From positions 289,124-353,123 of the IMG/VR virus record IMGVR_UViG_3300044640_001495: a stretch of DNA of 64,000 nucleotides. One strand, written 5' to 3'. A program made the position numbers and the translations under genes. This document shows, piece by piece, positions 1 through 64,000 of this stretch; positions within the stretch are counted from its first letter, which is position 1, and each line of letters opens with the position of its first letter. The notes under the pieces are model-generated. The model made no database searches, was not told where the DNA came from, and worked only from the letters and a program-made list of their open reading frames with translations.

Positions 1-743
<743 letters not shown>

Positions 744-767
744 TTATGAGATATTTTCAATGCTAGG

Positions 768-1160
768 TTATTTCTTCCACACGTAGTAATTTTTAGCAAC
801 TTCTCTAATAGCGTAGTGATCTGATTTCAATAATTTTTGACATTCTTTAGATATCAGTTCAGGTCCTTCAATTATGATCGTGGGCTGTGTTCGGCGCCAT
901 ATCTGCTGAAGTTCAGGTATAAATTCTTCATGTACAAAATCAATAATTATTAAATCCACATCAGACACCAAATGGATATTATCGAAATTTTCTCTGTATA
1001 CCACATTTCTTTTTTGAATACGTGGTAGTGTGCCATTGACCACAAATACCGTGTCAAAGGTTTCTAACAGATCCTCTAGATTACCCAACGCCGTGCCTAC
1101 AGCCAGCACATTTCGTGCTTTACGGTGAGCCTTCTTCATTCGTTTTGAAAATTTTGTCAT
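768..1160 (-). CDS. hypothetical protein, possibly a Rossmann/methyltransferase-like fold
   Basis: 130-aa ORF; VLAVGTALG and DLIIID segments are only suggestive. Confidence 0.6.
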   Translation of the reverse strand: MTKFSKRMKKAHRKARNVLAVGTALGNLEDLLETFDTVFVVNGTLPRIQKRNVVYRENFDNIHLVSDVDLIIIDFVHEEFIPELQQIWRRTQPTIIIEGPELISKECQKLLKSDHYAIREVAKNYYVWKK

Positions 1161-1196
1161 AGATATTGATTAAATACACATATATTTATTTGACTG

Positions 1197-2036
1197 ATGA
1201 GATTCAAAATTCATAAAACCCACGGAGCTCTTAACAGTGCTCCAATATTTGCAGCCTTGGAACAAGGTATCAAAAATACCGGTTTTTCGGTGGTAGATTC
1301 GGGTCAAGACGTGGATGTGATTTGGTCAGTGTTATGGCATGGTCGCATGCAGGCCAATCAACTCATCTACAATCAATGCCGAGCAAAAAGAAAACCAGTG
1401 ATGATCATTGAGGTGGGCAATCTCATCCGAGGCACCACTTGGCGTATCAGTTTAGACCACATCCATGGCCTGGGAATTTTTGGAAATAGTGAAAATCTTG
1501 ATCAAGCACGACCAAAAATTCTAGGCGTGGATTTGAAACCCGTTGACGATAATAGAAATAATAAAATTTTAATTGCTTGTCAACATGAGCGTAGTCTTCA
1601 GTGGGAAGGGCAATCATCCATGGCGGAATGGGTGAAACAAAAAGTGGCAGAAATTAGAAAATTCACTGATAAATCTGTGGTAGTGAGACCGCATCCGCGA
1701 TCGCCGGTAAGTTTGAATATTCAAGGAGTCACAGTTGAGCAGCCAAAAAAAATTCCAAATAGCTATGATTCATTTGATATCAATTACAAATATCACTGCG
1801 TGATAAATCACAACAGCGGTCCTGCTGTGCAAGCGGCGATCAGTGGAATTCCTGTGATCTGCGACCACACAAGTTTGGCATTTGACGTCAGCGATGTCAT
1901 TGAAAATATCAATAGGCCAATCTTGCCAGACAGAACACAATGGTTTGTGAAACTGTGTCATACCGAATGGACAGTGCAAGAAATATCCACAGGGATTCCA
2001 ATACAACGCCTTGTTGCCGCATTAAAAAATTATTGA
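1197..2036 (+). CDS. glycosyltransferase-like (GT-B/capsule-modification type) protein
   Basis: VVRPHP and INHNSGPAVQAAISGIPVI motifs typical of KpsS/KpsC-like GT-B C-terminal domains; lies next to gmd. Confidence 0.55.
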   Translation: MRFKIHKTHGALNSAPIFAALEQGIKNTGFSVVDSGQDVDVIWSVLWHGRMQANQLIYNQCRAKRKPVMIIEVGNLIRGTTWRISLDHIHGLGIFGNSENLDQARPKILGVDLKPVDDNRNNKILIACQHERSLQWEGQSSMAEWVKQKVAEIRKFTDKSVVVRPHPRSPVSLNIQGVTVEQPKKIPNSYDSFDINYKYHCVINHNSGPAVQAAISGIPVICDHTSLAFDVSDVIENINRPILPDRTQWFVKLCHTEWTVQEISTGIPIQRLVAALKNY

Positions 2037-2044
2037 AAAATCAT

Positions 2045-2073
2045 TGACTTTTGTTAAGAAATACAGTATAGTA
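2045..2073 (+). promoter_or_regulatory. sigma70-like promoter
   Basis: TTGACT-N17-TATAGT directly upstream of ATG 2079. Confidence 0.6.
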
Positions 2074-2078
2074 TTAGT

Positions 2079-3275
2079 ATGACAAAATTTTCTTGTGTAG
2101 AAGATCTATTAGTTGAATTTTATAATCAGACACTGTTTGATATAACAATCTTGCAAGATCAAGATCGTGCTGCCATACATGGATTCTATAATACACTAGA
2201 TCTCGGTAATCAATTAACTGCTAATCAAGGTGGTTTTTTACTGAAAATTCTGTCCAAGTACAAAACGTTTGCCAACAGTCTCGGCATAGATTATGGCACG
2301 TTGATAGACACACCTATATGGAAAACCACCTTTAGAAAATTAGATCTTACTAGAAAAATATTTGTAGAACAGTCCGAAGAGGGTGAGATCACAGTGTGTT
2401 TAAAATTTCCATATGCATTGAAAGAAGCCTTCGAAAAAGAATTTCATACTGAAAATACACCATACAGTTCCAACACCTGGGACAGTGATAGAAAACTGCG
2501 TGTGCTAAATGTTTACAAATATAATATCATACAGCTTGAAGAATTTTGCAGAAAGCATGACTTTGAACTTGATGACACTTTTCTCACGTTGGTTGACACA
2601 GTGGCAGAGATTTGGGATCAACAGGATCAAATTATCCCCTGTGCATATATCACAGCTGGTGAATTAGTGCTGTGTAATGCCACTGAAGATGCAGAACTAT
2701 TTTATCAAAAACACAAACAGGATGATATAGACCAAAATATATTCTTGGCCAAAAGCATGGGGTATCCTACTCGATTTGATCGACCAATAGAGACCAAACT
2801 TGAGGTTATCTGTTCATCTAAATCAAGATTTTTTTGGATGAAATCTAATAGAGATTTCTTTGACCTTTACAAGCAGGTCGATGGGATTGTCTGTGTGTTA
2901 ATTGATCGCAATACTCAAGACAGCATTGATTGGTTGCAAAAATTTGTCGAGTCTGCTGATATTGCCGGTATACCAAGATCAGATATCAGGGTGTGTTTTC
3001 GAGACCCCACTGAAAAGAAATCTCAGCTAAATGCATGGATCAAAGACAACAATCTTGGTGGTAAAGTTCAAGAAGGTAAAATACTTATATTCTTTCATAA
3101 ACCCCCTAAGTGGTTGTTTAAAGACAACATTGATGTTAAAATAGTTGTAACAAATAGCTACACACCAATCAACGAACCCACTTCATCTGTGTGGTTAGAT
3201 ACTCATCCTTGTGTGTGTTATTTGAGTGACATAAAACCAACTCCTACAAGGAAACAGAAAATTGTCAGTTTGTAA
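2079..3275 (+). CDS. hypothetical protein
   Basis: 398-aa ORF overlapping the helicase start; no motif recognised. Confidence 0.8.
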   Translation: MTKFSCVEDLLVEFYNQTLFDITILQDQDRAAIHGFYNTLDLGNQLTANQGGFLLKILSKYKTFANSLGIDYGTLIDTPIWKTTFRKLDLTRKIFVEQSEEGEITVCLKFPYALKEAFEKEFHTENTPYSSNTWDSDRKLRVLNVYKYNIIQLEEFCRKHDFELDDTFLTLVDTVAEIWDQQDQIIPCAYITAGELVLCNATEDAELFYQKHKQDDIDQNIFLAKSMGYPTRFDRPIETKLEVICSSKSRFFWMKSNRDFFDLYKQVDGIVCVLIDRNTQDSIDWLQKFVESADIAGIPRSDIRVCFRDPTEKKSQLNAWIKDNNLGGKVQEGKILIFFHKPPKWLFKDNIDVKIVVTNSYTPINEPTSSVWLDTHPCVCYLSDIKPTPTRKQKIVSL

Positions 3276-4716
3276 ACTAGTGATTCGAGATGAAGTTAAT
3301 ATCAAGTTGGAAGGACTCAGTGTTGAAACACGGCGTAAAATTGTTAACAAATTGAAATTTGATCTACCATATGCCCGACACATGCCATCATACAAACTGG
3401 GTCGATGGGATGGTACAAAAACCTATTTTAGCATCGGTGGTACTGGTTATCTTGCACACCTTGATGTTATATTGCCCATCGTAGAAGAAGCTGGATATGA
3501 AATAGATATTGAAGATCAACGACATCACACCAAGATAGAATTTGCTCCTATAACAGAAAACTACTGGGCAGACAAGGGCAAGACATGGCCCAAGGGGCAT
3601 CCTGAAGCAGGAACTCCTATTGTACTTCGTGATTATCAATACGACGTTGTTAACAAGTTTTTAGAAAACTCACAATCATTACAGGAGGTAGCTACAGGTG
3701 CAGGCAAAACAATTACTACAGCGACATTGTCGCATCTTTGTGAGGCGTATGGGCGTACGATGGTTATTGTTCCGAACAAATCTCTTGTTGTACAAACTGA
3801 AGAAGACTACAAAAACCTTGGACTAGATGTGGGTGTATACTTCGGCGACAGAAAAGAATTAGGTAAGACGCACACTATCTGCACCTGGCAAAGTCTTAAT
3901 GTACTCGATAAGAAAAGTTACGATGACGAAGTGTTATCGTTAGCTGAATTTACTGCTGGAGTATCTGCAATTATTATCGATGAAGTTCATCAGGCCAAGG
4001 CAGAAGTGTTAACGAAATTGTTGACACAGAACTTTAGCAACTGTGCTATACGATGGGGACTCACGGGAACTATTCCCAAAGAAGCATGGGAATTTCAAGG
4101 CATCCTTGCCAGCATCGGACCAGTTATCAATCAGGTATCGGCACATGACCTACAGGAGAAGGGCGTTCTAGCACAATTACAAATTAACATTTTGCAAACC
4201 AACGAAGTACAGGAATTTAGAAGTTTTGCAGACGAATATGCATTTTTGGTCACCGACGATTCTAGAATTACTTGGATGGCAAATAAAATACAATCACTAG
4301 CTTTAACAGGAAATACTCTAGTGTTAATCAACAGAATTGACACTGGGAATAAATTGATTGAGCGCATACCGGAAGCTGTATTCGTTAGTGGTGGAATGAA
4401 GCTAGGCGATAGGAAAGAAGAATATGACGAGATTAAAACAAGTGATGGTAAGATTATTGTGGCGACTTATGGTGTGGCCGCTGTGGGTATTAATATCCCT
4501 AGGATTTTTAATTTGGTTCTTGTGGAGCCCGGAAAGAGCTTTGTCCGAGTTATACAAAGTATTGGGCGAGGCATTAGAAAAGCGCAAGACAAAGACCACG
4601 TTGAAATCTGGGACATAACTTCACAGTGCAAATATTCCAAACGACATCTCACTGAACGAAAGAAATTTTACAAAGAGGCCAAGTACCCCTTTACAATTAC
4701 CAAGGTATCCATATGA
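3262..4716 (+). CDS. uvsW: superfamily 2 DNA helicase, UvsW-like
   Basis: LRDYQ Q-motif, ATGAGKT, IIIDEVH, GLTGT, GINIP, QSIGRGIR. Confidence 0.9.
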   Translation: MSVCKLVIRDEVNIKLEGLSVETRRKIVNKLKFDLPYARHMPSYKLGRWDGTKTYFSIGGTGYLAHLDVILPIVEEAGYEIDIEDQRHHTKIEFAPITENYWADKGKTWPKGHPEAGTPIVLRDYQYDVVNKFLENSQSLQEVATGAGKTITTATLSHLCEAYGRTMVIVPNKSLVVQTEEDYKNLGLDVGVYFGDRKELGKTHTICTWQSLNVLDKKSYDDEVLSLAEFTAGVSAIIIDEVHQAKAEVLTKLLTQNFSNCAIRWGLTGTIPKEAWEFQGILASIGPVINQVSAHDLQEKGVLAQLQINILQTNEVQEFRSFADEYAFLVTDDSRITWMANKIQSLALTGNTLVLINRIDTGNKLIERIPEAVFVSGGMKLGDRKEEYDEIKTSDGKIIVATYGVAAVGINIPRIFNLVLVEPGKSFVRVIQSIGRGIRKAQDKDHVEIWDITSQCKYSKRHLTERKKFYKEAKYPFTITKVSI

Positions 4717-5219
4717 AAATTTTAACCCTAAACAATAGATCTTTTGATCTAAACGAATTGCCAGATGAGGTAGACGAAGACACTAGATTTTCAGTATTAG
4801 ATAATTCCAATCCTAACGAACCAGATTTCTTTTTTATGCCGTTGATATTTTTGGAATCATTTAACTCGCCTGCTATATTATTAAGTGTGGGAGGTTATGA
4901 AGTACAAATGCCACTAGACTGGTGCATGATCGTTGGAGATCGAGATTGTGGACTAGACCCTGAAGTTTTGCCCCTGACCAGCCTAAATGAACGTGGATTT
5001 GATGCATTTATTTTTAATCCCATAAATGGATTTAAATGTGAGTATATGCCCATTGAAATAGTAAATATCTATCAAGACGTGAGATGGTACTTTCCTAAAA
5101 TGAAAAACGGACAATTACTCACTGTGCCATTGCATGATGGTCCTAGTCCGCCATGTGCATATTTTGTTAAAGAAATCAGTAGACAGAGCGAAATTTTACA
5201 ATTAGATAAGGTTATTTAA
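4713..5219 (+). CDS. hypothetical protein
   Basis: 168-aa ORF coupled to the helicase by an ATGA overlap. Confidence 0.8.
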   Translation: MKILTLNNRSFDLNELPDEVDEDTRFSVLDNSNPNEPDFFFMPLIFLESFNSPAILLSVGGYEVQMPLDWCMIVGDRDCGLDPEVLPLTSLNERGFDAFIFNPINGFKCEYMPIEIVNIYQDVRWYFPKMKNGQLLTVPLHDGPSPPCAYFVKEISRQSEILQLDKVI

Positions 5220-5220
5220 A

Positions 5221-5577
5221 ATGAAAGCAGGAAAAGTTTGGGGACAGACAGAATTATTAGAAGCCAATGGTGTATTGGAATTTCACCGCATTGAAGCCAA
5301 AAAAGGCGGCACATGTTCCAAGCATAAACATCAATACAAATGGAATGGCTTCTTTGTAGAAAAAGGTGAAATGATCATTCGTGTTTGGAAAAACAACTAT
5401 GATCTAGTTGATGAAACACTTTTACGAGCCGGAGAGTATACAAAGGTAGCACCCGGAGAATATCATCAATTTGAAGCAGTAGCTGATTGTGTTGCTTTTG
5501 AATTATATTGGGCAGAGTTTGATCACGATGATATAGAGCGTGAAACTGTAGGGTACGCAAAAAATGGGAAATCTTAA
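5221..5577 (+). CDS. cupin-domain protein
   Basis: KVWG...CSKHKH...FFVEKG...PGEYHQF cupin motifs. Confidence 0.8.
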   Translation: MKAGKVWGQTELLEANGVLEFHRIEAKKGGTCSKHKHQYKWNGFFVEKGEMIIRVWKNNYDLVDETLLRAGEYTKVAPGEYHQFEAVADCVAFELYWAEFDHDDIERETVGYAKNGKS

Positions 5578-5851
5578 ACCAGGTGCTACCTATACATACG
5601 AACACAAAGATAGCGTTGTATATGCCTCAGAAGCAGGCGACTCGAATAAACAAGTACAAGGGTGGATGTATAATAAAGATAATCCAAACTTTGATCCGCG
5701 CACGAGTGATGGAAGACCGTTGCACGATCACATGATGGAAGATCAACTTTGGGGTAAAATTCGGCGGGCTGCCCGGACAAATCCCACTTTACAAGAAGCA
5801 ATAGAACGTGTTATAATAATATATCACCTAAGCAAAGACAATGGCAAATAA
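5564..5851 (+). CDS. hypothetical protein
   Basis: 95-aa ORF overlapping both neighbours in the operon. Confidence 0.75.
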   Translation: MGNLKPGATYTYEHKDSVVYASEAGDSNKQVQGWMYNKDNPNFDPRTSDGRPLHDHMMEDQLWGKIRRAARTNPTLQEAIERVIIIYHLSKDNGK

Positions 5852-6317
5852 ACACATAGACCTCTTTAAAGAAATAATTCCAGCAGTTGATCTTGGAATG
5901 AAAGACTTATGGGATGCCGCCACTGATGATGGAAGGAAAGAGATCAAAGGAGATTTCTGGAATCTTAATAGATATATCAGCAGTGTTAAAAGCAGTGATC
6001 GGTCGCTTCAAGAGCATTTTGTTTTGACCGTAAATGAATACTACAATAAAAATTGGAATAATATTCAAAAACATCCCAAACTGGTTTGGCAGTCGTTGTG
6101 TGCCTGTAGTAGAGGCACAGGTCAAACCTATTTTCATGAATGGATTCCTCTTAAAAAACAAAAAAATAAAAAAGTAGATTTTCTAGCAGAGCTGTTTCCG
6201 AACATGAAAATGACAGATGTTGAAACTCTAGCAGCAATAACTACAGACAAAGAAATAAAAGAATATGCTAAGGACCTTGGTTGGGATAAGAAGCAAATTG
6301 CAGACATTAAATTATAA
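5841..6317 (+). CDS. probable clamp-loader small subunit (T4 gp62-like)
   Basis: Size, replication context and the pattern WNLNRYISS...HPKL.W...FHEWIP.KK resemble gp62-family proteins; recalled similarity only. Confidence 0.5.
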   Translation: MANKHIDLFKEIIPAVDLGMKDLWDAATDDGRKEIKGDFWNLNRYISSVKSSDRSLQEHFVLTVNEYYNKNWNNIQKHPKLVWQSLCACSRGTGQTYFHEWIPLKKQKNKKVDFLAELFPNMKMTDVETLAAITTDKEIKEYAKDLGWDKKQIADIKL

Positions 6318-6984
6318 GTGCGAATACTGCGGCAAAGAATTTGTCAAAGAAAAAACTTTGGCTGTGCATGTCTGTGAACAGAAACGTAGACACATGAGCA
6401 AGAATGAAAGACATGTTCAGGCAGGCCTGTTAACATTCCAACGATTTTATGAACTGGCACAGCGAGGTTCTAGTCCCAAGACCTTTGATGATTTTGCAGG
6501 TAGTTCATTCTACAATGCCATGGTAAAGTTTGGTAGTTTTCTTGTAAACACTGCTCCTATCTATCCAGAGAGATTTATTGACTTTGTGGTCAAGAGTGGA
6601 GTAAAACTAGATCATTGGTGCAGAGATGAACTTTATGATACCTATATCAGTGAGCTGATAAAAATAGAACCAGCAGACGGTGCAATACAGAGAACCATCA
6701 AAACCATGATGGAATGGAGTGATGCTAACTCAGCCCCCTGGGAACACTACTTTCAATACGTTAATCTCAACCGCGCTACGCACGATATCAAGGAAGGATT
6801 GATTAGTCCGTGGATGGTGTTAAATAGCAAGTCGGGGAAGGAAATGTTAAAGCGTATGAATGATGAGCAACTAGATATAGTTGGTCCAATTATTGATCCT
6901 AACTATTGGTCCAGACGTTTTAAATCTTTACCCGCAGATGTAGAGTTAGTTAAAGACGTCATCAAGGAGGCGAAAATATTATGA
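6265..6984 (+). CDS. zinc-finger-containing hypothetical protein
   Basis: N-terminal CEYCGKEF...LAVHVC motif; start uncertain. Confidence 0.7.
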   Translation: MLRTLVGIRSKLQTLNYKCEYCGKEFVKEKTLAVHVCEQKRRHMSKNERHVQAGLLTFQRFYELAQRGSSPKTFDDFAGSSFYNAMVKFGSFLVNTAPIYPERFIDFVVKSGVKLDHWCRDELYDTYISELIKIEPADGAIQRTIKTMMEWSDANSAPWEHYFQYVNLNRATHDIKEGLISPWMVLNSKSGKEMLKRMNDEQLDIVGPIIDPNYWSRRFKSLPADVELVKDVIKEAKIL

Positions 6985-7229
6985 TTTATAAGAAAAGAAA
7001 AGAAGAAGCAAGCGCACCACCTGTAGAAGACGAAGAAGTAGAGTTAGCACACAACGAAGAACATATATCTAGAGACGATATAGACATTGAGATAGTGATT
7101 GCGGAAGATTCCGACGATGTATTTGTAAAATTTACGGGGTTCAATGATCGCGAAGATTCTGAAGAGTATGCACAGTTTCTAGCAGATACATTGCCTTTGC
7201 TATTGTTTGAAACCACGAGATTGAACTAA
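6981..7229 (+). CDS. small acidic hypothetical protein
   Basis: 82-aa D/E-rich ORF coupled to both neighbours. Confidence 0.7.
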   Translation: MIYKKRKEEASAPPVEDEEVELAHNEEHISRDDIDIEIVIAEDSDDVFVKFTGFNDREDSEEYAQFLADTLPLLLFETTRLN

Positions 7230-7807
7230 TGCCGGATATTGACATAGACTTTGTAGACCGCGATCAAGCATTAAAATTGTTTGAACACATCCCTGCCAGT
7301 AGACTAGACAATCAACGATTGGTCAAGCATAACACAGGTGTATATCTACACGCTGTTCCTGTAGATGCAGTTAGTGGTCTATGTCAACTTCCCTATGAAC
7401 AGGCAGAAGAAGAAAAGTATTTTAAAATAGATTTTCTCAATGTTGGAATTTATAAAGGTGTTCGTGATGAAGAACATCTAGTTTATCTAATGAATCAGGA
7501 GCCACTATGGGACTTACTTCAACAAGACGAATTTGTAAATCTGTTATTTCATTTGAACGGGCATGGAGATATAATCCGGAAGACCCTACCGACTTCCGTG
7601 GAACAATTATCTGCCGTCCTAGCTATGATCCGCCCAGCCAAACGTTATCTGATTGGGAAGCCTTGGACGACGATCATGACGGAAGTATGGACCAAGCCAG
7701 AGACTGGTGATTACTACTTTAAGAAGAGTCATGCCACTGCCTATGCTGTTGCTATCGTTGTACAGATGAATTTAATCTGTGAACAGATTAGTTATGGATT
7801 CCAATGA
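7229..7807 (+). CDS. miniature family-C DNA polymerase (DnaE catalytic core-like)
   Basis: PDIDIDF, KHNTGVY, FKIDFL, AMIRP and FKKSHATAYA motifs in DnaE order within only 192 aa. Confidence 0.85.
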   Translation: MPDIDIDFVDRDQALKLFEHIPASRLDNQRLVKHNTGVYLHAVPVDAVSGLCQLPYEQAEEEKYFKIDFLNVGIYKGVRDEEHLVYLMNQEPLWDLLQQDEFVNLLFHLNGHGDIIRKTLPTSVEQLSAVLAMIRPAKRYLIGKPWTTIMTEVWTKPETGDYYFKKSHATAYAVAIVVQMNLICEQISYGFQ

Positions 7808-8364
7808 ACTTTGATGCCTTTAGCAGTGCTCAGATACAGAGCAAGATTTGGCTCGTGGATCGATTAGAGCGTACACTTGAAGAACATAGACCTATTGAGG
7901 ACGGTTATCGTATATGGATTTTAGCGGGATGGTATGCCTTGGCTAATTTTTTAATCCGTACTAGAAATAAAATACCTGTGCTGGAGGTCCGTAGCTTTGA
8001 CCAAGATCCCGCATGTGAACCTATAGCAGAGGCCATCAACAATCTATGGGTCTATCGAGCTTGGGAATTCAAGGCACATACCGTTGACATCAATCTGTTG
8101 GAATATAAACCAAGACCAGATGTGATTATAAATTCCAGTGTTGAGCACATGACTTCGAGTCAATGGTACGCAAATATCCCAGCGGGCACAGTGGTATGTC
8201 TACAGGCCAGCGATATGCTAGATGAGGATCATGTTAATTCTATGTCCAGTATCAAGGACCTAATGCTAAAGTACCCCATGAGCGAACAGCTCTACGATGG
8301 CATTAAAAGATTTGAATTTGAAGACAAGGCCTTTAATCGAGTAATGATTATTGGCATCAAGTAG
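7804..8364 (+). CDS. putative SAM-dependent methyltransferase-like protein
   Basis: ILAGWY, SFDQD and DVIINSSVEHM motifs of a class I methyltransferase-like fold. Confidence 0.55.
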   Translation: MNFDAFSSAQIQSKIWLVDRLERTLEEHRPIEDGYRIWILAGWYALANFLIRTRNKIPVLEVRSFDQDPACEPIAEAINNLWVYRAWEFKAHTVDINLLEYKPRPDVIINSSVEHMTSSQWYANIPAGTVVCLQASDMLDEDHVNSMSSIKDLMLKYPMSEQLYDGIKRFEFEDKAFNRVMIIGIK

Positions 8365-8728
8365 CCCGTCTAACCAATGTGATTGATTTGCGCTTGATAC
8401 GTTTTACAATGATATTATTAAGGCTGGTACAGGGACCAAATAACACCTTGACATCTTTGGTTGAAAAGTTTTTGATGGTGTATCGGAAAGCATAAATTTC
8501 TTTAAGTAAAAATATATTAATAGGAATCTGTCTATTTGATTCCCACCACCAAACTTCTCCTAGTTCTAAGAATTTTGCTTTTTCTTCTTCAGTTTTGATG
8601 TGTGCATAGTCATACATGCTGGTGATAGCAGAATCTTGGTTGATTATGATACCCACATATTCCTGATCAACGTGGGTTACAACACTGATAAAAGGAAAGT
8701 TTTCTTGTAAGTTATGTGTGATTCTCAT
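8357..8728 (-). CDS. hypothetical protein
   Basis: 123-aa ORF divergent from 8758. Confidence 0.75.
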   Translation of the reverse strand: MRITHNLQENFPFISVVTHVDQEYVGIIINQDSAITSMYDYAHIKTEEEKAKFLELGEVWWWESNRQIPINIFLLKEIYAFRYTIKNFSTKDVKVLFGPCTSLNNIIVKRIKRKSITLVRRAT

Positions 8729-8757
8729 AGATAAATAGTGTAAAGGTCCGCTAGTGT

Positions 8758-9570
8758 ATGCAACTTATTTCAGTTTATTTATATCCAAACAAGATAGACG
8801 TATTTACAAATACGTTAGCCGCCTGGCAAACAGAGAGGTATCGTAGAGTGTATAATCGCAACTTAAAAATCCATCGAGGTGTCGATAACAGAATAGACCT
8901 GCAGGTGCGTAATTCTGACCAGAAGGCCCAAGACATAACAGGATCATATCTAGTTTTCAATCTAGTGAATAGAGAATCTAAAGAACTCATACTGCAAAAG
9001 GATTGTGTAATTCAGAGTGCGTCGAGCGGCAAGGCATATGTTATTTTATACAATTCGGAATTGAGAGACATCGAACCTGGCTTTTATCAATACTCTGTAA
9101 ACACCGAGACACGAACGCTTGATGGTGATGCACATGTGACCACGGCTAAAAACTCCTTGTATATAGATAGTCAGTATGGCGCATTTAGCCCCATAGAAAT
9201 CACTGGGGATGTATTCGGAGAACCAGTTGATAGTCTAGTAATAAAAGAATTTAAAAATTATCAACCTTACGACCCCGGCACATCATTATACTATATCAGT
9301 GGTATTATTGATGCACAACCCCAGTACGGTACTCCGCAGAGTCTGCATACATTCCAAATCAACATGTCCAATTACATTGGCGATATCATCATTCAGGGCA
9401 GTCAAAGTGCAGGCGGAAATCCTGAACGCTGGGTTGATCTAGAAACTATAAGTGCCATGCAGGATCCTGTTCTTTATCAAAACATCACTGGCAAATTCAA
9501 TTGGTTTAGAATCAAATATATTCCGGATTTATCAAACACAGGAAAAGTTGACAGCGTACTATATAGATAG
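8758..9570 (+). CDS. hypothetical protein, possibly virion structural
   Basis: 270-aa beta-rich ORF preceded by a TAAATA late-type element at 8732-8737. Confidence 0.65.
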   Translation: MQLISVYLYPNKIDVFTNTLAAWQTERYRRVYNRNLKIHRGVDNRIDLQVRNSDQKAQDITGSYLVFNLVNRESKELILQKDCVIQSASSGKAYVILYNSELRDIEPGFYQYSVNTETRTLDGDAHVTTAKNSLYIDSQYGAFSPIEITGDVFGEPVDSLVIKEFKNYQPYDPGTSLYYISGIIDAQPQYGTPQSLHTFQINMSNYIGDIIIQGSQSAGGNPERWVDLETISAMQDPVLYQNITGKFNWFRIKYIPDLSNTGKVDSVLYR

Positions 9571-9576
9571 TATACT
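9548..9576 (+). promoter_or_regulatory. sigma70-like promoter for primase
   Basis: TTGACA-N17-TATACT just upstream of ATG 9583. Confidence 0.65.
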
Positions 9577-9582
9577 GTATGT

Positions 9583-10605
9583 ATGACTCTTGTTCTTGAT
9601 AAGTTTAGAACTCTCCTTCCTTCAAAATTAAAGACCAGTCCCAGCGGCTGGATTAGTTTCAATGCTCCTTGCTGTCAGCATAGAGGTCATGCACACGACA
9701 CTAGAAAGCGTGGCGGTATTATTATTACAGACAGTGTTGTCTATAATTGTTTCAATTGCAAATATTCTACAGGTTGGAAACCCGGCTCCCCAATCACTGC
9801 TAAATTTAAAAGTCTTTGTCAATGGTTAGGCGCCAATGACGACGATATCAAGCAGTTGATATTTGAAGCGATGAAAACCGAATCTACAGAATATCAACCA
9901 GAAGCATTTGTAGAAAAACCCACATTCACAGAAAAGCCCTTGCCCGAAGGTGCATTACCTTTAATTGAATGGTTGGATTCTCAATTGACTGATGTTCAAG
10001 AACAACAGTTGATCAAGGCGGTAGAATATGTGGTAGGTAGAGGCTACGATCCGTTGAGCGATCACTTCTTCTGGAGTCCAGAAGCAGGCTATGCAGATCG
10101 TGTCATCATTGCTTTCAAATATCTTGGAAAAATTGTAGGCAACACAGCACGTAAAGTCACAGACGGAAAGCCCAAGTATTTGTCCGATCAACATCCATTC
10201 TTTGTGTTCAACGTTGACGAACAATGTGAGGCACATAGATATCTGTTTGTGGTAGAAGGCCCATTTGACGCTATCAGCGTCGGCGGGGTGGCCTTGCTCA
10301 CTAATGAAATCTCCGACCAACAGGCTCGGATAATTAACAGTATAGGCAAAGAAGTGATTGTGATCCCAGATCAAGATAAAGCAGGCACGTTTCTAATAGA
10401 TCAAGCTAAAGAACTAGGTTGGTCAATTGCATTTCCAACTTGGGATGACTCTGTGAAAGATTGTGCAGACGCTGTGAAAAAATATGGCAAACTATTTGTT
10501 GTTGTTGATGCTATAAAAACAGCAACGGCAAATCCTGCAAAGATTGAAATTGAAAAAAGAAAGATGCTAAACAAGATAGCAGTATTGGAGAATCAAAATG
10601 ATTAA
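9583..10605 (+). CDS. DNA primase (T4 gp61-like)
   Basis: N-terminal zinc-binding region (PCC...YNCFNC); TOPRIM motifs VVEGPFDA and PDQDKAG; KDCAD. Confidence 0.9.
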   Translation: MTLVLDKFRTLLPSKLKTSPSGWISFNAPCCQHRGHAHDTRKRGGIIITDSVVYNCFNCKYSTGWKPGSPITAKFKSLCQWLGANDDDIKQLIFEAMKTESTEYQPEAFVEKPTFTEKPLPEGALPLIEWLDSQLTDVQEQQLIKAVEYVVGRGYDPLSDHFFWSPEAGYADRVIIAFKYLGKIVGNTARKVTDGKPKYLSDQHPFFVFNVDEQCEAHRYLFVVEGPFDAISVGGVALLTNEISDQQARIINSIGKEVIVIPDQDKAGTFLIDQAKELGWSIAFPTWDDSVKDCADAVKKYGKLFVVVDAIKTATANPAKIEIEKRKMLNKIAVLENQND

Positions 10606-10714
10606 AAAAATATTAGATTTTATTTTATATCCGTGGCACAAGTATCAAGAACGCAAGGCATGGAAAAAACGTTTAGAAGAATTGCGTAAACGTGATCCAT
10701 TTATCTACAAATGA
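10598..10714 (+). CDS. small hypothetical protein (38 aa)
   Basis: Manual: MIKKILDFILYPWHKYQERKAWKKRLEELRKRDPFIYK; GGAG RBS; overlaps the primase stop and next start. Confidence 0.7.
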   Translation: MIKKILDFILYPWHKYQERKAWKKRLEELRKRDPFIYK

Positions 10715-11652
10715 TCATGTGGGGGGTAAATGCCCTTAATCATGGAAGTAGTCTTGCTGTATTCAAGGACGGCAGTCTGTGGTCCAATCAAGTGGGTTCT
10801 TCGGATGAATTAGACAGCAAAATAATTACCGATGCCCTGCATCTTGGAGCACCAGATCGTATCTTTTGGTACGAACGACCCTGGATAAAGAAAGCAAGAC
10901 AGGCATACGCAGGACAGTGGCATCGTGCCTTAGATATGAAGGTACTTCCACGTAGATATATGAAAGCGCAACATTATGCTCCGATCACTTATACACCGCA
11001 TCATGGTAGTCATGCAGCCGCAGGCTACTATACCAGTCCTTTTAATCATTGTGCTATTGTGGTACTCGACGCCATAGGTGAATTTGAATGTGCTACCATA
11101 TGGGAAGGCCTACACGGAGAAATGCGCAAAGTGTGGAGCAGAAGTTATCCTAATAGTCTAGGGCTATTCTATAGCGCATTTACTAACTTGTTAGGAATGA
11201 CTCCAATACAAGACGAATATCTATTGCAACAAATGGCTAAGAAGGGCGACCCACATCGTTATAAACATGATGTTCACAAATACATGAGCGGACTATTAAT
11301 CTCTGGTAAGAACATGCACAAGGGCATCCTCGATTGGCCGCATGACATTGGAAATGAACAAGACCGTTACGATATTGCTGCCGCAGTTCAACGAGTGTTT
11401 GAAGATCAAATCCGTATGGTTATGCTAGAAGCTAAGAAATTAGTCAACACTGACTGTCTAGTTTATATGGGCGGTTGTGCTATGAATTCAGATGCTAATA
11501 AACGATTTGTGGAACCTGCATTTAAGTACAGGTGGAGTTTACCTAATCCAGGAGATCCATCTAGTTCTATCGGAGCAGTCTTGTATCACACTAAACAACG
11601 AGAGTGGAAATACAACTTTGGTGTTGCAAAGCACCTAGCAATTAGTGTATAA
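10711..11652 (+). CDS. carbamoyltransferase (NodU/CmcH family), N-terminal Kae1-like domain only
   Basis: HHGSHAAAGYYTSPF, VLDAIGE, SLGLFYSAFT, DIAAAVQ, GGCAMN, PNPGDPSSSIGA; ends without the C-terminal YrdC-like domain. Confidence 0.85.
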   Translation: MIMWGVNALNHGSSLAVFKDGSLWSNQVGSSDELDSKIITDALHLGAPDRIFWYERPWIKKARQAYAGQWHRALDMKVLPRRYMKAQHYAPITYTPHHGSHAAAGYYTSPFNHCAIVVLDAIGEFECATIWEGLHGEMRKVWSRSYPNSLGLFYSAFTNLLGMTPIQDEYLLQQMAKKGDPHRYKHDVHKYMSGLLISGKNMHKGILDWPHDIGNEQDRYDIAAAVQRVFEDQIRMVMLEAKKLVNTDCLVYMGGCAMNSDANKRFVEPAFKYRWSLPNPGDPSSSIGAVLYHTKQREWKYNFGVAKHLAISV

Positions 11653-11660
11653 TAAAATAT

Positions 11661-12278
11661 ATGTTTTATTATAATAAGAAATATCAAACAGGTGATCAAT
11701 GGCTAATTGATACAGAATATACCAAGTATCAAGACCTATTGCCACTGGTTGAATCAAATCCCAATACTGAATACAGCAACGAAACTGTGGCGTTTAATGC
11801 TAGACAGTACCCATTGTGGAGTGATCCTGTGGTTGCACAGACAGTGAGACACAAACAATTTCTTGATAACTATGTTCAACACCCCGCTTGGGAAGAAGCA
11901 ACACATGGTATATTCGAATGGACCAAGCGACGATTAAAAAGAAATAAAATTGACCTAAATTTTGTGCCAACTATTTCATGGAGCATGGAATATGCCGCAG
12001 GCGGCTGGCAAAGCATGCATACACACGACAACGATTGTGTTACACAGATATTCTATTTAGATGGAGAAATAAACCAAGACCCAAATGTTAGTGCAAAAGA
12101 AAATGCATGGGGGTCTATGTATGCTTTTTTAACTAAAGGCGATAAACCATTATACAAATCATTTAGCAGTTGGGCAGGCCGTTGCATAATACTTCGTGGC
12201 GATATTTTCCACGGTGTTTATCCTATAAAAACATTGCCACGCAGAACAATTATTATGGATTATAAAGTGATACGATGA
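11661..12278 (+). CDS. putative 2OG-Fe(II) oxygenase-like protein
   Basis: HTHD...FHGVYP...RRTI pattern. Confidence 0.6.
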   Translation: MFYYNKKYQTGDQWLIDTEYTKYQDLLPLVESNPNTEYSNETVAFNARQYPLWSDPVVAQTVRHKQFLDNYVQHPAWEEATHGIFEWTKRRLKRNKIDLNFVPTISWSMEYAAGGWQSMHTHDNDCVTQIFYLDGEINQDPNVSAKENAWGSMYAFLTKGDKPLYKSFSSWAGRCIILRGDIFHGVYPIKTLPRRTIIMDYKVIR

Positions 12279-13711
12279 TAAAGACCTACGACTACGAAGT
12301 ACAAAAATTATATCTTGAACTCATGCTGGCAGATGCCGAAGTATTTGTGCGCTGCCAAGGTATATTTGATCATTCATTGTTTGACCGAAAACTACAGGAT
12401 GCAGCAGAATTTATTCATGAATATGCCAAGGGCTATAATGTACTGCCAGACTATGAAATGGTCAATGCATCGTGCCGCACTGATATGAAACGTCCAGAAG
12501 ATCTTAAAGAAGGTCACATGGACTGGTTCATGGATGAGTTTGAGAAGTTTACTCAACACAAGGCTCTTGAACGTGCAATTATACAATCAGCTGATCTATT
12601 AGAAAAACATGACTATGGTGCAGTGGAAGTATTAATTAAAGAAGCTGTACAGATTGGACTTGCCCGAGATATGGGCACAGACTACTTTGCTGATCCTCGT
12701 GGCCGATTGATGGGCATCAAAGACAAGAATGGACAGGTGAGCACAGGTTGGCCCTGTATGGATCGTAAGTTATTTGGTGGATTTAATCGTGGTGAACTAA
12801 ACATCTTTGCCGGTGGATCCGGCGCAGGTAAAAGTTTGTTCTTGGCTAACTTGGGTGTGAACTGGGCATTGATGGGTCTTAATGTGGTCTATCTAACTCT
12901 TGAACTTTCAGAAGCACTGGTCAGTATGCGTATTGATGCAATGATAACAGGAACATCAACTAAAGACATTTTTAAAGATCTAGATGATGTTGAAATGAAA
13001 GTTAAAATGATCGGCAAGAAGTCGGGCATGCTACAGATAAAATACATGCCCTCAGGCAAGACTGCCAACGACATTCGTGCATACCTGAAAGAATATGAAA
13101 TTAAAGTAGGCAAAAAAGTAGACGTACTGTTAGTTGACTACTTAGACTTGTTAATGCCTGTAAGTAAAAAGATCAGCCCGGCTGACTTATTCATCAAAGA
13201 CAAGTATGTGTCAGAAGAACTTCGTAATCTAGCAGTGGAGAAGAACTGTGTGTTCGTTACTGCGGCACAGTTAAATCGTGGTGCTGTAGAAGAAGTTGAA
13301 TTTGATCACAGTCACATCTCGGGTGGTTTGAGCAAGATTCAAACGGCAGATAATGTGTTTGGTATCTTTACCAGTCGAGCTATGCGTGAACGTGGTCGCT
13401 ATCAATTGCAGTTGATGAAGACACGGTCAAGTAGTGGGGTAGGCATGAAGATTGATCTAGAGTTCAATCTAGAAAGTTTAAGAATCAGTGACCTACCCGA
13501 GGACGAACAAGAAAATAACGGTGCAACAAGCAGAGGTAGTTCTAGTATAATTGAGTCAATCAAGGCTCGTAGTACTATTCAAGGACGCATCGATGAAGAT
13601 GGTGTTATACAAGATCCAACTCAAGGTGTTGGTCTAGGCAAGGTTCGTGCCAATGTTGAATCAAGTAAGATGCGTGAGATTTTAAACAAGCAGTTTGGCG
13701 ATGAAGACTAA
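12275..13711 (+). CDS. replicative DnaB-family helicase (T4 gp41-like)
   Basis: GGSGAGKS Walker A, TLELSE, VDYLDL, TAAQLNR, MKTR. Confidence 0.93.
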   Translation: MIKTYDYEVQKLYLELMLADAEVFVRCQGIFDHSLFDRKLQDAAEFIHEYAKGYNVLPDYEMVNASCRTDMKRPEDLKEGHMDWFMDEFEKFTQHKALERAIIQSADLLEKHDYGAVEVLIKEAVQIGLARDMGTDYFADPRGRLMGIKDKNGQVSTGWPCMDRKLFGGFNRGELNIFAGGSGAGKSLFLANLGVNWALMGLNVVYLTLELSEALVSMRIDAMITGTSTKDIFKDLDDVEMKVKMIGKKSGMLQIKYMPSGKTANDIRAYLKEYEIKVGKKVDVLLVDYLDLLMPVSKKISPADLFIKDKYVSEELRNLAVEKNCVFVTAAQLNRGAVEEVEFDHSHISGGLSKIQTADNVFGIFTSRAMRERGRYQLQLMKTRSSSGVGMKIDLEFNLESLRISDLPEDEQENNGATSRGSSSIIESIKARSTIQGRIDEDGVIQDPTQGVGLGKVRANVESSKMREILNKQFGDED

Positions 13712-13937
13712 AAAAGTAGAGTTGTATAAATGGTTAGATAGCGAGGGCGAAAACATTGAAATTGATTGGCCCAAAGTGCATAAAACGCTAGGATTAGATC
13801 ATACCAATTGGTTGTTAACGCAACCTGAAGATCAATGTCAAATAGTATTAGAAAAAAACGACATGTATTGTCGTTTAGTAGCAGAATTCTACAACGATCA
13901 TGTACTAACACATTATCATTTAATGTGGGCTAAATAG
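13695..13937 (+). CDS. hypothetical protein
   Basis: 80-aa ORF in the operon. Confidence 0.65.
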   Translation: MAMKTKKVELYKWLDSEGENIEIDWPKVHKTLGLDHTNWLLTQPEDQCQIVLEKNDMYCRLVAEFYNDHVLTHYHLMWAK

Positions 13938-13940
13938 TAG

Positions 13941-14651
13941 ATGCGTCTAAGAGAATTACACGAACGATCAGATATAATCACAGTTAATCGCCGTCTCAAT
14001 CCCAAGATATGGAACGGTGATGCACTCGACCCAGCGGTGGCACAAAAACTCAAAGAAATTGCCGATGCATTTCAAGAGTTTATCGGCATTGATCTTGATG
14101 TAGTAGATTATACAATTACAGGATCAAATGCCAACTATACCTGGACCGAGCATTCAGACCTAGATCTGCATCTTATTGTTCAAGGTGAAGTAGATGATGC
14201 TGCTAGAGAACTATTCAATGCCAAAAAGGCACTCTGGGGCGAACAACACAATATCACCATCAAAGGTCTTCCTGTTGAATGTTATGTTCAGGGCAAAGAA
14301 GAAGAACACCACAGTACCGGAGTGTATAGCATAGCTGACAATCAATGGCTGGTCGAACCAAAGAAAATAAAACCAGAAGTAGATGACAGTGCTGTGGAAG
14401 CTAAAAAAGATTCAGTCATCCACGACATTGAAACTGCTCTATTAAGTAAAGATCTCAACCGCTTGAGACTAGTAAAAGAAAAGATCACTAAAATGCGTCA
14501 GGCAGGACTGGAACGTGCGGGCGAGTGGTCAGTAGAAAACCTAGTTTTCAAAATACTTCGAAACCTAGGTCTTATTGATGAAATTACAGATAAAATTCGC
14601 GAACTAGAAGATCAAGAGCTGAGTCTAGAACAGGCCCAGTCTTTAGATTAA
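13941..14651 (+). CDS. nucleotidyltransferase (Pol-beta superfamily)
   Basis: ITGSNANY...SDLDLH signature; TAAATA upstream. Confidence 0.8.
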   Translation: MRLRELHERSDIITVNRRLNPKIWNGDALDPAVAQKLKEIADAFQEFIGIDLDVVDYTITGSNANYTWTEHSDLDLHLIVQGEVDDAARELFNAKKALWGEQHNITIKGLPVECYVQGKEEEHHSTGVYSIADNQWLVEPKKIKPEVDDSAVEAKKDSVIHDIETALLSKDLNRLRLVKEKITKMRQAGLERAGEWSVENLVFKILRNLGLIDEITDKIRELEDQELSLEQAQSLD

Positions 14652-14782
14652 TCGATCTTATAACAGTCGTAGACATCCCAAGCGTATATAGAGTAAACTG
14701 AAAATCTCACAGCTTGCTCTAGTGTTGAGAATGTTTTAGATCTCAACTGCCCTGTGGCCAAATAGTATTTGAGTCGCCACAT
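14648..14782 (-). CDS. small hypothetical protein (44 aa)
   Basis: Manual: MWRLKYYLATGQLRSKTFSTLEQAVRFSVYSIYAWDVYDCYKID; TAATG coupling to the BI-1 gene. Confidence 0.55.
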   Translation of the reverse strand: MWRLKYYLATGQLRSKTFSTLEQAVRFSVYSIYAWDVYDCYKID

Positions 14783-15477
14783 TAATCTTTCTTAATGCCA
14801 AACAACTGTAGTAGGTTGATAAACAGATTGATAAAGTCCATGTAGAGAGTTAATGCGCCCATAACTTCTTCACGACCTGTATCGCCATCTACTGAAACCA
14901 TTTCACGAATCTTCTGTGTGTCGTAGGCAGTTAGACCCAGAAACACAATGATAGCAATAGCTGAGATCACCATCTGCATCACTGTTGAACCAATAAAGAT
15001 ATTGATTATACTTGCAATGATGATAGCAATCAATCCCACAAACATGAACTTGCCCATGCTGTCAAGACTCTGTTTGGTAAAGTAGCCATAACCACTCATT
15101 ACAGCAAACAGTATACCTGCTGACATAAATGCCGATACAATTGATCCCATGGTGAACACCGCAAAGATTGTGGCAAAGCTCAAACCCATTAGAGCCGCAA
15201 ACGCATATAAAAATAGTTGTAGTTGCCCTTTATTAAAATGCTGGGCAGCAAAAGCAAATGCCAGGATGACTACCAAGGGTGAAAAAATCACAATCCATTT
15301 CATTGCACCCGTAAAAAAGAACTGCAACAATTCTGGGCTAGAGCCCACAAAGTAACTCACAATCATGCTTACAATAACAGCAAGACTCATATGTCCGTAG
15401 ACACGGCCCATTGCTGAGTTTACTTCTTCTGCTGAGCGGTAGTCTGTGATACCACCTGTATAATTTGTTCCAAACAT
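14782..15477 (-). CDS. Bax inhibitor-1/YccA family membrane protein
   Basis: About seven hydrophobic helices; LTAYDTQKI and ALTLYMDFINLF motifs; AGGAGG RBS; promoter TTGACA-N17-TATACT at 15501-15529. Confidence 0.92.
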   Translation of the reverse strand: MFGTNYTGGITDYRSAEEVNSAMGRVYGHMSLAVIVSMIVSYFVGSSPELLQFFFTGAMKWIVIFSPLVVILAFAFAAQHFNKGQLQLFLYAFAALMGLSFATIFAVFTMGSIVSAFMSAGILFAVMSGYGYFTKQSLDSMGKFMFVGLIAIIIASIINIFIGSTVMQMVISAIAIIVFLGLTAYDTQKIREMVSVDGDTGREEVMGALTLYMDFINLFINLLQLFGIKKD

Positions 15478-15518
15478 AAAAATCCTCCTAGGTATAGTAC
15501 AGTATACACTATTATTAT

Positions 15519-16394
15519 TTATTTGTCAACCTGTCCTGTGTATATCTTGCGACGTTTTGCCCAAGGTAATACGGGCCTGTATCTGTCACGATGTTCTAGA
15601 TTTGATCGTACAGTGGCCACGTCTAATTCTTTGAAAATAAAGTCATCGTCTTTAAGCGCATTGTTTTTGATCAAGCCTTTGACAAATCCTTCTGTAAGGT
15701 CTAGCTGAGTGTCTGTGAGAAGACTGTGAACCAATTTATCCGCTAGAATTTTGTGATTGCTTAGGCACATGTGATTGTATCTGCCATCGAGTCCGTACCA
15801 AAATTTAGCATCAAGATCTGCCGTGATATCTTCAAATTCCCATTGTTGCACATCATCCATCAGTACGCCCTTGGCCCAATTGATTTCCTGCCAGGTTTCA
15901 GCTTGATCCACATCCTGCCCAAAGCATTTCATTATTATAGGTCTGTTGAGTTTTTTCTTTAGAGTCTGATAGGCAAGATAGCCCATGCGATTGTTGATGT
16001 GTATGAGATCTAATCTAACTCGTTGAATATAACGTATGTAATACTCAATGGCTTTGGCTTCATCCTTGGTGACAAAACTGTCCAAATCAATGATGTTGCT
16101 GTTGGTCATTTCGGGTAGTCTATCTAGGAACCAAAATCTACTGGGATGCGTTAGAGCTATGACAATGTAGTCATTTTCTGTAATTCTATGTTCTAACAAA
16201 TGCTGCAGAACGTCCCAACAGTAGTCTTGAGCACAGCCCATGATGCTGAGATTTTCTAAAACAACATCATGCCCCAATTGTTGTTTAAGTCCACGAGCCA
16301 CCTGTTGTGGCCAAGTCACTGTGGTGTCTTCGGGTTTGGGCGGTACAGAAAAACTGTCACCGATCACATATAGTGTAGAGTATTTGTTGGTCAT
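15519..16394 (-). CDS. SGNH/GDSL hydrolase-like protein (paralog A)
   Basis: VIGDSFS block I, W..QVA, NLSIMGCAQD, DGRYNHM..SNH.ILA. Confidence 0.65.
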   Translation of the reverse strand: MTNKYSTLYVIGDSFSVPPKPEDTTVTWPQQVARGLKQQLGHDVVLENLSIMGCAQDYCWDVLQHLLEHRITENDYIVIALTHPSRFWFLDRLPEMTNSNIIDLDSFVTKDEAKAIEYYIRYIQRVRLDLIHINNRMGYLAYQTLKKKLNRPIIMKCFGQDVDQAETWQEINWAKGVLMDDVQQWEFEDITADLDAKFWYGLDGRYNHMCLSNHKILADKLVHSLLTDTQLDLTEGFVKGLIKNNALKDDDFIFKELDVATVRSNLEHRDRYRPVLPWAKRRKIYTGQVDK

Positions 16395-16441
16395 ACAGTA
16401 GTTAGCTGCAGGGCATGGTCAGTGACAAAAAACTTGAAACT

Positions 16442-17272
16442 TCACCAACTGGGTCGTTTCATTATTTTTGACATAGTCCACGCAGGCCTAGCATGCATGT
16501 CCGTGATGCGATATTGATTGAATTCTCTCGCACAAAAATCTGTATCTCGCCAACTGTCTTTGAGAATAAGTCCTTGAACGAATCCGTCAGCAAGATCCAC
16601 TGTTAGACCTTGTTGGAAAAAATCCACAATTTTTTTGGCCAGTATGCCATGATTGCTCAAGGTGATGTGATTGTATCTACAGTCCACGCCTCTAAAATAT
16701 TGATCACTTTGAGTGCCTGGTTCCGCAAACTCTTGCGTTTGGATATCAAACAAGGTGCCCGTGGCCCAGGCTATTTCTTGGTGGTGTTGAGCTTCACTGA
16801 CGTCTATGTCAAAGCAGCGCAATATCAAAGGCTTGGGCAAGCCCAGTCTAGTGATGTAACTGGTGAGCCAACCCAATCTCATCATCATGTGCAGAGTATC
16901 CAATTGTGGTCGTTGAATGTGCTGCATGAATCCTTCTATGGCCTTGTTTTTTTCCTTGGAAACATACTGATCCATACCTATGATGTGCATGTTACTGAGA
17001 TTGGGTTCATCTTGCACAAACCAATATCTGTTGGGATGTGTTAGACATATGACGATTCGATCTTCAGCTGTGATTTGATTCACAGAATGAAATCCTGCTC
17101 TCAACTGTTGAAAGCACCAATCTTGACTGACTCCATGCTGACTCAGGGGCATTAATTTGAGTCCTAGGTCAGCAGCCACCTGTCGCGGCCATGTGATGGT
17201 GGCGTCTGTTGATTCCATGGGTTCAACAGAGAAGCTGTCGCCTATCATGATTAGTCTCGGAGTTGTGGTCAT
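16442..17272 (-). CDS. SGNH/GDSL hydrolase-like protein (paralog B)
   Basis: MIGDSFS, TWPRQVA, LTHPNRYWF, DCRYNHI..SNH.ILA; collinear with paralog A. Confidence 0.65.
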   Translation of the reverse strand: MTTTPRLIMIGDSFSVEPMESTDATITWPRQVAADLGLKLMPLSQHGVSQDWCFQQLRAGFHSVNQITAEDRIVICLTHPNRYWFVQDEPNLSNMHIIGMDQYVSKEKNKAIEGFMQHIQRPQLDTLHMMMRLGWLTSYITRLGLPKPLILRCFDIDVSEAQHHQEIAWATGTLFDIQTQEFAEPGTQSDQYFRGVDCRYNHITLSNHGILAKKIVDFFQQGLTVDLADGFVQGLILKDSWRDTDFCAREFNQYRITDMHARPAWTMSKIMKRPSW

Positions 17273-17364
17273 TTGTTATAATTATCTTCTTGATAATATT
17301 CACTGAATTTTCTTGACAAAGGTTAAATAGCAGTATATAATTAAACATAACTTAGTGGACCATC

Positions 17365-17799
17365 ATGCTAGAAAGAATCACCACACTCACAGACGAATTG
17401 ATACGACTGCTCAAGGACGATCCTGTTCGACCTGAGATCCCTGCAGACTTTAGAGTGGACAAGAACTCCAGAGTTTATGTGTTGAAGAGTGAAACAGGTG
17501 AGCCCATGGCTGTGACCTGTGTGAAGTTTCTAGCAGAAATTCCACAAAGTGTAGACGATCTTGCCAATGTGGCTGTGAATACTTCTACTGCGGTCTTCTA
17601 TACCATTTGGAGTTATGCAGCCGGTGCGGGTCGCAGTCTTATAGAAGCGGCTCAAGAGGATATCAAGACTCACGAACCCCAAGTTAAAACCTTTGTAACA
17701 CTGAGCCCAAAAACAGAAATGGCTCGCAAGTTTCATCACAAAAACGGGGCCACTACCTATAGAGAAAATCAAGACTCAATTAACTATCAGTATCACTGA
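17365..17799 (+). CDS. GNAT-like acetyltransferase-fold protein
   Basis: FYTIWSYAAGAGRSLI...TLSP...ARKFH..NGA; promoter TTGACA-N17-TATAAT at 17313-17341. Confidence 0.55.
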   Translation: MLERITTLTDELIRLLKDDPVRPEIPADFRVDKNSRVYVLKSETGEPMAVTCVKFLAEIPQSVDDLANVAVNTSTAVFYTIWSYAAGAGRSLIEAAQEDIKTHEPQVKTFVTLSPKTEMARKFHHKNGATTYRENQDSINYQYH

Positions 17800-18425
17800 T
17801 CGTTAAAATTACCACACAATGTATCAACTAGGTGTTTTTCTTTTAGTTTATCAACAGTTGAATAATAGTGGTCGGATGTAATTGGCCCTTTGGTTATCAA
17901 GGGATTCAGTTCATAATAGCCCATTGACAAAACATATCTAGATTCAGTTCCGTAATTAATACTGTTATGTGGTATTTGTGTGTTTAACAGATAAAATTGA
18001 TTGGGTTCGTAGGTGAGTCTAGTATAGGGGAAATAGACGTAGTCTCGAGGCATAAGCGAATCCTTCTTGTGCTCATGTGCAAACATAACCAAATACTGAT
18101 CATCTTGTGTCAACATTAAATTAAATGCAGTAGCACGGTAAACATCTCTATGCCAATTATAGATGTATCCGGGTTCTATTAACAGTATTCTTGGGTATAA
18201 ATTAAACTCTTGTATTAGTTCTAGAATTGGTTCGTTCTCGAAATAATTCTGCGGAACTTTATGCTGTTTGAACGTGGCTGATATCGCAACATCGTGGGTG
18301 ACCCTGCCTTCTTTGCCTTGATTTTTAGTAACATCAACATGCCCGTAATCAAAAGTTTTACAGTCTTCAAATAAAGGATTAGACGGCGAAAGCCCTAGTG
18401 ATAATTTTGTGAAACACTCATTCAT
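17793..18425 (-). CDS. putative 2OG-Fe(II) oxygenase (Asp/Asn beta-hydroxylase-like)
   Basis: WHRD...LLNTQIPHNSIN...RYVLS; start moved to MNECF at 18425, just downstream of TAAATA. Confidence 0.65.
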   Translation of the reverse strand: MNECFTKLSLGLSPSNPLFEDCKTFDYGHVDVTKNQGKEGRVTHDVAISATFKQHKVPQNYFENEPILELIQEFNLYPRILLIEPGYIYNWHRDVYRATAFNLMLTQDDQYLVMFAHEHKKDSLMPRDYVYFPYTRLTYEPNQFYLLNTQIPHNSINYGTESRYVLSMGYYELNPLITKGPITSDHYYSTVDKLKEKHLVDTLCGNFNDQ

Positions 18426-18480
18426 GCTGCTATTTATTTTTTCATTTTGATCAATAGCAGCAAACGTGATTAGAACATTA

Positions 18481-18687
18481 TCACTGACTACCGGGTTTAA
18501 AGCCCACTGTGTAGACAGCAACCACAGGTTCCCAATTTTCACGATCCTTGGCCGTTTGGCTTTCAGCAAACTGCTGTGCCACAAGATTGGCTCTGCTGAG
18601 ATCGGTGATGTGTTCACCAGCGAGAAATTGACGCTGTAGTCTAATACCTGTGCGGCTGTTTCGGGCCATGATCTTGTATGCTTGCAT
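18481..18687 (-). CDS. hypothetical protein
   Basis: 68 aa; AGGAG RBS and TAAATA upstream. Confidence 0.65.
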   Translation of the reverse strand: MQAYKIMARNSRTGIRLQRQFLAGEHITDLSRANLVAQQFAESQTAKDRENWEPVVAVYTVGFKPGSQ

Positions 18688-18732
18688 TGTGTGCTCCTGG
18701 TCGAGTATTTATCAACCTAGACACATCATTAC

Positions 18733-19323
18733 CTATTTGGATTCTTTAACTGTGTAGTTAATGGTTAACACATATCTGCTTTCGTGTGCAACGGGTGTGG
18801 TTGATGAGTGAAAATGCCTGCCGGGAAAGTCCATCCATAGATTGGCCGTGGGTTTTTGTCTGTGCCATTCTGTGTACATTTCCCTTTTAGGCTGTTCCTT
18901 GCGCTGATCAAATATGACAGTGTCACCATCACTGGTCGCAGGATAGAATATGCCTGTGCGATGATTCAGTACAGGATGATCTATATGCGGTGTGTGTTCC
19001 ACACTCCAGGGTGTGCGTGTGCATAGTCCCAGGCGCACTCTTAGTACTGAATCCAATTGTTGATCTTGATGATCCAGAGCAGCCAATAGTATGAGCAGAC
19101 TGGGATCCCATAATGGACTGATATTTTGACTGTCCTTGTAGATCAAATGACTAAACGATCCCTGATACTGGGGATCCGCCCCACTGATATCATCAGGGTT
19201 AGCAGTAAAGGGCAGATAGAACCAATCTATAGCAGGATCAGTGAGGCGTTGGCAGACATAGCTGAATTGGTTGGGTTTGAGTAGATCTTGTATGAGTGTG
19301 ATAGACATGTGAGTATATATCAC
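18733..19323 (-). CDS. putative 2OG-Fe(II) oxygenase
   Basis: HTPHID...DGDT...HFHSSTTP...RYVLTINY. Confidence 0.75.
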   Translation of the reverse strand: MIYTHMSITLIQDLLKPNQFSYVCQRLTDPAIDWFYLPFTANPDDISGADPQYQGSFSHLIYKDSQNISPLWDPSLLILLAALDHQDQQLDSVLRVRLGLCTRTPWSVEHTPHIDHPVLNHRTGIFYPATSDGDTVIFDQRKEQPKREMYTEWHRQKPTANLWMDFPGRHFHSSTTPVAHESRYVLTINYTVKESK

Positions 19324-19357
19324 ATGTCAATGATCACCACTCACAGAGTGGCAGCGA

Positions 19358-19543
19358 TTAGGCCTGTCCTGCAGTGGGATCTAGTGAAGGCAGTGGGGGC
19401 TCAACGGGTGGCACATCTTTGGGACTCTGTAGATCCCAATAGGCCATGTGTGCTTTACGTTCAGTAGTTTCGGCTAATTTTTTAGCAGTTTCTGTGGCTG
19501 CGATTGCTTCGGGTGTCATTGGTCTTGCCATGAAGTTCTCCAA
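19358..19543 (-). CDS. hypothetical protein
   Basis: About 57-61 aa; GGAG before the internal MARP start; TAAATA upstream. Confidence 0.55.
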   Translation of the reverse strand: MENFMARPMTPEAIAATETAKKLAETTERKAHMAYWDLQSPKDVPPVEPPLPSLDPTAGQA

Positions 19544-19652
19544 ATTGGTTAATGATGTATTTAGCTGTGAGATTTCAGTTGTTGATGGCGCAGCCTAGCG
19601 CAAAATTTTTTGCTGCGAAGCAGTAGCGCAGATTTTTTGCGATCAAGAGTGT

Positions 19653-19787
19653 CTAGTCATCCTCATCATCGTAGTCCTCATCATCTTCTTCATCATCCTC
19701 ATCGTAGTCGTCATAATCATCATCCTCATCGTAGTCGTCATAATCATCATCCTCATCATCGTCATAGAAGTGTGGAACTGTGCTCAT
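19653..19787 (-). CDS. 44-aa polyacidic (Asp/Glu/Tyr) peptide
   Basis: Manual: MSTVPHFYDDDEDDDYDDYDEDDDYDDYDEDDEEDDEDYDDEDD; GGGAG RBS; contains a 27-nt tandem duplication. Confidence 0.65.
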   Translation of the reverse strand: MSTVPHFYDDDEDDDYDDYDEDDDYDDYDEDDEEDDEDYDDEDD

Positions 19788-19859
19788 GATAATCTCCCTG
19801 TGATCATGTATATAGCTGAAAAAAGGCTAGACACCACGAAAAAATACGTGCGCAGTTTT

Positions 19860-20087
19860 TTAAAGCCCGGTGACTGGATCTAGAGTGGGATCTACTAGAG
19901 GACAGTGATCACTGAAACGTAGCACAAACTCTGTGTATGCAGGCGTGTGAGTGTCTAGCCAAAAGCGAGTGCGATTGAGGTGTACTTCATGATCAAGCGC
20001 ATGACACTGAATAAATTCAAAAACAGTCTTTAGAATGGGACTGGAGTTTAGAACATAGTATTGCTGCATGTGATTATATAGCGCCAC
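19860..20087 (-). CDS. hypothetical protein
   Basis: 75-aa ORF overlapping the upstream gene. Confidence 0.6.
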   Translation of the reverse strand: MALYNHMQQYYVLNSSPILKTVFEFIQCHALDHEVHLNRTRFWLDTHTPAYTEFVLRFSDHCPLVDPTLDPVTGL

Positions 20088-20343
20088 GCAATATGCTCAT
20101 GGTTATTTCTTGATCCGCTATACGAAGGACATTGTAGCACTCCCGCCGGATCTGCTTTTGACTGGGCTTGCTTCTACGACCACCCGCAGAGCTATTAAGT
20201 GGCTGTAGCTGTAGAAAATTACTGTTGGGATAGAGTTTAATGACTCGGGCCAGAATGAGTCTATTGTGTTCAGTGACTAGACAGTGATCTCCGGGTGCGA
20301 GAGTGTGGCCCGCAATGTCTCTGTGTTGTAAGGTATAGTTCAT
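20074..20343 (-). CDS. hypothetical protein (SH3-like?)
   Basis: DIAGHTLAPGDHCLV start resembles small phage SH3-barrel proteins. Confidence 0.6.
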   Translation of the reverse strand: MNYTLQHRDIAGHTLAPGDHCLVTEHNRLILARVIKLYPNSNFLQLQPLNSSAGGRRSKPSQKQIRRECYNVLRIADQEITMSILRGAI

Positions 20344-20515
20344 AGTAGGTATTGTGGTTAGTGTAGAAAAAGGTTACAAGATGGGAAAAAATTGGTCGCG
20401 TAAAAAATTAGGGTGGAGTACTTATCGTTTCATGGTGGTGATTTGCTACCCCTAGTGTTGTATATACGCAACACTGTGCATGTATACCCCGACCCCCCAC
20501 CATGACCCCTCCACC

Positions 20516-20749
20516 TCAGCACCGCCTGGTCATGCCTGGCTTCATCTCATCGGGTCTCAGGTGACTGCCGCACCGTCTGATGGCAGCGTCATCCCAATTG
20601 GGTATCTGTTCGAACAACATGCGGCCCTGTGGCGGGTCATGTGGCGCTGTGCCCGCAGGGCGCAACAGCTTTGCCCTGTCCTGCACAGCACAGCCCGCAG
20701 TACTAGCGGCTGCTAACACGAGCAATAAGGTCAAGAGTATCCTGCTCAT
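20516..20749 (-). CDS. putative lipoprotein
   Basis: Signal peptide ending TAGC. Confidence 0.6.
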   Translation of the reverse strand: MSRILLTLLLVLAAASTAGCAVQDRAKLLRPAGTAPHDPPQGRMLFEQIPNWDDAAIRRCGSHLRPDEMKPGMTRRC

Positions 20750-20936
20750 AGAGATCCAGTCTGTTATCTTGTTCTAGGCTTTCCTGCACAGCGATAGTGA
20801 CTAGGCTAGCACAGTCCTGGCCATCACGTTTGGGCAGGCTCTTGATGAATGCTTCAACTGCGGGCATTGAATCCATAGCCCACATCACATCCATAAGCAC
20901 CTTCTGCTTGTGAGTAAGTCCTTGTATAGTAATCAT
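20703..20936 (-). CDS. hypothetical early protein
   Basis: 77 aa, coupled to the upstream ORF. Confidence 0.7.
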   Translation of the reverse strand: MITIQGLTHKQKVLMDVMWAMDSMPAVEAFIKSLPKRDGQDCASLVTIAVQESLEQDNRLDLYEQDTLDLIARVSSR

Positions 20937-21124
20937 TCTGATGCTGCCTCGTTGGCATATGATGCACCCAGGGCCATAAAGCCTATGCCTACCAGTGCAA
21001 ACAGGCCTAGGTATGCGCCATCGCCTGACAGTAGATCTGGGCTGGTTTCAATGCCGCCCACAACTCCTAACAGTAGCACAATACCTGCGTACAGGAAAGA
21101 TAAAGCCTTTTGTCTAGTAGTCAT
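20933..21124 (-). CDS. small membrane protein
   Basis: Two hydrophobic segments; own promoter and AAGGA RBS. Confidence 0.75.
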   Translation of the reverse strand: MTTRQKALSFLYAGIVLLLGVVGGIETSPDLLSGDGAYLGLFALVGIGFMALGASYANEAASE

Positions 21125-21182
21125 TTAGTGTCCTTTGTGTGTATGTAGTAATTATACGGCAGTTTGGCTAATGTGTCAACCA

Positions 21183-21500
21183 TTATTTGGCAATACGCAC
21201 GATCAAGCCCTGTGGCGTAGCTGCCACATTGTAGCCATTGCTTTCGAATAACTCAACGACCTCTTTAGCCATACGATCTCTAGCTCTAGCACCTTCTGCT
21301 TTGACTGCTATGAACTTCTTGCGATAGTTGATGTAGAGACTTTTGTAGCTGAACGCTGAATCAAGTAGGTCTCTTACTGAGAGAGCCTTGCGGATCTGAT
21401 CTTGTGAATAGGTGCTCTTGTTGTTTGAGTTTTGACGCTGTGCATCCATTGCGGCTGCAAATGCAAACCCGCCTGCGTCTTTAGTATCTAGTTCTTTCAT
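21183..21500 (-). CDS. hypothetical early protein
   Basis: Start moved to MKELD at 21500 after a GGAGCGA RBS. Confidence 0.75.
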   Translation of the reverse strand: MKELDTKDAGGFAFAAAMDAQRQNSNNKSTYSQDQIRKALSVRDLLDSAFSYKSLYINYRKKFIAVKAEGARARDRMAKEVVELFESNGYNVAATPQGLIVRIAK

Positions 21501-21620
21501 TACTCGCTCCTGTTTGTGTGTATGTGTCAATTATACTGCCAAAAAGCCTCGGTGTCAACCTACGAAGTGCCCAGGCGTGTTGCAGGGTCTAGTGGTAGGC
21601 TGACACTTTGGCAACCCCTA

Positions 21621-22169
21621 TTAAGCCGCTTGTCTAGCCATATGGATCATTTCAACGCGGCCCATGTATGCGGTATTTACAACGCAGGGCTGAGTCTTAG
21701 AAGCAATCAGTGTACCTGAATTCTCTGTAAGATGAATCTCTGTTACACGGCAGGTGAAAGGATACAGTTTTTTGGTCTCGCGATAGTCTTCAGCGGCCAT
21801 CTCTTTCTCACGTGGCAAATATTCATACACACGCAGTTTGACCTTGCGCTCTTGTCCGTTAGGAAAGGCACTGGCAAATCCAGGGCCACGAGCACGTCTA
21901 CGCACTGGATCTTTTGCGCCATCATTCTGTTCAAGTACCAAACGATTAAACGCATCGTGATCTGGAATGCCAGCTTCAACCATCGCAGCCTTGTCTTCTA
22001 GCATCTTGATGTAGTTGAGGAATCGTTTGGCTTTGACTTTGCCACCTGCGCCGTTGACATTATAGGTCTTGCCATCAATTAACCATTCAGCCACAAAGGT
22101 CTTATATGGACGGGCATCGCGAAACAGTTCTTTAGCTTTGGCCAATGTCATAATAGGATGTGTTTTCAT
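21621..22169 (-). CDS. hypothetical early protein
   Basis: 182 aa; own promoter. Confidence 0.75.
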   Translation of the reverse strand: MKTHPIMTLAKAKELFRDARPYKTFVAEWLIDGKTYNVNGAGGKVKAKRFLNYIKMLEDKAAMVEAGIPDHDAFNRLVLEQNDGAKDPVRRRARGPGFASAFPNGQERKVKLRVYEYLPREKEMAAEDYRETKKLYPFTCRVTEIHLTENSGTLIASKTQPCVVNTAYMGRVEMIHMARQAA

Positions 22170-22235
22170 CTTGCTCTTTCTGTGTGTTTGTGTATGTGTT
22201 AATTATAACAGGGTTTTGGCACCCTGTCAACCAAA

Positions 22236-22619
22236 TTAGATCCAGCTGTCTACCATCATAACGGGCTTCTTCAAGACCCGTTTAACAAAGTCCTCGGGCT
22301 CGTCGTCAGCACGTACTAACATAAAGCCCATGCTCTCTACCAGGTCTACCTCGCAGATCTGGAGGTCCACACCTGCCTTCTCAAATGCAATGTTCATCTT
22401 GGTCAGGGCATACTTAACGCCTGCTTCAAATGTCTGGTATTCGCCGTCATGGACTTCATCGTAGTCAAACTCTTTAAGCATGACCTCTGCGTACTCTTCA
22501 CCGTCTGCTACGATGAAAGGGCGGATCTTCTTCCAGGCCCGTTGATCGGTACAGTCAAAGTGGTCACAGGCTTCGTTGAGGTCAAACGAGGCAAATGCGT
22601 CATAATTTACTTTAGTCAT
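22236..22619 (-). CDS. acidic hypothetical early protein
   Basis: Start MTKVNY at 22619 after a GGAGCGAA RBS. Confidence 0.75.
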   Translation of the reverse strand: MTKVNYDAFASFDLNEACDHFDCTDQRAWKKIRPFIVADGEEYAEVMLKEFDYDEVHDGEYQTFEAGVKYALTKMNIAFEKAGVDLQICEVDLVESMGFMLVRADDEPEDFVKRVLKKPVMMVDSWI

Positions 22620-22689
22620 TGGGTTCGCTCCTAATGTTTGTTTGTATGTGTCTATTATACAACTAATTTGGCTAGTTGTCAACCTAGTT

Positions 22690-23017
22690 ATGAACAGTTA
22701 GAAAAGAATTAAAGGAACCATTGTCAACTCTCTGTCTCTACCCTAACCAACGTCTAGCTAGGGCCGTGACGGTCATTACTTCCTACAGTGCCCGCCAGCT
22801 TCAGCTTTCGCTTTGCCTTCATATACTTAGATTGAGCGTGAGCGGCCTCACTGTCCTCGCCTTAAGTACCTAACGGTGTAGGTAACCTCTAACTCTTTTC
22901 TAACTGTTCTGCTTAGGCCGAGTCTCTAAACTCGCTTCGTATCCTTTAGTTACAACCCTTTTTGCATTTCTGCTGGGTTCTTACATTTGAGGATCGCCTT
23001 GCTTTTTCTTTCTTCTT
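22690..23017 (-). ncRNA. candidate structured non-coding RNA (about 320 nt), family not recognised
   Basis: Consensus promoter (23024-23052) not followed by an RBS or ORF; 24-bp stem 22886-22909/22692-22715 whose two mismatches are G-U on the minus strand; GNRA-capped hairpins inside. Confidence 0.75.
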
Positions 23018-23071
23018 GTTTCTATTATAACGAACTTCCACCAATCTGTCAACCAAAATGCCGTTGTATTT

Positions 23072-23485
23072 TTACAACTCTATTGCCCTACGGAACACAA
23101 TCTCCTGCTTGGCAAAGGCCTGGATTTCCCAGGGTTGATCAAGGTAAGGATGATTCCTCTTGTACAGCCGGCCCTTCCACATGGTGCCCTTGGCCGTAGG
23201 CTTCAAATGACCCTTGGCAAACTGCGCCACGTGGGTCAACTCGTGTGCCAGTGTGACGCCCAATGTGACCCAGTTGCGATTGGGCTTGAGCACCACAAGG
23301 AATGTGTCTATACCTGTTAGAGGAATGGTTGTGCCCATCTCTTCTAGTTCTGGATCCACCTTGATCACCAACAGTTTGCGGCTACGATTCAAGCCCAATT
23401 GTGTCAGCATGGAGGGCATGACCGATTCAATATAACGGCGGGTCTTGGCGCCAGCTTCAATGTGATATTCCATCATGTTATCCAA
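23072..23485 (-). CDS. zincin-like metallopeptidase
   Basis: TLAHELTHVAQ (HExxH) and QPWEIQA; exact start uncertain (about 23476). Confidence 0.75.
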   Translation of the reverse strand: MDNMMEYHIEAGAKTRRYIESVMPSMLTQLGLNRSRKLLVIKVDPELEEMGTTIPLTGIDTFLVVLKPNRNWVTLGVTLAHELTHVAQFAKGHLKPTAKGTMWKGRLYKRNHPYLDQPWEIQAFAKQEIVFRRAIEL

Positions 23486-23588
23486 AAAGCACAGTGCCTA
23501 CACCTGCGGTCCATAACAGCAGAGCCTGTGCAATGCCAAAGTGGAACAAGAACCATGTAACAGCGATCCAACCTACGAGTTTAACCAT
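23478..23588 (-). CDS. small membrane peptide (36 aa)
   Basis: Manual: MVKLVGWIAVTWFLFHFGIAQALLLWTAGVGTVLFG; AGGAG RBS and promoter. Confidence 0.65.
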   Translation of the reverse strand: MVKLVGWIAVTWFLFHFGIAQALLLWTAGVGTVLFG

Positions 23589-23624
23589 TGCCAGCTCCTT
23601 TGTTGCTATGTGTTAATTATAGTC

Positions 23625-23855
23625 TCATTCACCCAAACTGTCAACCGATTCATAGTCTTTAACCATACGGTACAAAGGGTCTATGATCTCTTCGTGCTCT
23701 AGCTCGTAGTCCCTAGTTGCCCAATCCACCCACTCTTCGGAGTGGACTTCCACTAGGCCGTCGTTTAACATCTCGCGGGCCTGTGCTTCTGTTTCACATT
23801 CAACCACGTAGAGTTCCGATACGATGGCATTACGCCAAAAGGTAAACCGCTTCAT
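23625..23855 (-). CDS. hypothetical early protein
   Basis: 76-aa acidic ORF. Confidence 0.65.
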   Translation of the reverse strand: MKRFTFWRNAIVSELYVVECETEAQAREMLNDGLVEVHSEEWVDWATRDYELEHEEIIDPLYRMVKDYESVDSLGE

Positions 23856-23873
23856 TTGCCTGACAGCATTCTG

Positions 23874-24197
23874 TCAACTATGGCTTGCCAGGTGTTTGCA
23901 GGCACCTCGAAATTGGAACCCTGGACAGGTACAGGTTTTTGCTTCTGGATCGACGGTGTATTCTTTGCCATTGGAGCCTTTGATAGTGATTAGATTACTT
24001 GGTGTCTTGACCTTAAACGGGTTAGGAGTTATACTCTCAAACTTCCTGCCTCGCTTGTCGAAACCCTTGATACCATTCTTGAAATAGTAAGGCTCCGATG
24101 TTCCGGTCTTTATGTATGCTACCAGTTTGTTTCCATCTAGTAGGTATATGTGCGGGGGGAACTGCCCCCCGGTTGTTTCTCGGAGGGCTTCCATCAA
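23874..24197 (-). CDS. SWIM zinc-finger protein
   Basis: YTVD....CTCPGFQFRGACKH motif. Confidence 0.8.
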   Translation of the reverse strand: MMEALRETTGGQFPPHIYLLDGNKLVAYIKTGTSEPYYFKNGIKGFDKRGRKFESITPNPFKVKTPSNLITIKGSNGKEYTVDPEAKTCTCPGFQFRGACKHLASHS

Positions 24198-24547
24198 TCC
24201 AACCTGCTTCCAGCGTAGACCTTGTCCAAGCCCAACTTGGTCTTCAGCACCTCTGCGTAGGCCTCAGCACCTGCTTCCAGAACGCTGATGCTCTGCACAC
24301 CTGCTTGGCTTGGATTCCAAAGTTGGAGACTGCCTGTGTAGGATTTGCGGAAGCCAGCGGCCTGCAACCACTTGCCCAGCTTGGAGTTAGAACGGACACC
24401 GTAGACATCCACCCAAGCAAAGCCACAAGCATCACGATCGCCATGCTTCTGCAGGAATGCCTTAGCGGCTGTACGAGCCTGCATACCAGCTTCGTTGGTT
24501 GCGTCCTGTACTGCCTGCTCTGTGATCACTGTTGCGATTGCATTCAT
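24194..24547 (-). CDS. hypothetical early protein
   Basis: Start MNAIAT at 24547 after AGGAG; CGFAWV motif. Confidence 0.75.
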   Translation of the reverse strand: MNAIATVITEQAVQDATNEAGMQARTAAKAFLQKHGDRDACGFAWVDVYGVRSNSKLGKWLQAAGFRKSYTGSLQLWNPSQAGVQSISVLEAGAEAYAEVLKTKLGLDKVYAGSRLD

Positions 24548-24604
24548 ATTCAGCTCCTGTTTAGTGTGTGTAAGCATTAATTATAGCGCCATTCGTCCAA
24601 TCTG

Positions 24605-24835
24605 TCAACCAACAGCTTTCAATAACCCTACAATGCCTATGGCTAATGAAATCACATTAACCATCAGTTGTGGGCGGTTCTTGACACGGAAGGCCCAGGT
24701 TAGGAACAGTACTGTTCCCACAGCGAACACAATAATATTGTAGGGATATGCCGCAGGACCCACAGCATTGAGAATGTGCCCTAGCACTATGGCTACAGCA
24801 CCCGTCCATTGTAGAATGTCATTTGTTTTGTTCAT
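24605..24835 (-). CDS. small membrane protein
   Basis: Three hydrophobic segments; ATG at 24835 lies about 7 nt from the -10 box, so probably leaderless. Confidence 0.7.
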   Translation of the reverse strand: MNKTNDILQWTGAVAIVLGHILNAVGPAAYPYNIIVFAVGTVLFLTWAFRVKNRPQLMVNVISLAIGIVGLLKAVG

Positions 24836-24881
24836 GTGTGTATTATAACACTGAACTGCCAATCTGTCAACCAAATGCCCT

Positions 24882-25268
24882 TTAGGTTCTAGGGCTTTCC
24901 TTTAGGAATTGCGCACCATGCTCTTCTGATAGTACAATGGTAAAGTCCTTGTGGAAGCGATCACTCAAGCAGGCTAGAACGGCTTCACGGTTTGCTCCTT
25001 GACATAGGAACTCCATGGTATCCAAACGGTACACATACAGTTGATCATTCACCTTCTCAACCCGGACTTCTATACGGGGCATTGCATCCTCGTGGTCTTC
25101 AGGCAGATCCTTCTGCAGATCCTGCATCATGTTGCGCATGTCTGAGTCTTTGACCTTGAGTTTGATCAGGATGTCTTTGAACATAGTGACATGGATGTGT
25201 TCGGCTACCTTGAAGCCCAAAAAGCCTCCCAAGGCCGCGCCCAACACGAAGTCTAGCCATTCCATCAT
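24882..25268 (-). CDS. hypothetical protein with N-terminal membrane anchor
   Basis: 128 aa; AGGAG RBS. Confidence 0.7.
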   Translation of the reverse strand: MMEWLDFVLGAALGGFLGFKVAEHIHVTMFKDILIKLKVKDSDMRNMMQDLQKDLPEDHEDAMPRIEVRVEKVNDQLYVYRLDTMEFLCQGANREAVLACLSDRFHKDFTIVLSEEHGAQFLKESPRT

Positions 25269-25591
25269 TTTCTCCTGGGTTTGGTCAATGCGGCTGCTTC
25301 TTTGCGCAGAGCACCGGCTTTCTTGTAGAGAACGCCGGCCTGTTCGTCAAGACTCTTTGATCGCTCAGTGGCCAACTTTCCGCCACCAAACTCACGGTCG
25401 ATATAGTATTGGATGAGATTGTTCTTGATCATGGAGATCAAGTCACCGCCATTGTCTTCTGGACAGATGAAGCGGACTGGGCAACGGCCCCAACTGCTGT
25501 GTTCCACGAACTCTGCGTAATAGCGACGATGATCTTTGTTATGTGCATCAAAGGCCACCAAGGGCCTGCAATAGTATTCTAATTTGCTCAT
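25265..25591 (-). CDS. hypothetical protein
   Basis: Start MSKLEY at 25591; TAAATA immediately upstream. Confidence 0.7.
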   Translation of the reverse strand: MSKLEYYCRPLVAFDAHNKDHRRYYAEFVEHSSWGRCPVRFICPEDNGGDLISMIKNNLIQYYIDREFGGGKLATERSKSLDEQAGVLYKKAGALRKEAAALTKPRRK

Positions 25592-25599
25592 GTGTTTAT

Positions 25600-25890
25600 T
25601 TACGCAAATTCTCGGTCTTCGATTTTGGTTAACATGTTCGCAGGTACTCGCCATGCACCCTGCGCAGTCTTGACGGTAACGAACTTGATAGCGATCTTAG
25701 TGACAACACCTGTCACGTTCCGACCTAACTTGCTAGATGTGAAGTTGACGTTATCGCCTACTCGCAAGCTGGCTTTGGTCAGTTTGGCGATAGTTGCCCG
25801 CTTCCACTTAACTGCATCGATCACTGACATCAACTCGTCGTTGGTCAAGTCACTGAACATGATCGCTTGATTGATCTGTTTGATATCCAT
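25600..25890 (-). CDS. hypothetical early protein (C-terminal SH3/KOW-like)
   Basis: LRVGDNVNF...GVVTKI...WRVPANML; AGGAG RBS and promoter. Confidence 0.7.
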   Translation of the reverse strand: MDIKQINQAIMFSDLTNDELMSVIDAVKWKRATIAKLTKASLRVGDNVNFTSSKLGRNVTGVVTKIAIKFVTVKTAQGAWRVPANMLTKIEDREFA

Positions 25891-25984
25891 TGTCTGCTCC
25901 TAATGTGTTAGTGTAAATGTATTATAACATGCTTTTGGCTAGGTGTCAACCGCCGTTGGGCAGCGGGGCCTACGCCCCTACAGG

Positions 25985-26140
25985 TTAGTCTACGTAGTAG
26001 TCAACCGCTTGCACTAGCATGTTAAGCGGACTTTCCATATCCCCAAAGCATTCTAGCTCTGCTAGTTGCTCCCCGTCACAGCTTGCCTCTAACAGCATAG
26101 CTTCTACTTCCGCTAGCTTTGCAAGTATTGCTTCTTTCAT
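25985..26140 (-). CDS. small acidic early protein (51 aa)
   Basis: Manual: MKEAILAKLAEVEAMLLEASCDGEQLAELECFGDMESPLNMLVQAVDYYVD; AAGGAG RBS, promoter at 26168. Confidence 0.75.
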   Translation of the reverse strand: MKEAILAKLAEVEAMLLEASCDGEQLAELECFGDMESPLNMLVQAVDYYVD

Positions 26141-26211
26141 TTACTGCTCCTTTGTTGTTAAGTGTTAATTATAGCACACACTGTCCAAAATGTCAAGTGT
26201 GTGCTGTAGTA

Positions 26212-26589
26212 TTACAGCTCCATGCTCGCATAGCCGTCGTCTTGCATACCCTGCTCTGTAAACATAACGTCTGTACCTAGCAGTGTGCTAATCGCATCTA
26301 CAAAGCCGCTGTCTGTATACAGTCTCCAGCTGCCCTCGTACTCTGCATCGCCGTCTACGTTATAGCACACTGTAATGTGTATGCTACTGTCGCCGTCCAA
26401 TTCGTCCCACCATTGCTCGTGTATGTGTACGCTTGTAACTGTAACTGCCTCAATCTCGCAGTCCCATATGCTGTCGCCTGCTAGTTGCACTTCTATGTTG
26501 CAGTCGTATGTTGTGCTAATGCTGTCTTCGCTAGTGTCTGTAGTTGCCAGTGTCAGCTTGTCGCTAACTTCAAATTGTGTTGCTTGCAT
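26212..26589 (-). CDS. highly acidic, proline-free early protein
   Basis: 125 aa, D/E-rich, no Pro; GGAGCGAAT RBS, promoter at 26621. Confidence 0.8.
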   Translation of the reverse strand: MQATQFEVSDKLTLATTDTSEDSISTTYDCNIEVQLAGDSIWDCEIEAVTVTSVHIHEQWWDELDGDSSIHITVCYNVDGDAEYEGSWRLYTDSGFVDAISTLLGTDVMFTEQGMQDDGYASMEL

Positions 26590-26681
26590 AGTATTCGCTC
26601 CTAATGCTGTTTAAAAATGTATTATAGCACACCTTGTCCAAAATGTCAAGTGTGTGCGCAATAACCCTATGCGCTGTAGTG

Positions 26682-26825
26682 TTATTGTATAATTGTGTCG
26701 TCTAGCGCACAAGCTAACGCATTAAATGCGTTTTGTATTGCAACATGTTCGTCTAGTTCTGCTTCTTCTAGCACTGTTTGTAACTGTAACATTAAACTGT
26801 CTAATTTGCTTTTTGTATTTTGCAT
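26682..26825 (-). CDS. small acidic early protein (47 aa)
   Basis: Manual: MQNTKSKLDSLMLQLQTVLEEAELDEHVAIQNAFNALACALDDTIIQ; AAGGA RBS, promoter at 26852. Confidence 0.7.
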   Translation of the reverse strand: MQNTKSKLDSLMLQLQTVLEEAELDEHVAIQNAFNALACALDDTIIQ

Positions 26826-26904
26826 TGTGTTTCCTTTGTTGCTATGTTGTTATTATAGCGCACTTTGTCCAAAATGTCAAGTGCGCTATGTATAACCCTA
26901 CAGT

Positions 26905-27156
26905 TTAGTCAACAAATACAATGTTTGTAGTACGCAAACTTTGTTGCGCAGAAGCCACAGTGCGTTGCACCTCGTTTTGCAAGTTGTCTGCAAGTAAGTC
27001 CCCACTAACATAGTTGCATTTTGCTTGTGTAGGGAATATATACTTAATCTCGTCCCCCACCATTTTTTTGTGTACATTAAATGCAAACTGTACTTTATAT
27101 GCTTTTAATTTTTTGTTGTAAACTAGCTTTGCGTAGGCTATGCAATTTGTAAACAT
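26905..27156 (-). CDS. hypothetical early protein
   Basis: 83 aa; AAGGA RBS, promoter at 27186. Confidence 0.75.
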   Translation of the reverse strand: MFTNCIAYAKLVYNKKLKAYKVQFAFNVHKKMVGDEIKYIFPTQAKCNYVSGDLLADNLQNEVQRTVASAQQSLRTTNIVFVD

Positions 27157-27216
27157 TGTGTGTCCTTTTGTGTGTGTAAGCTGTAATTATAACGCACAAC
27201 GTCCAAATTGTCAACC

Positions 27217-27253
27217 AAAAAAAAGCATAACCCTACACCTAGCAGGGTTATGC
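27217..27253 (-). terminator. Rho-independent terminator, overlapping an operator-like palindrome
   Basis: GCATAACCCT-N9-AGGGTTATGC stem followed by T8 on the minus strand. Confidence 0.75.
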
Positions 27254-27257
27254 CAAA

Positions 27258-27295
27258 GTTGCCTCTATACCGGGAGCGAATCGGTATTAGGCAAC
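27258..27295 (-). ncRNA. 3'-UTR hairpin displaying AUUCGCUCC (anti-RBS loop), copy 1
   Basis: GUUGCCU-A-AUACCG [AUUCGCUCC] CGGUAU-AG-AGGCAAC, spanning the stop codon and ending before the terminator. Confidence 0.6.
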
Positions 27296-27592
27296 AACAG
27301 CCGCTGTCTTCGCGACAGGGGCTTTGACCGCAGCCCGGGGGGCTGGGTTTTTCTTCTCTGCATAGGCAACAGCAGCTTGGATAGCAGCATTGCCTATGCC
27401 GAACTGGATAGACTTAAGGTGCTGTACAGCTTCTGCCTTAGTCATCTCTACTGGCAGCTCAACCAACTCAACGTCAGTGTGGCCGTTCTTTGCCAGGATC
27501 TTGATACGCATGGTATCGTTAGCGAAGCGCAATTTGGTCTTGCCTTCGAGGGTTGAAACACCTGCTACTGCAAATTTCTTATCGGTACTCAT
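27287..27592 (-). CDS. hypothetical protein with Ala/Lys/Pro-rich tail
   Basis: 101 aa; KLRFAND..RIKIL.KNGHTD core. Confidence 0.8.
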   Translation of the reverse strand: MSTDKKFAVAGVSTLEGKTKLRFANDTMRIKILAKNGHTDVELVELPVEMTKAEAVQHLKSIQFGIGNAAIQAAVAYAEKKNPAPRAAVKAPVAKTAAVVA

Positions 27593-27672
27593 TTTTAACT
27601 TCCTTCTGTGTGTGTAAAAATCATGCCAACCAATTCAGCATGTTATTAGTATAGCATCAATATTCGAATTGG

Positions 27673-27867
27673 TCAACTGTTTGGTTTACCAAATTGCGGA
27701 ACAACTTGAATACTGACGCTTTCCTTCTCGTCTAAGGCGGCGATGAACTCATCGTCAAAGACCAGATCCTGCATGTTCAAGTCGATCATGTGTTCGACTC
27801 GATCCATATCGGGTCTGCCATCGCTGGCACACTCGATTGTGAATTTAAATTCATATTTCCTTGTCAT
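27673..27867 (-). CDS. hypothetical protein
   Basis: 64 aa, coupled to the upstream ORF. Confidence 0.65.
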   Translation of the reverse strand: MTRKYEFKFTIECASDGRPDMDRVEHMIDLNMQDLVFDDEFIAALDEKESVSIQVVPQFGKPNS

Positions 27868-28478
27868 TTTGTTCCCTCATTGGCTGCAACGCCATCCTTA
27901 ATCCACTCAGTAAGCTCTTCCTCTTGCTCTGCTTCGTATTCACGAATGCTTTCTGAGATAGCAAATGCTTCGTCCAGTTCAGGATGATCACGCTCAATGT
28001 CGTCGGCACTCATGCCTTCGAGATTGATCTCTTGATCACCATGCTCATCATAGGCGCCAGCATAGGCCATACCACCTTCGTAATACATGGCGTTGACACC
28101 AAAGCCCAACTCCACCAACTTGTCATAGGCAGCGACTGGAGGGCTCCACGCTGAGTCGAACGATGTGTGTAGCATCTTACCATCAGGGTGGATATCACTC
28201 TGACCATCGCCACCTACATCCCACTTGGTGCCCCATTCACCTACGCAGAAGTCATACCAGTTGCCGTAACCATACTTCTCGCGATTCTCAGCAGTCTTGC
28301 GTTCCAATTCTTTCTGCTCGTCACCGTCACCTAACGATCCTGCAACGATCTGCAGATCCGTTGGCACCGGAATGAACTCATTGAGGAACTCTCCACGATC
28401 AAGTGCTTCTTTAGCACGAAGGATCATTGCTGGGTCTTCGTGGGTGAGTGTCAGTGTGTTGTTGCACCAATTTGGCAT
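27864..28478 (-). CDS. DUF1281/YubB-like ferredoxin-fold protein
   Basis: MPNWCNN...WYDFC...WGTKWD...FDSAWSPP motif set. Confidence 0.75.
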   Translation of the reverse strand: MPNWCNNTLTLTHEDPAMILRAKEALDRGEFLNEFIPVPTDLQIVAGSLGDGDEQKELERKTAENREKYGYGNWYDFCVGEWGTKWDVGGDGQSDIHPDGKMLHTSFDSAWSPPVAAYDKLVELGFGVNAMYYEGGMAYAGAYDEHGDQEINLEGMSADDIERDHPELDEAFAISESIREYEAEQEEELTEWIKDGVAANEGTK

Positions 28479-28487
28479 GTCGGCTCC

Positions 28488-28670
28488 TTAAAGATTAACA
28501 AATTTCCAGGGGTCTTGCGTAATCGTAGCGTCCTGGATCTCAACGCTAAGACTGAACTCAAATGTAGTTGCACGAGTAGGATACTCTTTAACCAACTCAG
28601 CAGCCAACTTAGAGAGGCTGTCATTACTCAGCACTGCAATCTCGTTAGCCAATCGTTCAATGTGTGTCAT
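28488..28670 (-). CDS. hypothetical protein
   Basis: 60-aa ORF in an operon. Confidence 0.65.
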   Translation of the reverse strand: MTHIERLANEIAVLSNDSLSKLAAELVKEYPTRATTFEFSLSVEIQDATITQDPWKFVNL

Positions 28671-28950
28671 ATTGATGATCCTTGAAAGTTGAAGTTACTG
28701 CATGAACTGCTTGCTTGCTCTTGCCACCGATGTGCCAACGATACTGGCCCATTGGGGTTTCGTATTCTTTCCAATCGTATATTGTGGCCACTGTGCCATC
28801 TTCAAATTCCAAACACCACTCCACTGTGGTCTTGTCGCCGCCGCCTTCGGGCTGGCCAAACACTTCTACCAGTTCATGGTAGTAAGCGGTTACATATCCC
28901 TGCAGGCTAGTGCCGTTTGCCTCTGTCCAATCTGTTTGTGTAAACTTCAT
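28657..28950 (-). CDS. hypothetical early protein
   Basis: GTSLQGY...KTTVEW...ATIYDWK...WHIGG; GGAGCGAA RBS. Confidence 0.75.
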   Translation of the reverse strand: MKFTQTDWTEANGTSLQGYVTAYYHELVEVFGQPEGGGDKTTVEWCLEFEDGTVATIYDWKEYETPMGQYRWHIGGKSKQAVHAVTSTFKDHQYDTH

Positions 28951-29010
28951 CTTCGCTCCTTTGTGTGTATGTGTTTATTATAGCGCCAAACTGCCAAACT
29001 GTCAACCAAT

Positions 29011-29364
29011 TTAAACAATAGCCCTACGGTGATTAGGGACATAATCACTGTAGATCTTTACAGCATGATTCTTTCTAACCCAGTCTACCAAACTCTGCGG
29101 ATCGCCGATCATCCAATCTTCTACATCCTTAAACTCAATGTCGTCCAGGGTGGTGAACATGTAGATTTCATAGGTTCGTTGACTATTGGCCTGTGCCCTC
29201 AACTTCATCATTGAAATCTGTCGACCCAACGGATTCTCAGTCTTTCTACGGCCACTGAGGATCTCAATCAACTGACCCTTTTCAAAGTTCTCAGGATGAA
29301 AGTGGGTGATGTCCTGCAGGGTTTCAAAGCCGGTGGAGTCCCACGCTGCCAAAATGTATCTCAT
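29011..29364 (-). CDS. hypothetical protein
   Basis: 117 aa, coupled to the upstream ORF. Confidence 0.7.
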   Translation of the reverse strand: MRYILAAWDSTGFETLQDITHFHPENFEKGQLIEILSGRRKTENPLGRQISMMKLRAQANSQRTYEIYMFTTLDDIEFKDVEDWMIGDPQSLVDWVRKNHAVKIYSDYVPNHRRAIV

Positions 29365-29567
29365 ACCCCAGCCCTCATAACTTCCATCAAGCGGTTCTGC
29401 AAGCGATCCACTTCTGCGTTCTCTACATAGAAGTCGGTGGTTGGATCCCAGTACTGGCCTGCCTTTGGATCGTAATACAAGACCCGATCAACGAACCAAA
29501 ACGGTCCTTCCAGCCCCTTGCGTGGTTGCCACTTTTCGTCTCTCTTGCCCAGGGTGATGAATGCCAT
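29361..29567 (-). CDS. hypothetical early protein
   Basis: GLEGPF...YYDPKAGQYWDPTTDFY; own promoter and RBS. Confidence 0.75.
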   Translation of the reverse strand: MAFITLGKRDEKWQPRKGLEGPFWFVDRVLYYDPKAGQYWDPTTDFYVENAEVDRLQNRLMEVMRAGV

Positions 29568-29631
29568 TTCGCGCTCCTTTGTGTTTCAGTATATGTATAT
29601 TATACGATCAAAAGCCCAAACTGTCAACCAA

Positions 29632-29940
29632 TTACCAGGCAATCTCTTTAGAAGCGTAACGGATGTGACCTTCGTAGTTCAACTGGCTCTGCTCGAACTC
29701 TGTGAGAGCATCATCAGCCACGATAGACCAATCAATAATGGTCTCGCGGAAGGCATCATTGTCCTGCTCAATCTGACCACGCACACCCATCACAGTCTCC
29801 GTGACCTTGTTGATGTTGATGTTCTTGACCACGTAGTCTGAACCGCCCTTGGCTTTCCAGTACTGTGGGCACTCACCAACTCCGTCCCAATCGTGGGCAC
29901 CGTAGTTCTCGTAGACCTGTGTAGTGATTAAAAGTTTCAA
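29632..29940 (-). CDS. hypothetical early protein
   Basis: TQVYENYGAHDWDG.GECPQYWKAKGG; TTG start after GGAGCGAA. Confidence 0.75.
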   Translation of the reverse strand: MKLLITTQVYENYGAHDWDGVGECPQYWKAKGGSDYVVKNININKVTETVMGVRGQIEQDNDAFRETIIDWSIVADDALTEFEQSQLNYEGHIRYASKEIAW

Positions 29941-29997
29941 GTTTCGCTCCTTGTTTGCTAGTGTATGTGTATATTATAGCAGGGATTGCTCAAAGTG

Positions 29998-30234
29998 TCA
30001 ACCAATTTCAGTGTTGCAGAATTGCCACATCTTTAATTGCTCTCCACGCAGGCCCATTAGGACGCCTTCGTAGTCCCTGTATGAACAGAAGGCCCACTTT
30101 CGGTCTGGGCGATACACATAGAAATCATAGTCCCGCTCAGTGTTGTGCTGAGTGCAGATCCGTTTGGCTGTCGAAGCCAATTTGTAATACTTCTGCATAT
30201 GACCCGACTTCTCTTCGTATACTATCCAACCCAT
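29998..30234 (-). CDS. hypothetical protein
   Basis: 78 aa, TAATG-coupled. Confidence 0.65.
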   Translation of the reverse strand: MGWIVYEEKSGHMQKYYKLASTAKRICTQHNTERDYDFYVYRPDRKWAFCSYRDYEGVLMGLRGEQLKMWQFCNTEIG

Positions 30235-30500
30235 TAACCGTAGTCCTTTTTGCCGCCGTGAGTTTCATTCCAATCGTAGCCTGCGAGGTACTCCGCAATG
30301 CTGTCTGCATCTGTGACCTCAACCCGTGGCCCCGAGTCGCCACCAACTCCACCGTGGTGAGGGTCTATCTGTCGACCGTAGTATGAATCTGATGACCCAC
30401 GATCATAGAGACTACCGTGGCGCTCACGAACAAATTGGGGTCCACGCAGAGCACGGATCAACTGTTTCTGTTCGTCTTCTGGCAGGATGTGTAGGTACAT
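30234..30500 (-). CDS. hypothetical protein
   Basis: HGSLYDRGSSDSYYGR...EYLAGY motif. Confidence 0.7.
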   Translation of the reverse strand: MYLHILPEDEQKQLIRALRGPQFVRERHGSLYDRGSSDSYYGRQIDPHHGGVGGDSGPRVEVTDADSIAEYLAGYDWNETHGGKKDYG

Positions 30501-30501
30501 G

Positions 30502-30681
30502 TCAACTGTTCATGGATACGAAGGGACTGTAGTCTTCAGGAGCGTCTTGTACGCCCATGTCTTGTATGTAGCCAAGCACCTGCTCGACAGGGCAATCCAA
30601 CAGGTCTGCAATCATCTTGGCACTGTGGCCTTCGATATACAGTTGCTCAACATCATATGCTAGGTCTGCCATCTTGCTCAT
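30502..30681 (-). CDS. small HTH-like protein (59 aa)
   Basis: Manual: MSKMADLAYDVEQLYIEGHSAKMIADLLDCPVEQVLGYIQDMG... Confidence 0.6.
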   Translation of the reverse strand: MSKMADLAYDVEQLYIEGHSAKMIADLLDCPVEQVLGYIQDMGVQDAPEDYSPFVSMNS

Positions 30682-30800
30682 TTGACATCCCTCACAACTT
30701 CTTGCACCTTGTTCACGCCCTTGTCGGCGATCTGTGCAATGCCTGTGAAGCCAACAGTGGCAACAATAATACCAGCGATAAATGCTGCTAAGTGACTCAT
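30678..30800 (-). CDS. small membrane peptide (40 aa)
   Basis: Manual: MSHLAAFIAGIIVATVGFTGIAQIADKGVNKVQEVVRDVK; promoter at 30836. Confidence 0.6.
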   Translation of the reverse strand: MSHLAAFIAGIIVATVGFTGIAQIADKGVNKVQEVVRDVK

Positions 30801-30941
30801 CATATCTATCAACCTTTCTGTGTGTGTAAGTCTATATTATACAATCAATCTACCAAACCGTCAACCCCTAGATTACATGCACACGTAAGCAGCGGGGCCT
30901 ACTAGCAGTGTGGCTTTTTTGCCACACTGCCGGCACTCCAA

Positions 30942-32156
30942 TTAGGCAGTCTCTTTCTCGTAGATAACAGTCTGACCAAAGGGTGCTTCTGCTTCTGTAT
31001 TGCCTTTGACAATAAAGATTGTGTCGCAGTAGTCCTCGTCACCCCAACTACCGCAGGGGTAGCCGTCTGTGAACATAATGAACTTCTTAGGACGAATACC
31101 ATTCTCTTCCATAAACTCCCAGTTCACAGCAAAGTCAGTACCGCCACCGCCCTGTGGCTCATACTCAAATAGCTCTTCACTATTGTCCTGCGAGAACTCT
31201 TTGTGGTTATAGATCTCTGTGTCAAAGCACCACAGGTTAATCTTAAAGTCCTCATACTGATCAACAATGCCCTTGACCTCTGACAGGAATACAGTTGCAT
31301 CCTCTTGTCCAATGCTACCTGACATATCAATTGAAATACCAATGTCAATTGTAGTTGCTTCTTTCATGCCCGGCAGTATGGCACCTGAGTGCATACTCTT
31401 ACGGTTAGGACGAGTAAAGGAATAGTCGTTGCGGATAATGCTCTGTATCTCTTGACGCACAAGATCACGCCAGCTAATCTTAGGCTCAGTCATGTCCTTG
31501 ATCAAACGCTGGATGCCTGCGGGCACTTTGCCTGCACCTGCTGCCGCGGCACTCTGCACCATGGCTTCTTTGATCTCATCGCGGATCTTCTGTGCTTCTT
31601 CTTTAGTCATGCCAGGCATACCCTTGCCCTGCTTGTCTCCATCACCCTCTTTGCCCGGTGCATTGCCGTCTTCGTTAATGTGCTCGTCCAACAGGTCACC
31701 AAGTTGCTGAAGCAGTTGTGGCATAGAGATCTTCTCTGCCTTCTCGTATAGCTCGTCGTAGATCTCTTCCCAGGCTTTGCCGCGATACTTGGCATCGTAG
31801 CAGATCTTGACTTCAGTGATCTTCTCACCAATGCGTTCGTCTACAAGGATCTGATTGACAGCGTAGTCTTGTGCAATGTTAGACAGCTGGCGATCGCGTG
31901 AACCTACACGACCAAAGTGGTCAAACACACAATGGCAAATCTCGTGTCCGAATAGGAACTCTAGTTTCTTGACTGAGAGCTTCTCAACGAACTTAGTATT
32001 GTAATAGAAATTACGGCCATTAGTTGCCGCAGTAGGGCACCATTCGTCTGCTTGAATCAGTTGCATACGAGTTGCCATGTTGCCAAAGAATGGTGCCTTA
32101 AGCAACAGTCCCACACGGGCTGTGGTTAGTTTATCGATAATCGGATCAAATGCCAT
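30942..32156 (-). CDS. metallopeptidase-like plus VWA domain protein (DUF2201-type)
   Basis: TAATNG, HEICH, DYAVN; MIDAS DMSGS, GGGGTDF, FTDGY. Confidence 0.88.
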   Translation of the reverse strand: MAFDPIIDKLTTARVGLLLKAPFFGNMATRMQLIQADEWCPTAATNGRNFYYNTKFVEKLSVKKLEFLFGHEICHCVFDHFGRVGSRDRQLSNIAQDYAVNQILVDERIGEKITEVKICYDAKYRGKAWEEIYDELYEKAEKISMPQLLQQLGDLLDEHINEDGNAPGKEGDGDKQGKGMPGMTKEEAQKIRDEIKEAMVQSAAAAGAGKVPAGIQRLIKDMTEPKISWRDLVRQEIQSIIRNDYSFTRPNRKSMHSGAILPGMKEATTIDIGISIDMSGSIGQEDATVFLSEVKGIVDQYEDFKINLWCFDTEIYNHKEFSQDNSEELFEYEPQGGGGTDFAVNWEFMEENGIRPKKFIMFTDGYPCGSWGDEDYCDTIFIVKGNTEAEAPFGQTVIYEKETA

Positions 32157-32212
32157 TAGTCGCTCTCCTTAGTATGTGTATATTATAGCATCTATTTACA
32201 CACCTGTCAACC

Positions 32213-32261
32213 AAAAAAGTGGGCGGGCAAGCCCTGAGAAGCCTCCCGCCCTTGCAATGGG
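32213..32261 (-). terminator. Rho-independent terminator
   Basis: GGGCGGG...CCCGCCC stem followed by a T-run after the AAA gene. Confidence 0.65.
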
Positions 32262-32268
32262 CGAGGTC

Positions 32269-33354
32269 TTAATTCTCCATTGCACTCAAAACATACTTGC
32301 CAAAACGCTTGTGGAACTCGTCAAAGCTCTTCATCTTTGTAGCGTCAAAGGGCAAGTTGTAATTTGTCAAGCCCGTCTTAGCACCCATCACCACCAACTC
32401 TGTTGGGAAGTTATCCATCATGTAGCGGAAGAAGCAGTCTGCCATAGCATCCCAACCTTTAGACTTCTTCTCTGCTTGATCCTTAAGTTCATAGCACAGG
32501 CTCACAGTCAAAGAGTACATGGCTGACACTTCCTTAATCTGCAGGTCCTTGACCTTGCCTTCCAAGATGTCCAACGCCTTAGGCAAGCGACCTGCAATCT
32601 TACGGTGAGCCATAAACTTAATAGCCAGGCCATCACCTACGGCACCCGCAACCAAATTGTGCATGGTGTCAACGTCGCAGTCCTCGTCCTTGAGCAAGTC
32701 GCTCACAAACACCCACGAGCGTGGAGTTGCAAAGGCCTTGCTGGGCGACTTAGGATCGAAGTCGTATAAGTCCTGCTTGGCGAAACCCACATAACCCAAC
32801 ACCTCAGGGTGAACGTCATTCATAACAGCCCACTCTTGGAAGTCATCAAAATCTACCTTTGCTTCCAAGTGAATGAAACGGTTAGCCAGCGGAGCAGGCA
32901 TACGATATGTCACGCCACGATCGCCTTCTCTGTTACCAGCGGCAACCACGTCAACACCCTTAGGCAATTCGTAAGTACCAACACGACGGTTAAGGATCAA
33001 CTGATAGGCCGCGGCCTGTACCGCTGGAGGAGCACTGTTCAATTCATCTAAGAAGATGATCGCAGTTGACTCTGGGTTGGTAGGAAGCTCTGCAGGGGGA
33101 GCCCAAACCATTGTGCCCTTGTCTGCATTGTAATAGGGGATACCCTTAATGTCTGTAGGCTCCCACAGGGCCAGGCGAACGTCGATAACTTCGCGACCAG
33201 CGTCTTCGCCGATCTGCTTAACGATGTCACTCTTACCAATACCTGGAGGGCCCCAAAGGAACACAGGGCGGCGTTTCTTGATTGCAAAACGAATTGATTT
33301 CTTTGCGTTCTTGGGACCAACTTGTCGAACGCTAATGTCTGTTGACTTTGCCAT
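32269..33354 (-). CDS. MoxR-like AAA+ ATPase
   Basis: GPPGIGKS, FLDELN, AAGNR, PLANRF, TPRSW. Confidence 0.9.
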   Translation of the reverse strand: MAKSTDISVRQVGPKNAKKSIRFAIKKRRPVFLWGPPGIGKSDIVKQIGEDAGREVIDVRLALWEPTDIKGIPYYNADKGTMVWAPPAELPTNPESTAIIFLDELNSAPPAVQAAAYQLILNRRVGTYELPKGVDVVAAGNREGDRGVTYRMPAPLANRFIHLEAKVDFDDFQEWAVMNDVHPEVLGYVGFAKQDLYDFDPKSPSKAFATPRSWVFVSDLLKDEDCDVDTMHNLVAGAVGDGLAIKFMAHRKIAGRLPKALDILEGKVKDLQIKEVSAMYSLTVSLCYELKDQAEKKSKGWDAMADCFFRYMMDNFPTELVVMGAKTGLTNYNLPFDATKMKSFDEFHKRFGKYVLSAMEN

Positions 33355-33427
33355 AATAAGACCTCTTTCTTTCTCAGTTAAAGTTGCTTTCTCAGTGTTA
33401 ATAGTATAACACCGAACAGCTCAGTTG

Positions 33428-34063
33428 TCAAGCTCTTTTTACGAAGTTTAATTGTGTTGTATTATCGCTACGAACACTTTTAATCTTTGCTTTGATAGTT
33501 AACTTCTGCCCTGCTTCTAAGTTACTATTATACCAGAAATCCACGAAACTGTCAACCAGTTTAGCAGTAACCCTGAACTTGTCATAGTCTTTGCTGTAGT
33601 AGCACTTGACCACCTCGATCTCGCCCTGGATCTTGTCACCCACAGCGCCCTGCAATTGAGTAGAAGCACGGACTTCGCGAGCCAACTCGTTACGGATTTG
33701 ATCGCGCAGCATCACACCAGGCAAGCAGCTTACGATGGCAAACTCCAACATGTTACGGCCAGTGAACTCATCCATCTGTGCAATGCGGAGTGCCTGCTGT
33801 TCGAAGTCGTTGATCTTGCCCGAGATCTGTTTCAGCAAGAAGCCATTGAAGTAGTTGCGAACCGCACGACCCTTCTCAACGTCCTCTGCTGTGGCTTCGG
33901 TGAATGCACCCTCGCGGAGCCATTGCTTGACCATTAGCTTGTTGGCCTGGGTGACTCGCTTCTGGCAGTCGTTCTCCAGCACGTAGACATCTTCTTTGAA
34001 GTAGCCTCCGTTGATACGATCTGCTGCTACCGCCAATCCCCAAACTTGATCTGCTGTAAACAT
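33428..34063 (-). CDS. hypothetical early protein (C-terminal OB-fold-like)
   Basis: 211 aa; GGAGCGAA RBS and promoter. Confidence 0.75.
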   Translation of the reverse strand: MFTADQVWGLAVAADRINGGYFKEDVYVLENDCQKRVTQANKLMVKQWLREGAFTEATAEDVEKGRAVRNYFNGFLLKQISGKINDFEQQALRIAQMDEFTGRNMLEFAIVSCLPGVMLRDQIRNELAREVRASTQLQGAVGDKIQGEIEVVKCYYSKDYDKFRVTAKLVDSFVDFWYNSNLEAGQKLTIKAKIKSVRSDNTTQLNFVKRA

Positions 34064-34140
34064 TGTTCGCTCCGTTGTTTCAGTATATATCTATTATAGC
34101 ATCAGTCGCCCAAAGTGTCAACCAACTGGAGTGCCGGTCA

Positions 34141-34171
34141 AAGAAAAAAGGTGTTGTATTTCTACAACACC
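34141..34171 (-). terminator. Rho-independent terminator
   Basis: GGTGTTGTA-GAAA-TACAACACC followed by TTTTTTCTT. Confidence 0.8.
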
Positions 34172-34172
34172 C

Positions 34173-34212
34173 TCAAAAGACGCCCCGGGAGCGAATCGGC
34201 TTGTCTATTTGA
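34173..34212 (-). ncRNA. 3'-UTR hairpin displaying AUUCGCUCC (anti-RBS loop), copy 2
   Basis: UCAAA.AGAC...CCG [AUUCGCUCC] CGG...GUCU.UUUGA between stop codon and terminator; shares the 15-mer CCGATTCGCTCCCGG with copy 1. Confidence 0.6.
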
Positions 34213-34220
34213 AACCCTAA

Positions 34221-34493
34221 TTAAAGAGTGATGCCCATTGCTTGAGCTTTGTAGCCTAGAGCAACGATCTCACGTGATGGCTTGCCCATCACATATTCAG
34301 TTACCTGAACACCGTTGCCTGCTGTACGGCTGTTGGTATAAACAGCGTAGCCTGCTTGACGAATGCGGCTGGCTTCTGCTGCCAGGTTGCCAACACCTAG
34401 GTCATGCTTGGCCTGTGCTGGAGTAAGTGCTTTACCATTGTAAAGTGCTGTGAAGACTTTGAAAGTCTTGGTTTTTGGATTGAATCTCTTCAT
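34221..34493 (-). CDS. winged helix-turn-helix DNA-binding protein
   Basis: L.NGKALTPAQA...GVGNLAAEASRIRQAGYAVYT...TEY pattern; start MKRFN at 34493. Confidence 0.7.
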   Translation of the reverse strand: MKRFNPKTKTFKVFTALYNGKALTPAQAKHDLGVGNLAAEASRIRQAGYAVYTNSRTAGNGVQVTEYVMGKPSREIVALGYKAQAMGITL

Positions 34494-34583
34494 TTTAAGT
34501 TTCCTTTGTTGTGGCTGTTTCCTAACAGCGTCATACAAGTATACAGACATCCATGATCAAGAGCAATGGTCAATTTCGCCAAA

Positions 34584-34781
34584 TCACTTCTTCACAGACA
34601 CTTTGGTTTGGAAGAAAGCACTCATTATCAGAACAGCTAGCCAAGTCTGCCAAGTGTAAGGAATAGCTAATACAGGGAACAGGATGTTCATTGCCCAAAT
34701 TACCAGCCAAGGGCCCAACAGAACCAATGCTACAATCAACACAGCAAATCCTACCACCAACATGATTTTATTCATTTTCAT
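34584..34781 (-). CDS. small membrane protein
   Basis: 65-aa hydrophobic ORF. Confidence 0.7.
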   Translation of the reverse strand: MKMNKIMLVVGFAVLIVALVLLGPWLVIWAMNILFPVLAIPYTWQTWLAVLIMSAFFQTKVSVKK

Positions 34782-34998
34782 ACTCCGCTATCTCTTGTAG
34801 ACGTTTAACTTCGGCCAGCTCTTTCTCAATCTCTTTGTTCTTGCGTTTGTTTCCTACGCTAGACCCACGATTGTAGACTAGCCATACATGATCTTCGCAA
34901 TAGACCTTGCCAGGCCACAAGCTCTTGCATCCGCACATAGTGAACGGAGACTCCTTCTGCTCCGGACCTATGTACTGGCACCCTGCAATATCGCTCAC
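34768..34998 (-). CDS. Cys/His zinc-binding protein resembling the GcrA C-terminal domain
   Basis: CQYIG......FTMCG........YCEDH...VY. Confidence 0.5.
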   Translation of the reverse strand: MSDIAGCQYIGPEQKESPFTMCGCKSLWPGKVYCEDHVWLVYNRGSSVGNKRKNKEIEKELAEVKRLQEIAEYENE

Positions 34999-36050
34999 GC
35001 AACACCTCGCTTCATAACAGTGACCTCTGCCATTGCTTCCCAGTTGTCAGCAAACGCCTTGCGCAATTGTGCAACCTTCAACACCGTACGCAGGCTCAGC
35101 TCGCGTAGTTTAGCACGGTTGTTAGACACAAAGTCCACAACATCAATCTTGGCCACATCGCTCAGCTCGTATTCGTCCAGCATGCCGTCTGCAACGATCT
35201 GCTTGATACGCAGGACCTTCTCACGATCTGTATCCATCTGCAGATCAATGTAGTGGCAACGGCTCTCAAGAGCGGCAAGGTGATCCTGTAGCTTCTTAGA
35301 GCGTACATTCTCAAACTTGATGTTGGTGATAAAGATCGCACCAGCCTTGAACTCGAAGCGATCTGGGATGCCTTCGCTTCGCAGGATACGGCTGTCAGTG
35401 TTCCAGCTGATAGTACGCTTCTTAGAACTGTCCAAAGCCGCCTTAAGAATGTTCAGGCTCAAGTCGTCCAGCAACACTGAGTCGCAGTCATCAAACACAA
35501 TAACATTCTTCTCACTTGAGAACTCGTAGAGCTTAGAATACAAGCCAATGGCACTCATAGCACCTTTGACAATCTCGTAGCGTGGCTTGCGCTCGCCTAA
35601 GGTATTGAACAAGTCGTCCTTAGTCAACACTTCTTCAACACCAAACGATTTGCCTACACCTGGGGGACCTGTCACAATCATAGCACGTACATCGCCTGCT
35701 TTCACAGCCTTAGTCATGTCTGTAAGTACTTGGAAGCGAGCACGAGTCTTTTCGATCAGCTCGTCATCTGTGATATGTGCTACAGCCGAGTCAGCCACCT
35801 TGAGCTGTACCAAACTGTTCTCTCCTACAGGAGCCTCGTCAATGTGCGCGACCACGCGGTATGCATTAATGCCAGAGACCTTGACGCGGATCTTCTTGTA
35901 GGGGTTGCGACCACCTTCAATCTCATCGCCTGCAAGGCAAGTAATTGCCTCGCCGTCAAAGTCCTTGACCATTTGCAAGCGGATGCCTGGGGTGATCAAA
36001 TTCTTACGGGCACCGTAAGCACCTTCTGTAATCTCAACTAGTGTAGCCAT
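34995..36050 (-). CDS. AAA+ ATPase
   Basis: GPPGVGKS, VFDDCD, FITN, ALESR; start MATLVE at 36050 after GGAGCGAA. Confidence 0.85.
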   Translation of the reverse strand: MATLVEITEGAYGARKNLITPGIRLQMVKDFDGEAITCLAGDEIEGGRNPYKKIRVKVSGINAYRVVAHIDEAPVGENSLVQLKVADSAVAHITDDELIEKTRARFQVLTDMTKAVKAGDVRAMIVTGPPGVGKSFGVEEVLTKDDLFNTLGERKPRYEIVKGAMSAIGLYSKLYEFSSEKNVIVFDDCDSVLLDDLSLNILKAALDSSKKRTISWNTDSRILRSEGIPDRFEFKAGAIFITNIKFENVRSKKLQDHLAALESRCHYIDLQMDTDREKVLRIKQIVADGMLDEYELSDVAKIDVVDFVSNNRAKLRELSLRTVLKVAQLRKAFADNWEAMAEVTVMKRGVA

Positions 36051-36131
36051 TTTTCGCTCCTGTGTGTTAGTGTATGTGTCTATTATAGCGCACTCTAGGG
36101 GTTTCGTCAACCCCTAGTTGTGCTGTGGCAT

Positions 36132-36599
36132 TTAAGCCACACATGCTGCTTCTTCAACCAATGCCTGCATCAAGGGCTTGAAGTCTTCGCTGTGATCTGC
36201 TACAAACCAAACAGCTTGACCGTGTACTGAGCGCAGGATGTACTCGTATTCCTCATACTGGTGGTTCAACAGATAGTCCTCATAGCTAGCGAACTTCTTG
36301 GCACTCGTACCTGTCTCGCCACGATCACGTCCGTAGAACGTAGTCATGTCGCCGTAGAGTTTGTCGTAGGCCTCGCCGTCCATTGGAACTTCAAGTCGGC
36401 TAAAGGCATGCTTGGTACCTACTGTGGGCCTAAGTGAGCTGATGTCACCCAAGTCAATCAAGTCACGCAAGATGAAAGGGTTTGAATAGTGCTCTTGCAG
36501 CATCTGACCGTTGTGTGCCAAATAGCCGTCCCAGTGGCAGTATACCTGCTCAACTGTACCGTCTGCATATTCTAATGCAATTGTGCTTCGTGTTGCCAT
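36132..36599 (-). CDS. conserved phage hypothetical protein
   Basis: MATRSTI...VYCHWDGY motif; GGAGCGA RBS. Confidence 0.8.
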   Translation of the reverse strand: MATRSTIALEYADGTVEQVYCHWDGYLAHNGQMLQEHYSNPFILRDLIDLGDISSLRPTVGTKHAFSRLEVPMDGEAYDKLYGDMTTFYGRDRGETGTSAKKFASYEDYLLNHQYEEYEYILRSVHGQAVWFVADHSEDFKPLMQALVEEAACVA

Positions 36600-36657
36600 T
36601 GTATCGCTCCAATATTGTTAAGTTAAGTGTCTATTATAGCAGCTTTCGCTCAACCCG

Positions 36658-36888
36658 TCAACCTAGTGTGGCAATAACCCTACCCACTGTAGGGTCAAAC
36701 TTCAAGAACACCTTGGTGCTGTCCGTGCCGCCCTTTACAGGAAAGGTACACATGTAACAGAACTCGCCCCCATTTGTGATCCCTAGGAACTTGCGGCCCG
36801 TGAATTGGTAGTCCTCATTGTCTAGGGCCTTGGTCAATGCTGCCGCTGTAAACGTTGTCAGCGTAGTCAGTTGTTCAGCTGTGATCAT
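36658..36888 (-). CDS. hypothetical protein
   Basis: 76 aa; AGGAG RBS. Confidence 0.7.
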   Translation of the reverse strand: MITAEQLTTLTTFTAAALTKALDNEDYQFTGRKFLGITNGGEFCYMCTFPVKGGTDSTKVFLKFDPTVGRVIATLG

Positions 36889-37262
36889 GCTGCAACTCCT
36901 TCTGCATCAAGTTCCCAGCTGATGTCCTGGAACTTCTTGTATAAGCGGTAGACATCCCGTTTGGCTTCTACCAACGCTTCAGCAATGAGGTCTTCGGCAG
37001 TCCCGTCAGTAAGGACTTCGCGGGCGTCTTCGTATAAGCATCCGCCCAAGAACTGTGAACTGAGTTCGATGTTCTCAACCATAACTCGGACACGCAGCAT
37101 GAACCAGTCAAGATTCCCGTGTTCGATGTTGTGGTTGATCTCTGCGATATCAAACTGGGTGTCATCAAAACAGTCTTTGGGGTCCAGGTCTTCATATGAT
37201 TTATCCACAATAATATCAAAGCCGTTGCGCTCGTATACAGCCAATTCGTCGTAGTGTCTCAT
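36885..37262 (-). CDS. acidic hypothetical protein
   Basis: 125 aa; GGAG RBS. Confidence 0.7.
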   Translation of the reverse strand: MRHYDELAVYERNGFDIIVDKSYEDLDPKDCFDDTQFDIAEINHNIEHGNLDWFMLRVRVMVENIELSSQFLGGCLYEDAREVLTDGTAEDLIAEALVEAKRDVYRLYKKFQDISWELDAEGVAA

Positions 37263-37529
37263 TTAGATCTCCGTTTCGTATTCGTAGAATGTAACTGTAG
37301 GGTCGTACTTTTTCAGCTGACGAGCCGCTGTCATCAACTCTTTGTAGCGACGGTTGACCTCTGCTCTAGGCAGTTCACCATCGCATGTCAAGTTCTCTGG
37401 GCTTAAGGCCGCATCAATCATGTCTGCTACAGCCTGACGGTCTGCGGCACTGTTAAGACTGTACTGGGGACCCTTGAAGAATGAGTTCCAGTGGTTCTTG
37501 TCTTTCAAAAATTTCTCTAATGCTTTCAT
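37263..37529 (-). CDS. hypothetical protein
   Basis: LSPENLTCDGEL motif; AGGAG RBS. Confidence 0.75.
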   Translation of the reverse strand: MKALEKFLKDKNHWNSFFKGPQYSLNSAADRQAVADMIDAALSPENLTCDGELPRAEVNRRYKELMTAARQLKKYDPTVTFYEYETEI

Positions 37530-37539
37530 CTTGTGCTCC

Positions 37540-37713
37540 TTAAGCGGGTGTTAACAGTTTACGGAAGTCGTTCATTACAACTCGGAAGGCCTGCTGTTCA
37601 ACAGGCTCAAATTCATCCAGGTTGTCCTGCATGTACTGCAGAGTCTCTAACAGTCCTGAGCCATCAGCTTCTTTGCGTTGGCTAATGTATACCATAGCTT
37701 GTGTGAATGTCAT
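37540..37713 (-). CDS. small hypothetical early protein (57 aa)
   Basis: Manual: MTFTQAMVYISQRKEADGSGLLETLQYMQDNLDEFEPVEQQAFRVVMNDFRKLLTPA; GGAGCGAA RBS and promoter. Confidence 0.7.
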   Translation of the reverse strand: MTFTQAMVYISQRKEADGSGLLETLQYMQDNLDEFEPVEQQAFRVVMNDFRKLLTPA

Positions 37714-37771
37714 CTTTCGCTCCTTTGTGTGTGTATGTGTCTATTATAGCGCCATTAGCCCAATCAGTCAA

Positions 37772-38110
37772 CTAGTCCCCACGAACATCCGTATTCAGTG
37801 TAGGGTTAATAGCACGGCGTAGTTCAACTTCGCGCTTGTGGGCCTGAGCCTTGCCACGAACCACTTCGTGTACGTATACTTCTATCTCGCTCTTGTCGCT
37901 GAGAGTGCGCAGGGCATGACACAAGGCCCAATCCTTAGCTTCTTTCTTAGCACGATAGAAGTGTTTAGCGGCACGTGCCAAAACTGACTTATTAATAGTG
38001 GTCTCAGTCTTGGCTGTGACTCCTATGTAGTTGCCCCCAGCAACACGCAACTCATATATGATATGATTGCGGTCGGTGCGCTTTTTACGAATGGTGTTTG
38101 TCTGTGTCAT
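37772..38110 (-). CDS. GIY-YIG-like nuclease
   Basis: HIIYEL......YIGVT...R...H...AHKRE...PTLN; start MTQTN at 38110. Confidence 0.65.
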   Translation of the reverse strand: MTQTNTIRKKRTDRNHIIYELRVAGGNYIGVTAKTETTINKSVLARAAKHFYRAKKEAKDWALCHALRTLSDKSEIEVYVHEVVRGKAQAHKREVELRRAINPTLNTDVRGD

Positions 38111-38357
38111 GTGTCTATTATACTGCATTTTGGCTGTTTCGTCAACCAAAATAAAAAGACACTAGACTGCGTAGGGTTTCTCGTTCTAGATGATCTCCTT
38201 TAAGGTTACCCACAGGATATTCACAGTGTGATGTGGATATCCAAACTGTAGCCAAAATGCCACACTTTGGGCTGTGTCGCGGCACTCTCATTAGCTGCTG
38301 GCTGCTGCTGTAGGGCTGGTGTACGCTGCGCAGCATTCAGGATTCTGCTGCTGTAGA

Positions 38358-38442
38358 TGGTAGGACCGACCGGAATCGAACCGGTATGCATTGCTGCGAG
38401 AGATTTTAAGTCTCTTGTGTCTACCTATTTCACCACGGTCCT
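38358..38442 (-). tRNA. tRNA-Leu(UAA)
   Basis: AGGACCG/CGGTCCT acceptor stem, AGAGA-CT-TAA-AA-TCTCT anticodon arm, long variable arm, TTCGATT T-loop, encoded CCA. Confidence 0.95.
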
Positions 38443-38468
38443 CAGTCTCGATGCTGCTGCAACGTTGT

Positions 38469-38545
38469 TGGCCAGTCCTACTGGATTCGAACCAGTGGCC
38501 TACAGCTTAGAAGGCTGTTGCTCTATCCAACTGAGCTAAGGACTG
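38469..38545 (-). tRNA. tRNA-Arg(UCU)
   Basis: CAGTCCT/AGGACTG acceptor stem, ACAGC-CT-TCT-AA-GCTGT, TTCGAAT, CCA. Confidence 0.95.
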
Positions 38546-38564
38546 CTGCTGTACTATTAATGTT

Positions 38565-38642
<78 letters not shown>

Positions 38643-38649
38643 GATAATC

Positions 38650-38934
38650 TTATGATTCTTTATAGCCCCTTAGGAGTTCTGAATCTTCTGGATCCGCAGC
38701 CAGTGCGCCTGCTGCTACGAAACGGTGCAGATCTTCCATTTTTTCTGCGAATACCTCAGGGCATGATGCTGCTGCTCGCTGCATGTCCCAGTCTGATGGA
38801 TAGTGACGCAGCATGCTTCGGGCCGTGTCTCGGACCAGTTTAGGTACTCTAGGTGTATGTTCTCTATTGCAAAGATCCAATAGGAACCTTCGGGTCTGTA
38901 CTACAGCACGGTATCTTTCATCTGGTAGTGTCAT
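38650..38934 (-). CDS. BPSL0761-like hypothetical protein
   Basis: MTLPDERYRAV...FLLDL....TPRVP..VR..AR..LRHYP. Confidence 0.7.
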   Translation of the reverse strand: MTLPDERYRAVVQTRRFLLDLCNREHTPRVPKLVRDTARSMLRHYPSDWDMQRAAASCPEVFAEKMEDLHRFVAAGALAADPEDSELLRGYKES

Positions 38935-39051
38935 AATAGTTGCGTTTGATAGTTGCACAGGATCTCTGCTTCTAGATAGCAGTCTTTTCTTCAGCATGTA
39001 TATATTATATGATCGTTACACGTTCTTGTCAACCTGAAATGGCTCATTGAG

Positions 39052-39700
39052 CAGCGGGGCCAATGGCTGAAAAGCCCGAGGTTTTGGATGCAATAGGGGA
39101 TCAGGTTGGAACTCCCGTACCGTAGTCGAGTATAGTCTAATAGTGTAGGGTCTAGAGTTAGCTGTATATAACAGTAGTACGCCTTCTGGGACTTCATGCA
39201 TACTATATTTAAGTGTAGGCATATACGTATACATATACACTGTATACGCACAATCCAGCAGCGGGGCCTATTGTGGGTCTACGGTTGGCACTGTACAGGG
39301 ATTGGTTGCAGCAGATCACCGTGATTCTAGAGTGGATAAATACTGGCAGCACCTATTCTAGACAGTGAAAACTACTGTAGATGAGTCGTTTGAGTAGGGT
39401 TTGGCTGCAATTTACAAGAGTTTGAGCACGGCCAGGTCTATGGCTTATGAGGCATGCAAAAAATTCACACAATTCAACACTTTATTGCACTTTATCACAC
39501 ACATTAGATAACCATACCCCACACAGCGGGGCCTATATGCATGATCACCCCCACCAACCGATCAGTAAATCACACTTTTTTGCATTTACTGTTCATTCTA
39601 TAATTCTCTAGAGCTGCCGCAGGCTTCTTGACCCTAGCCACTCTACACACTTATACATACGCATATACGTATACACGACTTGATATCCAGCAGCGGGGCC
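39052..39700 (+). repeat. clustered direct repeats CAGCGGGGCC in a long non-coding strand-switch region
   Basis: Copies at 39052, 39259, 39524, 39691 (also 25961 and 30890); two are preceded by GCATATACGTATAC and ATCCAG. Confidence 0.8.
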
Positions 39701-39789
39701 TTTACCCAATCTGTTACACACAGTTAAATACTCTATGGATCATAAACTATACTCACTCATAGCAGCTATTACACTGGTAACCATTTGGT

Positions 39790-39963
39790 ATGTTATACAC
39801 CTTTGATTACTCTCTAACTCAATTGGAGCAGTGTCATGACTATGTATTAGCCAGATACAACATAGCACGTATTATACATCTACTCTATGACGATCTACTG
39901 GATCATTATATAGTCATAGTTGACTGCGATGAAAAGACTGCTTGCCTATTGAGTCTACTGTAA
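39790..39963 (+). CDS. small hypothetical protein (57 aa)
   Basis: Manual: MLYTFDYSLTQLEQCHDYVLARYNIARIIHLLYDD...; stops 1 nt before the next ATG. Confidence 0.45.
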   Translation: MLYTFDYSLTQLEQCHDYVLARYNIARIIHLLYDDLLDHYIVIVDCDEKTACLLSLL

Positions 39964-39964
39964 C

Positions 39965-40195
39965 ATGCAGTATACAGATGCCATTTCAGAACCCGACATA
40001 TTCTGTTATCAGTTGCCCTATTTTATTGATTACGATCCCGAGGCCATTTGGGAACTAGTACAACGACATGGTGGTTCAGTGAGCTATCTGAATGGAGGGC
40101 AATATGACTACTACATTGATCGCGAGTATGCTTCCATTCTGGTACTAGCGTTCCCCCAATTACGGCGCCAGTATCAAAAGGATCTATACACGTAG
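39965..40195 (+). CDS. hypothetical protein
   Basis: 76-aa ORF. Confidence 0.6.
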   Translation: MQYTDAISEPDIFCYQLPYFIDYDPEAIWELVQRHGGSVSYLNGGQYDYYIDREYASILVLAFPQLRRQYQKDLYT

Positions 40196-40384
40196 ATCTA
40201 CGGTGTTGGCTGCAGGTTCTTGAATCTTGGCCTTGGAATCGTATATCATGTAGTAATAGTAAGTTTCTCTAACTTCCACACGGCCACCATTATCCACATA
40301 CTGTCTACGCACAGTTTCAATGCGATTGTTCTGCACACTTTGGGTGGTGGCTATGGCTGTGGTTGTTATGGGTTCGATCTGCAT
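40184..40384 (-). CDS. hypothetical protein
   Basis: Start MQIEPI at 40384 just downstream of ATAAATA. Confidence 0.55.
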   Translation of the reverse strand: MQIEPITTTAIATTQSVQNNRIETVRRQYVDNGGRVEVRETYYYYMIYDSKAKIQEPAANTVDLRV

Positions 40385-40477
40385 GTGAGTATTTATGGTT
40401 CTAGATAACCTTGCAAATTTTGCGCTGCTCCGCAGCTCTTCGAGCTGCCATGAATTATCACTGTGTCCAAATAGCAC

Positions 40478-40485
40478 TATAAATA
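40478..40485 (+). promoter_or_regulatory. T4-type late promoter TATAAATA
   Basis: Exact T4 late consensus 4 nt before ATG 40490; shorter TAAATA boxes precede many other genes (e.g. 8732, 13931, 41161, 57446). Confidence 0.6.
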
Positions 40486-40489
40486 TCTC

Positions 40490-41104
40490 ATGCAAATTGT
40501 TCACGATCACAACTACGTCAGAGTCATTGATCATGTGTTATCCGCTGATCACTGTGCTCGTTTATGCACCTTGTTTGAAGCATGTTATGCTCAGCACACA
40601 CGTCGAGACAGTGAGTGGGTCTCACTGACAGAATTGGCTTTGACAGCACCCGATAACATGACCAGTCGTAATCCCTTGCACAGGCTTCGAGCAGAACAGG
40701 ATACTGTATGGCCCGAAGTCTTGGAACCTCTGGCTCTGCGTCTGCGGGTCTTGGCAGAACAGTATGGTCAAACATGGGGTACTTGGCAGGGCATATCATT
40801 TTTGCCCCAAGATTACAGCATGGAAGGCATGCGAATCAAATGCTATAGACCCCACTCAGGTGATCAATTTCGCACACACGTGGATGTGGCCAATCGTGCC
40901 AGCAGCAGCCGTTTTCTCAGCTTTTTGCTCTATCTCAATGACTCAGATGCAGGCACTCATTTTGCACGGGACTCATACACTGTTCAAGCTCAAGAGGGTC
41001 GTGTGGTCTTATTTCCACCTTTATGGACACACCCACACGCAGGCCTGGAACCCAAAGGTGATACCACCAAATACATACTGTCAACTTATCTACACTATCT
41101 ATGA
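40490..41104 (+). CDS. 2OG-Fe(II) oxygenase (prolyl-4-hydroxylase-like)
   Basis: FRTHVD, FLLYLND, GTHF, FPPLWTHPHAG, KYIL. Confidence 0.88.
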   Translation: MQIVHDHNYVRVIDHVLSADHCARLCTLFEACYAQHTRRDSEWVSLTELALTAPDNMTSRNPLHRLRAEQDTVWPEVLEPLALRLRVLAEQYGQTWGTWQGISFLPQDYSMEGMRIKCYRPHSGDQFRTHVDVANRASSSRFLSFLLYLNDSDAGTHFARDSYTVQAQEGRVVLFPPLWTHPHAGLEPKGDTTKYILSTYLHYL

Positions 41105-41171
41105 CTCAACTGCAAATTTTGCTGAATATCTACACAAACAGTACTTTGAACAGTGATTGGTAAATATTAAC

Positions 41172-41561
41172 ATGAACAAACTCTTTGCAATTTTATCTCT
41201 AGTCATGCTATCGGGTTGTGCTTCCGTTATCAGCTGGATACCCAGTTTTAACGACGTCAATCAGTCAGCCAAGATTGTGGATGTACGCATGGCAGTGGAC
41301 TCACTTGATTGTGCGCGAGCACAACACCCCCAGGCTCTAACCATACAGCGTGAACTACGTTGGTTTGAACTCTATTCAGAATCAGCGGGCATACGCAATC
41401 AAGATGTTATACGTGTGATCAAGCCCATGCAGGCCACAGTGGGTGAGTTTGTGACTCGTACAGAGAAACAGGATGCCAGCAGGGTCTATTGTGATCTAAA
41501 GAAACGAGCCATGCAAGAACAGGCAGCTAGGGCTGCTGGTGTAATTCTAGGAAGATTCTAA
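41172..41561 (+). CDS. putative lipoprotein
   Basis: MNKLFAILSLVMLSGC lipobox. Confidence 0.75.
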   Translation: MNKLFAILSLVMLSGCASVISWIPSFNDVNQSAKIVDVRMAVDSLDCARAQHPQALTIQRELRWFELYSESAGIRNQDVIRVIKPMQATVGEFVTRTEKQDASRVYCDLKKRAMQEQAARAAGVILGRF

Positions 41562-41797
41562 TGTCAATTGAAACGCTAAGAACGCTAACAGAACATCAAG
41601 ACCTAGCCATTTCAGCTAGGGCTCGTTATGTGCTTGAGCTCACCCAGGCAGTAAACACCAATCAGATCACAGCCGAGGAATATCAAGAACTCTGCAGAGA
41701 TGTGGCCCGTATGGACACCCTGGATAGAGAATGTCAAGACCTAGAACTAAAAACCGCACTGGTCATGGCTGTGTATGCTGTGGCCCAACTGAGATAA
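41561..41797 (+). CDS. hypothetical protein
   Basis: 78 aa, TAATG-coupled. Confidence 0.7.
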   Translation: MSIETLRTLTEHQDLAISARARYVLELTQAVNTNQITAEEYQELCRDVARMDTLDRECQDLELKTALVMAVYAVAQLR

Positions 41798-41801
41798 TCA
41801 T

Positions 41802-42332
41802 ATGCGTATCAACGAAATCCTCACTGAAAACATATTCACCACAGACTATCACAAGGTCATGCAAGCGGTAGCTGAATTGTACAAGAACCACTATGACATC
41901 AATGTGTGGGAAAATGCCGAAGCACACGACGAAGCTGCCAAGGTACTACTCAAGGTACACCCCACTCAAGAGGAACTGGACTACATCATTTCAAGTAGTC
42001 AACTGCCAGAACGCTTTATGGATCTAGACTTTCCCATCAATGACGATCTCATGTTCAACGGTTCAGGGGCATCAACAGATGATGTCATCGAGGGTGACCT
42101 AGATGAAGCCCTAGACTCAGACCTAGATGAGGAGCCTGCATCGAGAGCATTATGTACCAGCGGCAAACCCAACAACGCTTTGGGTGCCAGTCAATTGGCA
42201 TCATGCAAGAGCCAGGGCTATCGTGGTCGACACGGTGATAAAAGCCACAAGATTGGCAACGAGCGCACCACTGTAAAAGGCAAAAAGATCAAGGGCAAGA
42301 AGTACGGCGGCCCCTTACCAGACTGGAGTTAA
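41802..42332 (+). CDS. hypothetical protein (acidic N-half, basic C-tail)
   Basis: 176-aa ORF. Confidence 0.75.
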   Translation: MRINEILTENIFTTDYHKVMQAVAELYKNHYDINVWENAEAHDEAAKVLLKVHPTQEELDYIISSSQLPERFMDLDFPINDDLMFNGSGASTDDVIEGDLDEALDSDLDEEPASRALCTSGKPNNALGASQLASCKSQGYRGRHGDKSHKIGNERTTVKGKKIKGKKYGGPLPDWS

Positions 42333-42335
42333 CAC

Positions 42336-42893
42336 ATGGTCGAAGTCAAGACCGGGGATCTATTGATTGCACCCCCGAGCATGCCAGATCCAAGATTTAA
42401 CCAATCTGTGATGTTTCTCACACATTACAACTCACGTGGGGCCTATGCCCTGTGCATGAACAGGCCCACAGAACACACCCTCAACACCATAGTGGAGCCC
42501 CTGGGGCTGAAGTTTAAAATAGATCACCCTCTGTATTGGGGTGGCCCAGTGAGCCTCAGCACTGTGTGGATGTTGCATGACAGTGATTGGTCAGTGAACA
42601 ACACCATGCGTATCAATGATCAATGGAGCATTACCAGCCATGAAGAAATGTTCCATCATCTCAGCAAGGGGGTATGGCCCAATAGATTCCGTATCATGAT
42701 AGGCCATGCCAGTTGGGATGCAGGACAACTAGATGCTGAGATAGAGGGTCAAGAACCCTGGAGCCACCGCAGCAGTTGGCTGTGTGTGAAGCGGCCCGAT
42801 CCCAATTGGCTGTTTGATCTAGATGCAGAACAGCTATGGAGCAGCAGTTGCAGTCTATGCGGGCAACAGGCTGTGGATTCATGGATGGTGTAA
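42336..42893 (+). CDS. YqgE/AlgH family protein
   Basis: GDLLIAPPSMPDPRF..SV, MNRP, YWGGPV, GHASWDAGQLDAEI. Confidence 0.9.
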   Translation: MVEVKTGDLLIAPPSMPDPRFNQSVMFLTHYNSRGAYALCMNRPTEHTLNTIVEPLGLKFKIDHPLYWGGPVSLSTVWMLHDSDWSVNNTMRINDQWSITSHEEMFHHLSKGVWPNRFRIMIGHASWDAGQLDAEIEGQEPWSHRSSWLCVKRPDPNWLFDLDAEQLWSSSCSLCGQQAVDSWMV

Positions 42894-43798
42894 GGCTGGT
42901 TCAAAGCACGAGGGCTGGGAGTAAATTTTATGTAAATTGGTGGTTGATGAATCACTGCACATGGGCCTGCAGCTATTGCAATGAAATTATACGCAAGGGC
43001 AACATTGATCTACCCTATCTCAACGACTGCAAACAGTTCATAGACAGCACAGTGGCCTATGCTACCAATCAAGGCAAAACTGCCAGCATAGAGTTTACAG
43101 GGGGTGAAGTAACAGAATGGACTGACTTTCTAGAGCTGTTGGCCCACGCTCATGGTCAAGGATGCGAAACACAGTTTAGAACCAATGCCAATGTGAGCAT
43201 TGATCTTTGGCATGAATACATGGCTGTGACCCACAGTGTGTTGATTGAGCATCACCCTGAGCATACTACCAGTGCGCACTTTTTATTGGCTGTGGCTGCG
43301 GCAGTGGACGCAGGGGTGGCTGTGACTGTGAACCTAAACATGCTCAAAGACACGTGGGCCAGCAGCCAGCAGTTGTATGATCGCATATACACCAAATGGC
43401 CACAGATACGCATGAACAAACGCATGTTGTTTGAAGACCCTGTGTTCAATACCACCCCACAACGCTATACCACCAACCAGACCATGGAATTGAAAAGACA
43501 GCACGGTGACATCAAGATCACACAAGGTAACAAGATTGAATACACTGACTATCAGACCATGGTGTTAGAGGGCAGTAATGTGTTCAAAGACTATGACTGC
43601 TGGGCTGGCATGGAACAGATAGTGGTAGATGCTTGGGGCAGAGTCTATAGAGGGCACTGTAGACAAGGCGGATTCATGGGCAATATCAAAGAGCATAACA
43701 TAGTTTGGCCCACCCACCCTAGAACTTGCAAGTTAGACATATGCAGAAACAGCTTTGACATACTGGCCACTAAATCAATTCAACTCACGAAGATTTGA
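42881..43798 (+). CDS. radical SAM protein with C-terminal SPASM/twitch-like cysteines
   Basis: CTWACSYC, FTGGE, CWAG...VYRGHC...C...C. Confidence 0.88.
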   Translation: MDGVRLVQSTRAGSKFYVNWWLMNHCTWACSYCNEIIRKGNIDLPYLNDCKQFIDSTVAYATNQGKTASIEFTGGEVTEWTDFLELLAHAHGQGCETQFRTNANVSIDLWHEYMAVTHSVLIEHHPEHTTSAHFLLAVAAAVDAGVAVTVNLNMLKDTWASSQQLYDRIYTKWPQIRMNKRMLFEDPVFNTTPQRYTTNQTMELKRQHGDIKITQGNKIEYTDYQTMVLEGSNVFKDYDCWAGMEQIVVDAWGRVYRGHCRQGGFMGNIKEHNIVWPTHPRTCKLDICRNSFDILATKSIQLTKI

Positions 43799-44545
43799 AA
43801 ACACCACACGTTCCACTATTTTCTTTCTAGCATCCTTGCTGGGAGCACCCAGCACAACCAATATGAACTGCCTATGACGTTCTTCCAACACTAGACTCAC
43901 ACACCATCCTGCAGGGTTAGTTAGCCCTGTCTTGCTGAGTACAATGGTATTAAACTCTTCCAGCAGGCCTATATTGGTATTCTGAATGATAATCTTAACA
44001 GGCTTCTTGCGATCCTTGACAGCAATTTCAGTCTTTTGAATAATACTAGTCTGACGAATAAAGTCTATAGTAGTTGCAGCCTTGAGCATGTGCATGATGT
44101 CCAAGACTGTGCCCACATTCTTTTGGCTAAGGCCACTGGGATCATCGAAATGGCTGTAGGCCATGCCCAACTGTTGTGCCTTGGCATTCATGGCAGTCAT
44201 AAAGGCATGTCTACCATTGGGATGATCACGGGCCAGTGTTTCGGCAGCAGAGTTGTCTGAGCGAACCAACATGGCGATCAATAGCTCTCTACGGGTATAA
44301 TGCTGTTTCTTTAACAGTACACCACTAACACCTCGATATATTTCTATCTTGGCTTCTAGATCCTGTCCTAGGTCTAGATAGGTCATGGCCGTCATTACCT
44401 TGGTAATACTGGCCATAGGCCTTACCTGTTGTGTATGCTCTGCAAGCAAAACTGTGTTTGTGGTGTTATCATACAAAAGCACACTGGGCTCATTACGAGC
44501 CCAGGCTGTGTTGATCAGCAATAACAAGACAACTAACAGTTTCAT
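43775..44545 (-). CDS. D-alanyl-D-alanine carboxy/endopeptidase (peptidase S11, PBP7-like)
   Basis: Signal peptide, ASITK (SxxK), SDN, DPSGL, SKTG. Confidence 0.92.
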   Translation of the reverse strand: MKLLVVLLLLINTAWARNEPSVLLYDNTTNTVLLAEHTQQVRPMASITKVMTAMTYLDLGQDLEAKIEIYRGVSGVLLKKQHYTRRELLIAMLVRSDNSAAETLARDHPNGRHAFMTAMNAKAQQLGMAYSHFDDPSGLSQKNVGTVLDIMHMLKAATTIDFIRQTSIIQKTEIAVKDRKKPVKIIIQNTNIGLLEEFNTIVLSKTGLTNPAGWCVSLVLEERHRQFILVVLGAPSKDARKKIVERVVFSNLRELN

Positions 44546-44548
44546 CGA

Positions 44549-45109
44549 TTATTTAATCGACTCTTCCTCGTTATCAAAGGGCCAAGCATTGAGCTCTGGT
44601 GTATGCTTGGCAATAGCTTCTCGAAGAGCGTCTTCAATCAATTGATTGAATGTGATGTCACGTTCATGTGCTATCTTCATATAGGTTAGGAGTTCTTCTT
44701 CTGTGAAGTCTATAGGTACCAACACTCGAGTATCATAGGGTTCACCGGCCTTGATAGCCAGAGCCTTTTGAATGAAGTCATCAACAACATCAAGATCTAC
44801 ATAGTCGACATCATCCCATGCTTGATTTTCAAGCACACTTCTATGCTGGGCTTCCTTGTGATGTTTTTCAACATTTTTAGGATTGATCATGCGATAAGCA
44901 CGGTCATTGGTGTAATCGCACATGCTGACTTCATAGACCTTTTGGCTTTTGGTACTAAACACAATGCTAAAACTGTATCCACCTGCGCCGTGAACACCGT
45001 TCCATGAGTCTAATGTATAGGCATTAGGGCCATAACAGGACCACGTGTAATCACTACCTTCAGTAATCTTGTAGTCGACCAGTTCCATCCATTCTTTCAT
45101 TGTGATCAT
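44549..45109 (-). CDS. hypothetical protein
   Basis: 186 aa; C-terminal AHERDITFNQLIEDAL segment resembles a ribbon-helix-helix. Confidence 0.75.
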   Translation of the reverse strand: MITMKEWMELVDYKITEGSDYTWSCYGPNAYTLDSWNGVHGAGGYSFSIVFSTKSQKVYEVSMCDYTNDRAYRMINPKNVEKHHKEAQHRSVLENQAWDDVDYVDLDVVDDFIQKALAIKAGEPYDTRVLVPIDFTEEELLTYMKIAHERDITFNQLIEDALREAIAKHTPELNAWPFDNEEESIK

Positions 45110-45441
45110 TTTGATTCCTTAATTTTTGTTAATAGACTTCTATTACGCACGTCTTGCTCTTTACGAGCACGTTTAACATCATCGCTGACACGCAACATTG
45201 CATCGTAATCACGTGCCCAGCGTACTCCTGCCAACCAATCTTCTAGTCGTTCAAGACTGCCCACGAACAGTTCAGCATCACGATTATAAATTGGTAATGC
45301 ATCGTGATCCTTTGGTACAAGACTGAGAGCACCGTGATCCTCTGTCCAATCGCTGTGTTTGCTCTTGCTGAACTTGAAGCCAAGTTTGTCTATAGCTTCT
45401 TCAATGCGTTTGATTCTTTGAATTGTATTCCAACCACTCAT
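45106..45441 (-). CDS. hypothetical protein
   Basis: 111 aa; promoter TTGACT-N17-TATAAT at 45470-45498. Confidence 0.75.
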   Translation of the reverse strand: MSGWNTIQRIKRIEEAIDKLGFKFSKSKHSDWTEDHGALSLVPKDHDALPIYNRDAELFVGSLERLEDWLAGVRWARDYDAMLRVSDDVKRARKEQDVRNRSLLTKIKESK

Positions 45442-45494
45442 ATCAGCCTTTCTTTGTTGCTATATGTATATTATACAGTCTTATTAGAAAAAAG

Positions 45495-45833
45495 TCAATA
45501 GGGTTTTATATTTTTTAACAAACTATCATTGTCGCCAAGTATTAGTCCTACACCGTATTTGGCATGAAAGTCATCATATGATGCCAATCGATTTGGATCT
45601 ATAGGCAGGCCATATATCTTTAACCAAGTATGCATGCAGTTGACTACTTCTTGATCTGCAAAATTCTCCATAATAAAATAAATTGATTGATCTACCTTAC
45701 GATGAAACTTCTGCTGTCTACCATGCACGGCCTGCATCTCTTCGGCTAGTTTATGGCAGTAGTGTTCTGCACCTTTGAGCACTGTCCAAAATTTGTTGGG
45801 ATCGGTTTTCATTCTCTGCTCAATCTGCCCCAC
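45495..45833 (-). CDS. hypothetical protein
   Basis: Probable start MKTDP at 45812. Confidence 0.65.
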   Translation of the reverse strand: MGQIEQRMKTDPNKFWTVLKGAEHYCHKLAEEMQAVHGRQQKFHRKVDQSIYFIMENFADQEVVNCMHTWLKIYGLPIDPNRLASYDDFHAKYGVGLILGDNDSLLKNIKPY

Positions 45834-46063
45834 ACTAGGAACTCTTTGAAGGCTTCATAAACTGTGGCCGCTTCTCGATCGTCGGCTTCTACTCGAACAC
45901 CGCGAACATAAAATCCATCTTCAGCCACTCTCAACATTTCTGTTGCGCCTACATTACACACAATGTTGTTGGACTTGGGTTCGTGAAAGTTGTATCTTGT
46001 TATGGCATCATCTTGAACCCAGGTAGACACTATCTTGTTTAACTCTGTGAAATCATAGCTCAT
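45809..46063 (-). CDS. hypothetical protein
   Basis: 84 aa, coupled. Confidence 0.65.
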   Translation of the reverse strand: MSYDFTELNKIVSTWVQDDAITRYNFHEPKSNNIVCNVGATEMLRVAEDGFYVRGVRVEADDREAATVYEAFKEFLVWGRLSRE

Positions 46064-46731
46064 TATTTAAACTCTTTCTTGTTGTGAAATATCTTACGGT
46101 ACGCACCACCCAAGAAAAATTCTAGCTTACTGCGTTTTTTTGCTTGGAATTCACAGCTCATTTCCCATGAATCTCGTTTGAAAGGAATCACCTGTACCAG
46201 CGGATCGCCGGGGTTGATTTTAACTTCTTTGTCGCTGGTAAGATATCCGGGAAGCTCGGTAGACAAGTCATGTGTGTCTGTATCAACAATGGCCGGGAAC
46301 AATTGAAAGCGTTCTTCAAACTGATAAAACGGTTGTACAATCAAACAACTGTATCCAGGTGGAGTTCGAATCAGCCACGGTTGAGCAATTTTGAAATACT
46401 GTTTGGAGGTGCCTTCTAAAGCTACAGGACACTGCTCATGATTATGTCCGCCTATATAAGGTACATGTGGCACACTGACTTTGAAATCTTCATGCCTGCC
46501 TTTTTTCTCTGGATGTAAAATTAGTTCATAGGTGTTGAAAATAATATATCCAGACATAATCATGTCTTGCACAGGCATGCAGTGTTTTATGGTAGGCATC
46601 CCTTTACCGGGAAACTGATTCTTCTTCCAGAGATCTAGATCTCTGTACCATTCTGGTACTACCTTGTTGGCCGGCTGTACAGGAAAAAACTCTACAACCG
46701 CAGGATCATCTGAGTAAAATTTGATATTCAT
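46063..46731 (-). CDS. hypothetical protein (dUTPase-like beta fold suspected)
   Basis: PEWY...TIKHCMP..D....GY...PWLIRTPPGYS...GDPLVQVIPFKR; start MNIKFY. Confidence 0.7.
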   Translation of the reverse strand: MNIKFYSDDPAVVEFFPVQPANKVVPEWYRDLDLWKKNQFPGKGMPTIKHCMPVQDMIMSGYIIFNTYELILHPEKKGRHEDFKVSVPHVPYIGGHNHEQCPVALEGTSKQYFKIAQPWLIRTPPGYSCLIVQPFYQFEERFQLFPAIVDTDTHDLSTELPGYLTSDKEVKINPGDPLVQVIPFKRDSWEMSCEFQAKKRSKLEFFLGGAYRKIFHNKKEFK

Positions 46732-46991
46732 TTGTGGCTGTCCTTGATTGTGGTAAAGAGTTCTTGTTTTTCTGTTTTGTATTTGGTCCAACTGTCTTTG
46801 AGCTGATCCCATACCATCCATTTACTGCACCAAAGGAACAGTATAATCATAGGAATAGCAAATAGATAGATGTCATAGGGCCTAGGTGCAACAACACCAG
46901 CACCTAGAAAGAAAGCACCAATAATGTAGCCTTTTTGCCAGATTTCCCATTTGCGCCATTGCCAACTAATAAATTCTAGAATCTCTTTCAT
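46728..46991 (-). CDS. membrane protein
   Basis: Two hydrophobic segments. Confidence 0.7.
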   Translation of the reverse strand: MKEILEFISWQWRKWEIWQKGYIIGAFFLGAGVVAPRPYDIYLFAIPMIILFLWCSKWMVWDQLKDSWTKYKTEKQELFTTIKDSHK

Positions 46992-48310
46992 TAGATCTTC
47001 TCCCCTGCAATAAATCCACGGAATCGTAGGAAGCGAGGAAAGCGCAGACTATATGTACCGTCCTGATTCTGTGTGACAGCATCGGCACGTACTTCAACTA
47101 CCTGCCCCACCACTGTATCACGTTCCGCCCAATAAGAACCACGATCACTATCACTAAAACCACTGCCAACATTGACAGCAATCGACTTACCGTCGTCCAC
47201 ACCCTCGCAGACAAATGCACCAAGACGCCCAACATTTCGTCCAGTACCTTCTTCCACTTCTCGGACCGTGAGTGAAACTTCAATGAAAGGCTTTTGTTTG
47301 AGCCACGAAACAGATCTCTTACATTCATATTTTGCCTCTGGGTCTTTGATCATAATGCCTTCGAAGCCTTCGGCAACCATTTTCTTGTTGTAGTCCTTGT
47401 ATTCGATCTCACCCAGAAACTCATCTAGGTTAACTTCAATCTGCGGAATGATTTCAATACACCCACTATCACCAAACAGATTGTTAAAATTCTCTTTGAG
47501 GAACTTAGAACGTCGACGCTGTCCCATCACACTCTTGCCAGCTTTGAACTCCACAAGTGGAACAACATCGAACAAACATAGACGTGCATCTTGTGCCTGC
47601 ACATCTGATTTACGATGGACCTGTTTCATGAGATCCTGGAATGAATTGCTGACAACTTCGCCGTCTAACACATATGAACGACCAATCTCATCCATGTGTT
47701 TTTCTAGATAGGCTGTTATGTGTCCAAAGTTATCTAGAACTTTGCCATTGCGTGTGTACATTGTGGCAGTACGACTTTCAAAGTCAACTACAGTGATAGC
47801 ACGAACTCCGTCTAATTTGGGTTCGAGTAGTTTCTTGCCTGTAATTTTCTTATCGTGATTGGCACCATCGTGCGCCAACATAACTTCGAATACAGGAACA
47901 GGAGCAATGCCTTCATGTATCTTTAGTACCTTGTTCACAGTCTTTTCGCTAAAGCCTGCTCGCATGTCCTTAATAAGAATGCGACGGTACCAATCGTTCC
48001 ATTGTGCTTTGGTGGCAACATTCATTGCCAACTCAATGGCATCTTTGGCTGCATGGCCTGTAAGACGTCTACGGTAAAGACTGTCTGCTAGTTCAAGGAA
48101 GTTGTCCCAACTGAGACCCTGTCCTTCGTCTTGTTCTTTGATAGGTACTTGCTTGACGCCAAACGTATATAAGCCATCTAGTGCCATACGCAAGCCTTCA
48201 AAGAACTCTGTGAGTCCTTCTTTAGCTGCCATATCTAGAATCTGTTCTTTGCTTAAACGGCTGTTGTCAGCTTCAAGTTGTTGAATCACTGTTTCGGGCT
48301 GTGTTCTCAC
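46991..48310 (-). CDS. ATP-dependent DNA ligase
   Basis: EPKLDGVR, LDGEV, FD, EGIMIK, WLKQKP, SLRFPRF; GTG start at 48310 after AGGAG; promoter at 48336-48364. Confidence 0.95.
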   Translation of the reverse strand: MRTQPETVIQQLEADNSRLSKEQILDMAAKEGLTEFFEGLRMALDGLYTFGVKQVPIKEQDEGQGLSWDNFLELADSLYRRRLTGHAAKDAIELAMNVATKAQWNDWYRRILIKDMRAGFSEKTVNKVLKIHEGIAPVPVFEVMLAHDGANHDKKITGKKLLEPKLDGVRAITVVDFESRTATMYTRNGKVLDNFGHITAYLEKHMDEIGRSYVLDGEVVSNSFQDLMKQVHRKSDVQAQDARLCLFDVVPLVEFKAGKSVMGQRRRSKFLKENFNNLFGDSGCIEIIPQIEVNLDEFLGEIEYKDYNKKMVAEGFEGIMIKDPEAKYECKRSVSWLKQKPFIEVSLTVREVEEGTGRNVGRLGAFVCEGVDDGKSIAVNVGSGFSDSDRGSYWAERDTVVGQVVEVRADAVTQNQDGTYSLRFPRFLRFRGFIAGEKI

Positions 48311-48372
48311 GGTCGGCTCCTGTGTGTAAATATATATTATACAGTGATTTCTCGACTTTGTCAAGTCATTTG

Positions 48373-48891
48373 TTATTCGCTGTCGAAAATTGAATTGAAA
48401 TGCTGATCGGTGACTCTTGATTTACGTCTAATGTGGCTTTCATCTCGCAGGTTGCCCAAGGGCAACGATCCATATTGTTTGATGTGTGCATCCAAAAATT
48501 GGTCTTCAAGTTGTGTGACTTCGTGTCTAGGATCATCTTGTACCGCGAGTGGATAATTGGTCATGTCCCAAATCTTGATACACACATTATTTTTATTGAT
48601 ACCTGGAAAGTTCTTTATCACATCAAGCATATCGCAGCCAGCACTCTTCACACTGGGCCTGGTAGGCCATCCTGGAATTTGAAACGCTTGCCTGTATATT
48701 CTTTCACCAAAACTGCCACGAATCCAATCATTGTCGGCACTTTGTCCATATTTCATCACGGTGCTGTTATAGATAAAAGCATAGCAATAGTACTTGACGC
48801 CAAGTTTTTTCATCATGCCCTTGATTTCACTGGCATGCAGACACTTACCTAGGTCAAAGGTTACTGATGGTAGGTTTGAGAGATCAATCAT
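48373..48891 (-). CDS. hypothetical protein, GIY-YIG-like
   Basis: YCYAF......MKYGQS...ERIYRQ...LE......YGSLP.GN. Confidence 0.5.
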   Translation of the reverse strand: MIDLSNLPSVTFDLGKCLHASEIKGMMKKLGVKYYCYAFIYNSTVMKYGQSADNDWIRGSFGERIYRQAFQIPGWPTRPSVKSAGCDMLDVIKNFPGINKNNVCIKIWDMTNYPLAVQDDPRHEVTQLEDQFLDAHIKQYGSLPLGNLRDESHIRRKSRVTDQHFNSIFDSE

Positions 48892-48931
48892 AAGTCTGTT
48901 TCTAATCTGTTACAATGCTAATATTGTAACA

Positions 48932-49426
48932 TCAAGTGGTTGACATGTCAAGAGAAATATTGTAACTATCTGCAGTAATTAGTAGGGCTTCTTTAAGGGT
49001 TTCGTCGTTGAAGTTTTGACGTATGATGTTTGCTACTTTCGGACGAATAATACAATTTTCAAACGTCCATTGTCCGCCGTAACTTTTTGGCAGTATATGA
49101 TCTGCATTAACAGTATGAAAGTAATCATATTCGTAGATGATCTCTGGATCAAGATCTCTATATTGATTAATCATTTTGTTTGCACCTCGACCGTAATCTA
49201 ACAAATAACCTCTAAAGCTGACAGGCATCTTTTCGACCCATTGCTCAGAAGTGCCGCCTGACCACTTCTTCATAATAGAATAGGCATAGTCGTAACGTAG
49301 GTCGCTGGTTTCTGCAACCTTTCTGTAACTAGCTGCACACCAATAGGTCTTTCGATCAAACACAGCGCCAGTTTGAAGCTGACGCTGTCGAATCAGTTGA
49401 TTGATTAGCTCTGTGTGTTTAAGCAT
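48932..49426 (-). CDS. HNH endonuclease-like protein
   Basis: ADHILPKSYGG....ENC......AN..R. Confidence 0.7.
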   Translation of the reverse strand: MLKHTELINQLIRQRQLQTGAVFDRKTYWCAASYRKVAETSDLRYDYAYSIMKKWSGGTSEQWVEKMPVSFRGYLLDYGRGANKMINQYRDLDPEIIYEYDYFHTVNADHILPKSYGGQWTFENCIIRPKVANIIRQNFNDETLKEALLITADSYNISLDMSTT

Positions 49427-50795
49427 TTTTAATCACAGGCATTGTTAACGGAAATAACAATTTAGTTTCAACGGAATGAGGTTGTATTAATTGCATCGCA
49501 TATTCCTTTGGCAGACGCTGGCTAAGAACAGAATAAAACCCTTGAGCGATCCACATATGTTTTGCGATACGTGTAGAGTCTACAGAATAGAACTTAACAT
49601 TCTTTTCTTTATCCTCCTTGGTCTTATACGGAAACTGTTCACTCATCTCATCTTGAATCTGGCGCCAAGCAGGAGTAGAACCCTTGCCACTGGTCTTGTT
49701 AGGCCATTGTTCACGCAAAGCATTCATTAATTTAACCTGGAACAGGTCTTTGTCAAAATCCTTTTCAAAGATCCAATCCTTATTAAAATAAATTGTTTCA
49801 ACTAACCCAATTAGATCAGCAGTTTCTAATCTCTTCAACGGCCAAATGTATTCATACCAATCAAGAGCAAGAGTCAGAACATCGTCGCTGTATGCTGTGG
49901 TTTCAAAGATTGCTTTGAGCTGACTGATATTAGAACAAGCTCCTTTGAGATTCTTTTCTTCCTTGTTCTCGTCATTGACCATACGGAAGTTTCTCTTTAG
50001 ACTGAGCTCATTGAAAATTTTAAAGTTAACAAACTCGTCATCACTTTTGCTGAGTTGCATCTGTTTACAAACTTCTGCATAACTGATTTCAGTGATGTCG
50101 ATTTTCTTTTTAATACAATAATCTTCAAGACTTTTCTTAACAACCAATGCATCGCTAAGTGCAAGTTCTACTTCAGTAGCACGAAGCTTGCCTTGATTCT
50201 CACGTTTGAACTGACGAAGATCGTCGATATCGTCTGAGCTAGGTAATACTTCGTATGCGAATTCTGTTCGACTTACAATACAACCTGCAATGCTACGTTG
50301 TTGTCCTTCGTTAACAAACACTCGATTATCTGTAGGATCGATTCGAGCATTGCCGCAGGTAAGACCATCTACGTCCCATCGACGCAACATTTGTAGAATG
50401 TGACGGGGTTTAGGATTACGTTGTCCCCCTTGTCCGTCTTCACCGTAGTTCAACCAAATGTCTCGAATAGGAAGTTTTTCTACGCCCTTTAATCGACTCT
50501 TACGTTCCTCGAACGGTAACAGTATTCCGTCAAGGACTCCTGTTGATTTATAGTGTGTAAGGACTTCTTCAACAACTCGTTGAAGATTTTCGTTTTCTTT
50601 ATTGATCGGTAACTCAGCTAAAACCTTGTGCTTATCCATATGTGCATCAAGTTCTGCCTCACTGAAATCTTGTAGTCGACGTTTGATAGTTGATTTGTCT
50701 GTAGGAATAACTTTGGTTACGTCACTTAGCCAAGTACCGAAACTACGGAAGTGATGTTCTTTCTCTACAGGATTGAATGTGTTTGCTGTCGCCAT
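49419..50795 (-). CDS. ParB/Srx-like (DGQxR-type) domain protein
   Basis: QR....HI......WD......VFVNEGQQR...F..EN; promoter at 50836-50864. Confidence 0.6.
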   Translation of the reverse strand: MATANTFNPVEKEHHFRSFGTWLSDVTKVIPTDKSTIKRRLQDFSEAELDAHMDKHKVLAELPINKENENLQRVVEEVLTHYKSTGVLDGILLPFEERKSRLKGVEKLPIRDIWLNYGEDGQGGQRNPKPRHILQMLRRWDVDGLTCGNARIDPTDNRVFVNEGQQRSIAGCIVSRTEFAYEVLPSSDDIDDLRQFKRENQGKLRATEVELALSDALVVKKSLEDYCIKKKIDITEISYAEVCKQMQLSKSDDEFVNFKIFNELSLKRNFRMVNDENKEEKNLKGACSNISQLKAIFETTAYSDDVLTLALDWYEYIWPLKRLETADLIGLVETIYFNKDWIFEKDFDKDLFQVKLMNALREQWPNKTSGKGSTPAWRQIQDEMSEQFPYKTKEDKEKNVKFYSVDSTRIAKHMWIAQGFYSVLSQRLPKEYAMQLIQPHSVETKLLFPLTMPVIKNA

Positions 50796-50872
50796 TTGAT
50801 TGCCTTTCTGTGTGTAAAAATTAAACCCTAGCTATAGTATAATACAGCTAGGGTTATTTGTCAACCAATCAA

Positions 50873-51937
50873 TTAACCAAAATCAAACAGAGATTCAAAT
50901 TGATTATCTGCCTGCTTTATTGCACCATAGTTACCTAGTGCAACTGTGGCATCATGCACCTCACGTGGCACAAACAGTCTATCCATGTACTTTGGAATCT
51001 GTTGATGTGTCATACCAATGTCCTTACCAAAATGTAAACCTAGAGCCTTCTGCTCCGCATTAGCTGGTCTTCTCACAGCGCAGACACAGACATAATCCAA
51101 TTTGGCAAAATAGTCATATAGATCCTGAGGTTGATATCCGTATTGAGCACATTGCTTTGGAACAATCTCAACCTGCACACTAGGCCTGCATCTCTTGATA
51201 GTTTCGTCAGCGCCTTCTATCACAAATAGCTCGCTGCCTTCCACATCAATCTTGATAACATCAACGTCATCAAATTTGTAGCTGTCTATGGTTCTTGCAG
51301 GAACATTGACCACGTGTTGAGACTTTTTAATCTGTTTGTCGTTGTAGACAGCAAAGTTGTGACCCCCGTGTTCTGGATGATCCTGAATGCCAATAGTACC
51401 AATATTTCTATTAGTAAGTGCCACTTCGTGAACCGTGATGTTACCAGCTATGTTCATACTCTGAGGAATCCCCTTCCAGACAAACCAACCTACAGCTTGG
51501 TTAGGATCTCGATGGATTGCACCATTCCATACATTACCTTGCCAATAGATACCATGCAGATTGCTCTGCTGAGCAATGGCAATATTTGCTTTGAGCATGG
51601 TCAATGTGGTAGGAGTGGGCTCAAATGATTCCACATCATCGGCCCATTCTGCGTAGGCAATGGTGTTATTACCAATGTTAGCACCCACGTCAATGATGCG
51701 ACGTGCTGTTGGATAGATGGATCTTATTAGTCTAGAATTGTTGCCCTGATAGTAAACATTGACTCCACTAAATCTAGGACCTTGCAGATTATCCCAGGCC
51801 AATAGCCAGTAGCAACGTCCAAACTTGTTTATCACTAAACGAAATTGGGCATCGTTAAAAAGTCCGCTGGGTTCTGGAAATCCGAATAGAGTTTGAAACT
51901 CTTGGGGGGTGATGGTTGCTGTAATAAGTTGCGGCAT
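50873..51937 (-). CDS. FkbM-family methyltransferase
   Basis: IIDVGANIG, SFEP, IKIDVEGSE. Confidence 0.9.
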   Translation of the reverse strand: MPQLITATITPQEFQTLFGFPEPSGLFNDAQFRLVINKFGRCYWLLAWDNLQGPRFSGVNVYYQGNNSRLIRSIYPTARRIIDVGANIGNNTIAYAEWADDVESFEPTPTTLTMLKANIAIAQQSNLHGIYWQGNVWNGAIHRDPNQAVGWFVWKGIPQSMNIAGNITVHEVALTNRNIGTIGIQDHPEHGGHNFAVYNDKQIKKSQHVVNVPARTIDSYKFDDVDVIKIDVEGSELFVIEGADETIKRCRPSVQVEIVPKQCAQYGYQPQDLYDYFAKLDYVCVCAVRRPANAEQKALGLHFGKDIGMTHQQIPKYMDRLFVPREVHDATVALGNYGAIKQADNQFESLFDFG

Positions 51938-52042
51938 AATATTTCTCCTTTATATCAATTTTCGCAATGCGTCAACAATACCGTACTGTATTGTAATGTT
52001 CGCAAGAGTATTTACCTAGTGTACTACACTAGGAAAAATAAA

Positions 52043-52555
52043 TCAACCTAAATAATCTGCCCAGCTAGGATGCTGTAGATGATACCCTCGGACCCTACGT
52101 TTGGCCACAAGGTCCCAAAATGTAGGCTTGTAGGGTGTGACTTTTGGTTTCATCTTGCCCACATGTGCCGCCTTCTTGTAGTTGCAGCTCTTGCAGGCAG
52201 TGGTTGAGTTTTCCCAAGTGGTCTTGCCGCCCTTGCTCACAGGCAGCACATGATCCAAAGTGGCCAAAGATTCCGCCACTTCTATTCCACAGTATTGACA
52301 GGCATAGGCGTCACGCAGAAATATATTGCGTTTGCTCAGCCTCATAGTGTGTTTGGGTTTTTGATAAGAATTCAACATGATCACAGCAGGCACGCGAGTT
52401 TCCCAACGTGCAGATCGCACGATCCAATCTTCGTGCCATTCCAAAACCTTAACCTTGTCCAACACAATGTAACGAATGGCTTCCTGCCAGTCTATGGTGC
52501 TGAGGGGTAATAGGCTTAATGGCTGCATGTCTGCGTTAAGTACTAAGGTGGTCAT
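52043..52555 (-). CDS. HNH endonuclease
   Basis: TLVLNAD, RD...CQYCG, TLDHVLPVSKGG..TWEN...AC..CN..K. Confidence 0.92.
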   Translation of the reverse strand: MTTLVLNADMQPLSLLPLSTIDWQEAIRYIVLDKVKVLEWHEDWIVRSARWETRVPAVIMLNSYQKPKHTMRLSKRNIFLRDAYACQYCGIEVAESLATLDHVLPVSKGGKTTWENSTTACKSCNYKKAAHVGKMKPKVTPYKPTFWDLVAKRRVRGYHLQHPSWADYLG

Positions 52556-52698
52556 AATACGTGTATTTAATCAAAGAACAACTAGTGTACAATCAAAACT
52601 ATAATTAGTCAATGTTTTTTTAGATAACTAAGATTGAAGTTGACCTAGACAGGGTTAGCTGCTATACTTAGATTTCTTATTAATTAAAAGGATTTACG

Positions 52699-53286
52699 AT
52701 GAATTTAGTACCAATGGTCATTGAGTCAACTTCCAAAGGGGAACGGGCCTATGACATCTACAGCCGCTTGCTCAAAGAACGTATTATTATGTTGAACGGC
52801 CCTGTAGAAGATATGATGGCAAATACTATTGTGGCACAATTGTTATTTTTGGAATCAGAAAATCCAGACAAAGAGATTTCACTGTTCATTAACAGTCCCG
52901 GTGGTGTTATCACAAGCGGTATGAGCATCTACGATACCATGCAGTTTATCAAATGTGATGTGGCTACCTATGTTATGGGACAGGCCTGTTCAATGGGTTC
53001 ATTCCTAGCACAAGCAGGTACGGCAGGCAAGCGTTATATGTTGCCCTATGCCCGCCACATGATTCATCAGCCCAGCGGCGGTGCTCGTGGCATGCAGAGC
53101 GACATTGAAATTCAATACAAAGAAATCACCAAGATGAAAGACATCTTGACCAAACTGTACGTCAAGCACAATACCAAAGGTAAGACCTATGCTGAGTTTG
53201 AACGTGACATGGATCGTGATACGTTTATGTCAGCAGAAGAAGCACTAGAATATGGACTCATTGACAAAATCATTGAGAAAAGATAA
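52699..53286 (+). CDS. clpP: ATP-dependent Clp protease proteolytic subunit
   Basis: [40 protein letters not shown]; promoter TTGACC-N17-TATACT at about 52640. Confidence 0.97.
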
Positions 53287-53684
53287 TGACACAACTACAA
53301 GGTAAACAAGACAAAGGGTGGGGCTACGAAATTATATGGGCCACCAATGACAAGTACGCAGGCAAAATCTTAGTATTTGAAAAGGTAGGTGCCAAGTTTA
53401 GTATGCACTTTCACAAAGAAAAAGATGAAACTTGGTTTGTAAACGCAGGCGAGTTCAAGTTAATCTGGTGCGACACTACCACTGCCACCTACAAAGAACA
53501 AATTCTCAAAGAAGGTGACACGTGGCGCAATCCGCCAATGATGCCGCATCAGTTGATTGCACTCAAACCCAACTCAATGGTATTTGAAGTCAGCACAGCA
53601 GACTCAGTAGAAGACAATTACAGAATCATTCCAGGAGACAGTCAAGTTGCAGCCGTTAAACCAACCGAAGAACAACCAACCTAA
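53286..53684 (+). CDS. cupin-domain protein (sugar isomerase-like)
   Basis: KGWGYE, SMHFH..KDETW, PHQL, EVST. Confidence 0.8.
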   Translation: MTQLQGKQDKGWGYEIIWATNDKYAGKILVFEKVGAKFSMHFHKEKDETWFVNAGEFKLIWCDTTTATYKEQILKEGDTWRNPPMMPHQLIALKPNSMVFEVSTADSVEDNYRIIPGDSQVAAVKPTEEQPT

Positions 53685-54267
53685 GATATCTTGGGTAGGT
53701 GGAGAGTTCCGCACAAAATGTGTGGTAGGGCTTGATCGTGATGGAGTAATCAACCGAGACCTAGGCACCTACTGCTTCAAGGTTGAGGACTTTGACCCCA
53801 TTCCAGGCAGTATTGACGCTATAGCTGAACTCAGGCGTAAAGGCTATAAGATCACAGTGATCACTGATCAAGGTGGCATTGAAAAAGGTCTTTACACCCA
53901 ACAAGATGTGGACACTGTGCATGAGCACATGCTGAAACTGTTAGGCGAAGCAGGCTGCTTTTCAATTGACGGCATCTACTACAGTGCCAGCAGTCGTAGA
54001 GAAGATCCGTTTGCCAAACCCAATGTGGGCATGTTTAAAAAATGTGAAGCTGACGTTAAGGATATCAAATTCAAAGGCGGCTACTATGTAGGCGACAAGA
54101 TGAAAGATCTTAAAGCAGCCATGAATATAGGTGCTCGACCAGTGTTGGTAAGGACTGGCTATGGCTTAGAAACTGAAAAAGAATTACAAAAATTTACCTA
54201 TAGAAAGATCAAACAGCGCACAATTATATTTGACAACCTAGCACAGTTTGTGGAGTCGCTTGCATGA
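53647..54267 (+). CDS. gmhB: D,D-heptose 1,7-bisphosphate phosphatase
   Basis: LDRDGVIN, ITDQGGI, KPNVGM, VGDKMKD, LVRTGYG; start uncertain. Confidence 0.88.
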   Translation: MQPLNQPKNNQPKISWVGGEFRTKCVVGLDRDGVINRDLGTYCFKVEDFDPIPGSIDAIAELRRKGYKITVITDQGGIEKGLYTQQDVDTVHEHMLKLLGEAGCFSIDGIYYSASSRREDPFAKPNVGMFKKCEADVKDIKFKGGYYVGDKMKDLKAAMNIGARPVLVRTGYGLETEKELQKFTYRKIKQRTIIFDNLAQFVESLA

Positions 54268-54668
54268 CACGGGTTGTAGTTAATGGAACCTTTGACATTA
54301 TACATTTAGGGCATTTGAGACTGTTAGATTATGCTAGAAGTTTGCCCAATAGCTACGTGTTAGTTTTAGCAGATAGTGATCGTAGAATAAAACAATTGAA
54401 AGGCAATGATAGACCGATCAACAACGAATACGAACGTTGTAGTTTGTTGTTTGCTCTAAAGTCAGTAGATCGTGTAGAAACATTTGATTCCGATGAAGAG
54501 TTAATTAAATTGATCAAAGACTTCGAACCCGATGTTATGGTTAAAGGTAGCGACTATCGTGGTAAGCCTATTATAGGTGCAGAATACTGCAAAGAGATAA
54601 AATTTTATGACAGACTTGGCAACTACTCAACCACAAACAAAATTCAAGATATTGCTCATAGGCGATAA
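54264..54668 (+). CDS. heptose-1-phosphate adenylyltransferase (HldE/RfaE domain II)
   Basis: NGTFDIIHLGH, LKGNDRP, VKGSDY, YSTT. Confidence 0.88.
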   Translation: MTRVVVNGTFDIIHLGHLRLLDYARSLPNSYVLVLADSDRRIKQLKGNDRPINNEYERCSLLFALKSVDRVETFDSDEELIKLIKDFEPDVMVKGSDYRGKPIIGAEYCKEIKFYDRLGNYSTTNKIQDIAHRR

Positions 54669-55368
54669 CTGTAAAGACATTTACCAGTACGGGACTATTG
54701 ATAGGCTAAGCCCAGAAGCACCTGTGCCTGTATTTGTGCCTACATATGCAGAAGAAAGTGATGGTATGGCAGGTAATGTGTTTAACAATCTAGAGGCATT
54801 GGGCTGTGAAGTAAACTATCTTTTCGGCGAAACAAGTACAAAGACTAGATTAATCGATCAACGTAGTCAACAACAGATTGTGCGTATTGACAATGACATT
54901 GTATCTGATCCGTTGACATTCGAAACAGATATTCCCAATGTTTATGATGCTGTTGTAGTCAGTGATTACAATAAAGGAACAGTTAGCTACGAACTTATAG
55001 AAGAACTGATCGCACTGAGTATTCCTATCTTTATCGATACTAAGAAAATAGATCTAGAACGTATGCAAGGTGCATGGGTAAAGATCAATGAATTGGAATA
55101 CAGTAAAATCAAAAGCGAGTGCAGTGGGTTAATTGTTACACGTGGTGCCAAAGGTGCGGATGCTGTTCATCACAAGTATAGTTCTAAAGCACCAAGAGTA
55201 GAAGTTGTAGATGTTACAGGCGCAGGAGATACCTTTCTTGCCGCACTTGTCTACAACTACCTACATACCAAAGATATAAAAAGAGCCATGGACTTTGCCA
55301 ACCAAGCTGCCGCTATCACAGTTCAGCATGTTGGATGTTATGCTCCTACGATGGAAGAAATACTATGA
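54607..55368 (+). CDS. heptose-7-phosphate kinase (HldE/RfaE domain I, PfkB family)
   Basis: RLSPEAPVPV, GMAGNV, SDYNKG, DVTGAGDTF. Confidence 0.88.
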   Translation: MTDLATTQPQTKFKILLIGDNCKDIYQYGTIDRLSPEAPVPVFVPTYAEESDGMAGNVFNNLEALGCEVNYLFGETSTKTRLIDQRSQQQIVRIDNDIVSDPLTFETDIPNVYDAVVVSDYNKGTVSYELIEELIALSIPIFIDTKKIDLERMQGAWVKINELEYSKIKSECSGLIVTRGAKGADAVHHKYSSKAPRVEVVDVTGAGDTFLAALVYNYLHTKDIKRAMDFANQAAAITVQHVGCYAPTMEEIL

Positions 55369-56240
55369 TTGTATTAACAGGTGCCGGCGGCTTTATTGGC
55401 AGCGTGATGTTGGGCTATCTTAACAAGCAGGGTATCTCTGATGTTGTCTTGTTTGATGATCTGCTAAATGAAACGCAGTATCGCAATCTTGTGGGCAAGC
55501 GGTTCAAAAGCATACATCCGCACTCTACATTTGAAAAGACCACATTCAATCCCAAAGACATTGACGCAGTGATTCACATTGGCGCCAACTCTAGCACACT
55601 GGAACGCAACTGGCCATCTATCTATAAAAGTAATGTGCTGTCAACTCGTATGTGGAATGCCTTTTGTTTGGAACATGCCATCCCTTTTATCTTTACCAGT
55701 TCAGCCGCAGTCTATGGCAATGGTACAGGACCACTCAATCAATATGCTTTCAGCAAACAGGTCAGTGAACAAGAGATTACAGGAGTGGTATTGAGATTGT
55801 TCAACGTCTACGGACCCAACGAGTATCACAAGGGTCGTATGGCCAGTACCATAATGCATTGGTACAATCAAATACAAACAGACGGCAAGATCAACATATT
55901 TGAAAACAGCATGAACTATCGTAGAGACTTCATATGGGTAGAGGATGTGGCCAGTACCATCTATCACTTTGTGAAAAACTACACACCCGGCATCTATGAT
56001 CTAGGCACAGGAGCCAGTGTGGACTTTGACAGTATTGCCAACATTGTGATCAATGAATGTGGTACAGGTGTCAAATGCTCTATCCCCATGCCCGATGATC
56101 TCAAAGCACAGTATCAACTGGATACCAAAGCTGATACTAGCAAGCTGGCGCTTGCGGGAGTCGATGTTGATTTATTCTACGAACCCTGGCAGGGCATTAA
56201 AGAATACTGCCAGTATCTAAAGACTAGTAGGTTCTATTAA
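55365..56240 (+). CDS. hldD: ADP-L-glycero-D-manno-heptose 6-epimerase
   Basis: [51 protein letters not shown]. Confidence 0.92.
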
Positions 56241-57426
56241 AAACGTCTTTGAGAGACATAACTAGATCTTCAATCATGCCGTCATCGTGGAATGGCGTTG
56301 GAGCAAAACGTAATCGTTCTGTTCCTACTGCAACCGTAGGATGATTAATTGGCTGCACATAGATGTTGTGATCATTTAACAGCGCATCACTCATGGCCTT
56401 GCACTTTTTGGCTTCTCCCACTAACACAGGTACGATGTGCGTGGTTGAGCATTCCATGACAGGTATACCTGCTTTGATCAATCTATACTTTAGTTTACGG
56501 GCACGTTCTTGATGTTGCTCGCGTAGTTCATTATGGTCTTTGAGATACTTTACAGCAGCCAATGCACCTGCACAACTCACAGGACTCATTGATGTGGTAA
56601 AGATAAAGCCAGCAGCTACTGAACGGATGGCATCGACGATCTCAGCATCGGCAGCTATATAGCCACCTTGGACTCCATAGGCTTTCCCTAATGTACCATT
56701 GACTATGTCAATACGGGATTGTAGCCCAAGCTCTTCAACTTTCCCACCACCGTGGGGACCATAGAGTCCTACCGCATGTACTTCGTCGATATATGTAATG
56801 GCACCGTACTTATCAGCTAGGTCACAGATCTCTTTGATATGCCCTACATCGCCATCCATTGAGTAGACTGACTCAAACACAATACAGGGCACATTGCCTG
56901 TGAGTTGTATACTGGTTAACTTGTCTTCTAGATCAGCTAGATTGTTGTGTTCGAAAATGCTTTTTGCTGCTCGACTATGACGCATGCCTATCACTAGGCT
57001 GTTGTGATTCTCGCTGTCTGAAACAAAATGTATGTTGGGAATGATCTTGGCCAGAGCAATCAAGGTCCATTCGTTGGCCACATAGGCTGATGAAAATAAC
57101 AGGGCCTTGGCCTTGTTGTGTAGCAGGGCCAGCTCGTGTTCTAGCGCCACGTGATAGTGGCTGGTACCGCCTATGTTGCGAGTGCCTCCGCTACCACTTC
57201 CTGTGTGGTCTAGCGCAGTATGCATGGCATCTAGAACCACTTTATGCTGACCCATGCCTAGATAATCGTTTGAACACCAGTTCACAATGTTCTTGATATT
57301 GTAAGGACCGTACCACATGGCGTTGGGAAACTTGCCTGCTTCACGTATAATATCGTTGAACACACGGTATCTGCCCGTGTCTTTCATGTCTTTAAGTAGG
57401 GTGTTAAAGGGCGCTTTGTTAATCAT
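56224..57426 (-). CDS. hemA: 5-aminolevulinate synthase (C4/Shemin pathway)
   Basis: [62 protein letters not shown]; start MINKAP. Confidence 0.95.
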
Positions 57427-57458
57427 AGTAATGTTATTTAACCGATAAATATACAACT

Positions 57459-57601
57459 ATGGATATAATCAAACTGGACGTACCCCTCTTTATTCGCCTG
57501 CTAGAGCTGGCTCGCGAATCGTGAGCTTTATGAGCAAGCAGGGCGATGACTCCGAATTAGAACGCATACGCAAACTTAGTGGAATGAACAACAATGGCTA
57601 A
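57459..57601 (+). pseudogene. probable frameshifted small late gene
   Basis: MDIIKLDVPLFIRLLELARES* after TAAATA; another frame continues [26 protein letters not shown], overlapping the fibre start. Confidence 0.4.
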
Positions 57602-60600
57602 ACAACCAATCAATGTAGGAACATCACCTAACGACAATCGCGGAGACAGTTTACGGGCCGCCTTTCAAAAGATCAATGCTAACTTCACAGAATTATACAC
57701 TGCACTAGGGCTAGACGTTGGTGCTTTAAACCTGGGAGCATTTGAGTTTACGGGCAGTGTGATGAGCACTACTGATAGTTCAGCAATCACTATCGATCAA
57801 GCAACTACCATAACCAGCAACTTGACTGTGGGTGGGGACATATTACCCAGCACAAACTTAGGTGGAAACATTGGTAGTCCTACTCAAATGTGGAAGAGTC
57901 TGTATGTCAGCAACAACACCATATACATCAACAATGTTCCATTAAGAATTAACGCTGCCTTAACAGTCACCGATGACGGCGATTTATATGTTGACGGGCA
58001 GTTGTTTTCAGGCGGTGGCGAAGCAGGGCCACAAGGACCGCAGGGTATTCAAGGTGCTACTGGACCAGCAGGACCCACAGGACCACAAGGAGTTGCAGGG
58101 CCTACAGGCGCCACAGGTGCTACTGGCGCACAGGGAACCACGGGACCAGCGGGACCTACAGGTGCTACGGGAAGTCAAGGCACCACAGGCGCAAAAGGCG
58201 ATACCGGACTTACAGGACCAGAAGGACCTACGGGACCTACGGGACCAAGTGGTGCTGCTGGAGCTGCCGGGTCGACCGGACCACAAGGCGATACCGGACC
58301 ACAAGGCTCTACAGGGCCTGCTGGCGCACAAGGAGTTGCGGGAGCAAAAGGCGATACTGGCGCACAAGGTGTTTCAGTAACACTACAAGGTACCAAGGCA
58401 ACAATAGCAGATTTACCTGCGGCACCAGTAAACCCAGCAGACTTTGCCGGACACGGTTGGATTGTTACCACAGGTGATGGTCTTACTCCAGTAATCCAAT
58501 CAGCCCCACATTTATTTGATTGGATTGGATACGCGGATACACCTGTATGGACTCCGACTTTAGATGCAAATGTAATCGCATTTAAATTAATAAATGTCGG
58601 ACAAGGCGATACTGATCCACTAGGACAATATTTACTTTATACATTAGATGGGACAACTCCAGACATTGCAACAAGTCAACAACTATATGTTCCGTATCAA
58701 GGCGAATCAATCACAATATCTGTTCCAACTGACGGAGTTTTAAAACTAAGAGATTTCAACAACCCTGGACAAGTCAGTCATTATAATAGAACATTTATTT
58801 TAGAACAAACTCGACAAACTAATGCAGACGGTAGTCTGTGGTTTTGGAACTTGATAGATGCTGAATGGAATAATGTAGGACCTATTGTGGGTCCACAAGG
58901 CGATCAAGGAGATACAGGACCACAGGGACCTACGGGGGCTACAGGACCACAGGGTGCTACGGGAGCCACTGGAGCAGCTGGTGCAAAAGGCGATACTGGC
59001 GATACTGGCCCAGCAGGACCTACGGGACCCACAGGCGCACAAGGCGCTACTGGCGCTACAGGCGCACAAGGGGAAAAAGGCGATACTGGCAATACAGGAC
59101 CACAAGGGGTTGCTGGACCAACTGGCGCTACTGGCGCTACTGGCGCACAAGGCGCTACGGGACCAGCAGGACCTACAGGGGCAACTGGACCCACAGGGGC
59201 AACTGGACCACAAGGACCTGCAGGTCCAACTGGGCCACAGGGACCACAAGGCAATGCAGGCGCTGATGGAGCAGAAGGACCACAAGGACCAGCAGGCAAT
59301 GATGGAGCACCTGGACTTCAAGGTGAAAAAGGTGAAACTGGCGAACGTGGTGAACCAGGCGGCAATGCCAACACTGGTGATATTACATTTGAAAATAACA
59401 AGATTATTGCGGACCCAGGAGCAGTCTTCCAACTCGAATCCAAAGACGACGACGATGCCCTTCGAGCCTACTTTAGACTAGATCCAAACAATGGCCTAGC
59501 AACAATGCGAGCACGAGGCGATCAACAGTCCGAAACATTTGCGGGCGGCTGGGCCTCAGCGGTGTGGACTGGCACAGGCGGCACAGGAGAAATAGCATTT
59601 ACTAGTGCTAGTGATCTCGCAACCTTTGCCGACGATGGTTTGGCTGGTGCTGTCAATATTACAATTTCCGTCAACGGTGGAGAATTTATTGCATTCGACG
59701 GTAGCACAGGAAGCCCCGGCAATGTTACATTGTATATCAATGCGGCACCTCCCGAAAATCCTACTACGGTAACTAGTATCGAGTTTAGATATTATAGAGA
59801 ATCTCGCATCGAAATTGACACTGACGATGACGAACTCACTATCTACGGTGATGGGCTCGATGTCAACATTACTTCAACGGAAAACATTAGATTAGAATCT
59901 TCTGAGGCCAATGTCGTTGGCAGTGAGTTCGCACAGATAGAAAGCAACAACAACTATGTATGGGTTGACAACGCTGGTGCTCATATTGAAATTAGTGGCG
60001 GTGGCGATTTTAAATTTGAATTCGTTGATGACACCACAAGACTACGACTACCCCCAGGCGGCGATATTGTAGACAGCAGTGGTGCTAGTGTACTAGGTGG
60101 TGGCGGATTATCTATCACAGACTTTGGCCTAGGCTTTACTGACTCATTAGATGATGGAAAGATTACCACCAGCAAACTGTACAATGAAAATCCTAACCAG
60201 GGACTCAACAACCTGTATGTACTGGAAGTCACCAATGGTGGTGTTGTAGTATTGCCAGATCAAAGCATTATCAACGGTGCTACACTAAAAACCGTAGCAG
60301 GCAACTATGCTGGTATCACAGCAGGCCCGCAAGGTGCTGATGAAGATTCATGGGTATGGGTTGACAACGATGGCGCTACTATTGCCACAAAATACAGTAC
60401 AGATGCTCATACTTGGACATTTAACAACAGTGGTGCATTAACATTCCCACAAGGCACCACAATTGCCACCGCTGACGGAACAGATGCATTTATCATAGGC
60501 GGTGCTGTTGACAAAGATATTCAAATATATACCTACAGTGGTCCTACTCCTACTGCTCACGGTTGGACCTTTGGCACGGATGGCAATTTAGAATTACCAA

Positions 60601-63600
60601 CTGGTGGCCTAATATCAAATTATCCAGGTGGCCCGGGTGGCATCAACAACGACAGTTGGTTTGTAACACCCGGCAACGGTACTGGCGGTGTTTCCAGCCA
60701 AGACGGTCAGCAATATATACAGATAAACGATAATTTGTATGTTGAAATCGGCACAAGTTACGGCACAGCAAACCAATCTATTTGGCAATTTGGCCTCGAT
60801 GGCAATCTAACACTACCAGCAGGCGGAGACATCTTGGACAGCAACGGTGCCAGTGTGCTAGGTAGTGGCAGTAGTAGCACAGTGGTCCGCCAGGACACAG
60901 CACCCACAGCAGCCAATGGCACCTTATGGTTCAACACACTAGAAGGCAGACTCTATATCAAGTACAGCGATCAGTGGGTTGATGCGGCTCCTCTAGTTCA
61001 ACCACCACCAGACACTGACCTTGATGTTAATTCTATCACATTCGCAGACGCCAGTGTTCAAACTTCAGCATACTCTGATAGGTTAATCAACAATAACTGG
61101 ACAGTATTCTTTGGAGAGTTTGGGCAGTTACTAGTACGCAACACCAACACTGAACAAAACTATTTTAACCTTACACCAATTGAAAACGAAGACGATACAT
61201 ACGGAGTCCAAATTGGCATAGGCAATCAAGCAAGTTGGACATTTTTAGATAATGGTAATTTAACATTACCTGGTGGACAACAGATCGGAGGCAGTGACAG
61301 TACCCAAGGTATCGCATTGACCACCGACCGTGGAACAGTATTGTTTGGTAATACTCCTGAACAATGTGTTCCTACCCAATCAAGTCATTTCCACATCATG
61401 CGTGATGACCCTACCACTGTAGATCTATTCTTTGGTGATGACTTTAACTATGTCAAGTTACCCTATGATTCAACTTTGACCAACGTGGGTGTACAGATTG
61501 GTACAGATGCGACAAATCTTTGGAGTTTTGGTAAAGATGGTAATTTAACTGTCCCCGGCGATATCCTTAGTGAAGGCAACATCAACATTGACATCAACCT
61601 AAGTGACTCAACACTGCGAAGATGGCAGTTTGGTGAGGATGGAAATCTAACATTACCTCCAGGTGGTGACATCTTAGACAGTGAAGGTAACTCAGTTTTG
61701 GGCGGTGGCGCAGGTAATAGTAATGTTTGGGTACAGACATTTGAAACTCAAAACGGTGCTCCAACTGACATTGTAGTAATAGCAATCAGTGTGGAATACG
61801 ATGACGCGGGCAATGTGATTGCCTTGTTCTCACACTTCAACGATGATAATAATGCTACTTATTATTCCGTGGGCAAGTACACCACCACAGGCGCCAAGAT
61901 ATGGACAGCAAGATTTGACGATGAATTTAACACAGACGGTTGGGGGCTGGCAGTGGACAACGACAGTGACTCGATATATGTGGCAGGCGAGACAGAGGCC
62001 GAGGGTGGACAAGTCAACGCTACCTTGACCAAAATTGACAGCACTGATGGCAGCGTCATATGGAGCAAGATCTACGACTTTGGATTCAGTAGTCAAAGTT
62101 CGGTAGTGGATGTGGCCTCAGACGGTGACCCGGTTATGGTGGGATATGCCAGCAACGGCACAGATAACTATGTTGCCACTACCAAGGTAGATGCCGCAGA
62201 CGGCACAGTGATATGGTCAAGAAGTCTAGACGGGCAGGGCGACGATGAAGCCTATGGTATGGCAGTTGGACCAACTGGTGAAGTAGTGACTATTGGTTAT
62301 ACAGATACATTTGGAGTACAGAATGCGGCTGACAATTTGTATGCTGACTTAGAAGGCAATCTAAACTGGACCGTGGGCGGCTCGATAAACTTTAATGGAG
62401 TCACAGCAGATTTTACTTTTGCGGCTGGCATCCCTACATTTACCAACATTGTTGATACTGTGGGCGGCAGAGAAGTAGACGATGTCCTCGGCACAGTGTT
62501 AGGTTCCACAATTGGCGGAGCAGACGGCACAGACGATATGGTAGTCAAGGTTGAAACTACGGCCGCTAACGATACTGACAACCGTATGCTGATTGTCAAG
62601 TACAATAGCGCAGGAGCAATACAGTGGCAAAAGGCCGTGCAGTTTGACGACAATGAGGGCTGCCGCGGAGCAGATGCTGACATTGATGCGGATGGCAACA
62701 TCTATGTGTGTGGCAATCATGATACTGTAATTGGTGTAGCAATGAATCTAGTCAAGTTCAACAGTTCGGGTGTTAAGCAGTGGAGCAGACGAATAGTGGG
62801 CGACTGTGTTGACTTTGCCACCAGCGTGGTAGTAGGACCTGACAACAACCTATACTTGACCGGTGTAACATCCACCCCTGACACTAACGATGTCACTTGG
62901 GTGGTGGCCAAGTACAACACTACTGGATCAGTGATATGGCAACGACTAATTGAAAATACCGCCAGTTGGACATTCACCGGTAGTATTTTCTTTGAGAATG
63001 CTGGCGGCAGTAATATTGCTGTGAGTCCTGATTATGTGCTACTGGGCGGCGGCTTTGGTACCTTTGAAAACGACGAGGATCCAACAGCCACAGTGGTACA
63101 GATTGACACCAACGGTACTCTGTTCTCAATAGGCAATTGGGCTCTTACAGCCGCTTCATTCACAGGCAATTTAGATGACTCAGCCAGCGATATCACAGTG
63201 GTCAACGCTGGTAAAGCTAACACAGACAATGCTGAAAACATCACCACCAGCACAGTGACACTGACCACAGAAGTCAGCGGATTCTTAATAGGTACATTAT
63301 ATAACGCACCTGATGGCAACGACAGTTTGGTCAACGGTGAGTATTCAGTTAGCCTGGGCAATACTGGTACTTTAACATTACCTGCTGGCGGTACAATCAC
63401 CGAAGGGTTCGTTACCAGCAATCCAACTATTCAACTTACACCAGCAACGCCAGCAGTGGCCAGCCAGAAGTTGGTGATCAAGGGCGGCGGAAACTATTCA
63501 AATACAGAAAACGGTATTACGGTAACCCTCAATAACATTATACAGTCCGCAAGCAGTTTGAACAATGTGTATGTAGAGTCAGTGGCCAATGCCGATCAAA

Positions 63601-64000
63601 CACTTTACTGGTGGATCTATCCAGAGGGTATTGGACTCGCAAATCCAGAGTCGGGCACAGTTGTATTAGATGAGTTCGGTGATGGCTCCTTTGGTTATGA
63701 ACTAATCAGTGAGAACTATGAATTTACTGTGCGGGTGTCACCTGAAGACAATAACTACGACCCTGATAATACAGGTGCTGAATCAGTACTGATTAACAGT
63801 AGCGCACCTACATATGAAGGTGAGCACCACCTACACTTGACCACAGGCAATTTAGAAGTGACCAGTATCTTCTTGGGCACAGACGATCACAATGTGCGTA
63901 CTACTACTAATGGTAATATACAAATTACTACACCTAGTGAAACTAATCAAGTTTGGGAGTTTGACACAGATGGTAATTTAACTATTCCTGGTGATATTAA
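57594..64000 (+). CDS. large tail-fibre/adhesin protein with collagen repeats (over 2,135 aa, 3' end off the window)
   Basis: [35 protein letters not shown] (T4 gp9/gp10-type N-terminus); Gly-X-Y tracts; repeated WxFxxDGNLTLP motifs; propeller-like block; frame is consistent to the window end. Confidence 0.88.
58016..59360 (+). repeat. two collagen-like Gly-X-Y coding repeat tracts
   Basis: GGN every 9 nt over about 58016-58373 and 58889-59360. Confidence 0.9.

What the first reader, a model, noticed from the sequence alone, without database searches (positions are those of the whole stretch)
24623..38179. Palindromic operator TAACCCTAC-N5-GTAGGGTTA centred near -60 of early promoters, kept even inside coding sequence
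Seen: copies at 24623, 26662, 26893 (half), 27228, 29019, 36675, 37786 and 38157 have centres 23-26 bp upstream of the outer edge of the -35 box; a further copy at 24875 is about one helical turn closer. Several lie within the 3' ends of upstream genes (24623, 29019, 36675, 37786), so position appears selected despite coding. Established: class I activators such as CRP act from about -61.5. Inference: a dimeric phage or host regulator controls a subset of cassettes; the HTH ORFs at 34221 and 30502 are candidates.
Basis: partly seen in the sequence, partly recalled or inferred. Interest (0 to 1): 0.65.

Follow-up and report, generated by a model that had tools for sequence, protein, structure and literature searches.

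The report
Conserved stem-loop of phage promoter cassettes
A 23-base palindrome just upstream of some early promoters of an uncultured freshwater giant phage is real and under selection, but it fits the stem-loop part of the known 'PeSL' promoter/stem-loop cassettes of T4-type phages better than a CRP-style activator site, and no protein that binds it could be identified.

Summary
The window is the last 64 kb of a 353-kb lake-water jumbo phage of the T4 superfamily. On the minus strand, w21151-39032 holds 25 near-identical sigma70 promoters with a common leader, in front of small genes. Six of them carry GTAGGGTTA (at most 1 mismatch) 12-14 nt upstream of the -35 box, against 0.04 expected. 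The same palindrome occurs in at least 118 uncultured viral contigs but only at chance level in 185,579 bacterial genomes. Its arms are invariant, its centre is free and its spacing is fixed. Inside one conserved gene both arms are frozen at synonymous sites. The gene order around it is scrambled between relatives. Stem-loops also sit at other promoter positions, as described for PeSLs. One copy (27228) is a textbook terminator. Related phages hold unrelated hairpins in the same slot. I therefore read it as the stem-loop module of PeSL-type cassettes (confidence 0.5). An operator for an unknown phage protein remains a serious rival (0.27). A host regulator is unlikely, and both HTH candidates also occur in relatives that lack the palindrome.

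The parts
21151..39032 (-). Early-gene cluster: 25 near-identical sigma70 promoters (GGTTGACA-N17-TATAAT plus an ACACATACACACAAAGGAGCGAA-like leader) in front of small ORFs
27217..27254 (-). Best copy: palindrome 27228-27250 (1 mismatch, a G.U in the sense RNA), stem extended to 13 pairs (27224-27254) and followed by a T-run (27217-27223). It has the look of an intrinsic terminator and lies after the stop of ORF 27287-27592, 13 nt before the -35 box of promoter 27214
36675..36697 (-). Palindrome copy (1 mismatch, -12.7 kcal/mol) inside the last codons (G-R-V-I-A) of ORF 36658-36888, 13 nt before the -35 box of promoter 36661
26662..26684 (-). Palindrome copy (2 mismatches, weak hairpin). The stop codon of ORF 26682-26825 is its first three letters; it lies 12 nt before the -35 box of promoter 26649
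24623..24645 (-). Imperfect copy (3 mismatches, -3.2 kcal/mol) that codes for ..L-A-I-G-I-V-G-L.. of the membrane-protein ORF 24605-24874. Both arms are frozen at synonymous sites in relatives; it lies 14 nt before the -35 box of promoter 24608
26893..26901 (-). Promoter-proximal half-site only, directly after the stop of ORF 26905-27156. Two relatives have the full palindrome at this junction and two others keep only the half
29019..29041 (-). Weak copy (4 mismatches; proximal arm GTAGGGCTA) in the last codons of ORF 29011-29364, 13 nt before the -35 box of promoter 29005
37786..37808 (-). Marginal copy: only the distal arm is conserved (4 mismatches, 13.5 bits), inside ORF 37772-38149
38154..38182 (-). 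Marginal copy (5 mismatches, 16 bits) followed by a T-rich tail, before promoter 38145
23657..23685 (-).
50820..50859 (-). Variant with the same arm core (AAACCCTAGCT / AGCTAGGGTTT) but a 12-nt centre that holds the -10 box of the promoter of ORF 49419-50795
24605..24874 (-). Small membrane-protein gene whose stop codon is the TGA inside the TTGACA of the next promoter (369 relatives in IMG/VR)
34221..34550 (-).
30502..30681 (-).

Best explanation
The palindrome is the stem-loop module of PeSL-type (promoter-early stem-loop) cassettes in the hyperplastic early region of an uncultured freshwater T4-superfamily jumbo phage. Each cassette consists of the end of the upstream gene, a stem-loop, a near-consensus sigma70 promoter, a Shine-Dalgarno leader and a small gene. 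In its complete form the element is an 11-bp stem with a 5-nt loop (about -14 kcal/mol). It marks the end of the upstream transcription unit immediately before the next early promoter. Inferred, not shown: it attenuates or terminates read-through, or protects the upstream mRNA's 3' end, and it forms the constant linker at which cassettes are exchanged between phages. Its primary sequence, not only its pairing, is under selection, so some clade-specific factor probably reads it. That step is inferred and the factor is unknown.
For: 1. Architecture. There are 25 near-identical promoters with leaders in front of small ORFs. The stop codons of upstream genes lie in or next to the element.
2. T4-superfamily identity. 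The genome has gp46/47-, gp55- and gp44-like genes, and its DnaB-like helicase is 50% identical to that of PA5oct.
3. Shuffling. The small early genes occur in scrambled order in relatives, while the promoter/linker stays constant.
4. Stem-loop positions. Stem-loops also occur around the -35 box, inside the spacer, over the -10 box (w50820) and just downstream of promoters. These are the PeSL subclasses described for RB49/phi1, where one stem-loop acted as a terminator in a reporter (PMC2839356). Lineage-specific stem consensus sequences are known for PeSLs (PMC4122927).
5. The slot matters more than the sequence. After homologues of ORF 27287-27592, most relatives have unrelated GC-rich hairpins where the window has the 27228 copy with its T-run. 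In several relatives the AAA-operon promoter is preceded by this palindrome, but in the window it is preceded by an unrelated short hairpin. Relative G010 uses a different palindrome upstream of its promoters.
6. Variable centres. Copies with the same arm core have centres of about 10-12 nt that hold the -35 or -10 box.
7. Open loop. Complementarity within the 5-nt centre is depleted, as expected for a loop that must stay open.
8. No bacterial regulon.
Against: 1. The arms are invariant while the centre is free, and the spacing is 5 nt in 209 of 218 copies. A purely structural hairpin needs neither.
2. The formal covariation test is null: score 0.159 against 0.155 in shuffles. The stem never extends beyond +-2.
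3. G.U pairs in the sense RNA are not favoured over A.C (11 against 31).
4. Most copies lack a U-tract. T falls to 0.1-0.3 from the third base after the arm, so they are poor intrinsic terminators.
5. In the window only 2 of the 8 copies folded give a stable hairpin.
6. The copy frozen at synonymous sites inside the membrane-protein gene is an imperfect palindrome of only -3 kcal/mol, and the constraint runs on to the -35 box.
7. Some contigs place the palindrome in tandem with a canonical terminator, so its job is not simply termination.
Confidence: 0.5

Rival explanations
1. The palindrome is an operator: a phage-encoded dimeric DNA-binding protein binds the duplex, centred near -60, and tunes a subset of early promoters. 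It could activate through the alpha subunit's C-terminal domain, or dampen by occluding UP-element contacts. Where the site lies downstream of a promoter, the protein would act as a roadblock.
For: The arms are conserved, the centre is free and the spacing is a strict 5 nt. Covariation is not above chance and the helix does not extend. Synonymous sites are frozen over both arms of an imperfect, weakly folding copy, and the constraint runs on to the -35 box. The same 9-10 letters are read in two frames by two gene families at the same distance from the -35 box. The proximal half-site is retained alone at one junction in three phages. The commonest gap of 12-15 nt puts the centre at about -60. 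A winged-helix early gene is present in 30 motif-bearing loci and in 4 of 4 near-complete genomes that carry the motif.
Against: The position varies: gaps of 0, 4-5 and 24-59 nt occur, as do copies downstream of promoters. Copies with about 10-12-nt centres cannot fit a rigid dimer. Orthologous slots are filled by unrelated hairpins or by another palindrome family. The promoters are already at consensus, so activation is not obviously needed. Both HTH candidates occur in relatives that lack the palindrome, and the winged helix there has an identical recognition helix. No cognate protein was identified.
Confidence: 0.27
2. The palindrome is a recognition site for a recombinase or nuclease that moves the promoter-gene cassettes. 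The arms would be the binding sites and the centre the exchange point, which would explain half-sites at some junctions.
For: Cassette order is scrambled between relatives. At the 26893 junction two relatives have the full palindrome, while the window and two other relatives keep only the half that adjoins the promoter. The PeSL authors themselves speculated about a stem-loop-binding recombination protein (PMC2839356). The element has a defined length with inverted arms.
Against: The centres differ between nearly all copies, which is unfavourable for tyrosine or serine recombinase exchange. No recombinase was found next to the sites. The joints between promoters in the RNA-run contigs are short-sided and may be assembly artefacts.
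Confidence: 0.1
3. There is no function of its own: the motif is shared only through common descent of duplicated cassettes or through protein-coding constraint.
For: Several window copies lie in coding sequence. The weak copies (29019, 37786, 38157) look like decaying relics.
Against: Synonymous positions are frozen only under the arms. Two reading frames are used. There are at least 118 perfect copies with nearly all-different centres in diverse contigs, against roughly one expected by chance (my own estimate from collection size).
Confidence: 0.05
4. The palindrome is the binding site of a host global regulator (CRP-like).
For: The position near -60 resembles class I sites.
Against: There are 11 perfect copies in 185,579 species genomes (596 Gb), about the chance number. 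One of them is a phage fragment and five lie in Tissierellia/Tissierellaceae genomes. No host regulon is visible.
Confidence: 0.03

Closest known systems
PeSLs (promoter-early stem-loops) of T4-type phages RB49/phi1, PST/T4 and nt-1/KVP40 (Arbiol 2010, PMC2839356; Comeau 2014, PMC4122927)
   Same: Both have a near-consensus sigma70 early promoter with a Shine-Dalgarno leader in front of small ORFans, and a stem-loop beside or within the promoter at several alternative positions. In both, upstream stop codons lie in the element, the stem consensus is lineage-specific, the elements concentrate in a plastic early region, and gene order is shuffled between relatives.
   Different: The stem here has a much more specific and longer consensus (11-bp arms, fixed 5-nt loop). 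It is shared by more than 100 uncultured freshwater contigs with different promoter subtypes. It is kept inside coding sequence with frozen synonymous sites, and most copies lack a U-tract. The host phage is a 353-kb PA5oct-like jumbo phage rather than a classical T4-like. Terminator activity and minicircles were not tested.
Class I activator sites (CRP centred at -61.5)
   Same: A palindrome of about 22-23 bp whose commonest centre lies about 60 bp upstream of the start site.
   Different: In relatives the position is not held to helical phase. There is no host regulon, the promoters are already at consensus, and no binding protein is known.
Bidirectional intrinsic terminators
   Same: An A-rich flank, a stem with a GC core, a short loop and a T-rich flank, placed after stop codons. 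The 27228 copy is canonical.
   Different: The usual tail is only TTATT, the stem sequence is conserved rather than free, and some copies lie inside translated sequence.
Promoters and terminators of Pseudomonas phage PA5oct (Lood 2020, PMC7318152)
   Same: This is the nearest cultured relative by the DnaB-like helicase (50% aa). Its authors report 32 TTGAC/TATAATA promoters and 36 terminators with conserved stem-loops.
   Different: There is no DNA similarity to the window region. Its supplementary tables were not compared, so it is unknown whether its stems resemble this one.

Membership tests
PeSL cassettes | Strong sigma70-like early promoter repeated many times | tested here: met
   25 promoters with 11-12 of 12 consensus matches and a 17-bp spacer in 18 kb, all on the gene strand
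PeSL cassettes | Stem-loop adjacent to or overlapping the promoter, at one of several positions | tested here: met
   Stem-loops occur upstream of the -35 box (27228, 36675 and others), around the -35 box (26196, 26649, 26880, 36110), in the spacer (22230, 22682) and over the -10 box (50820). Not every promoter has one.
PeSL cassettes | Shine-Dalgarno sequence and start codon of a small gene at the 3' end, with the upstream stop codon at the 5' end | tested here: met
PeSL cassettes | Located in a plastic region, with gene insertions, deletions or shuffling between relatives | tested here: met
   Homologous small genes are in scrambled order in L090, L078, L017, L043, L068 and G016-G020. No very close pair was available to map single events; the nearest contigs are 100% identical.
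PeSL cassettes | Host phage belongs to the T4 group | tested here: inconclusive
   gp46/47-, gp55- and gp44-like genes are present, but the nearest cultured phage is the distant jumbo phage PA5oct.
PeSL cassettes | The stem-loop terminates or attenuates transcription | not testable with these tools
   Only Logan contigs of RNA runs were available, and they break at the promoter repeats. One copy has terminator features; most lack a U-tract.
PeSL cassettes | Minicircle formation by recombination between flanking PeSLs | not testable with these tools
   Joints between promoter repeats are seen in RNA-run contigs but have short sides.
Class I activator operator | Fixed, helically phased distance to the promoter | tested here: not met
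   The gap is 12-14 nt in the window, but 0, 4-5, 12-15 and 24-59 nt, or downstream of the promoter, in other phages.
Class I activator operator | A cognate dimeric DNA-binding protein that co-occurs with the sites | tested here: not met
   The winged-helix and 59-aa candidates also occur in palindrome-free relatives.
Class I activator operator | Half-site sequence conserved, with a free central spacer of fixed length | tested here: met
Intrinsic terminator | Stable GC-rich hairpin followed by a U-tract | tested here: inconclusive
   Met by 27228 (13 pairs plus T-run). The consensus element folds at about -13.7 kcal/mol, but its tail is only UUAUU.
Structured RNA under pairing selection | Compensatory changes above chance | tested here: not met
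   The shuffle control shows no excess. My cruder count (8 of 26 double changes complementary) is explained by tolerant positions shared by both arms.

The most novel reading that the evidence does not exclude
The palindrome is a sequence-specific recognition site, on duplex DNA or as a hairpin, for a still unidentified factor shared by a large clade of uncultured freshwater T4-superfamily phages. It would be a clade-wide 'boundary code' that both controls early transcription units and marks the ends of mobile gene cassettes, strong enough to freeze synonymous sites inside genes.
Probability: 0.3. Interest if true: 0.65.

Novelty: new member of a known kind. Interest (0 to 1): 0.42.

Why it matters
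PeSLs are the proposed vehicles by which T4-type phages swap small host-takeover genes. So far they are known from a few cultured phage pairs. This case extends them to a 353-kb freshwater jumbo phage and to more than a hundred uncultured contigs. It also shows that one stem sequence is kept with near-perfect fidelity, even at synonymous sites of overlapping genes. This bears on an open question raised by the original authors: whether the stem-loop is only a terminator, or also a site read by a protein. In practice, the element and its promoter mark early-gene cassette boundaries in metagenomic phage contigs and offer compact, strong promoter/insulator parts.

Tried and rejected
- Covariation. 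The formal shuffle test on 73 bystander variants was null. Flank and loop pairing tests showed no stem extension.
- G.U against A.C asymmetry relative to the promoter direction did not favour a sense-strand RNA hairpin.
- RNA evidence.
- Flanking-gene orientation around the copies is nearly always tandem, which fits both main readings.
- Cultured phages. There is no DNA similarity, and no homologue of the winged-helix ORF in 50,697 records.
- Rfam finds only three tRNAs.
- The literal motif in the literature gives only telomere-type primers.
- The 204-aa ORF 27864-28478, common near the motif, resembles only a DUF1281_C cluster.
- The first-stage copy at 24875 is rejected as a family member.
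- The large protein searches were not used. No alternative genetic code was needed.

Full report
**Context**

The window is the last 64 kb of a single 353,123-bp viral record with 41% GC. The record recurs at 92-96% word share in many lake-water metagenomes. Its DnaB-like helicase is 50% identical to that of Pseudomonas jumbo phage PA5oct. The genome encodes gp46/47-, gp55- and gp44-like proteins, so it belongs to the wider T4 superfamily. Between w21151 and w39032 all genes run on the minus strand. In this stretch, 25 promoters match TTGACA-17-TATAAT at 11-12 of 12 positions. They share flanking letters and an ACACATACACACAAAGGAGCGAA-like leader, each in front of small ORFs.

**Check of the observation**

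Read in the sense of transcription, the motif is TAACCCTAC-N5-GTAGGGTTA, with GTAGGGTTA next to the promoter.

- Four full copies have up to 3 mismatches, against 0.03 expected.
- Six of the seven matches in the whole genome (up to 4 mismatches) lie in this region.
- Seven promoters have the proximal arm (at most 1 mismatch) ending 12-15 nt before the -35 box, against 0.04 expected.
- A covariance model separates four solid copies (27228, 36675, 26662, 24623) from marginal ones (38157, 29019, 37786 and a new one at 23657). It rejects 24875.
- Only 27228 and 36675 fold stably.

**Distribution outside this genome**

The perfect palindrome occurs in at least 118 IMG/VR stretches. I estimate the chance expectation at about one. 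In 185,579 bacterial and archaeal species genomes there are only 11 copies, about the chance number, and one of those is a fragment of this phage clade. The arms usually extend to AATAACCCTAC / GTAGGGTTATT. The centre is almost always different from copy to copy, and the spacing is 5 nt in 209 of 218 copies. Of the 231 fetched loci, 147 share proteins with this genome. Complete 146-174-kb genomes of the clade hold 2-9 copies each.

**Position relative to promoters**

Of 98 non-redundant perfect copies, 74 have a sigma70-like promoter pointing away from them within 60 nt. The gaps are as follows.

| Gap to the -35 box | Copies | Note |
|---|---|---|
| 12-15 nt | 34 | commonest class |
| 4-5 nt | 11 | |
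| 0 nt | 1 | |
| 24-59 nt | 28 | most (23, gaps 35-57) with a conserved motif in between; a few with a hairpin instead |
| promoter points toward the copy | about 20 | palindrome 11 nt after the -10 box; where examined, often facing the end of a convergent gene |

The 13-nt class differs from the 4-nt class by about 9 extra letters that pair with the promoter spacer. In other words, a second stem-loop encloses the -35 box. This variability does not suit a phased class I activator.

**Evidence for nucleotide-level selection**

A protein-based, motif-blind sample of the membrane-protein family of ORF 24605-24874 gave 52 distinct C-terminal tails. In 21 of these, the stop codon lies in the -35 box and the tail reads V-G-L. 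There, the codons under the two arms are 88-100% invariant (TCA TTA GCC ATA and GTA GGG TTA TAC AAA). Other codons average about 0.55, and the 5-6 letters between the arms vary freely. A sister group of 19 tails has the same promoter arrangement but lacks the motif. In the family of ORF 36658-36888 the same letters encode G/D-R-V-I-A in another frame.

**Hairpin or protein site?**

For pairing:
- the 27228 copy has 13 pairs and a T-run;
- complementarity inside the centre is depleted;
- some copies have the same arm core around about 10-12-nt centres.

Against a purely structural role:
- the shuffle control shows no covariation;
- the stem never extends beyond +-2;
- G.U pairs are not favoured in the sense RNA;
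- the usual tail is only TTATT, followed by A-rich sequence;
- the copy frozen inside the membrane-protein gene folds at only -3 kcal/mol.

Together these point to sequence-specific reading of an element that can form a hairpin. The data do not settle whether it is read as DNA or as RNA.

**Why PeSL**

- The small early genes are in scrambled order in relatives, while the promoter/linker stays constant.
- After homologues of ORF 27287-27592, most relatives carry unrelated GC-rich hairpins where the window has the 27228 copy.
- The promoter of the AAA operon is preceded by this palindrome in L063, L150 and L157, but by an unrelated short hairpin in the window.
- Relative G010 uses a different palindrome upstream of several early promoters.
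- Stem-loops also enclose the -35 box, lie in the spacer, or cover the -10 box of other promoters here.
- These features match the published description of PeSLs. That description includes five positional subclasses, upstream stop codons within the element, lineage-specific stem consensus sequences, a demonstrated terminator effect for one stem-loop, and the authors' own speculation that a protein might bind the stem.

**Candidate regulators**

ORF 34221 is a winged-helix protein (PF14090). Its model has pLDDT 83, and its best structural neighbours are PadR/MarR/ArsR-type regulators at weak E-values. It has homologues in 30 motif-bearing loci and in 4 of 4 near-complete genomes that carry the motif, and none in cultured phages. 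However, contig G010 encodes a copy that is about 80% identical and has the same recognition helix, yet it holds no palindrome (up to 2 mismatches) in 130 kb that include many early promoters. ORF 30502 looks like a minimal HTH by eye, has no family hit, and also occurs in palindrome-free contigs. These contigs are incomplete, so this weakens both candidates but does not exclude them.

**Verdict**

The finding is a real, selected element. The best filing is as a new member of the PeSL kind (confidence 0.5). An operator for an unidentified phage protein is the main rival (0.27), and a cassette-recombination site is a minor one (0.1). A host regulator is unlikely. The unusual part is the fidelity of the arm sequence across a large uncultured clade, including at synonymous sites. 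That keeps the more novel reading open.

Noticed in passing
window 26168-26210, 26621-26662, 26852-26890, 36082-36120, 38117-38160, 30836-30875; also 22202-22230 and 22654-22682: Inverted repeats whose arms differ from promoter to promoter enclose the -35 box or lie inside the spacer. Six of 25 promoters have at least 6 contiguous pairs, against 7% for mismatched upstream/spacer pairs. Relatives show the same feature with other arm sequences, so here pairing rather than sequence seems to be kept. This matches other PeSL subclasses.
   Followed up: partly
window 50820-50859: A palindrome with the same arm core but a 12-nt centre covers the -10 box and start site of the promoter of the 458-aa ORF 49419-50795 (no family hit). 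The layout is repressor-like.
   Followed up: no
window 25960-25970, 30889-30899, 39051-39061, 39258-39268, 39523-39533, 39690-39700 (minus strand): A second repeated word, GGCCCCGCTGC, occurs six times against 0.44 expected. Three copies lie just upstream of early promoters. Three lie in an apparently non-coding stretch of about 700 bp (39040-39780) that also repeats a TATAC-rich segment, at the head of the early cluster.
   Followed up: partly
window 24605-24607 and 36658-36660; relatives L090, L043, L068: The stop codon of two small genes is the TGA inside the TTGACA of the next promoter. Homologues in relatives read on through the -35 box (as Q-L-T) and stop in the spacer. Gene ends and promoter cores therefore overlap routinely here.
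   Followed up: partly
L326 (G010:1-20000) near 350, 2551, 14929 and 17583; L327 near 12405: A related jumbo-phage contig lacks the TAACCCTAC palindrome but has a different AT-rich palindrome (AAAGTAATACT..AGTACTACTTT type) upstream of several early promoters. The same type sits next to TAACCCTAC copies in L036, L071 and L172.
   Followed up: partly
L119, L120, L153, L161, L163, L174, L221 and others: In contigs of the T4-size lineage, a conserved motif of about 20 nt (CCnTTTAAAATCAAYRACTTAC) lies between the palindrome and the sigma70 promoter. It is possibly a second promoter type.
   Followed up: no
L123, L140, L142, L146, L149, L185, L189, L217, L220, L223, L229: A strong, itself palindromic promoter points straight into the palindrome, which begins 11 nt after the -10 box. 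In most of these contigs further hairpins follow, and in several the end of a convergent gene. This may be a small hairpin RNA or a multi-terminator buffer.
   Followed up: partly
L318 (5.9-kb contig binned in a Fluviibacter MAG): This contig is a fragment of the same phage clade, with eight homologous ORFs including the winged-helix gene. It is a weak hint at a betaproteobacterial host, or simply a binning error.
   Followed up: partly
window 38358-38642: [quoted passage not shown]
   Followed up: no
window 30942-33354: A MoxR-like AAA ATPase (32269-33354) lies next to a DUF2201 metallopeptidase/VWA protein (30942-32156). The two are syntenic with the winged-helix gene in relatives, unlike the shuffled small genes around them.
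   Followed up: no
window 24000-29900 in RNA runs X19-X22: Metatranscriptome contigs join distant promoter repeats (for example 26649 to 27162, and 24549 to 28955). These could be cassette-deletion variants in the lake population or assembly artefacts; the sides are short.
   Followed up: no

What the first reader, a model, noticed from the sequence alone, without database searches (positions are those of the whole stretch)
26031..26950. 920-bp early-gene island whose template strand has no GA or GG dinucleotide
Seen: from 26031 to 26950 all of about 170 G residues on the + strand (manual count) are followed by C or T. Over 25990-27240 the only exceptions I find are at 26028 (GGA), 26951 (GA), 27032 (GGGA) and 27136 (GG); two of these coincide with Pro codons. 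Flanking DNA is full of GA/GG, and the opposite strand is not depleted. The constraint spans four minus-strand genes and their promoters. The 125-aa and 47-aa proteins contain no Pro (CCN), Ser is encoded as AGY, and the local operator copy reads GTAGTGTTA instead of GTAGGGTTA. Established: phage DNA hypermodification can be dinucleotide-specific (preQ0 in phage CAjan at GA and GGC), and several cytidine deaminases prefer TC/CC. Inference: these are first-expressed genes that must stay free of a target motif. Either the phage's own bulky modification at GR blocks host RNA polymerase on the template strand, or a host or phage enzyme attacks YC in the non-template strand or the mRNA. The small acidic products would then be candidates for relieving that block. 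I know of no description of such a strand-specific motif-free island.
Basis: partly seen in the sequence, partly recalled or inferred. Interest (0 to 1): 0.95.

Follow-up and report, generated by a model that had tools for sequence, protein, structure and literature searches.

The report
Phage early-gene cassette lacking pyrimidine-C
A roughly 1-kb block of small, acidic early genes in an uncultured T4-like giant phage has lost every pyrimidine-then-C step from its message strand. Relatives keep the same block clean under strong selection, which suggests these messages must stay invisible to something that reads that two-letter signal, most plausibly the host terminator Rho.

Summary
On the + strand, positions 26030-26950 have no GA or GG among 172 G (chance about 1e-46). 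Equivalently, the minus (coding) strand has no TC or CC, written YC below. The next longest such run in the window is 134 nt.

The same YC-free block, 430-1341 nt long, recurs on the coding strand in 24 distinct relatives from IMG/VR. Over 1.56 Mb of related loci, no other dinucleotide class exceeds 195 nt.

The block is a shuffled cassette of small, proline-free, mostly very acidic proteins of unknown fold. Each usually has its own consensus sigma-70 promoter. The layout resembles the promoter/stem-loop cassettes (PeSLs) of T4-like phages.

Selection acts site by site. In the 125-aa gene, 25% of possible point changes would create YC. None of 65 variable sites among five orthologues does.

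My best explanation (about 0.35) is that the transcripts are stripped of the 5'-YC ligand of Rho's primary binding site. The main rival (about 0.3) is an undescribed YC-specific RNase or RNA modifier.

I found no published description of such an island. Interest is high.

The parts
27224..27254 (-). Strong intrinsic terminator (13-bp stem TAACCCTGC...GTAGGGTTA plus T8). It insulates the island from upstream early transcription.
   Evidence: best terminator-like site on the minus strand in 20-32 kb; sequence.
27186..27214 (-). First island promoter (perfect TTGACA-N17-TATAAT), free of YC.
26905..27156 (-). Leader gene f83: 83 aa, basic (pI 9.4). It is strongly but not completely depleted, with 5 YC against about 19 expected. 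One residual site is the Pro codon of the FPTQ motif (27032-34).
   Evidence: AF2 model pLDDT 90, with no significant PDB match.
26030..26950 (-). Core island: 922-nt gap between flanking sites with no TC or CC on the coding strand (no GA/GG on the + strand).
26852..26880 (-). Second promoter. It is bracketed by an 8-bp inverted repeat made only of purine-C steps (TAGCGCAC 26888-26881 / GTGCGCTA 26863-26856). Upstream, only the 3' half (GTAGGGTTAT, 26901-26892) of the terminator palindrome remains.
26682..26825 (-). f47: 47-aa acidic protein (pI 4.1), no Pro, YC = 0. Two independent assemblies break inside this gene, which marks a cassette junction.
26661..26685 (-). Degenerate terminator-type hairpin, ATAACACTA / TAGGGTTAT. 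The 5' arm carries CAC instead of CCC, which gives one mismatch, and there is no T-run.
26621..26649 (-). Third promoter, with flanking inverted repeat GCACAC/GTGTGC.
26212..26589 (-). f125: 125-aa acidic protein (pI 4.05), no Pro, YC = 0 against about 24 expected. It belongs to a large superfamily with invariant Y91, F96, E112, G114, M115, Q116 and S122 and nearly invariant T92, D93 and Q113, i.e. a conserved YTD..F...EQGMQ motif.
   Evidence: AF2 pLDDT 89.5, with no PDB match by fold or sequence.
26168..26196 (-). Fourth promoter, with a 9-bp flanking inverted repeat AGCACACAC/GTGTGTGCT.
25985..26140 (-). f51: 51-aa acidic helical protein. The island ends 43 nt before its stop codon, at a Pro codon (26028-30).
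25961..25978 (-). Downstream boundary: GC hairpin (GGGGC-GTAG-GCCCC) without a T-run, overlapping the recurrent motif GGCCCCGCTG (25961-25970). The next early promoter (25921-25949) follows.

Best explanation
The island is a mobile, PeSL-like cassette of immediate-early take-over or anti-defence genes in a T4-like jumbo phage. Its transcripts have been purged, by strong site-by-site purifying selection, of every 5'-pyrimidine-C-3' step.

The only established bacterial reader of that dinucleotide is Rho. Each of its six primary-binding-site clefts holds one YC of the nascent RNA. I therefore propose that these RNAs are 'Rho-blind'. Rho cannot load on them, so they are made in full even when transcription runs ahead of translation. 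That would be the case in the first moments of infection, when about 25 consensus promoters fire at once and ribosomes are still held on host mRNA, or when translation is impaired.

Shown:
- the absolute, conserved, coding-strand-specific exclusion of YC;
- synonymous recoding and avoidance of proline;
- the cassette architecture;
- the strong acidity of most products.

Inferred:
- that the selective agent acts on RNA;
- that the agent is Rho;
- that the genes are the first expressed.
For: (1) The exclusion is exactly YC. Both TC and CC are zero. AC and GC are enriched (1.39x and 1.22x), and T content is unchanged. This matches Rho's stated primary-binding-site specificity: 5'-YC clefts (PMC12360218), one YC per cleft and up to six per hexamer (PMC5314796), and 'up to six CC or UC' (PMC13323073). 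Removing single YCs lowers Rho termination and ATPase stimulation in vitro (PMC5314796).

(2) There is a precedent that avoiding Rho shapes coding-strand composition (PMC13323073).

(3) The constraint ignores reading frame. It covers UTRs, intergenic spacers and internal promoters that read-through transcripts cross.

(4) YC is tolerated just upstream of the first transcription start. The last YC lies at -18 to -106 from the start of the nearest promoter in 14 of 17 run starts, and inside the promoter spacer at four of them. This fits a constraint on the transcribed unit.

(5) YC is allowed again in a translationally coupled downstream membrane-protein gene and in the 3' hairpin. A polar, 5'-to-3' acting factor would tolerate that.

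(6) The phage's ClpP is closest to Gamma- and Betaproteobacteria, groups I know to have Rho.

(7) The phage is T4-like (gp13, gp15, sheath, UvsX-like and terminase genes). From my own knowledge, in T4 Rho limits early transcription when translation lags.

(8) The feature is conserved and under selection.
Against: Rho binding is cooperative over several YCs, so one or two isolated YCs per 100 nt should be almost harmless. Yet strict islands hold zero YC over 0.9-1.3 kb in many lineages, and f125 orthologues are bimodal (0, or at least 4). That fits a per-site hit such as a cut, a lesion or an edit better than an avidity threshold.

About 25 neighbouring early genes have the same kind of promoter and similar size but normal YC content. 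The Rho model does not by itself explain why only this cassette is protected.

Neither the host nor its Rho is identified. No expression data exist.
Confidence: 0.35

Rival explanations
1. An undescribed enzyme cuts or chemically modifies single-stranded RNA at every YC. It could be a host defence effector or the phage's own host-shutoff nuclease. Only YC-free messages survive. The cassette would then encode the proteins that must be made while the enzyme is active, possibly including its inhibitor.
For: - Zero tolerance: no YC over 0.9-1.3 kb in many lineages, none of 65 variable sites creates one, and C is never seen after a pyrimidine.
- A hairpin arm is sacrificed to avoid CC.
- There is a precedent for a defence enzyme with a dinucleotide RNA target: CmdT ADP-ribosylates GA in mRNA (table in PMC12945103).
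- From my own knowledge, ACA-less mRNAs escape MazF, and HEPN RNases show dinucleotide preferences.
- The products are small acidic proteins typical of inhibitors.
Against: - No YC-specific RNase or RNA modifier turned up in the literature searches.
- No RNase-like domain was found among the ORFs of the 64-kb window that were scanned with Pfam.
- The leader gene f83 and the coupled downstream gene carry YC and would be hit.
- All other phage messages would be vulnerable.
Confidence: 0.3
2. A cytosine deaminase or other base-modifying enzyme with a YC preference (APOBEC-, SsdA- or DarT-like) attacks the single-stranded non-template DNA strand, or R-loops, of heavily transcribed early genes. The island has been cleared of targets by selection, by the mutagenesis itself, or by both.
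For: - The strand specificity follows the direction of transcription.
- From my own knowledge, TC and CC are the classic contexts of ssDNA cytidine deaminases.
- DarT2 targets TNTC/TCTN in ssDNA.
Against: - There is no C-to-T footprint. TT is only 1.25x and CT 0.8x, while AC and GC are enriched, so C has been relocated rather than lost.
- Neighbouring early genes have equally dense consensus promoters but normal YC.
- No deaminase-type anti-phage defence acting on ssDNA was found in the literature search.
Confidence: 0.1
3. One reading: the phage modifies G in GA/GG (deazaguanine-type or similar). A modified template strand hinders host RNA polymerase, so the first genes keep an unmodified template.
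For: - Motif-specific G modification is real: dPreQ0 at GA plus GGC in CAjan and strictly at GA in iggy (PMC7544227 and PMC10484667).
- A template-strand block would give the per-site, polar behaviour seen here.
- The window carries unassigned 2OG-Fe oxygenases, a carbamoyltransferase and a radical-SAM gene, and it sits next to many sugar genes.
Against: - No DpdA/TGT, QueC/D/E, FolE or TET-JBP match was found among the 40 ORFs of at least 150 aa scanned with Pfam, or in the precomputed Pfam labels of the roughly 30 kb beside the window.
- All other early genes are transcribed from GR-rich templates.
- Iggy has 97% of its GA sites modified, yet its longest GA-free run is 289 nt, at the non-coding right end, and its longest GR-free run is 77 nt.
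- About 260 kb of the genome was not examined.
Confidence: 0.1
4. The exclusion is a by-product: selection for unstructured, highly translatable messages, for particular amino-acid content, or plain chance or artefact.
For: The messages are purine-rich (A 34%, G 25%) and the proteins are acidic.
Against: - The predicted folding energy of island RNA is ordinary once corrected for G+C (residual +0.5 kcal, against an sd of 5.8).
- Non-coding spacers are equally clean.
- The same proteins written with the phage's normal codon usage would carry about 24 YC (f125), with a minimum of 11 in 2000 simulations.
- The feature was assembled independently in many samples.
Confidence: 0.03

Closest known systems
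PeSL (promoter-early / stem-loop) cassettes of the hyperplastic regions of T4-like phages (PMC2839356, PMC4122927)
   Same: Small ORFan genes are each flanked by a composite terminator-type stem-loop plus an early sigma-70 promoter. The modules are shuffled between close relatives. The phage here has T4-type structural and recombination genes.
   Different: I know of no dinucleotide exclusion reported for PeSL cassettes. Here the stem-loop arms inside the island are degraded to avoid CC. The internal promoters carry their own inverted repeats made only of purine-C steps. The phage is a 353-kb uncultured jumbo phage with no close cultured relative.
Rho avoidance as a driver of coding-strand composition ('purine bias driven by runaway transcription', PMC13323073)
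   Same: There is coding-strand-specific selection against the sequences that Rho recognises in nascent RNA. UC and CC are the recognised dinucleotides.
   Different: The published bias is genome-wide, mild and statistical, a general excess of purines. Here the exclusion is local (about 1 kb), absolute, and restricted to YC. U and purine-C steps are kept or enriched.
Motif-free messages that escape sequence-specific mRNA-targeting toxins or defences (ACA-less mRNAs and MazF, from my own knowledge; CmdT acting on GA in mRNA, 10.1101/2024.02.24.581662)
   Same: The logic is the same: a message is immune because it lacks the short target motif. A dinucleotide can be the target of a defence enzyme.
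   Different: No YC-specific enzyme is known. The target set here is a two-dinucleotide class. The exclusion covers a multi-gene cassette, including its spacers.
Dinucleotide-specific 7-deazaguanine DNA modification (CAjan GA/GGC; iggy GA)
   Same: The motif class (G followed by A or G) is nearly the complement-strand reading of the island.
   Different: No pathway genes were found in the sequence examined. Iggy shows no comparable island. That modification is on both strands and genome-wide.
Immediate-early small acidic anti-defence proteins such as T7 Ocr and T4 Dmd (own knowledge)
   Same: They are small, very acidic products expressed from strong host-type early promoters at the start of infection.
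   Different: There is no sequence or fold similarity to solved structures. The function here is untested.

Membership tests
PeSL-type mobile early-gene cassettes (T4-like hyperplastic regions) | Composite motif of a terminator-type stem-loop next to an early sigma-70 promoter, flanking small ORFs | tested here: met
   A full hairpin plus T8 plus promoter lies at 27254-27186. Degenerate copies precede the promoters at 26880 and 26649.
PeSL-type mobile early-gene cassettes (T4-like hyperplastic regions) | Modular gain, loss or replacement of the flanked ORFs between close relatives | tested here: met
   About 20 families occur in different orders in 24 islands. The same 47-aa gene is followed by f125 in the window but by f153 in L024. 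Two assemblies break at that junction.
PeSL-type mobile early-gene cassettes (T4-like hyperplastic regions) | Host phage is a T4-type myovirus | tested here: inconclusive
   Pfam labels T4 gp13, gp15, sheath, RecA/UvsX-like and terminase appear on the same contig family. There is no nucleotide or close protein match to cultured phages.
Rho-avoiding coding sequence | Depletion of UC and CC on the transcript strand only | tested here: met
   Zero YC on the coding strand; 103 YC on the other strand within the island.
Rho-avoiding coding sequence | Expression becomes Rho-sensitive when YC is restored; the RNA fails to activate Rho | not testable with these tools
   This needs Rho ATPase and termination assays, or bicyclomycin reporter tests.
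Rho-avoiding coding sequence | Host possesses Rho | tested here: inconclusive
   The ClpP gene's best matches are Gamma- and Betaproteobacteria at 58-66% identity, with no cyanobacteria among the 80 loci kept. The host is not identified.
7-deazaguanine (DpdA) modified phage with a GA/GG motif | DpdA transglycosylase and preQ0 synthesis genes (FolE, QueD, QueE, QueC) | tested here: not met
   No match among the 40 window ORFs of at least 150 aa that were scanned with Pfam, or in the precomputed Pfam labels of the roughly 30 kb adjacent. The remaining roughly 260 kb was not examined.
7-deazaguanine (DpdA) modified phage with a GA/GG motif | Motif-free template strand in early genes of a phage with a proven GA modification | tested here: not met
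   In iggy (MN029011) the longest GA-free run is 289 nt, at the non-coding end, and the longest GR-free run is 77 nt.
Deaminase hypermutation footprint (APOBEC-, DddA- or SsdA-like) | Loss of YC balanced by a gain of YT, with a net loss of C | tested here: not met
   TT is 1.25x, CT 0.8x, AC 1.39x and GC 1.22x. C falls only from 21.9% to 17.6%.
Motif-free mRNA escaping a sequence-specific RNase | A known nuclease with the matching (YC) specificity in host or phage | tested here: not met
   None was found by the literature searches or by the Pfam and PHROG scans of the window ORFs tested. Absence of evidence only.
DNA-mimic anti-restriction proteins (Ocr/ArdA type) | Recognisable fold or sequence similarity | tested here: not met
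   f125 is a confident model (pLDDT 89.5), but its best PDB Foldseek hit has E = 0.17 and the profile search against PDB gives E = 1.3. Acidity alone is met (pI 4.05).

The most novel reading that the evidence does not exclude
A previously unknown enzyme, a host immune effector or a phage shut-off factor, cuts or modifies RNA (or exposed single-stranded DNA) at every pyrimidine-C step. A widespread group of freshwater jumbo phages answers it with a mobile arsenal of YC-free genes that can still be expressed under attack. The island would then be the genomic fingerprint of a new class of dinucleotide-specific nucleic-acid immunity, and its acidic products would be the inhibitors.
Probability: 0.3. 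Interest if true: 0.95.

Novelty: new variant of a known kind. Interest (0 to 1): 0.85.

Why it matters
Avoidance of short motifs is a known way for viruses to escape nucleic-acid readers: restriction sites, CpG and ZAP, ACA and MazF, purine bias and Rho. An absolute, strand-specific ban on a whole dinucleotide class is not known. Here it is confined to a mobile cassette of early genes, and it is maintained across proteins that have diverged to under 40% identity.

If Rho is the agent, this is the first natural 'Rho-proof' expression cassette. It would show that Rho is a front-line barrier to phage immediate-early expression, and it would give a simple design rule for termination-resistant transcripts.

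If Rho is not the agent, the island points to an undiscovered YC-specific defence or shut-off enzyme, and to about 20 families of candidate inhibitors.

Either way the feature offers a cheap, alignment-free search key for finding immediate-early or anti-defence genes in uncultured phages: long coding-strand runs that lack one dinucleotide class.

Tried and rejected
- Megablast of the island and of 25 kb of the window against GenBank phages gave no match. A third query failed on length.
- tblastn of f125 against phages gave no match. The 204-aa neighbour gave only distant hits in Puniceispirillum and Roseobacter phages. There is therefore no cultured model.
- PHROGs and Pfam on the island proteins and on about 20 neighbouring small early proteins gave nothing informative.
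- The PDB sequence profile for f125 and Foldseek for f125 and f83 gave no significant hit. f83 gives only a scatter of RNase-H-like-fold hits at E = 0.3-2, which I do not trust.
- Rfam on the whole window found only three tRNAs.
- 'Unstructured mRNA' is rejected. Island RNA folds as well as its neighbours once G+C is accounted for.
- 'Transcription-driven mutation' is rejected as the sole cause. Promoter density is similar in normal-YC neighbours, and there is no C-to-T footprint.
- Explanations by codon usage or tRNA supply are rejected, because spacers and codon junctions are equally clean.
- UV or oxidative damage avoidance was considered. The template strand is rich in dipyrimidines (30% of steps), so photodamage avoidance is not at work. 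This rests on inference and my own knowledge.
- Symmetric dsDNA enzymes (restriction, DddA-like) are rejected, because only one strand is depleted.
- Control: T5, including its first-step-transfer region, has a longest YC-free run of 118 nt.
- Walking the contig with the look-up of encoding contigs ran into sugar-metabolism and structural modules. I stopped with about 260 kb still unseen.
Full report
**1.

Between 26031 and 26950 the + strand has 172 G. Of these, 75 are followed by C, 97 by T, and none by A or G. The GR-free gap is 922 nt (26030-26950).

G is followed by a purine 46% of the time across the window, so the chance of this is about 1e-46. The next longest GR-free run is 134 nt, and no other two-dinucleotide class gives a gap above 206 nt.

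Read on the minus strand, which carries the genes, the statement becomes: no C is preceded by a pyrimidine, so there is no TC and no CC ('YC'). The other strand has 103 YC in the same interval. A 500-nt profile shows a sharp step from 6-12 YC per 100 nt in the surrounding early region to 0.2-0.4 in the island.

**2. Where it sits**

The window is the last 64 kb of a 353,123-bp metagenomic contig. The phage has no nucleotide match among GenBank phages.

Contigs that share exact proteins with that contig carry genes labelled T4 gp13, gp15, sheath, RecA/UvsX-like and large terminase. This is therefore an uncultured T4-like jumbo myovirus. Its ClpP is closest to those of Gamma- and Betaproteobacteria.

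The minus strand from about 21 to 39 kb is an early region with about 25 perfect TTGACA-N17-TATAAT promoters.

The island's layout, in order of transcription, is as follows:
- the strongest intrinsic terminator of the region (27254-27224, 13 bp plus T8);
- four promoter-plus-Shine-Dalgarno-plus-small-gene units: f83, f47, f125 and f51;
- a GC hairpin without a T-run, overlapping a recurrent GGCCCCGCTG motif.

**3. It is conserved, which is the key new fact**

Searches of IMG/VR with f125 and with the neighbouring 204-aa gene returned 95 loci, from contigs of up to 365 kb.

On the coding strand, 24 distinct YC-free runs of 430-1341 nt were found (for example L052 1341, L024 1327, L015 1288, L067 1272). 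GR-free runs on that strand never exceed 134 nt. Over the 1.56 Mb of loci, the longest run for YC is 1341 nt. The best of the other 47 dinucleotide classes reaches 195 nt. T5, including its first-step-transfer region and its famous early promoters, reaches only 118 nt.

**4. What the islands contain**

They are variable cassettes drawn from about 20 families of small proteins (36-160 aa). Most genes have their own consensus promoter.

A typical cassette starts with the basic 83-aa leader gene, which keeps 2-5 YC, one of them in the Pro codon of a conserved FP(T/V)Q motif. It often ends at a GC hairpin, or at a 70-aa membrane-protein gene (weak, sub-threshold match to DUF6552) that overlaps the last island gene and has normal YC.

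The same gene can have different neighbours in different genomes. Two assemblies break at the same point inside the 47-aa gene. This architecture is that of the PeSL cassettes, which mediate modular shuffling in T4-like phages (PMC2839356, PMC4122927).

Forty-five distinct YC = 0 proteins (3,711 aa) share these properties:
- no proline at all, against 3.3% in neighbouring early proteins;
- serine written only as AGY (197 against 0);
- a median pI of 4.06.

f125, f107, f112 and f153 form one superfamily with a conserved YTD..F...EQGMQ motif. It has 1,258 metagenomic homologues, none of them named. AlphaFold models of f125 (pLDDT 89.5) and f83 (pLDDT 90.2) are confident but match nothing in the PDB.

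**5. Selection, not decay**

C falls only from 21.9% to 17.6%. AC and GC rise 1.39- and 1.22-fold, and CT falls. C has therefore been moved into purine-C contexts rather than deaminated away.

Written with the phage's usual codons, f125 would carry about 24 YC, with a minimum of 11 in 2,000 simulations.

In f125, 25% of all possible point changes, and 25% of synonymous ones, would create a YC. Among 65 variable sites in five YC-free orthologues, none does (0.75^65 is about 8e-9). At variable sites that follow a pyrimidine, C is never seen (A 15, G 13, T 6). At sites that follow a purine, C is the commonest state (32).

Homologues outside strict islands do carry synonymous YC, such as TTC, ACC, CTC and TCC. 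The constraint therefore belongs to the genomic context or lineage, not to the protein.

Even regulatory structure gives way. The 5' arm of the terminator-type palindrome reads TAACACTAC instead of TAACCCTAC, leaving a mismatch, or is missing altogether. The three internal promoters instead carry 6-9-bp inverted repeats built only from purine-C steps.

**6. Level of action**

Only a strand-asymmetric process fits. That means the transcript, the exposed non-template strand, or the template strand.

Run starts cluster just upstream of a promoter. The last YC lies at -18 to -106 from the transcription start of the nearest promoter in 14 of 17 run starts, and inside the spacer in four of them. Internal promoters, which are crossed by read-through transcripts, are always clean. 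Downstream, YC returns in the 3' hairpin or in a translationally coupled gene. This points to the transcription unit as the object of selection, and to a factor whose effect is polar.

Promoter density in the island is no higher than in its normal-YC neighbours. Heavy transcription alone is therefore not the cause.

**7. Mechanism**

*Rho.* The only established bacterial reader of 5'-YC in RNA is Rho. Its six primary-binding clefts each hold one YC. Single YC mutations lower termination and ATPase stimulation. Avoidance of Rho has recently been shown to shape coding-strand composition (PMC12360218, PMC5314796, PMC13323073).

The island's pattern matches that specificity exactly: YC at zero, purine-C steps enriched, U untouched. 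I therefore rank 'Rho-blind immediate-early transcripts' first, at about 0.35.

It has two weaknesses. Rho's avidity-type binding does not predict zero tolerance. It also does not explain why only this cassette is protected.

*An unknown YC-specific RNase or RNA modifier (about 0.3).* This explains zero tolerance better, and it has a conceptual precedent in CmdT, which marks GA in mRNA. No such enzyme is known, however.

*An ssDNA deaminase or ADP-ribosyltransferase on the non-template strand (about 0.1).* This lacks a C-to-T footprint.

The evidence against it here:
- No pathway genes were found among the window ORFs scanned with Pfam, or in the Pfam labels of the roughly 30 kb beside the window.
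- All other early genes are read from GR-rich templates.
- The GA-modifying phage iggy has no such island.

*By-product explanations.* These are rejected.

**8. Novelty**

Literature searches on dinucleotide depletion in phage early genes, Rho and phage early transcription, anti-phage deaminases and motif-free phage transcripts found nothing that describes this.

I class it as a new and extreme variant of motif avoidance. There is a substantial chance that it marks an unknown dinucleotide-specific enzyme.

**9. Limits**

- The host is unknown.
- There are no expression or modification data.
- About 260 kb of the genome was not examined.
- The choice between an RNA-level, non-template-strand and template-strand agent cannot be made from sequence alone.

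Noticed in passing
window 25961-25970, 30890-30899, 39052-39061, 39259-39268, 39524-39533, 39691-39700 (all minus strand): There are six exact copies of GGCCCCGCTG, against about 1.5 hits expected at up to one mismatch. One marks the downstream end of the island, and L024 and L015 carry it at the same place. Four are clustered at the head of the early region (39.0-39.7 kb). It could be a regulator site, a processing site or a termination site.
   Followed up: partly
window 24623, 26662/26676, 26893, 27228/27242, 36675/36689, 37800: A recurrent palindrome, ATAACCCTAC...GTAGGGTTAT, forms terminator-type hairpins next to early promoters (PeSL-like). Inside the island only the G-rich arm survives intact.
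   Followed up: partly
window 58890-59310 (+): Imperfect 9/18/27/90-nt tandem repeats encode collagen-like Gly-X-Y repeats, probably a fibre protein. They cause the long T-class-free runs seen in the dinucleotide scan.
   Followed up: partly
window 19650-19776 (-): A stretch of GAT/GAG/GAC/TAC codons encodes a long poly-acidic (D/E/Y) N-terminal region of a minus-strand gene.
   Followed up: no
window 38358-38642 (-): A cluster of three tRNA genes (Leu-TAA, Arg-TCT, Met-CAT) lies inside the early region.
   Followed up: no
window 10711-12278, 40490-43798, 50873-57456; L188 1-9517: There are many auxiliary genes:
- a carbamoyltransferase-N plus a weak, sub-threshold 2OG-Fe oxygenase match beside the replication genes;
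- another 2OG oxygenase, an AlgH-like gene and a radical-SAM gene (a sub-threshold match);
- an FkbM methyltransferase;
- a heptose-like sugar set (HAD phosphatase, PfkB kinase, epimerase) and an aminotransferase;
- ClpP, BI-1 and a D-Ala-D-Ala carboxypeptidase.

Just upstream of the window is a block of glycosyltransferases and DegT. Whether any of these modify DNA is unknown.
   Followed up: partly
L001 and L004 (window about 26744): Contigs from two different metagenomes end at the same base inside the 47-aa gene. This is consistent with strain-level cassette swapping that breaks assemblies there.
   Followed up: partly
whole window: Coding strands throughout carry fewer YC (6-9 per 100 nt) than non-coding strands (12-16 per 100 nt). 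The island is the extreme of a genome-wide coding-strand bias.
   Followed up: partly
window 27864-28478 (-): A 204-aa protein starting MPNWCNNT is conserved in more than 200 IMG/VR contigs and distantly in Puniceispirillum and Roseobacter phages. It has no Pfam family. It is a useful anchor gene for this phage group.
   Followed up: partly

Follow-up and report, generated by a model that had tools for sequence, protein, structure and literature searches.

Organization of the early block

The window, i.e., the whole stretch of 64,000 nucleotides that was analysed, comes from the genome (about 353 kb) of an uncultured jumbo phage distantly related to Pseudomonas phage PA5oct. It harbors a block of early genes, all transcribed from the minus strand, in which two hairpins with the same apical loop lie close to the ends of two putative transcription units. 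The features of the locus are the following (for each early cassette, the energy is the predicted net pairing of its leader with the hairpin loop).

37717..37771 (-), early cassette: promoter (TTGACT-17-TATAAT), CA-rich leader and RBS GGAGCGAA at 37717-37723; -12.2 kcal/mol
36604..36661 (-), early cassette with RBS GGAGCGAU at 36604-36610; -9.6 kcal/mol
36054..36110 (-), early cassette of the AAA gene with RBS GGAGCGAA at 36054-36060; -10.6 kcal/mol
34995..36050 (-), AAA_16 ATPase gene with a GGAGCGAA RBS
34221..34493 (-), 90-aa winged-helix (wHTH) gene (HTH_39), the last gene before T1; its own RBS is AAAGGAAAC
34173..34212 (-), putative anti-RBS hairpin 2: outer stem UUCAAAUAGAC paired with GUCUUUUGA, inner stem CCG/CGG, 9-nt loop AUUCGCUCC at 34188-34196
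34141..34174 (-), intrinsic terminator T1 (12-bp stem, 34174-34147, plus U-tract), ending the first early transcription unit
34067..34121 (-), early cassette immediately downstream of T1 with RBS GGAGCGAA at 34067-34073; -11.6 kcal/mol
32160..32168 (-), near-variant RBS GGAGAGCGA (one inserted dinucleotide); intermediate value, -7.2 kcal/mol
29944..30001 (-), early cassette with RBS GGAGCGAA at 29944-29950 and a TTG start; -10.0 kcal/mol
29568..29577 (-), near-variant RBS GGAGCGCGAA; -8.9 kcal/mol
28953..29005 (-), early cassette with RBS GGAGCGAA at 28953-28959; -12.5 kcal/mol
27287..27592 (-), 101-aa gene of unknown function, the last gene before T2; its own RBS is GAAGGAAG
27258..27295 (-), putative anti-RBS hairpin 1: the outer stem includes the last codons and the stop of the 101-aa gene, the inner stem is UACCGG-type, and the 9-nt apical loop AUUCGCUCC lies at 27273-27281
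27216..27254 (-), intrinsic terminator T2 (13-bp stem, 27254-27224, 6 GC pairs, plus U8; followed by TTTTTTTT), ending the second early transcription unit
26595..26649 (-), early cassette with RBS GGAGCGAAU at 26595-26601, a full 9-nt complement of the loop, in the third unit, which has no such hairpin in the window; -12.1 kcal/mol
22625..22682 (-), early cassette with RBS GGAGCGAA at 22625-22631 (third unit); -9.3 kcal/mol
21504..21558 (-), early cassette with RBS GGAGCGAG at 21504-21510 (third unit); -12.4 kcal/mol

The sequence-only reading had reported that nine early genes share the extended RBS GGAGCGA and that its exact complement occurs twice in hairpin loops placed just before intrinsic terminators, and this observation was confirmed. 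TCGCTCC is present on the plus strand at exactly the nine expected positions and on the minus strand at 27273 and 34188, for a total of 11 matches against 3.24 expected, a number reached by 0 of 100 shuffled sequences. All nine plus-strand sites read GGAGCGA on the minus strand, 2-5 nt before a start codon (eight ATG and one TTG), seven of them are GGAGCGAA, and each one lies at a fixed place in a repeated cassette composed of a sigma-70 promoter, TTGAC(A/G/T)-N17-TATAAT, a CA-rich leader and GGAGCGA. The 15-mer CCGATTCGCTCCCGG is exact at 27270-27284 and at 34185-34199 on the minus strand, and each copy lies between a stop codon and one of the only two convincing intrinsic terminators found in 60 kb. 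Even though a 15-mer repeated twice in 64 kb is not remarkable on its own, its placement and the comparative data described below make it significant.

Both copies fold with the 9-nt loop AUUCGCUCC unpaired, and the predicted cost of opening the loop is 0.01 kcal/mol for copy 1 and 0.32 kcal/mol for copy 2. Copy 1 is a strong hairpin (z = -6.4 in an 86-nt context), whereas copy 2 has only a 3-bp inner stem plus an outer stem and on its own is no more stable than shuffled sequences (z = +0.38), so that its reality rests on its conservation in relatives.

The two genes preceding the hairpins lack GGAGCGA, as proposed. The TATACT -10 that had been assigned to both was confirmed for the 101-aa gene (TTGACC-17-TATACT at 27676-27648); in the case of the wHTH gene a TATACT exists, but the promoter scan found no acceptable -35, suggesting that this gene is more likely co-transcribed from upstream promoters. 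No internal promoter was detected upstream of the hairpins. In a scan of 20 window proteins, the wHTH protein matched PF14090 (E = 5.9e-8), while the 101-aa protein matched no Pfam or PHROG family; 142 stretches related to the former and 45 loci related to the latter were retrieved.

Conservation of the tag and of the loop in related phages

In order to check whether the loop is conserved, relatives were retrieved by protein homology and not by the motif. The exact loop is present in 48 of 61 distinct wHTH 3'UTRs, with the outer stem co-varying, and 28 of 34 distinct relatives carry an orthologous hairpin after the 101-aa gene, in which the core UCGCUCC is invariant, while loop positions 1-2 and the closing stem vary (CCG/CGG, CUG/CAG, UCG/CGA). 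This mirrors the RBS profile, in which GGAGCGA is fixed, position 8 is A in 64% of cases and position 9 is free. However, loop position 1 (A or G) is more conserved than pairing with the variable RBS position 9 would require.

GGAGCGA marks 469 of 1,156 distinct promoter-led starts in the family (41%), but 0 of 56 genes outside the early block in the window, which use ordinary SDs; hence, the host 16S tail is not what selects GGAGCGA. On the gene strand, 82 of 96 TCGCTCC sites are in hairpin loops, nearly all of them next to terminators. As a negative control, another conserved RBS cassette (TCGGAGT, 192 sites in 1 Mb) has no complementary loops.

In many relatives, the tandem hairpins and the terminator directly follow the AAA gene, whose GGAGCGA RBS is kept in about 68 of 72 distinct orthologue upstream regions. 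The RBS of the gene next to the hairpin is rarely GGAGCGA (13 of 130) and the next downstream RBS often is (56 of 102), although these counts are not independent.

The tag and the loop also tend to be lost together: 14 of 16 relatives without the hairpin have no GGAGCGA start, while 17 of 17 relatives with it have 1-10 such starts. Moreover, a sister clade (clade 2) uses GAGGGC(A) as its early RBS, and its orthologous AAA 3'UTR carries 2-5 hairpins with (U)GCCCUC loops, so that four of seven positions changed on both partners. Strict terminator-proximal hairpin counts are 29:1 in clade 1 and 0:27 in clade 2, and no cross-combinations were found among 157 AAA proteins. The two clades are separated by a 98* branch, and two subclades lost both features. 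It must be underlined that the switch between the clades is essentially one evolutionary event, although it affected dozens of sites, plus two or more co-losses, so that phylogenetic replication is low; furthermore, the sub-lineages with AAGGGCA starts (L257 and L288) keep UGCCCUC loops, leaving a terminal A-C mismatch.

Predicted pairing between loop and RBS

The loop is apical and unpaired in all the folds obtained. The net predicted pairing with the loop ranges from -9.3 to -12.5 kcal/mol for GGAGCGA leaders, from -3 to -9 for near-variants, and from -0.3 to -2.4 for most of the others, with one AAAGAGC site at -6.0. Only about 7 nt of a 9-nt loop can pair without strain, a constraint which these energies ignore.

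A possible anti-RBS RNA element

On the whole, these data suggest that the two hairpins belong to a family-wide RNA element of uncultured, PA5oct-related jumbo phages, in which about 40% of the promoter-led early genes carry a class-specific extended Shine-Dalgarno sequence (GGAG plus the extension CGA(A)) and the early transcription units end in one to five terminator-proximal hairpins whose open apical loops present the exact complement, UCGCUCC (usually AUUCGCUCC). It is proposed that the loop base-pairs with these RBSs through a loop-to-single-strand contact of 7-9 bp, a duplex predicted to be much stronger than that between GGAG and the 16S tail, so that it would compete with the 30S subunit. 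In this view, since every transcript started at any promoter of a unit would end at the same terminator, the anti-RBS RNA would be made only after the unit has been transcribed, accumulating in step with early transcription, and it could then act within the same molecule or on other early mRNAs, either as whole transcripts or as stable 3' fragments protected by the terminator. The expected result would be a delayed, protein-free dampening or shut-off of early-gene translation. The motif, its structure, placement and conservation, and the co-loss and compensatory co-variation of RBS and loop are directly documented by the sequences, and they give good support to pairing between loop and RBS; conversely, the occurrence of this pairing in vivo, its repressive effect, its timing, and its action in cis or in trans are inferred from sequence alone. 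The location of three GGAGCGA genes in a unit with no hairpin in this window argues that at least some of the action is in trans. Short anti-RBS sequences far from the RBS are able to repress in other systems (icaR, PMC3868564; Gill et al. 2025, 10.1101/2025.11.27.690947). This explanation is regarded as more likely than not, with moderate confidence.

The interpretation given in the sequence-only reading, according to which the two mRNAs or sRNAs processed from their 3'UTRs pair with many early mRNAs at once and shut off a translational regulon, is therefore only partly supported. The core of it, i.e., that the loops are anti-RBS elements pairing with the shared early RBS, is strongly supported by the comparative evidence, and the conditions under which it would have failed turned out in its favor, since the loop is conserved, the hairpins and the terminators are oriented for minus-strand transcripts, and the host 16S tail does not account for the tag. 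On the other hand, shut-off as the outcome and a processed sRNA acting in trans remain inferences, and nothing shows that the two genes preceding the hairpins are special: they appear to be simply the last genes of two early transcription units, and in relatives the same element follows a different gene, the AAA gene. Transcripts from upstream GGAGCGA-type promoters should also end at these terminators, so that pairing within one molecule is equally possible.

Alternative explanations

The alternative that survives best, although it is considered unlikely, is that the same pairing occurs but is not repressive: the 3' loop might fold back on the 5' RBS of the same transcript, protecting early mRNAs from 5'-end-dependent RNases, from an RBS-directed nuclease of the host or phage, or from a defence system, or it might only fine-tune mRNA half-life. 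In agreement with this idea, there is no convincing terminator between the upstream GGAGCGA promoters and T1 or T2, so that one RNA should carry both partners; in relatives the AAA gene has the GGAGCGA RBS and, directly after its stop, tandem loops; and contacts between 5' and 3' UTRs control stability in hbs (PMC5737220). However, occupying the SD should block 30S binding, and experimental anti-RBS sequences repress and destabilise (PMC3868564; 10.1101/2025.11.27.690947). In addition, the three GGAGCGA genes of the third unit have no hairpin in the window, and two to five loops per UTR exceed what one 5' end needs.

A less probable possibility is that the motif works as double-stranded DNA, recognised just downstream of early promoters and near terminators by a phage DNA-binding regulator (for example, the adjacent winged-helix protein) whose specificity changed in the sister clade, dragging all sites along. 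This would also explain the enrichment on both strands, the co-loss and the concerted switch, and a wHTH gene does sit next to one copy. It does not explain, however, why the terminator-side copies are the complement on the transcribed strand (29:3 in clade 1 and 27:1 in clade 2), why they sit in apical loops of hairpins whose stems co-vary, or why they form the tip of terminator hairpins; moreover, the wHTH gene is absent from many relatives that keep the element after the AAA gene.

It is similarly improbable that the hairpin is a protein-binding RNA signal, such as an antitermination (nut/put-like), processing or stabilising element at terminators, whose complementarity to the RBS is incidental. 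Its position next to or inside intrinsic terminators and the conservation of loop position 1 beyond what pairing needs are in favor of this idea, but the invariant 7 nt are exactly the complement of the invariant 7 nt of the RBS, both changed together at four positions in clade 2, and neither a boxA/boxB-like feature nor, in the sequences scanned, an Rfam match was found.

Lastly, it is very unlikely that the conserved sequences are by-products of mobile regulatory cassettes (terminator plus early promoter plus RBS, like T4 PeSLs) spread by recombination with no function for the loop itself, because, although the module hairpin, terminator, CCGGCACTCC, promoter, leader, RBS recurs between different genes and the last gene before it varies, the flanks and stems diverge freely while the 7-nt loop core stays fixed, and recombination predicts neither complementarity nor a compensatory switch.

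Comparison with known systems

No Rfam family matches the element: E-value-threshold scans of the 20-40 kb portion of the window and of the sequences L167, L047 and L041 gave only tRNAs and chance-level hits. No cultured phage among those examined carries it. The Rfam C4 family includes phage immunity antisense RNAs processed from the same transcript (P1/P7 c4, P4 CI), in which loops of a small structured phage RNA pair with non-overlapping target sites, including an RBS, on transcripts of the same operon; those RNAs control one operon in lysogenic immunity, and not a regulon of early genes in a lytic jumbo phage.

The possibility that the hairpin mimics a tRNA T-arm (5-bp stem and 7-nt T-loop with G53-C61 and U54-A58) is not supported: there are three mismatches to the T-arm of the phage tRNA-Leu, position 53 would be A opposite C61 and position 58 would be C when aligned by eye, ARAGORN finds no tRNA at any copy, and the clade 2 loops show no resemblance. 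The RNA features of a lambda-type nut site, which works with an N-type protein (a boxB hairpin with a 5-nt GNRA-like loop, plus boxA), are not recognised either, since the loop is 9 nt long and pyrimidine-rich and no boxA-like motif was seen in the flanks.

In T4-type PeSL mobile regulatory cassettes, a stem-loop or terminator followed by a sigma-70 early promoter recurs between small early ORFs, as occurs here; PeSLs are defined by recombination-mediated shuffling and are not reported to have a loop complementary to the RBS. In the case of the T4 RegB endoribonuclease (PMC3014915), to which the sequence-only reading had compared the element, phage early mRNAs are distinguished by an extended SD (T4 consensus GG*AGRAYARAA) and are functionally inactivated at that site, while middle and late genes escape. 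The comparison is a functional analogy only, as RegB is a protein nuclease helped by S1, whereas here the reader of the tag is proposed to be RNA and no cleavage is implied.

In the icaR mRNA of Staphylococcus aureus (PMC3868564), and also in B. subtilis hbs (PMC5737220), a short pyrimidine-rich anti-SD motif in a 3'UTR pairs with an SD region and, in icaR, blocks the initiation complex. The location in a 3'UTR is shared, since both copies of the window, as well as those of relatives, lie between a stop codon and a terminator. As for complementarity to the SD of the same mRNA, the RBSs of the adjacent genes are not complementary to the loop, transcripts from upstream GGAGCGA promoters should reach the same terminators since no terminator lies between them, and in relatives the AAA gene carries both partners. 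However, icaR is one mRNA regulating itself with a plain anti-SD (UCCCCUG) and RNase III, for which a 7-9 bp duplex is short; here, the motif sits in hairpin loops next to terminators, often in 2-5 copies, matches a class-specific SD extension shared by dozens of genes, and co-evolves with that extension between clades.

Base-pairing sRNAs derived from 3'UTRs, such as CpxQ and SroC, share the Rho-independent terminator of the parent mRNA and have a conserved, accessible seed upstream of it, with many possible targets at their RBS; CisR is a further example (PMC13250501). Both of these features were found here, i.e., the shared terminator and an invariant, accessible UCGCUCC that co-varies with its putative targets, but the seed lies in a hairpin loop rather than in a single-stranded 5' seed, and the proposed targets are the phage's own early genes, marked by a dedicated tag.

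Organization of the early-gene block

The window (43.9% G+C) has no close relative among deposited phages, since a megablast search gave no hit. More distant DNA and protein searches pointed to PA5oct-like phages; the helicase, the AAA ATPases and the MoxR/VWA pair of the window are 46-51% identical, at the amino acid level, to those of the Pseudomonas jumbo phage PA5oct. The IMG/VR contigs that are 100% identical over the genes examined reach 353 kb and come from lakes (IMG samples 3300044640, 3300042430, 3300042567 and 3300042319). Between about 39 and 20 kb, the minus strand is an early-gene block holding 26 promoters that match TTGACA-N17-TATAAT at 11 or 12 of 12 positions, most of them followed by a CA-rich leader and a small gene. 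Further features of this block (all on the minus strand) are the following:

38358-38642: a tRNA trio (Leu-UAA, Arg-UCU, Met-CAU), conserved, in varying order, in many relatives and in the sister clade (clade 2) described below.
34128-34137: a conserved decamer, CCGGCACTCC, between the terminator T1 and the -35 of the next early promoter.
30942-33354: a MoxR-type AAA ATPase (32269-33354) and a DUF2201 metallopeptidase/VWA protein (30942-32156), encoded side by side.
27622-27642: an 8-bp hairpin followed by AUUUUU, at the beginning of the 5'UTR of a 101-aa gene, between its promoter (27676-27648) and its RBS; it could be a 5' stabiliser or an attenuator.

Nine of the leaders end in GGAGCGA, seven of them in GGAGCGAA, 2-5 nt before the start codon; other leaders have near-variants, such as GGAGAGCGA, GGAGCGCGAA, GGAGCAG and GGAGCUG. 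The 15-mer CCGATTCGCTCCCGG occurs twice on the same strand, each copy lying between a stop codon and a strong intrinsic terminator, and both copies fold with AUUCGCUCC as an unpaired apical loop. The description given by the sequence-only reading, i.e., a shared extended RBS and two 3'UTR hairpins complementary to it, is therefore correct. It had, however, assigned a promoter of its own to each of the two genes preceding the hairpins, and this has to be corrected for one of them: the winged-helix gene has no acceptable -35 element and is probably co-transcribed from upstream promoters.

Across 60 kb, the terminator scans exceed their shuffled expectation only slightly, and the only two long-stem, U-tract terminators are the two that follow the hairpins (T1, after the winged-helix gene, and T2, after the 101-aa gene). 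Transcripts started at 39-34.6 kb should therefore all end at T1, and those started at 34.1-27.6 kb should all end at T2. Such RNAs would carry GGAGCGA sites near their 5' ends and the complementary loop at their 3' end, and the two genes preceding the hairpins appear to be simply the last genes of these units. A third unit, starting at 27.2 kb, contains three GGAGCGA sites but no complementary loop within the window.

Distribution of the hairpins in related phages

An exact search for the 15-mer in IMG/VR retrieved at least 120 stretches, a number of an order that, by our estimate, chance alone could give. However, most of the matches are intergenic and lie in relatives sharing the tRNA trio Leu-UAA, Arg-UCU and Met-CAU. 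The motif is found after winged-helix orthologues, after orthologues of the 101-aa gene, as the very tip of intrinsic terminators, in tandem, and with other closing stems, for example CCUAGG on both sides of the loop.

In order to avoid circularity, relatives were then retrieved by protein only. Of 61 distinct winged-helix 3'UTRs, 48 have the exact loop, one has a variant that keeps UCGCUCC, and 11 have only a terminator; the outer stem changes in a compensatory way. Of 34 distinct 3'UTRs of the 101-aa gene (protein identity down to 49%), 28 keep UCGCUCC; loop positions 1 and 2 vary (A/G, U/C), and the closing stem switches between CCG/CGG, CUG/CAG and UCG/CGA. The three closing pairs hold in 26-27 of these 28 sequences, with four C-G to U-A double changes. 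On the gene strand, 82 of 96 distinct TCGCTCC sites are in a hairpin-loop context, nearly all beside terminators.

A mimicry of the tRNA T-arm was also considered, since the 15-mer matches the T-arm of the phage tRNA-Leu with three mismatches, and pairs of matches 61-76 nt apart suggested tRNA arrays. This possibility was rejected: ARAGORN found no tRNA at any copy, the defining T-loop pairs are broken, and the loops of clade 2 are unrelated.

The extended RBS as a tag of early genes

Among 1,156 distinct promoter-led start sites in the related loci, 469 contain GGAGCGA, 78 contain xGAGCGA and 263 contain GGAGC followed by something else; position 8 is A in 64% and position 9 is free, and the commonest spacing from GAGCGA to ATG is 3 nt. 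The conserved part of the RBS (7 nt, then a mostly-A, then a free position) is therefore the mirror image of the conserved part of the loop. The AAA gene keeps GGAGCGA in about 68 of 72 distinct orthologue upstream regions, although its leader diverges.

The possibility that the tail of the 16S rRNA of the (unidentified) host explains GGAGCGA was rejected, since none of the 56 genes called outside the early block of the window uses it, these genes having ordinary or weak SDs, and since a sister clade uses a different extension. The extension is therefore a class tag and not a demand of the host ribosome.

The association between the hairpins and the neighbouring RBSs was also examined: the gene preceding the hairpin has a GGAGCGA RBS in 13 of 130 cases, and the next gene in 56 of 102. 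This is suggestive, but the counts are not independent and do not decide between an action in cis and one in trans.

Co-loss and co-variation of tag and loop

Of 16 relatives whose anchor gene lacks the hairpin, 14 have no GGAGCGA start at all, whereas all 17 sampled hairpin-bearing relatives have 1-10. One hairpin-less relative, locus L167 (from a 357 kb contig), instead uses AGAGGGCAA at eight starts. The 3'UTR of its AAA orthologue contains four GCCCUC motifs, three of which read UGCCCUC, and they sit in three strong hairpins (z = -6.1), including the terminator loop. In the leaders of L167 (for example at 8154, 9031 and 11291), a second partial target, UAGGGCAAAC, is present about 10 nt upstream of the AGAGGGCAAAC RBS, so that each of these clade 2 leaders may offer two sites to the multi-loop 3'UTR.

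Using the L167 AAA protein as bait, 80 loci were returned, about 45 distinct ones of which form a clade (clade 2, as opposed to clade 1 with GGAGCGA) whose dominant start-site hexamers are GAGGGC, AGGGCA and AGAGGG. In this clade, the AAA 3'UTR carries 2-5 hairpins with (U)GCCCUC loops, some of which are again terminator tips. GGAGCGA and GAGGGCA differ at four of seven positions, and UCGCUCC and UGCCCUC carry the four matching changes.

Terminator-proximal hairpins were counted using 7-mers and a 4-bp stem, since a 6-mer with a 3-bp stem filter proved too permissive. Loci with GGAGCGA starts have 29 such hairpins with TCGCTCC and one with TGCCCTC, whereas loci with GAGGGC starts (all retrieved by protein) have none with TCGCTCC and 27 with TGCCCTC. 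Among 157 unique AAA proteins, the pairings are distributed as follows.

Combinations of start-site tag and loop among the AAA proteins
GGAGCGA with UCGCUCC loops: 84
GGAGCGA with GCCCUC loops: 0
GAGGGC or AGGGCA with GCCCUC loops: 31
GAGGGC or AGGGCA with UCGCUCC loops: 0

In the tree of the AAA proteins, the two states lie on opposite sides of a branch with 98% SH-aLRT support, and two long-branch subclades have lost both the tag and the loops. This amounts to one concerted switch affecting dozens of sites, plus at least two co-losses; it is strong evidence for a functional link, even though it does not represent many independent events.

A search for a third pair of tag and loop did not disclose any. 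The loci L283 and L284 look like decayed clade 2 states. In L283 (IMGVR_UViG_3300040809_000996), a long-branch relative, the early leaders (starts at 2809, 3143, 3950, 4227 and 6157) carry AACUCC 8-10 nt upstream of a GGAGA(U/C) RBS, i.e., a local anti-SD inside each leader, which may be a different solution to the same control problem. A different conserved RBS cassette (TCGGAGT, 192 sites in 1 Mb), of the type found in locus L239, served as a control: it has only 24 same-strand complements, below chance, and none of them is in a hairpin. The long form of this start-site cassette, CATTTCGGAGTTGAAGAATG, recurs several times per contig in more than 118 viral contigs (L239 and L323-L440), without a promoter upstream and without complementary loops.

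PA5oct has neither a conserved extended RBS nor a long AAA 3'UTR, and so it provided neither a third state nor transcriptome evidence. Its orthologue of the AAA_16 gene (EST35_0359; locus L242, 4861-6015; 46% identity over 255 residues) is annotated as "thioredoxin" in MK797984.1 and as unknown function in the RefSeq copy; the thioredoxin label is probably wrong.

Predicted energetics of the loop-RBS interaction

The loop costs 0.0-0.3 kcal/mol to open. The net predicted interaction with the 70-nt leaders falls into three classes: -9.3 to -12.5 kcal/mol for the nine GGAGCGA leaders, -3 to -9 kcal/mol for near-variants, and -0.3 to -2.4 kcal/mol for the rest, with one AAAGAGC site at -6.0; these figures ignore the geometric limit on pairing within a closed loop. 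The loop contains UUCG, which, judging from its sequence, fits the YUNR U-turn motif of antisense recognition loops.

Possible role of the hairpins

The most economical reading of these data is a direct RNA-RNA pairing of the loop with the early RBS. The interpretation advanced in the sequence-only reading, i.e., that these RNAs pair with many early mRNAs at once and shut off their translation, is supported only in part: the comparisons document the motifs, their structure and placement, their conservation, their joint loss and their compensatory change, whereas the pairing in vivo, its repressive effect, and its action in cis or in trans are inferred. Experimental precedent says that short anti-RBS sequences repress translation and destabilise mRNA even from far away (PMC3868564; 10.1101/2025.11.27.690947), so repression is the likeliest outcome. 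In this view, the loop would be made only when a unit has been fully transcribed and would be shared by every nested transcript; it could therefore act as a built-in delay. The third unit, which has no loop in the window, and the multi-loop UTRs both argue for some action in trans, possibly by a processed small RNA. T4 RegB, to which the sequence-only reading had compared the system, is a fair functional analogy, because it too acts on an extended early SD, GG*AGRAYARAA (PMC3014915), but it is not a relative.

Among the alternatives, a double-stranded DNA site for a regulator would explain the concerted switch, but it would not explain the fixed orientation, the loop placement or the co-varying stems. 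A protein-binding signal does not predict compensatory change in a second motif, and chance is excluded.

Mechanistically, the element belongs with anti-SD 3'UTR elements and 3'UTR-derived sRNAs. What is new is a dedicated class-specific SD extension, the multivalent terminator-proximal loops that are proposed to read it, and their co-evolution across clades of giant phages. No Rfam family matches at the hairpins, the closest cultured phage lacks the system, and literature searches found no description of this element or of anything equivalent; the element occurs in hundreds of metagenomic contigs from genomes of about 350 kb, the complete contigs being of 344-364 kb.

A broader hypothesis, which is possible but remains tentative, is that giant phages use an addressable, protein-free translation code, in which early mRNAs would carry a clade-specific 3-nt extension of the Shine-Dalgarno sequence as a tag, and the 3' ends of the same early transcription units would produce multivalent hairpin RNAs whose loops read that tag. 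This would give a self-timed shut-off of the whole early regulon, an RNA counterpart of T4 RegB, with tag and anti-tag co-evolving as orthogonal pairs (GGAGCGA with UCGCUCC; GAGGGCA with UGCCCUC). If the pairing works as proposed, it would be a case of a virus controlling a whole temporal class of its own genes through a shared RBS tag read by an RNA rather than a protein; how early gene expression is switched off is known for very few large lytic phages. The two naturally co-evolved pairs are a ready-made orthogonality test, and they could serve as small portable translation switches. The finding also suggests that unexplained extended SD motifs in phage genomes may be address labels rather than ribosome-affinity features.

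Other conserved motifs near the hairpins

The decamer CCGGCACTCC is found at the same place in most type-A relatives (for example loci L121, L128 and L131), and it survives in relatives whose flanks differ. Since it ends in CUCC, read-through RNA would carry a second anti-SD-like stretch; it could equally be a promoter-upstream or protein-binding site. In a subset of relatives (loci L024, L079, L114, L152, L160 and L164), another recurring intergenic motif, TGTTGCAAAAAAGCCACA, follows the terminator and precedes CCGGCACTCC.

An extra, unstructured copy of the anti-RBS motif sits directly at or after the stop codon in clade 2 loci (for example L246, L260 and L265-L269) and in the clade 1 loci L001, L024, L079 and L114. 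In clade 2 it reads UA-GCCCUC-ACGCUC, whereas in some clade 1 members it reads UAA followed by GUCGCUCC within a few bases. A terminating ribosome would cover this copy, so it could couple the exposure of the motif to translation.

Lastly, in the relatives L060, L032, L097, L055, L022 and L064, the terminators whose tip is the anti-RBS loop are followed by a recurring G-rich motif of the form GGGGTCGGGG(C/T)ATATA instead of a sigma-70 promoter, which may represent a phage-specific promoter class.
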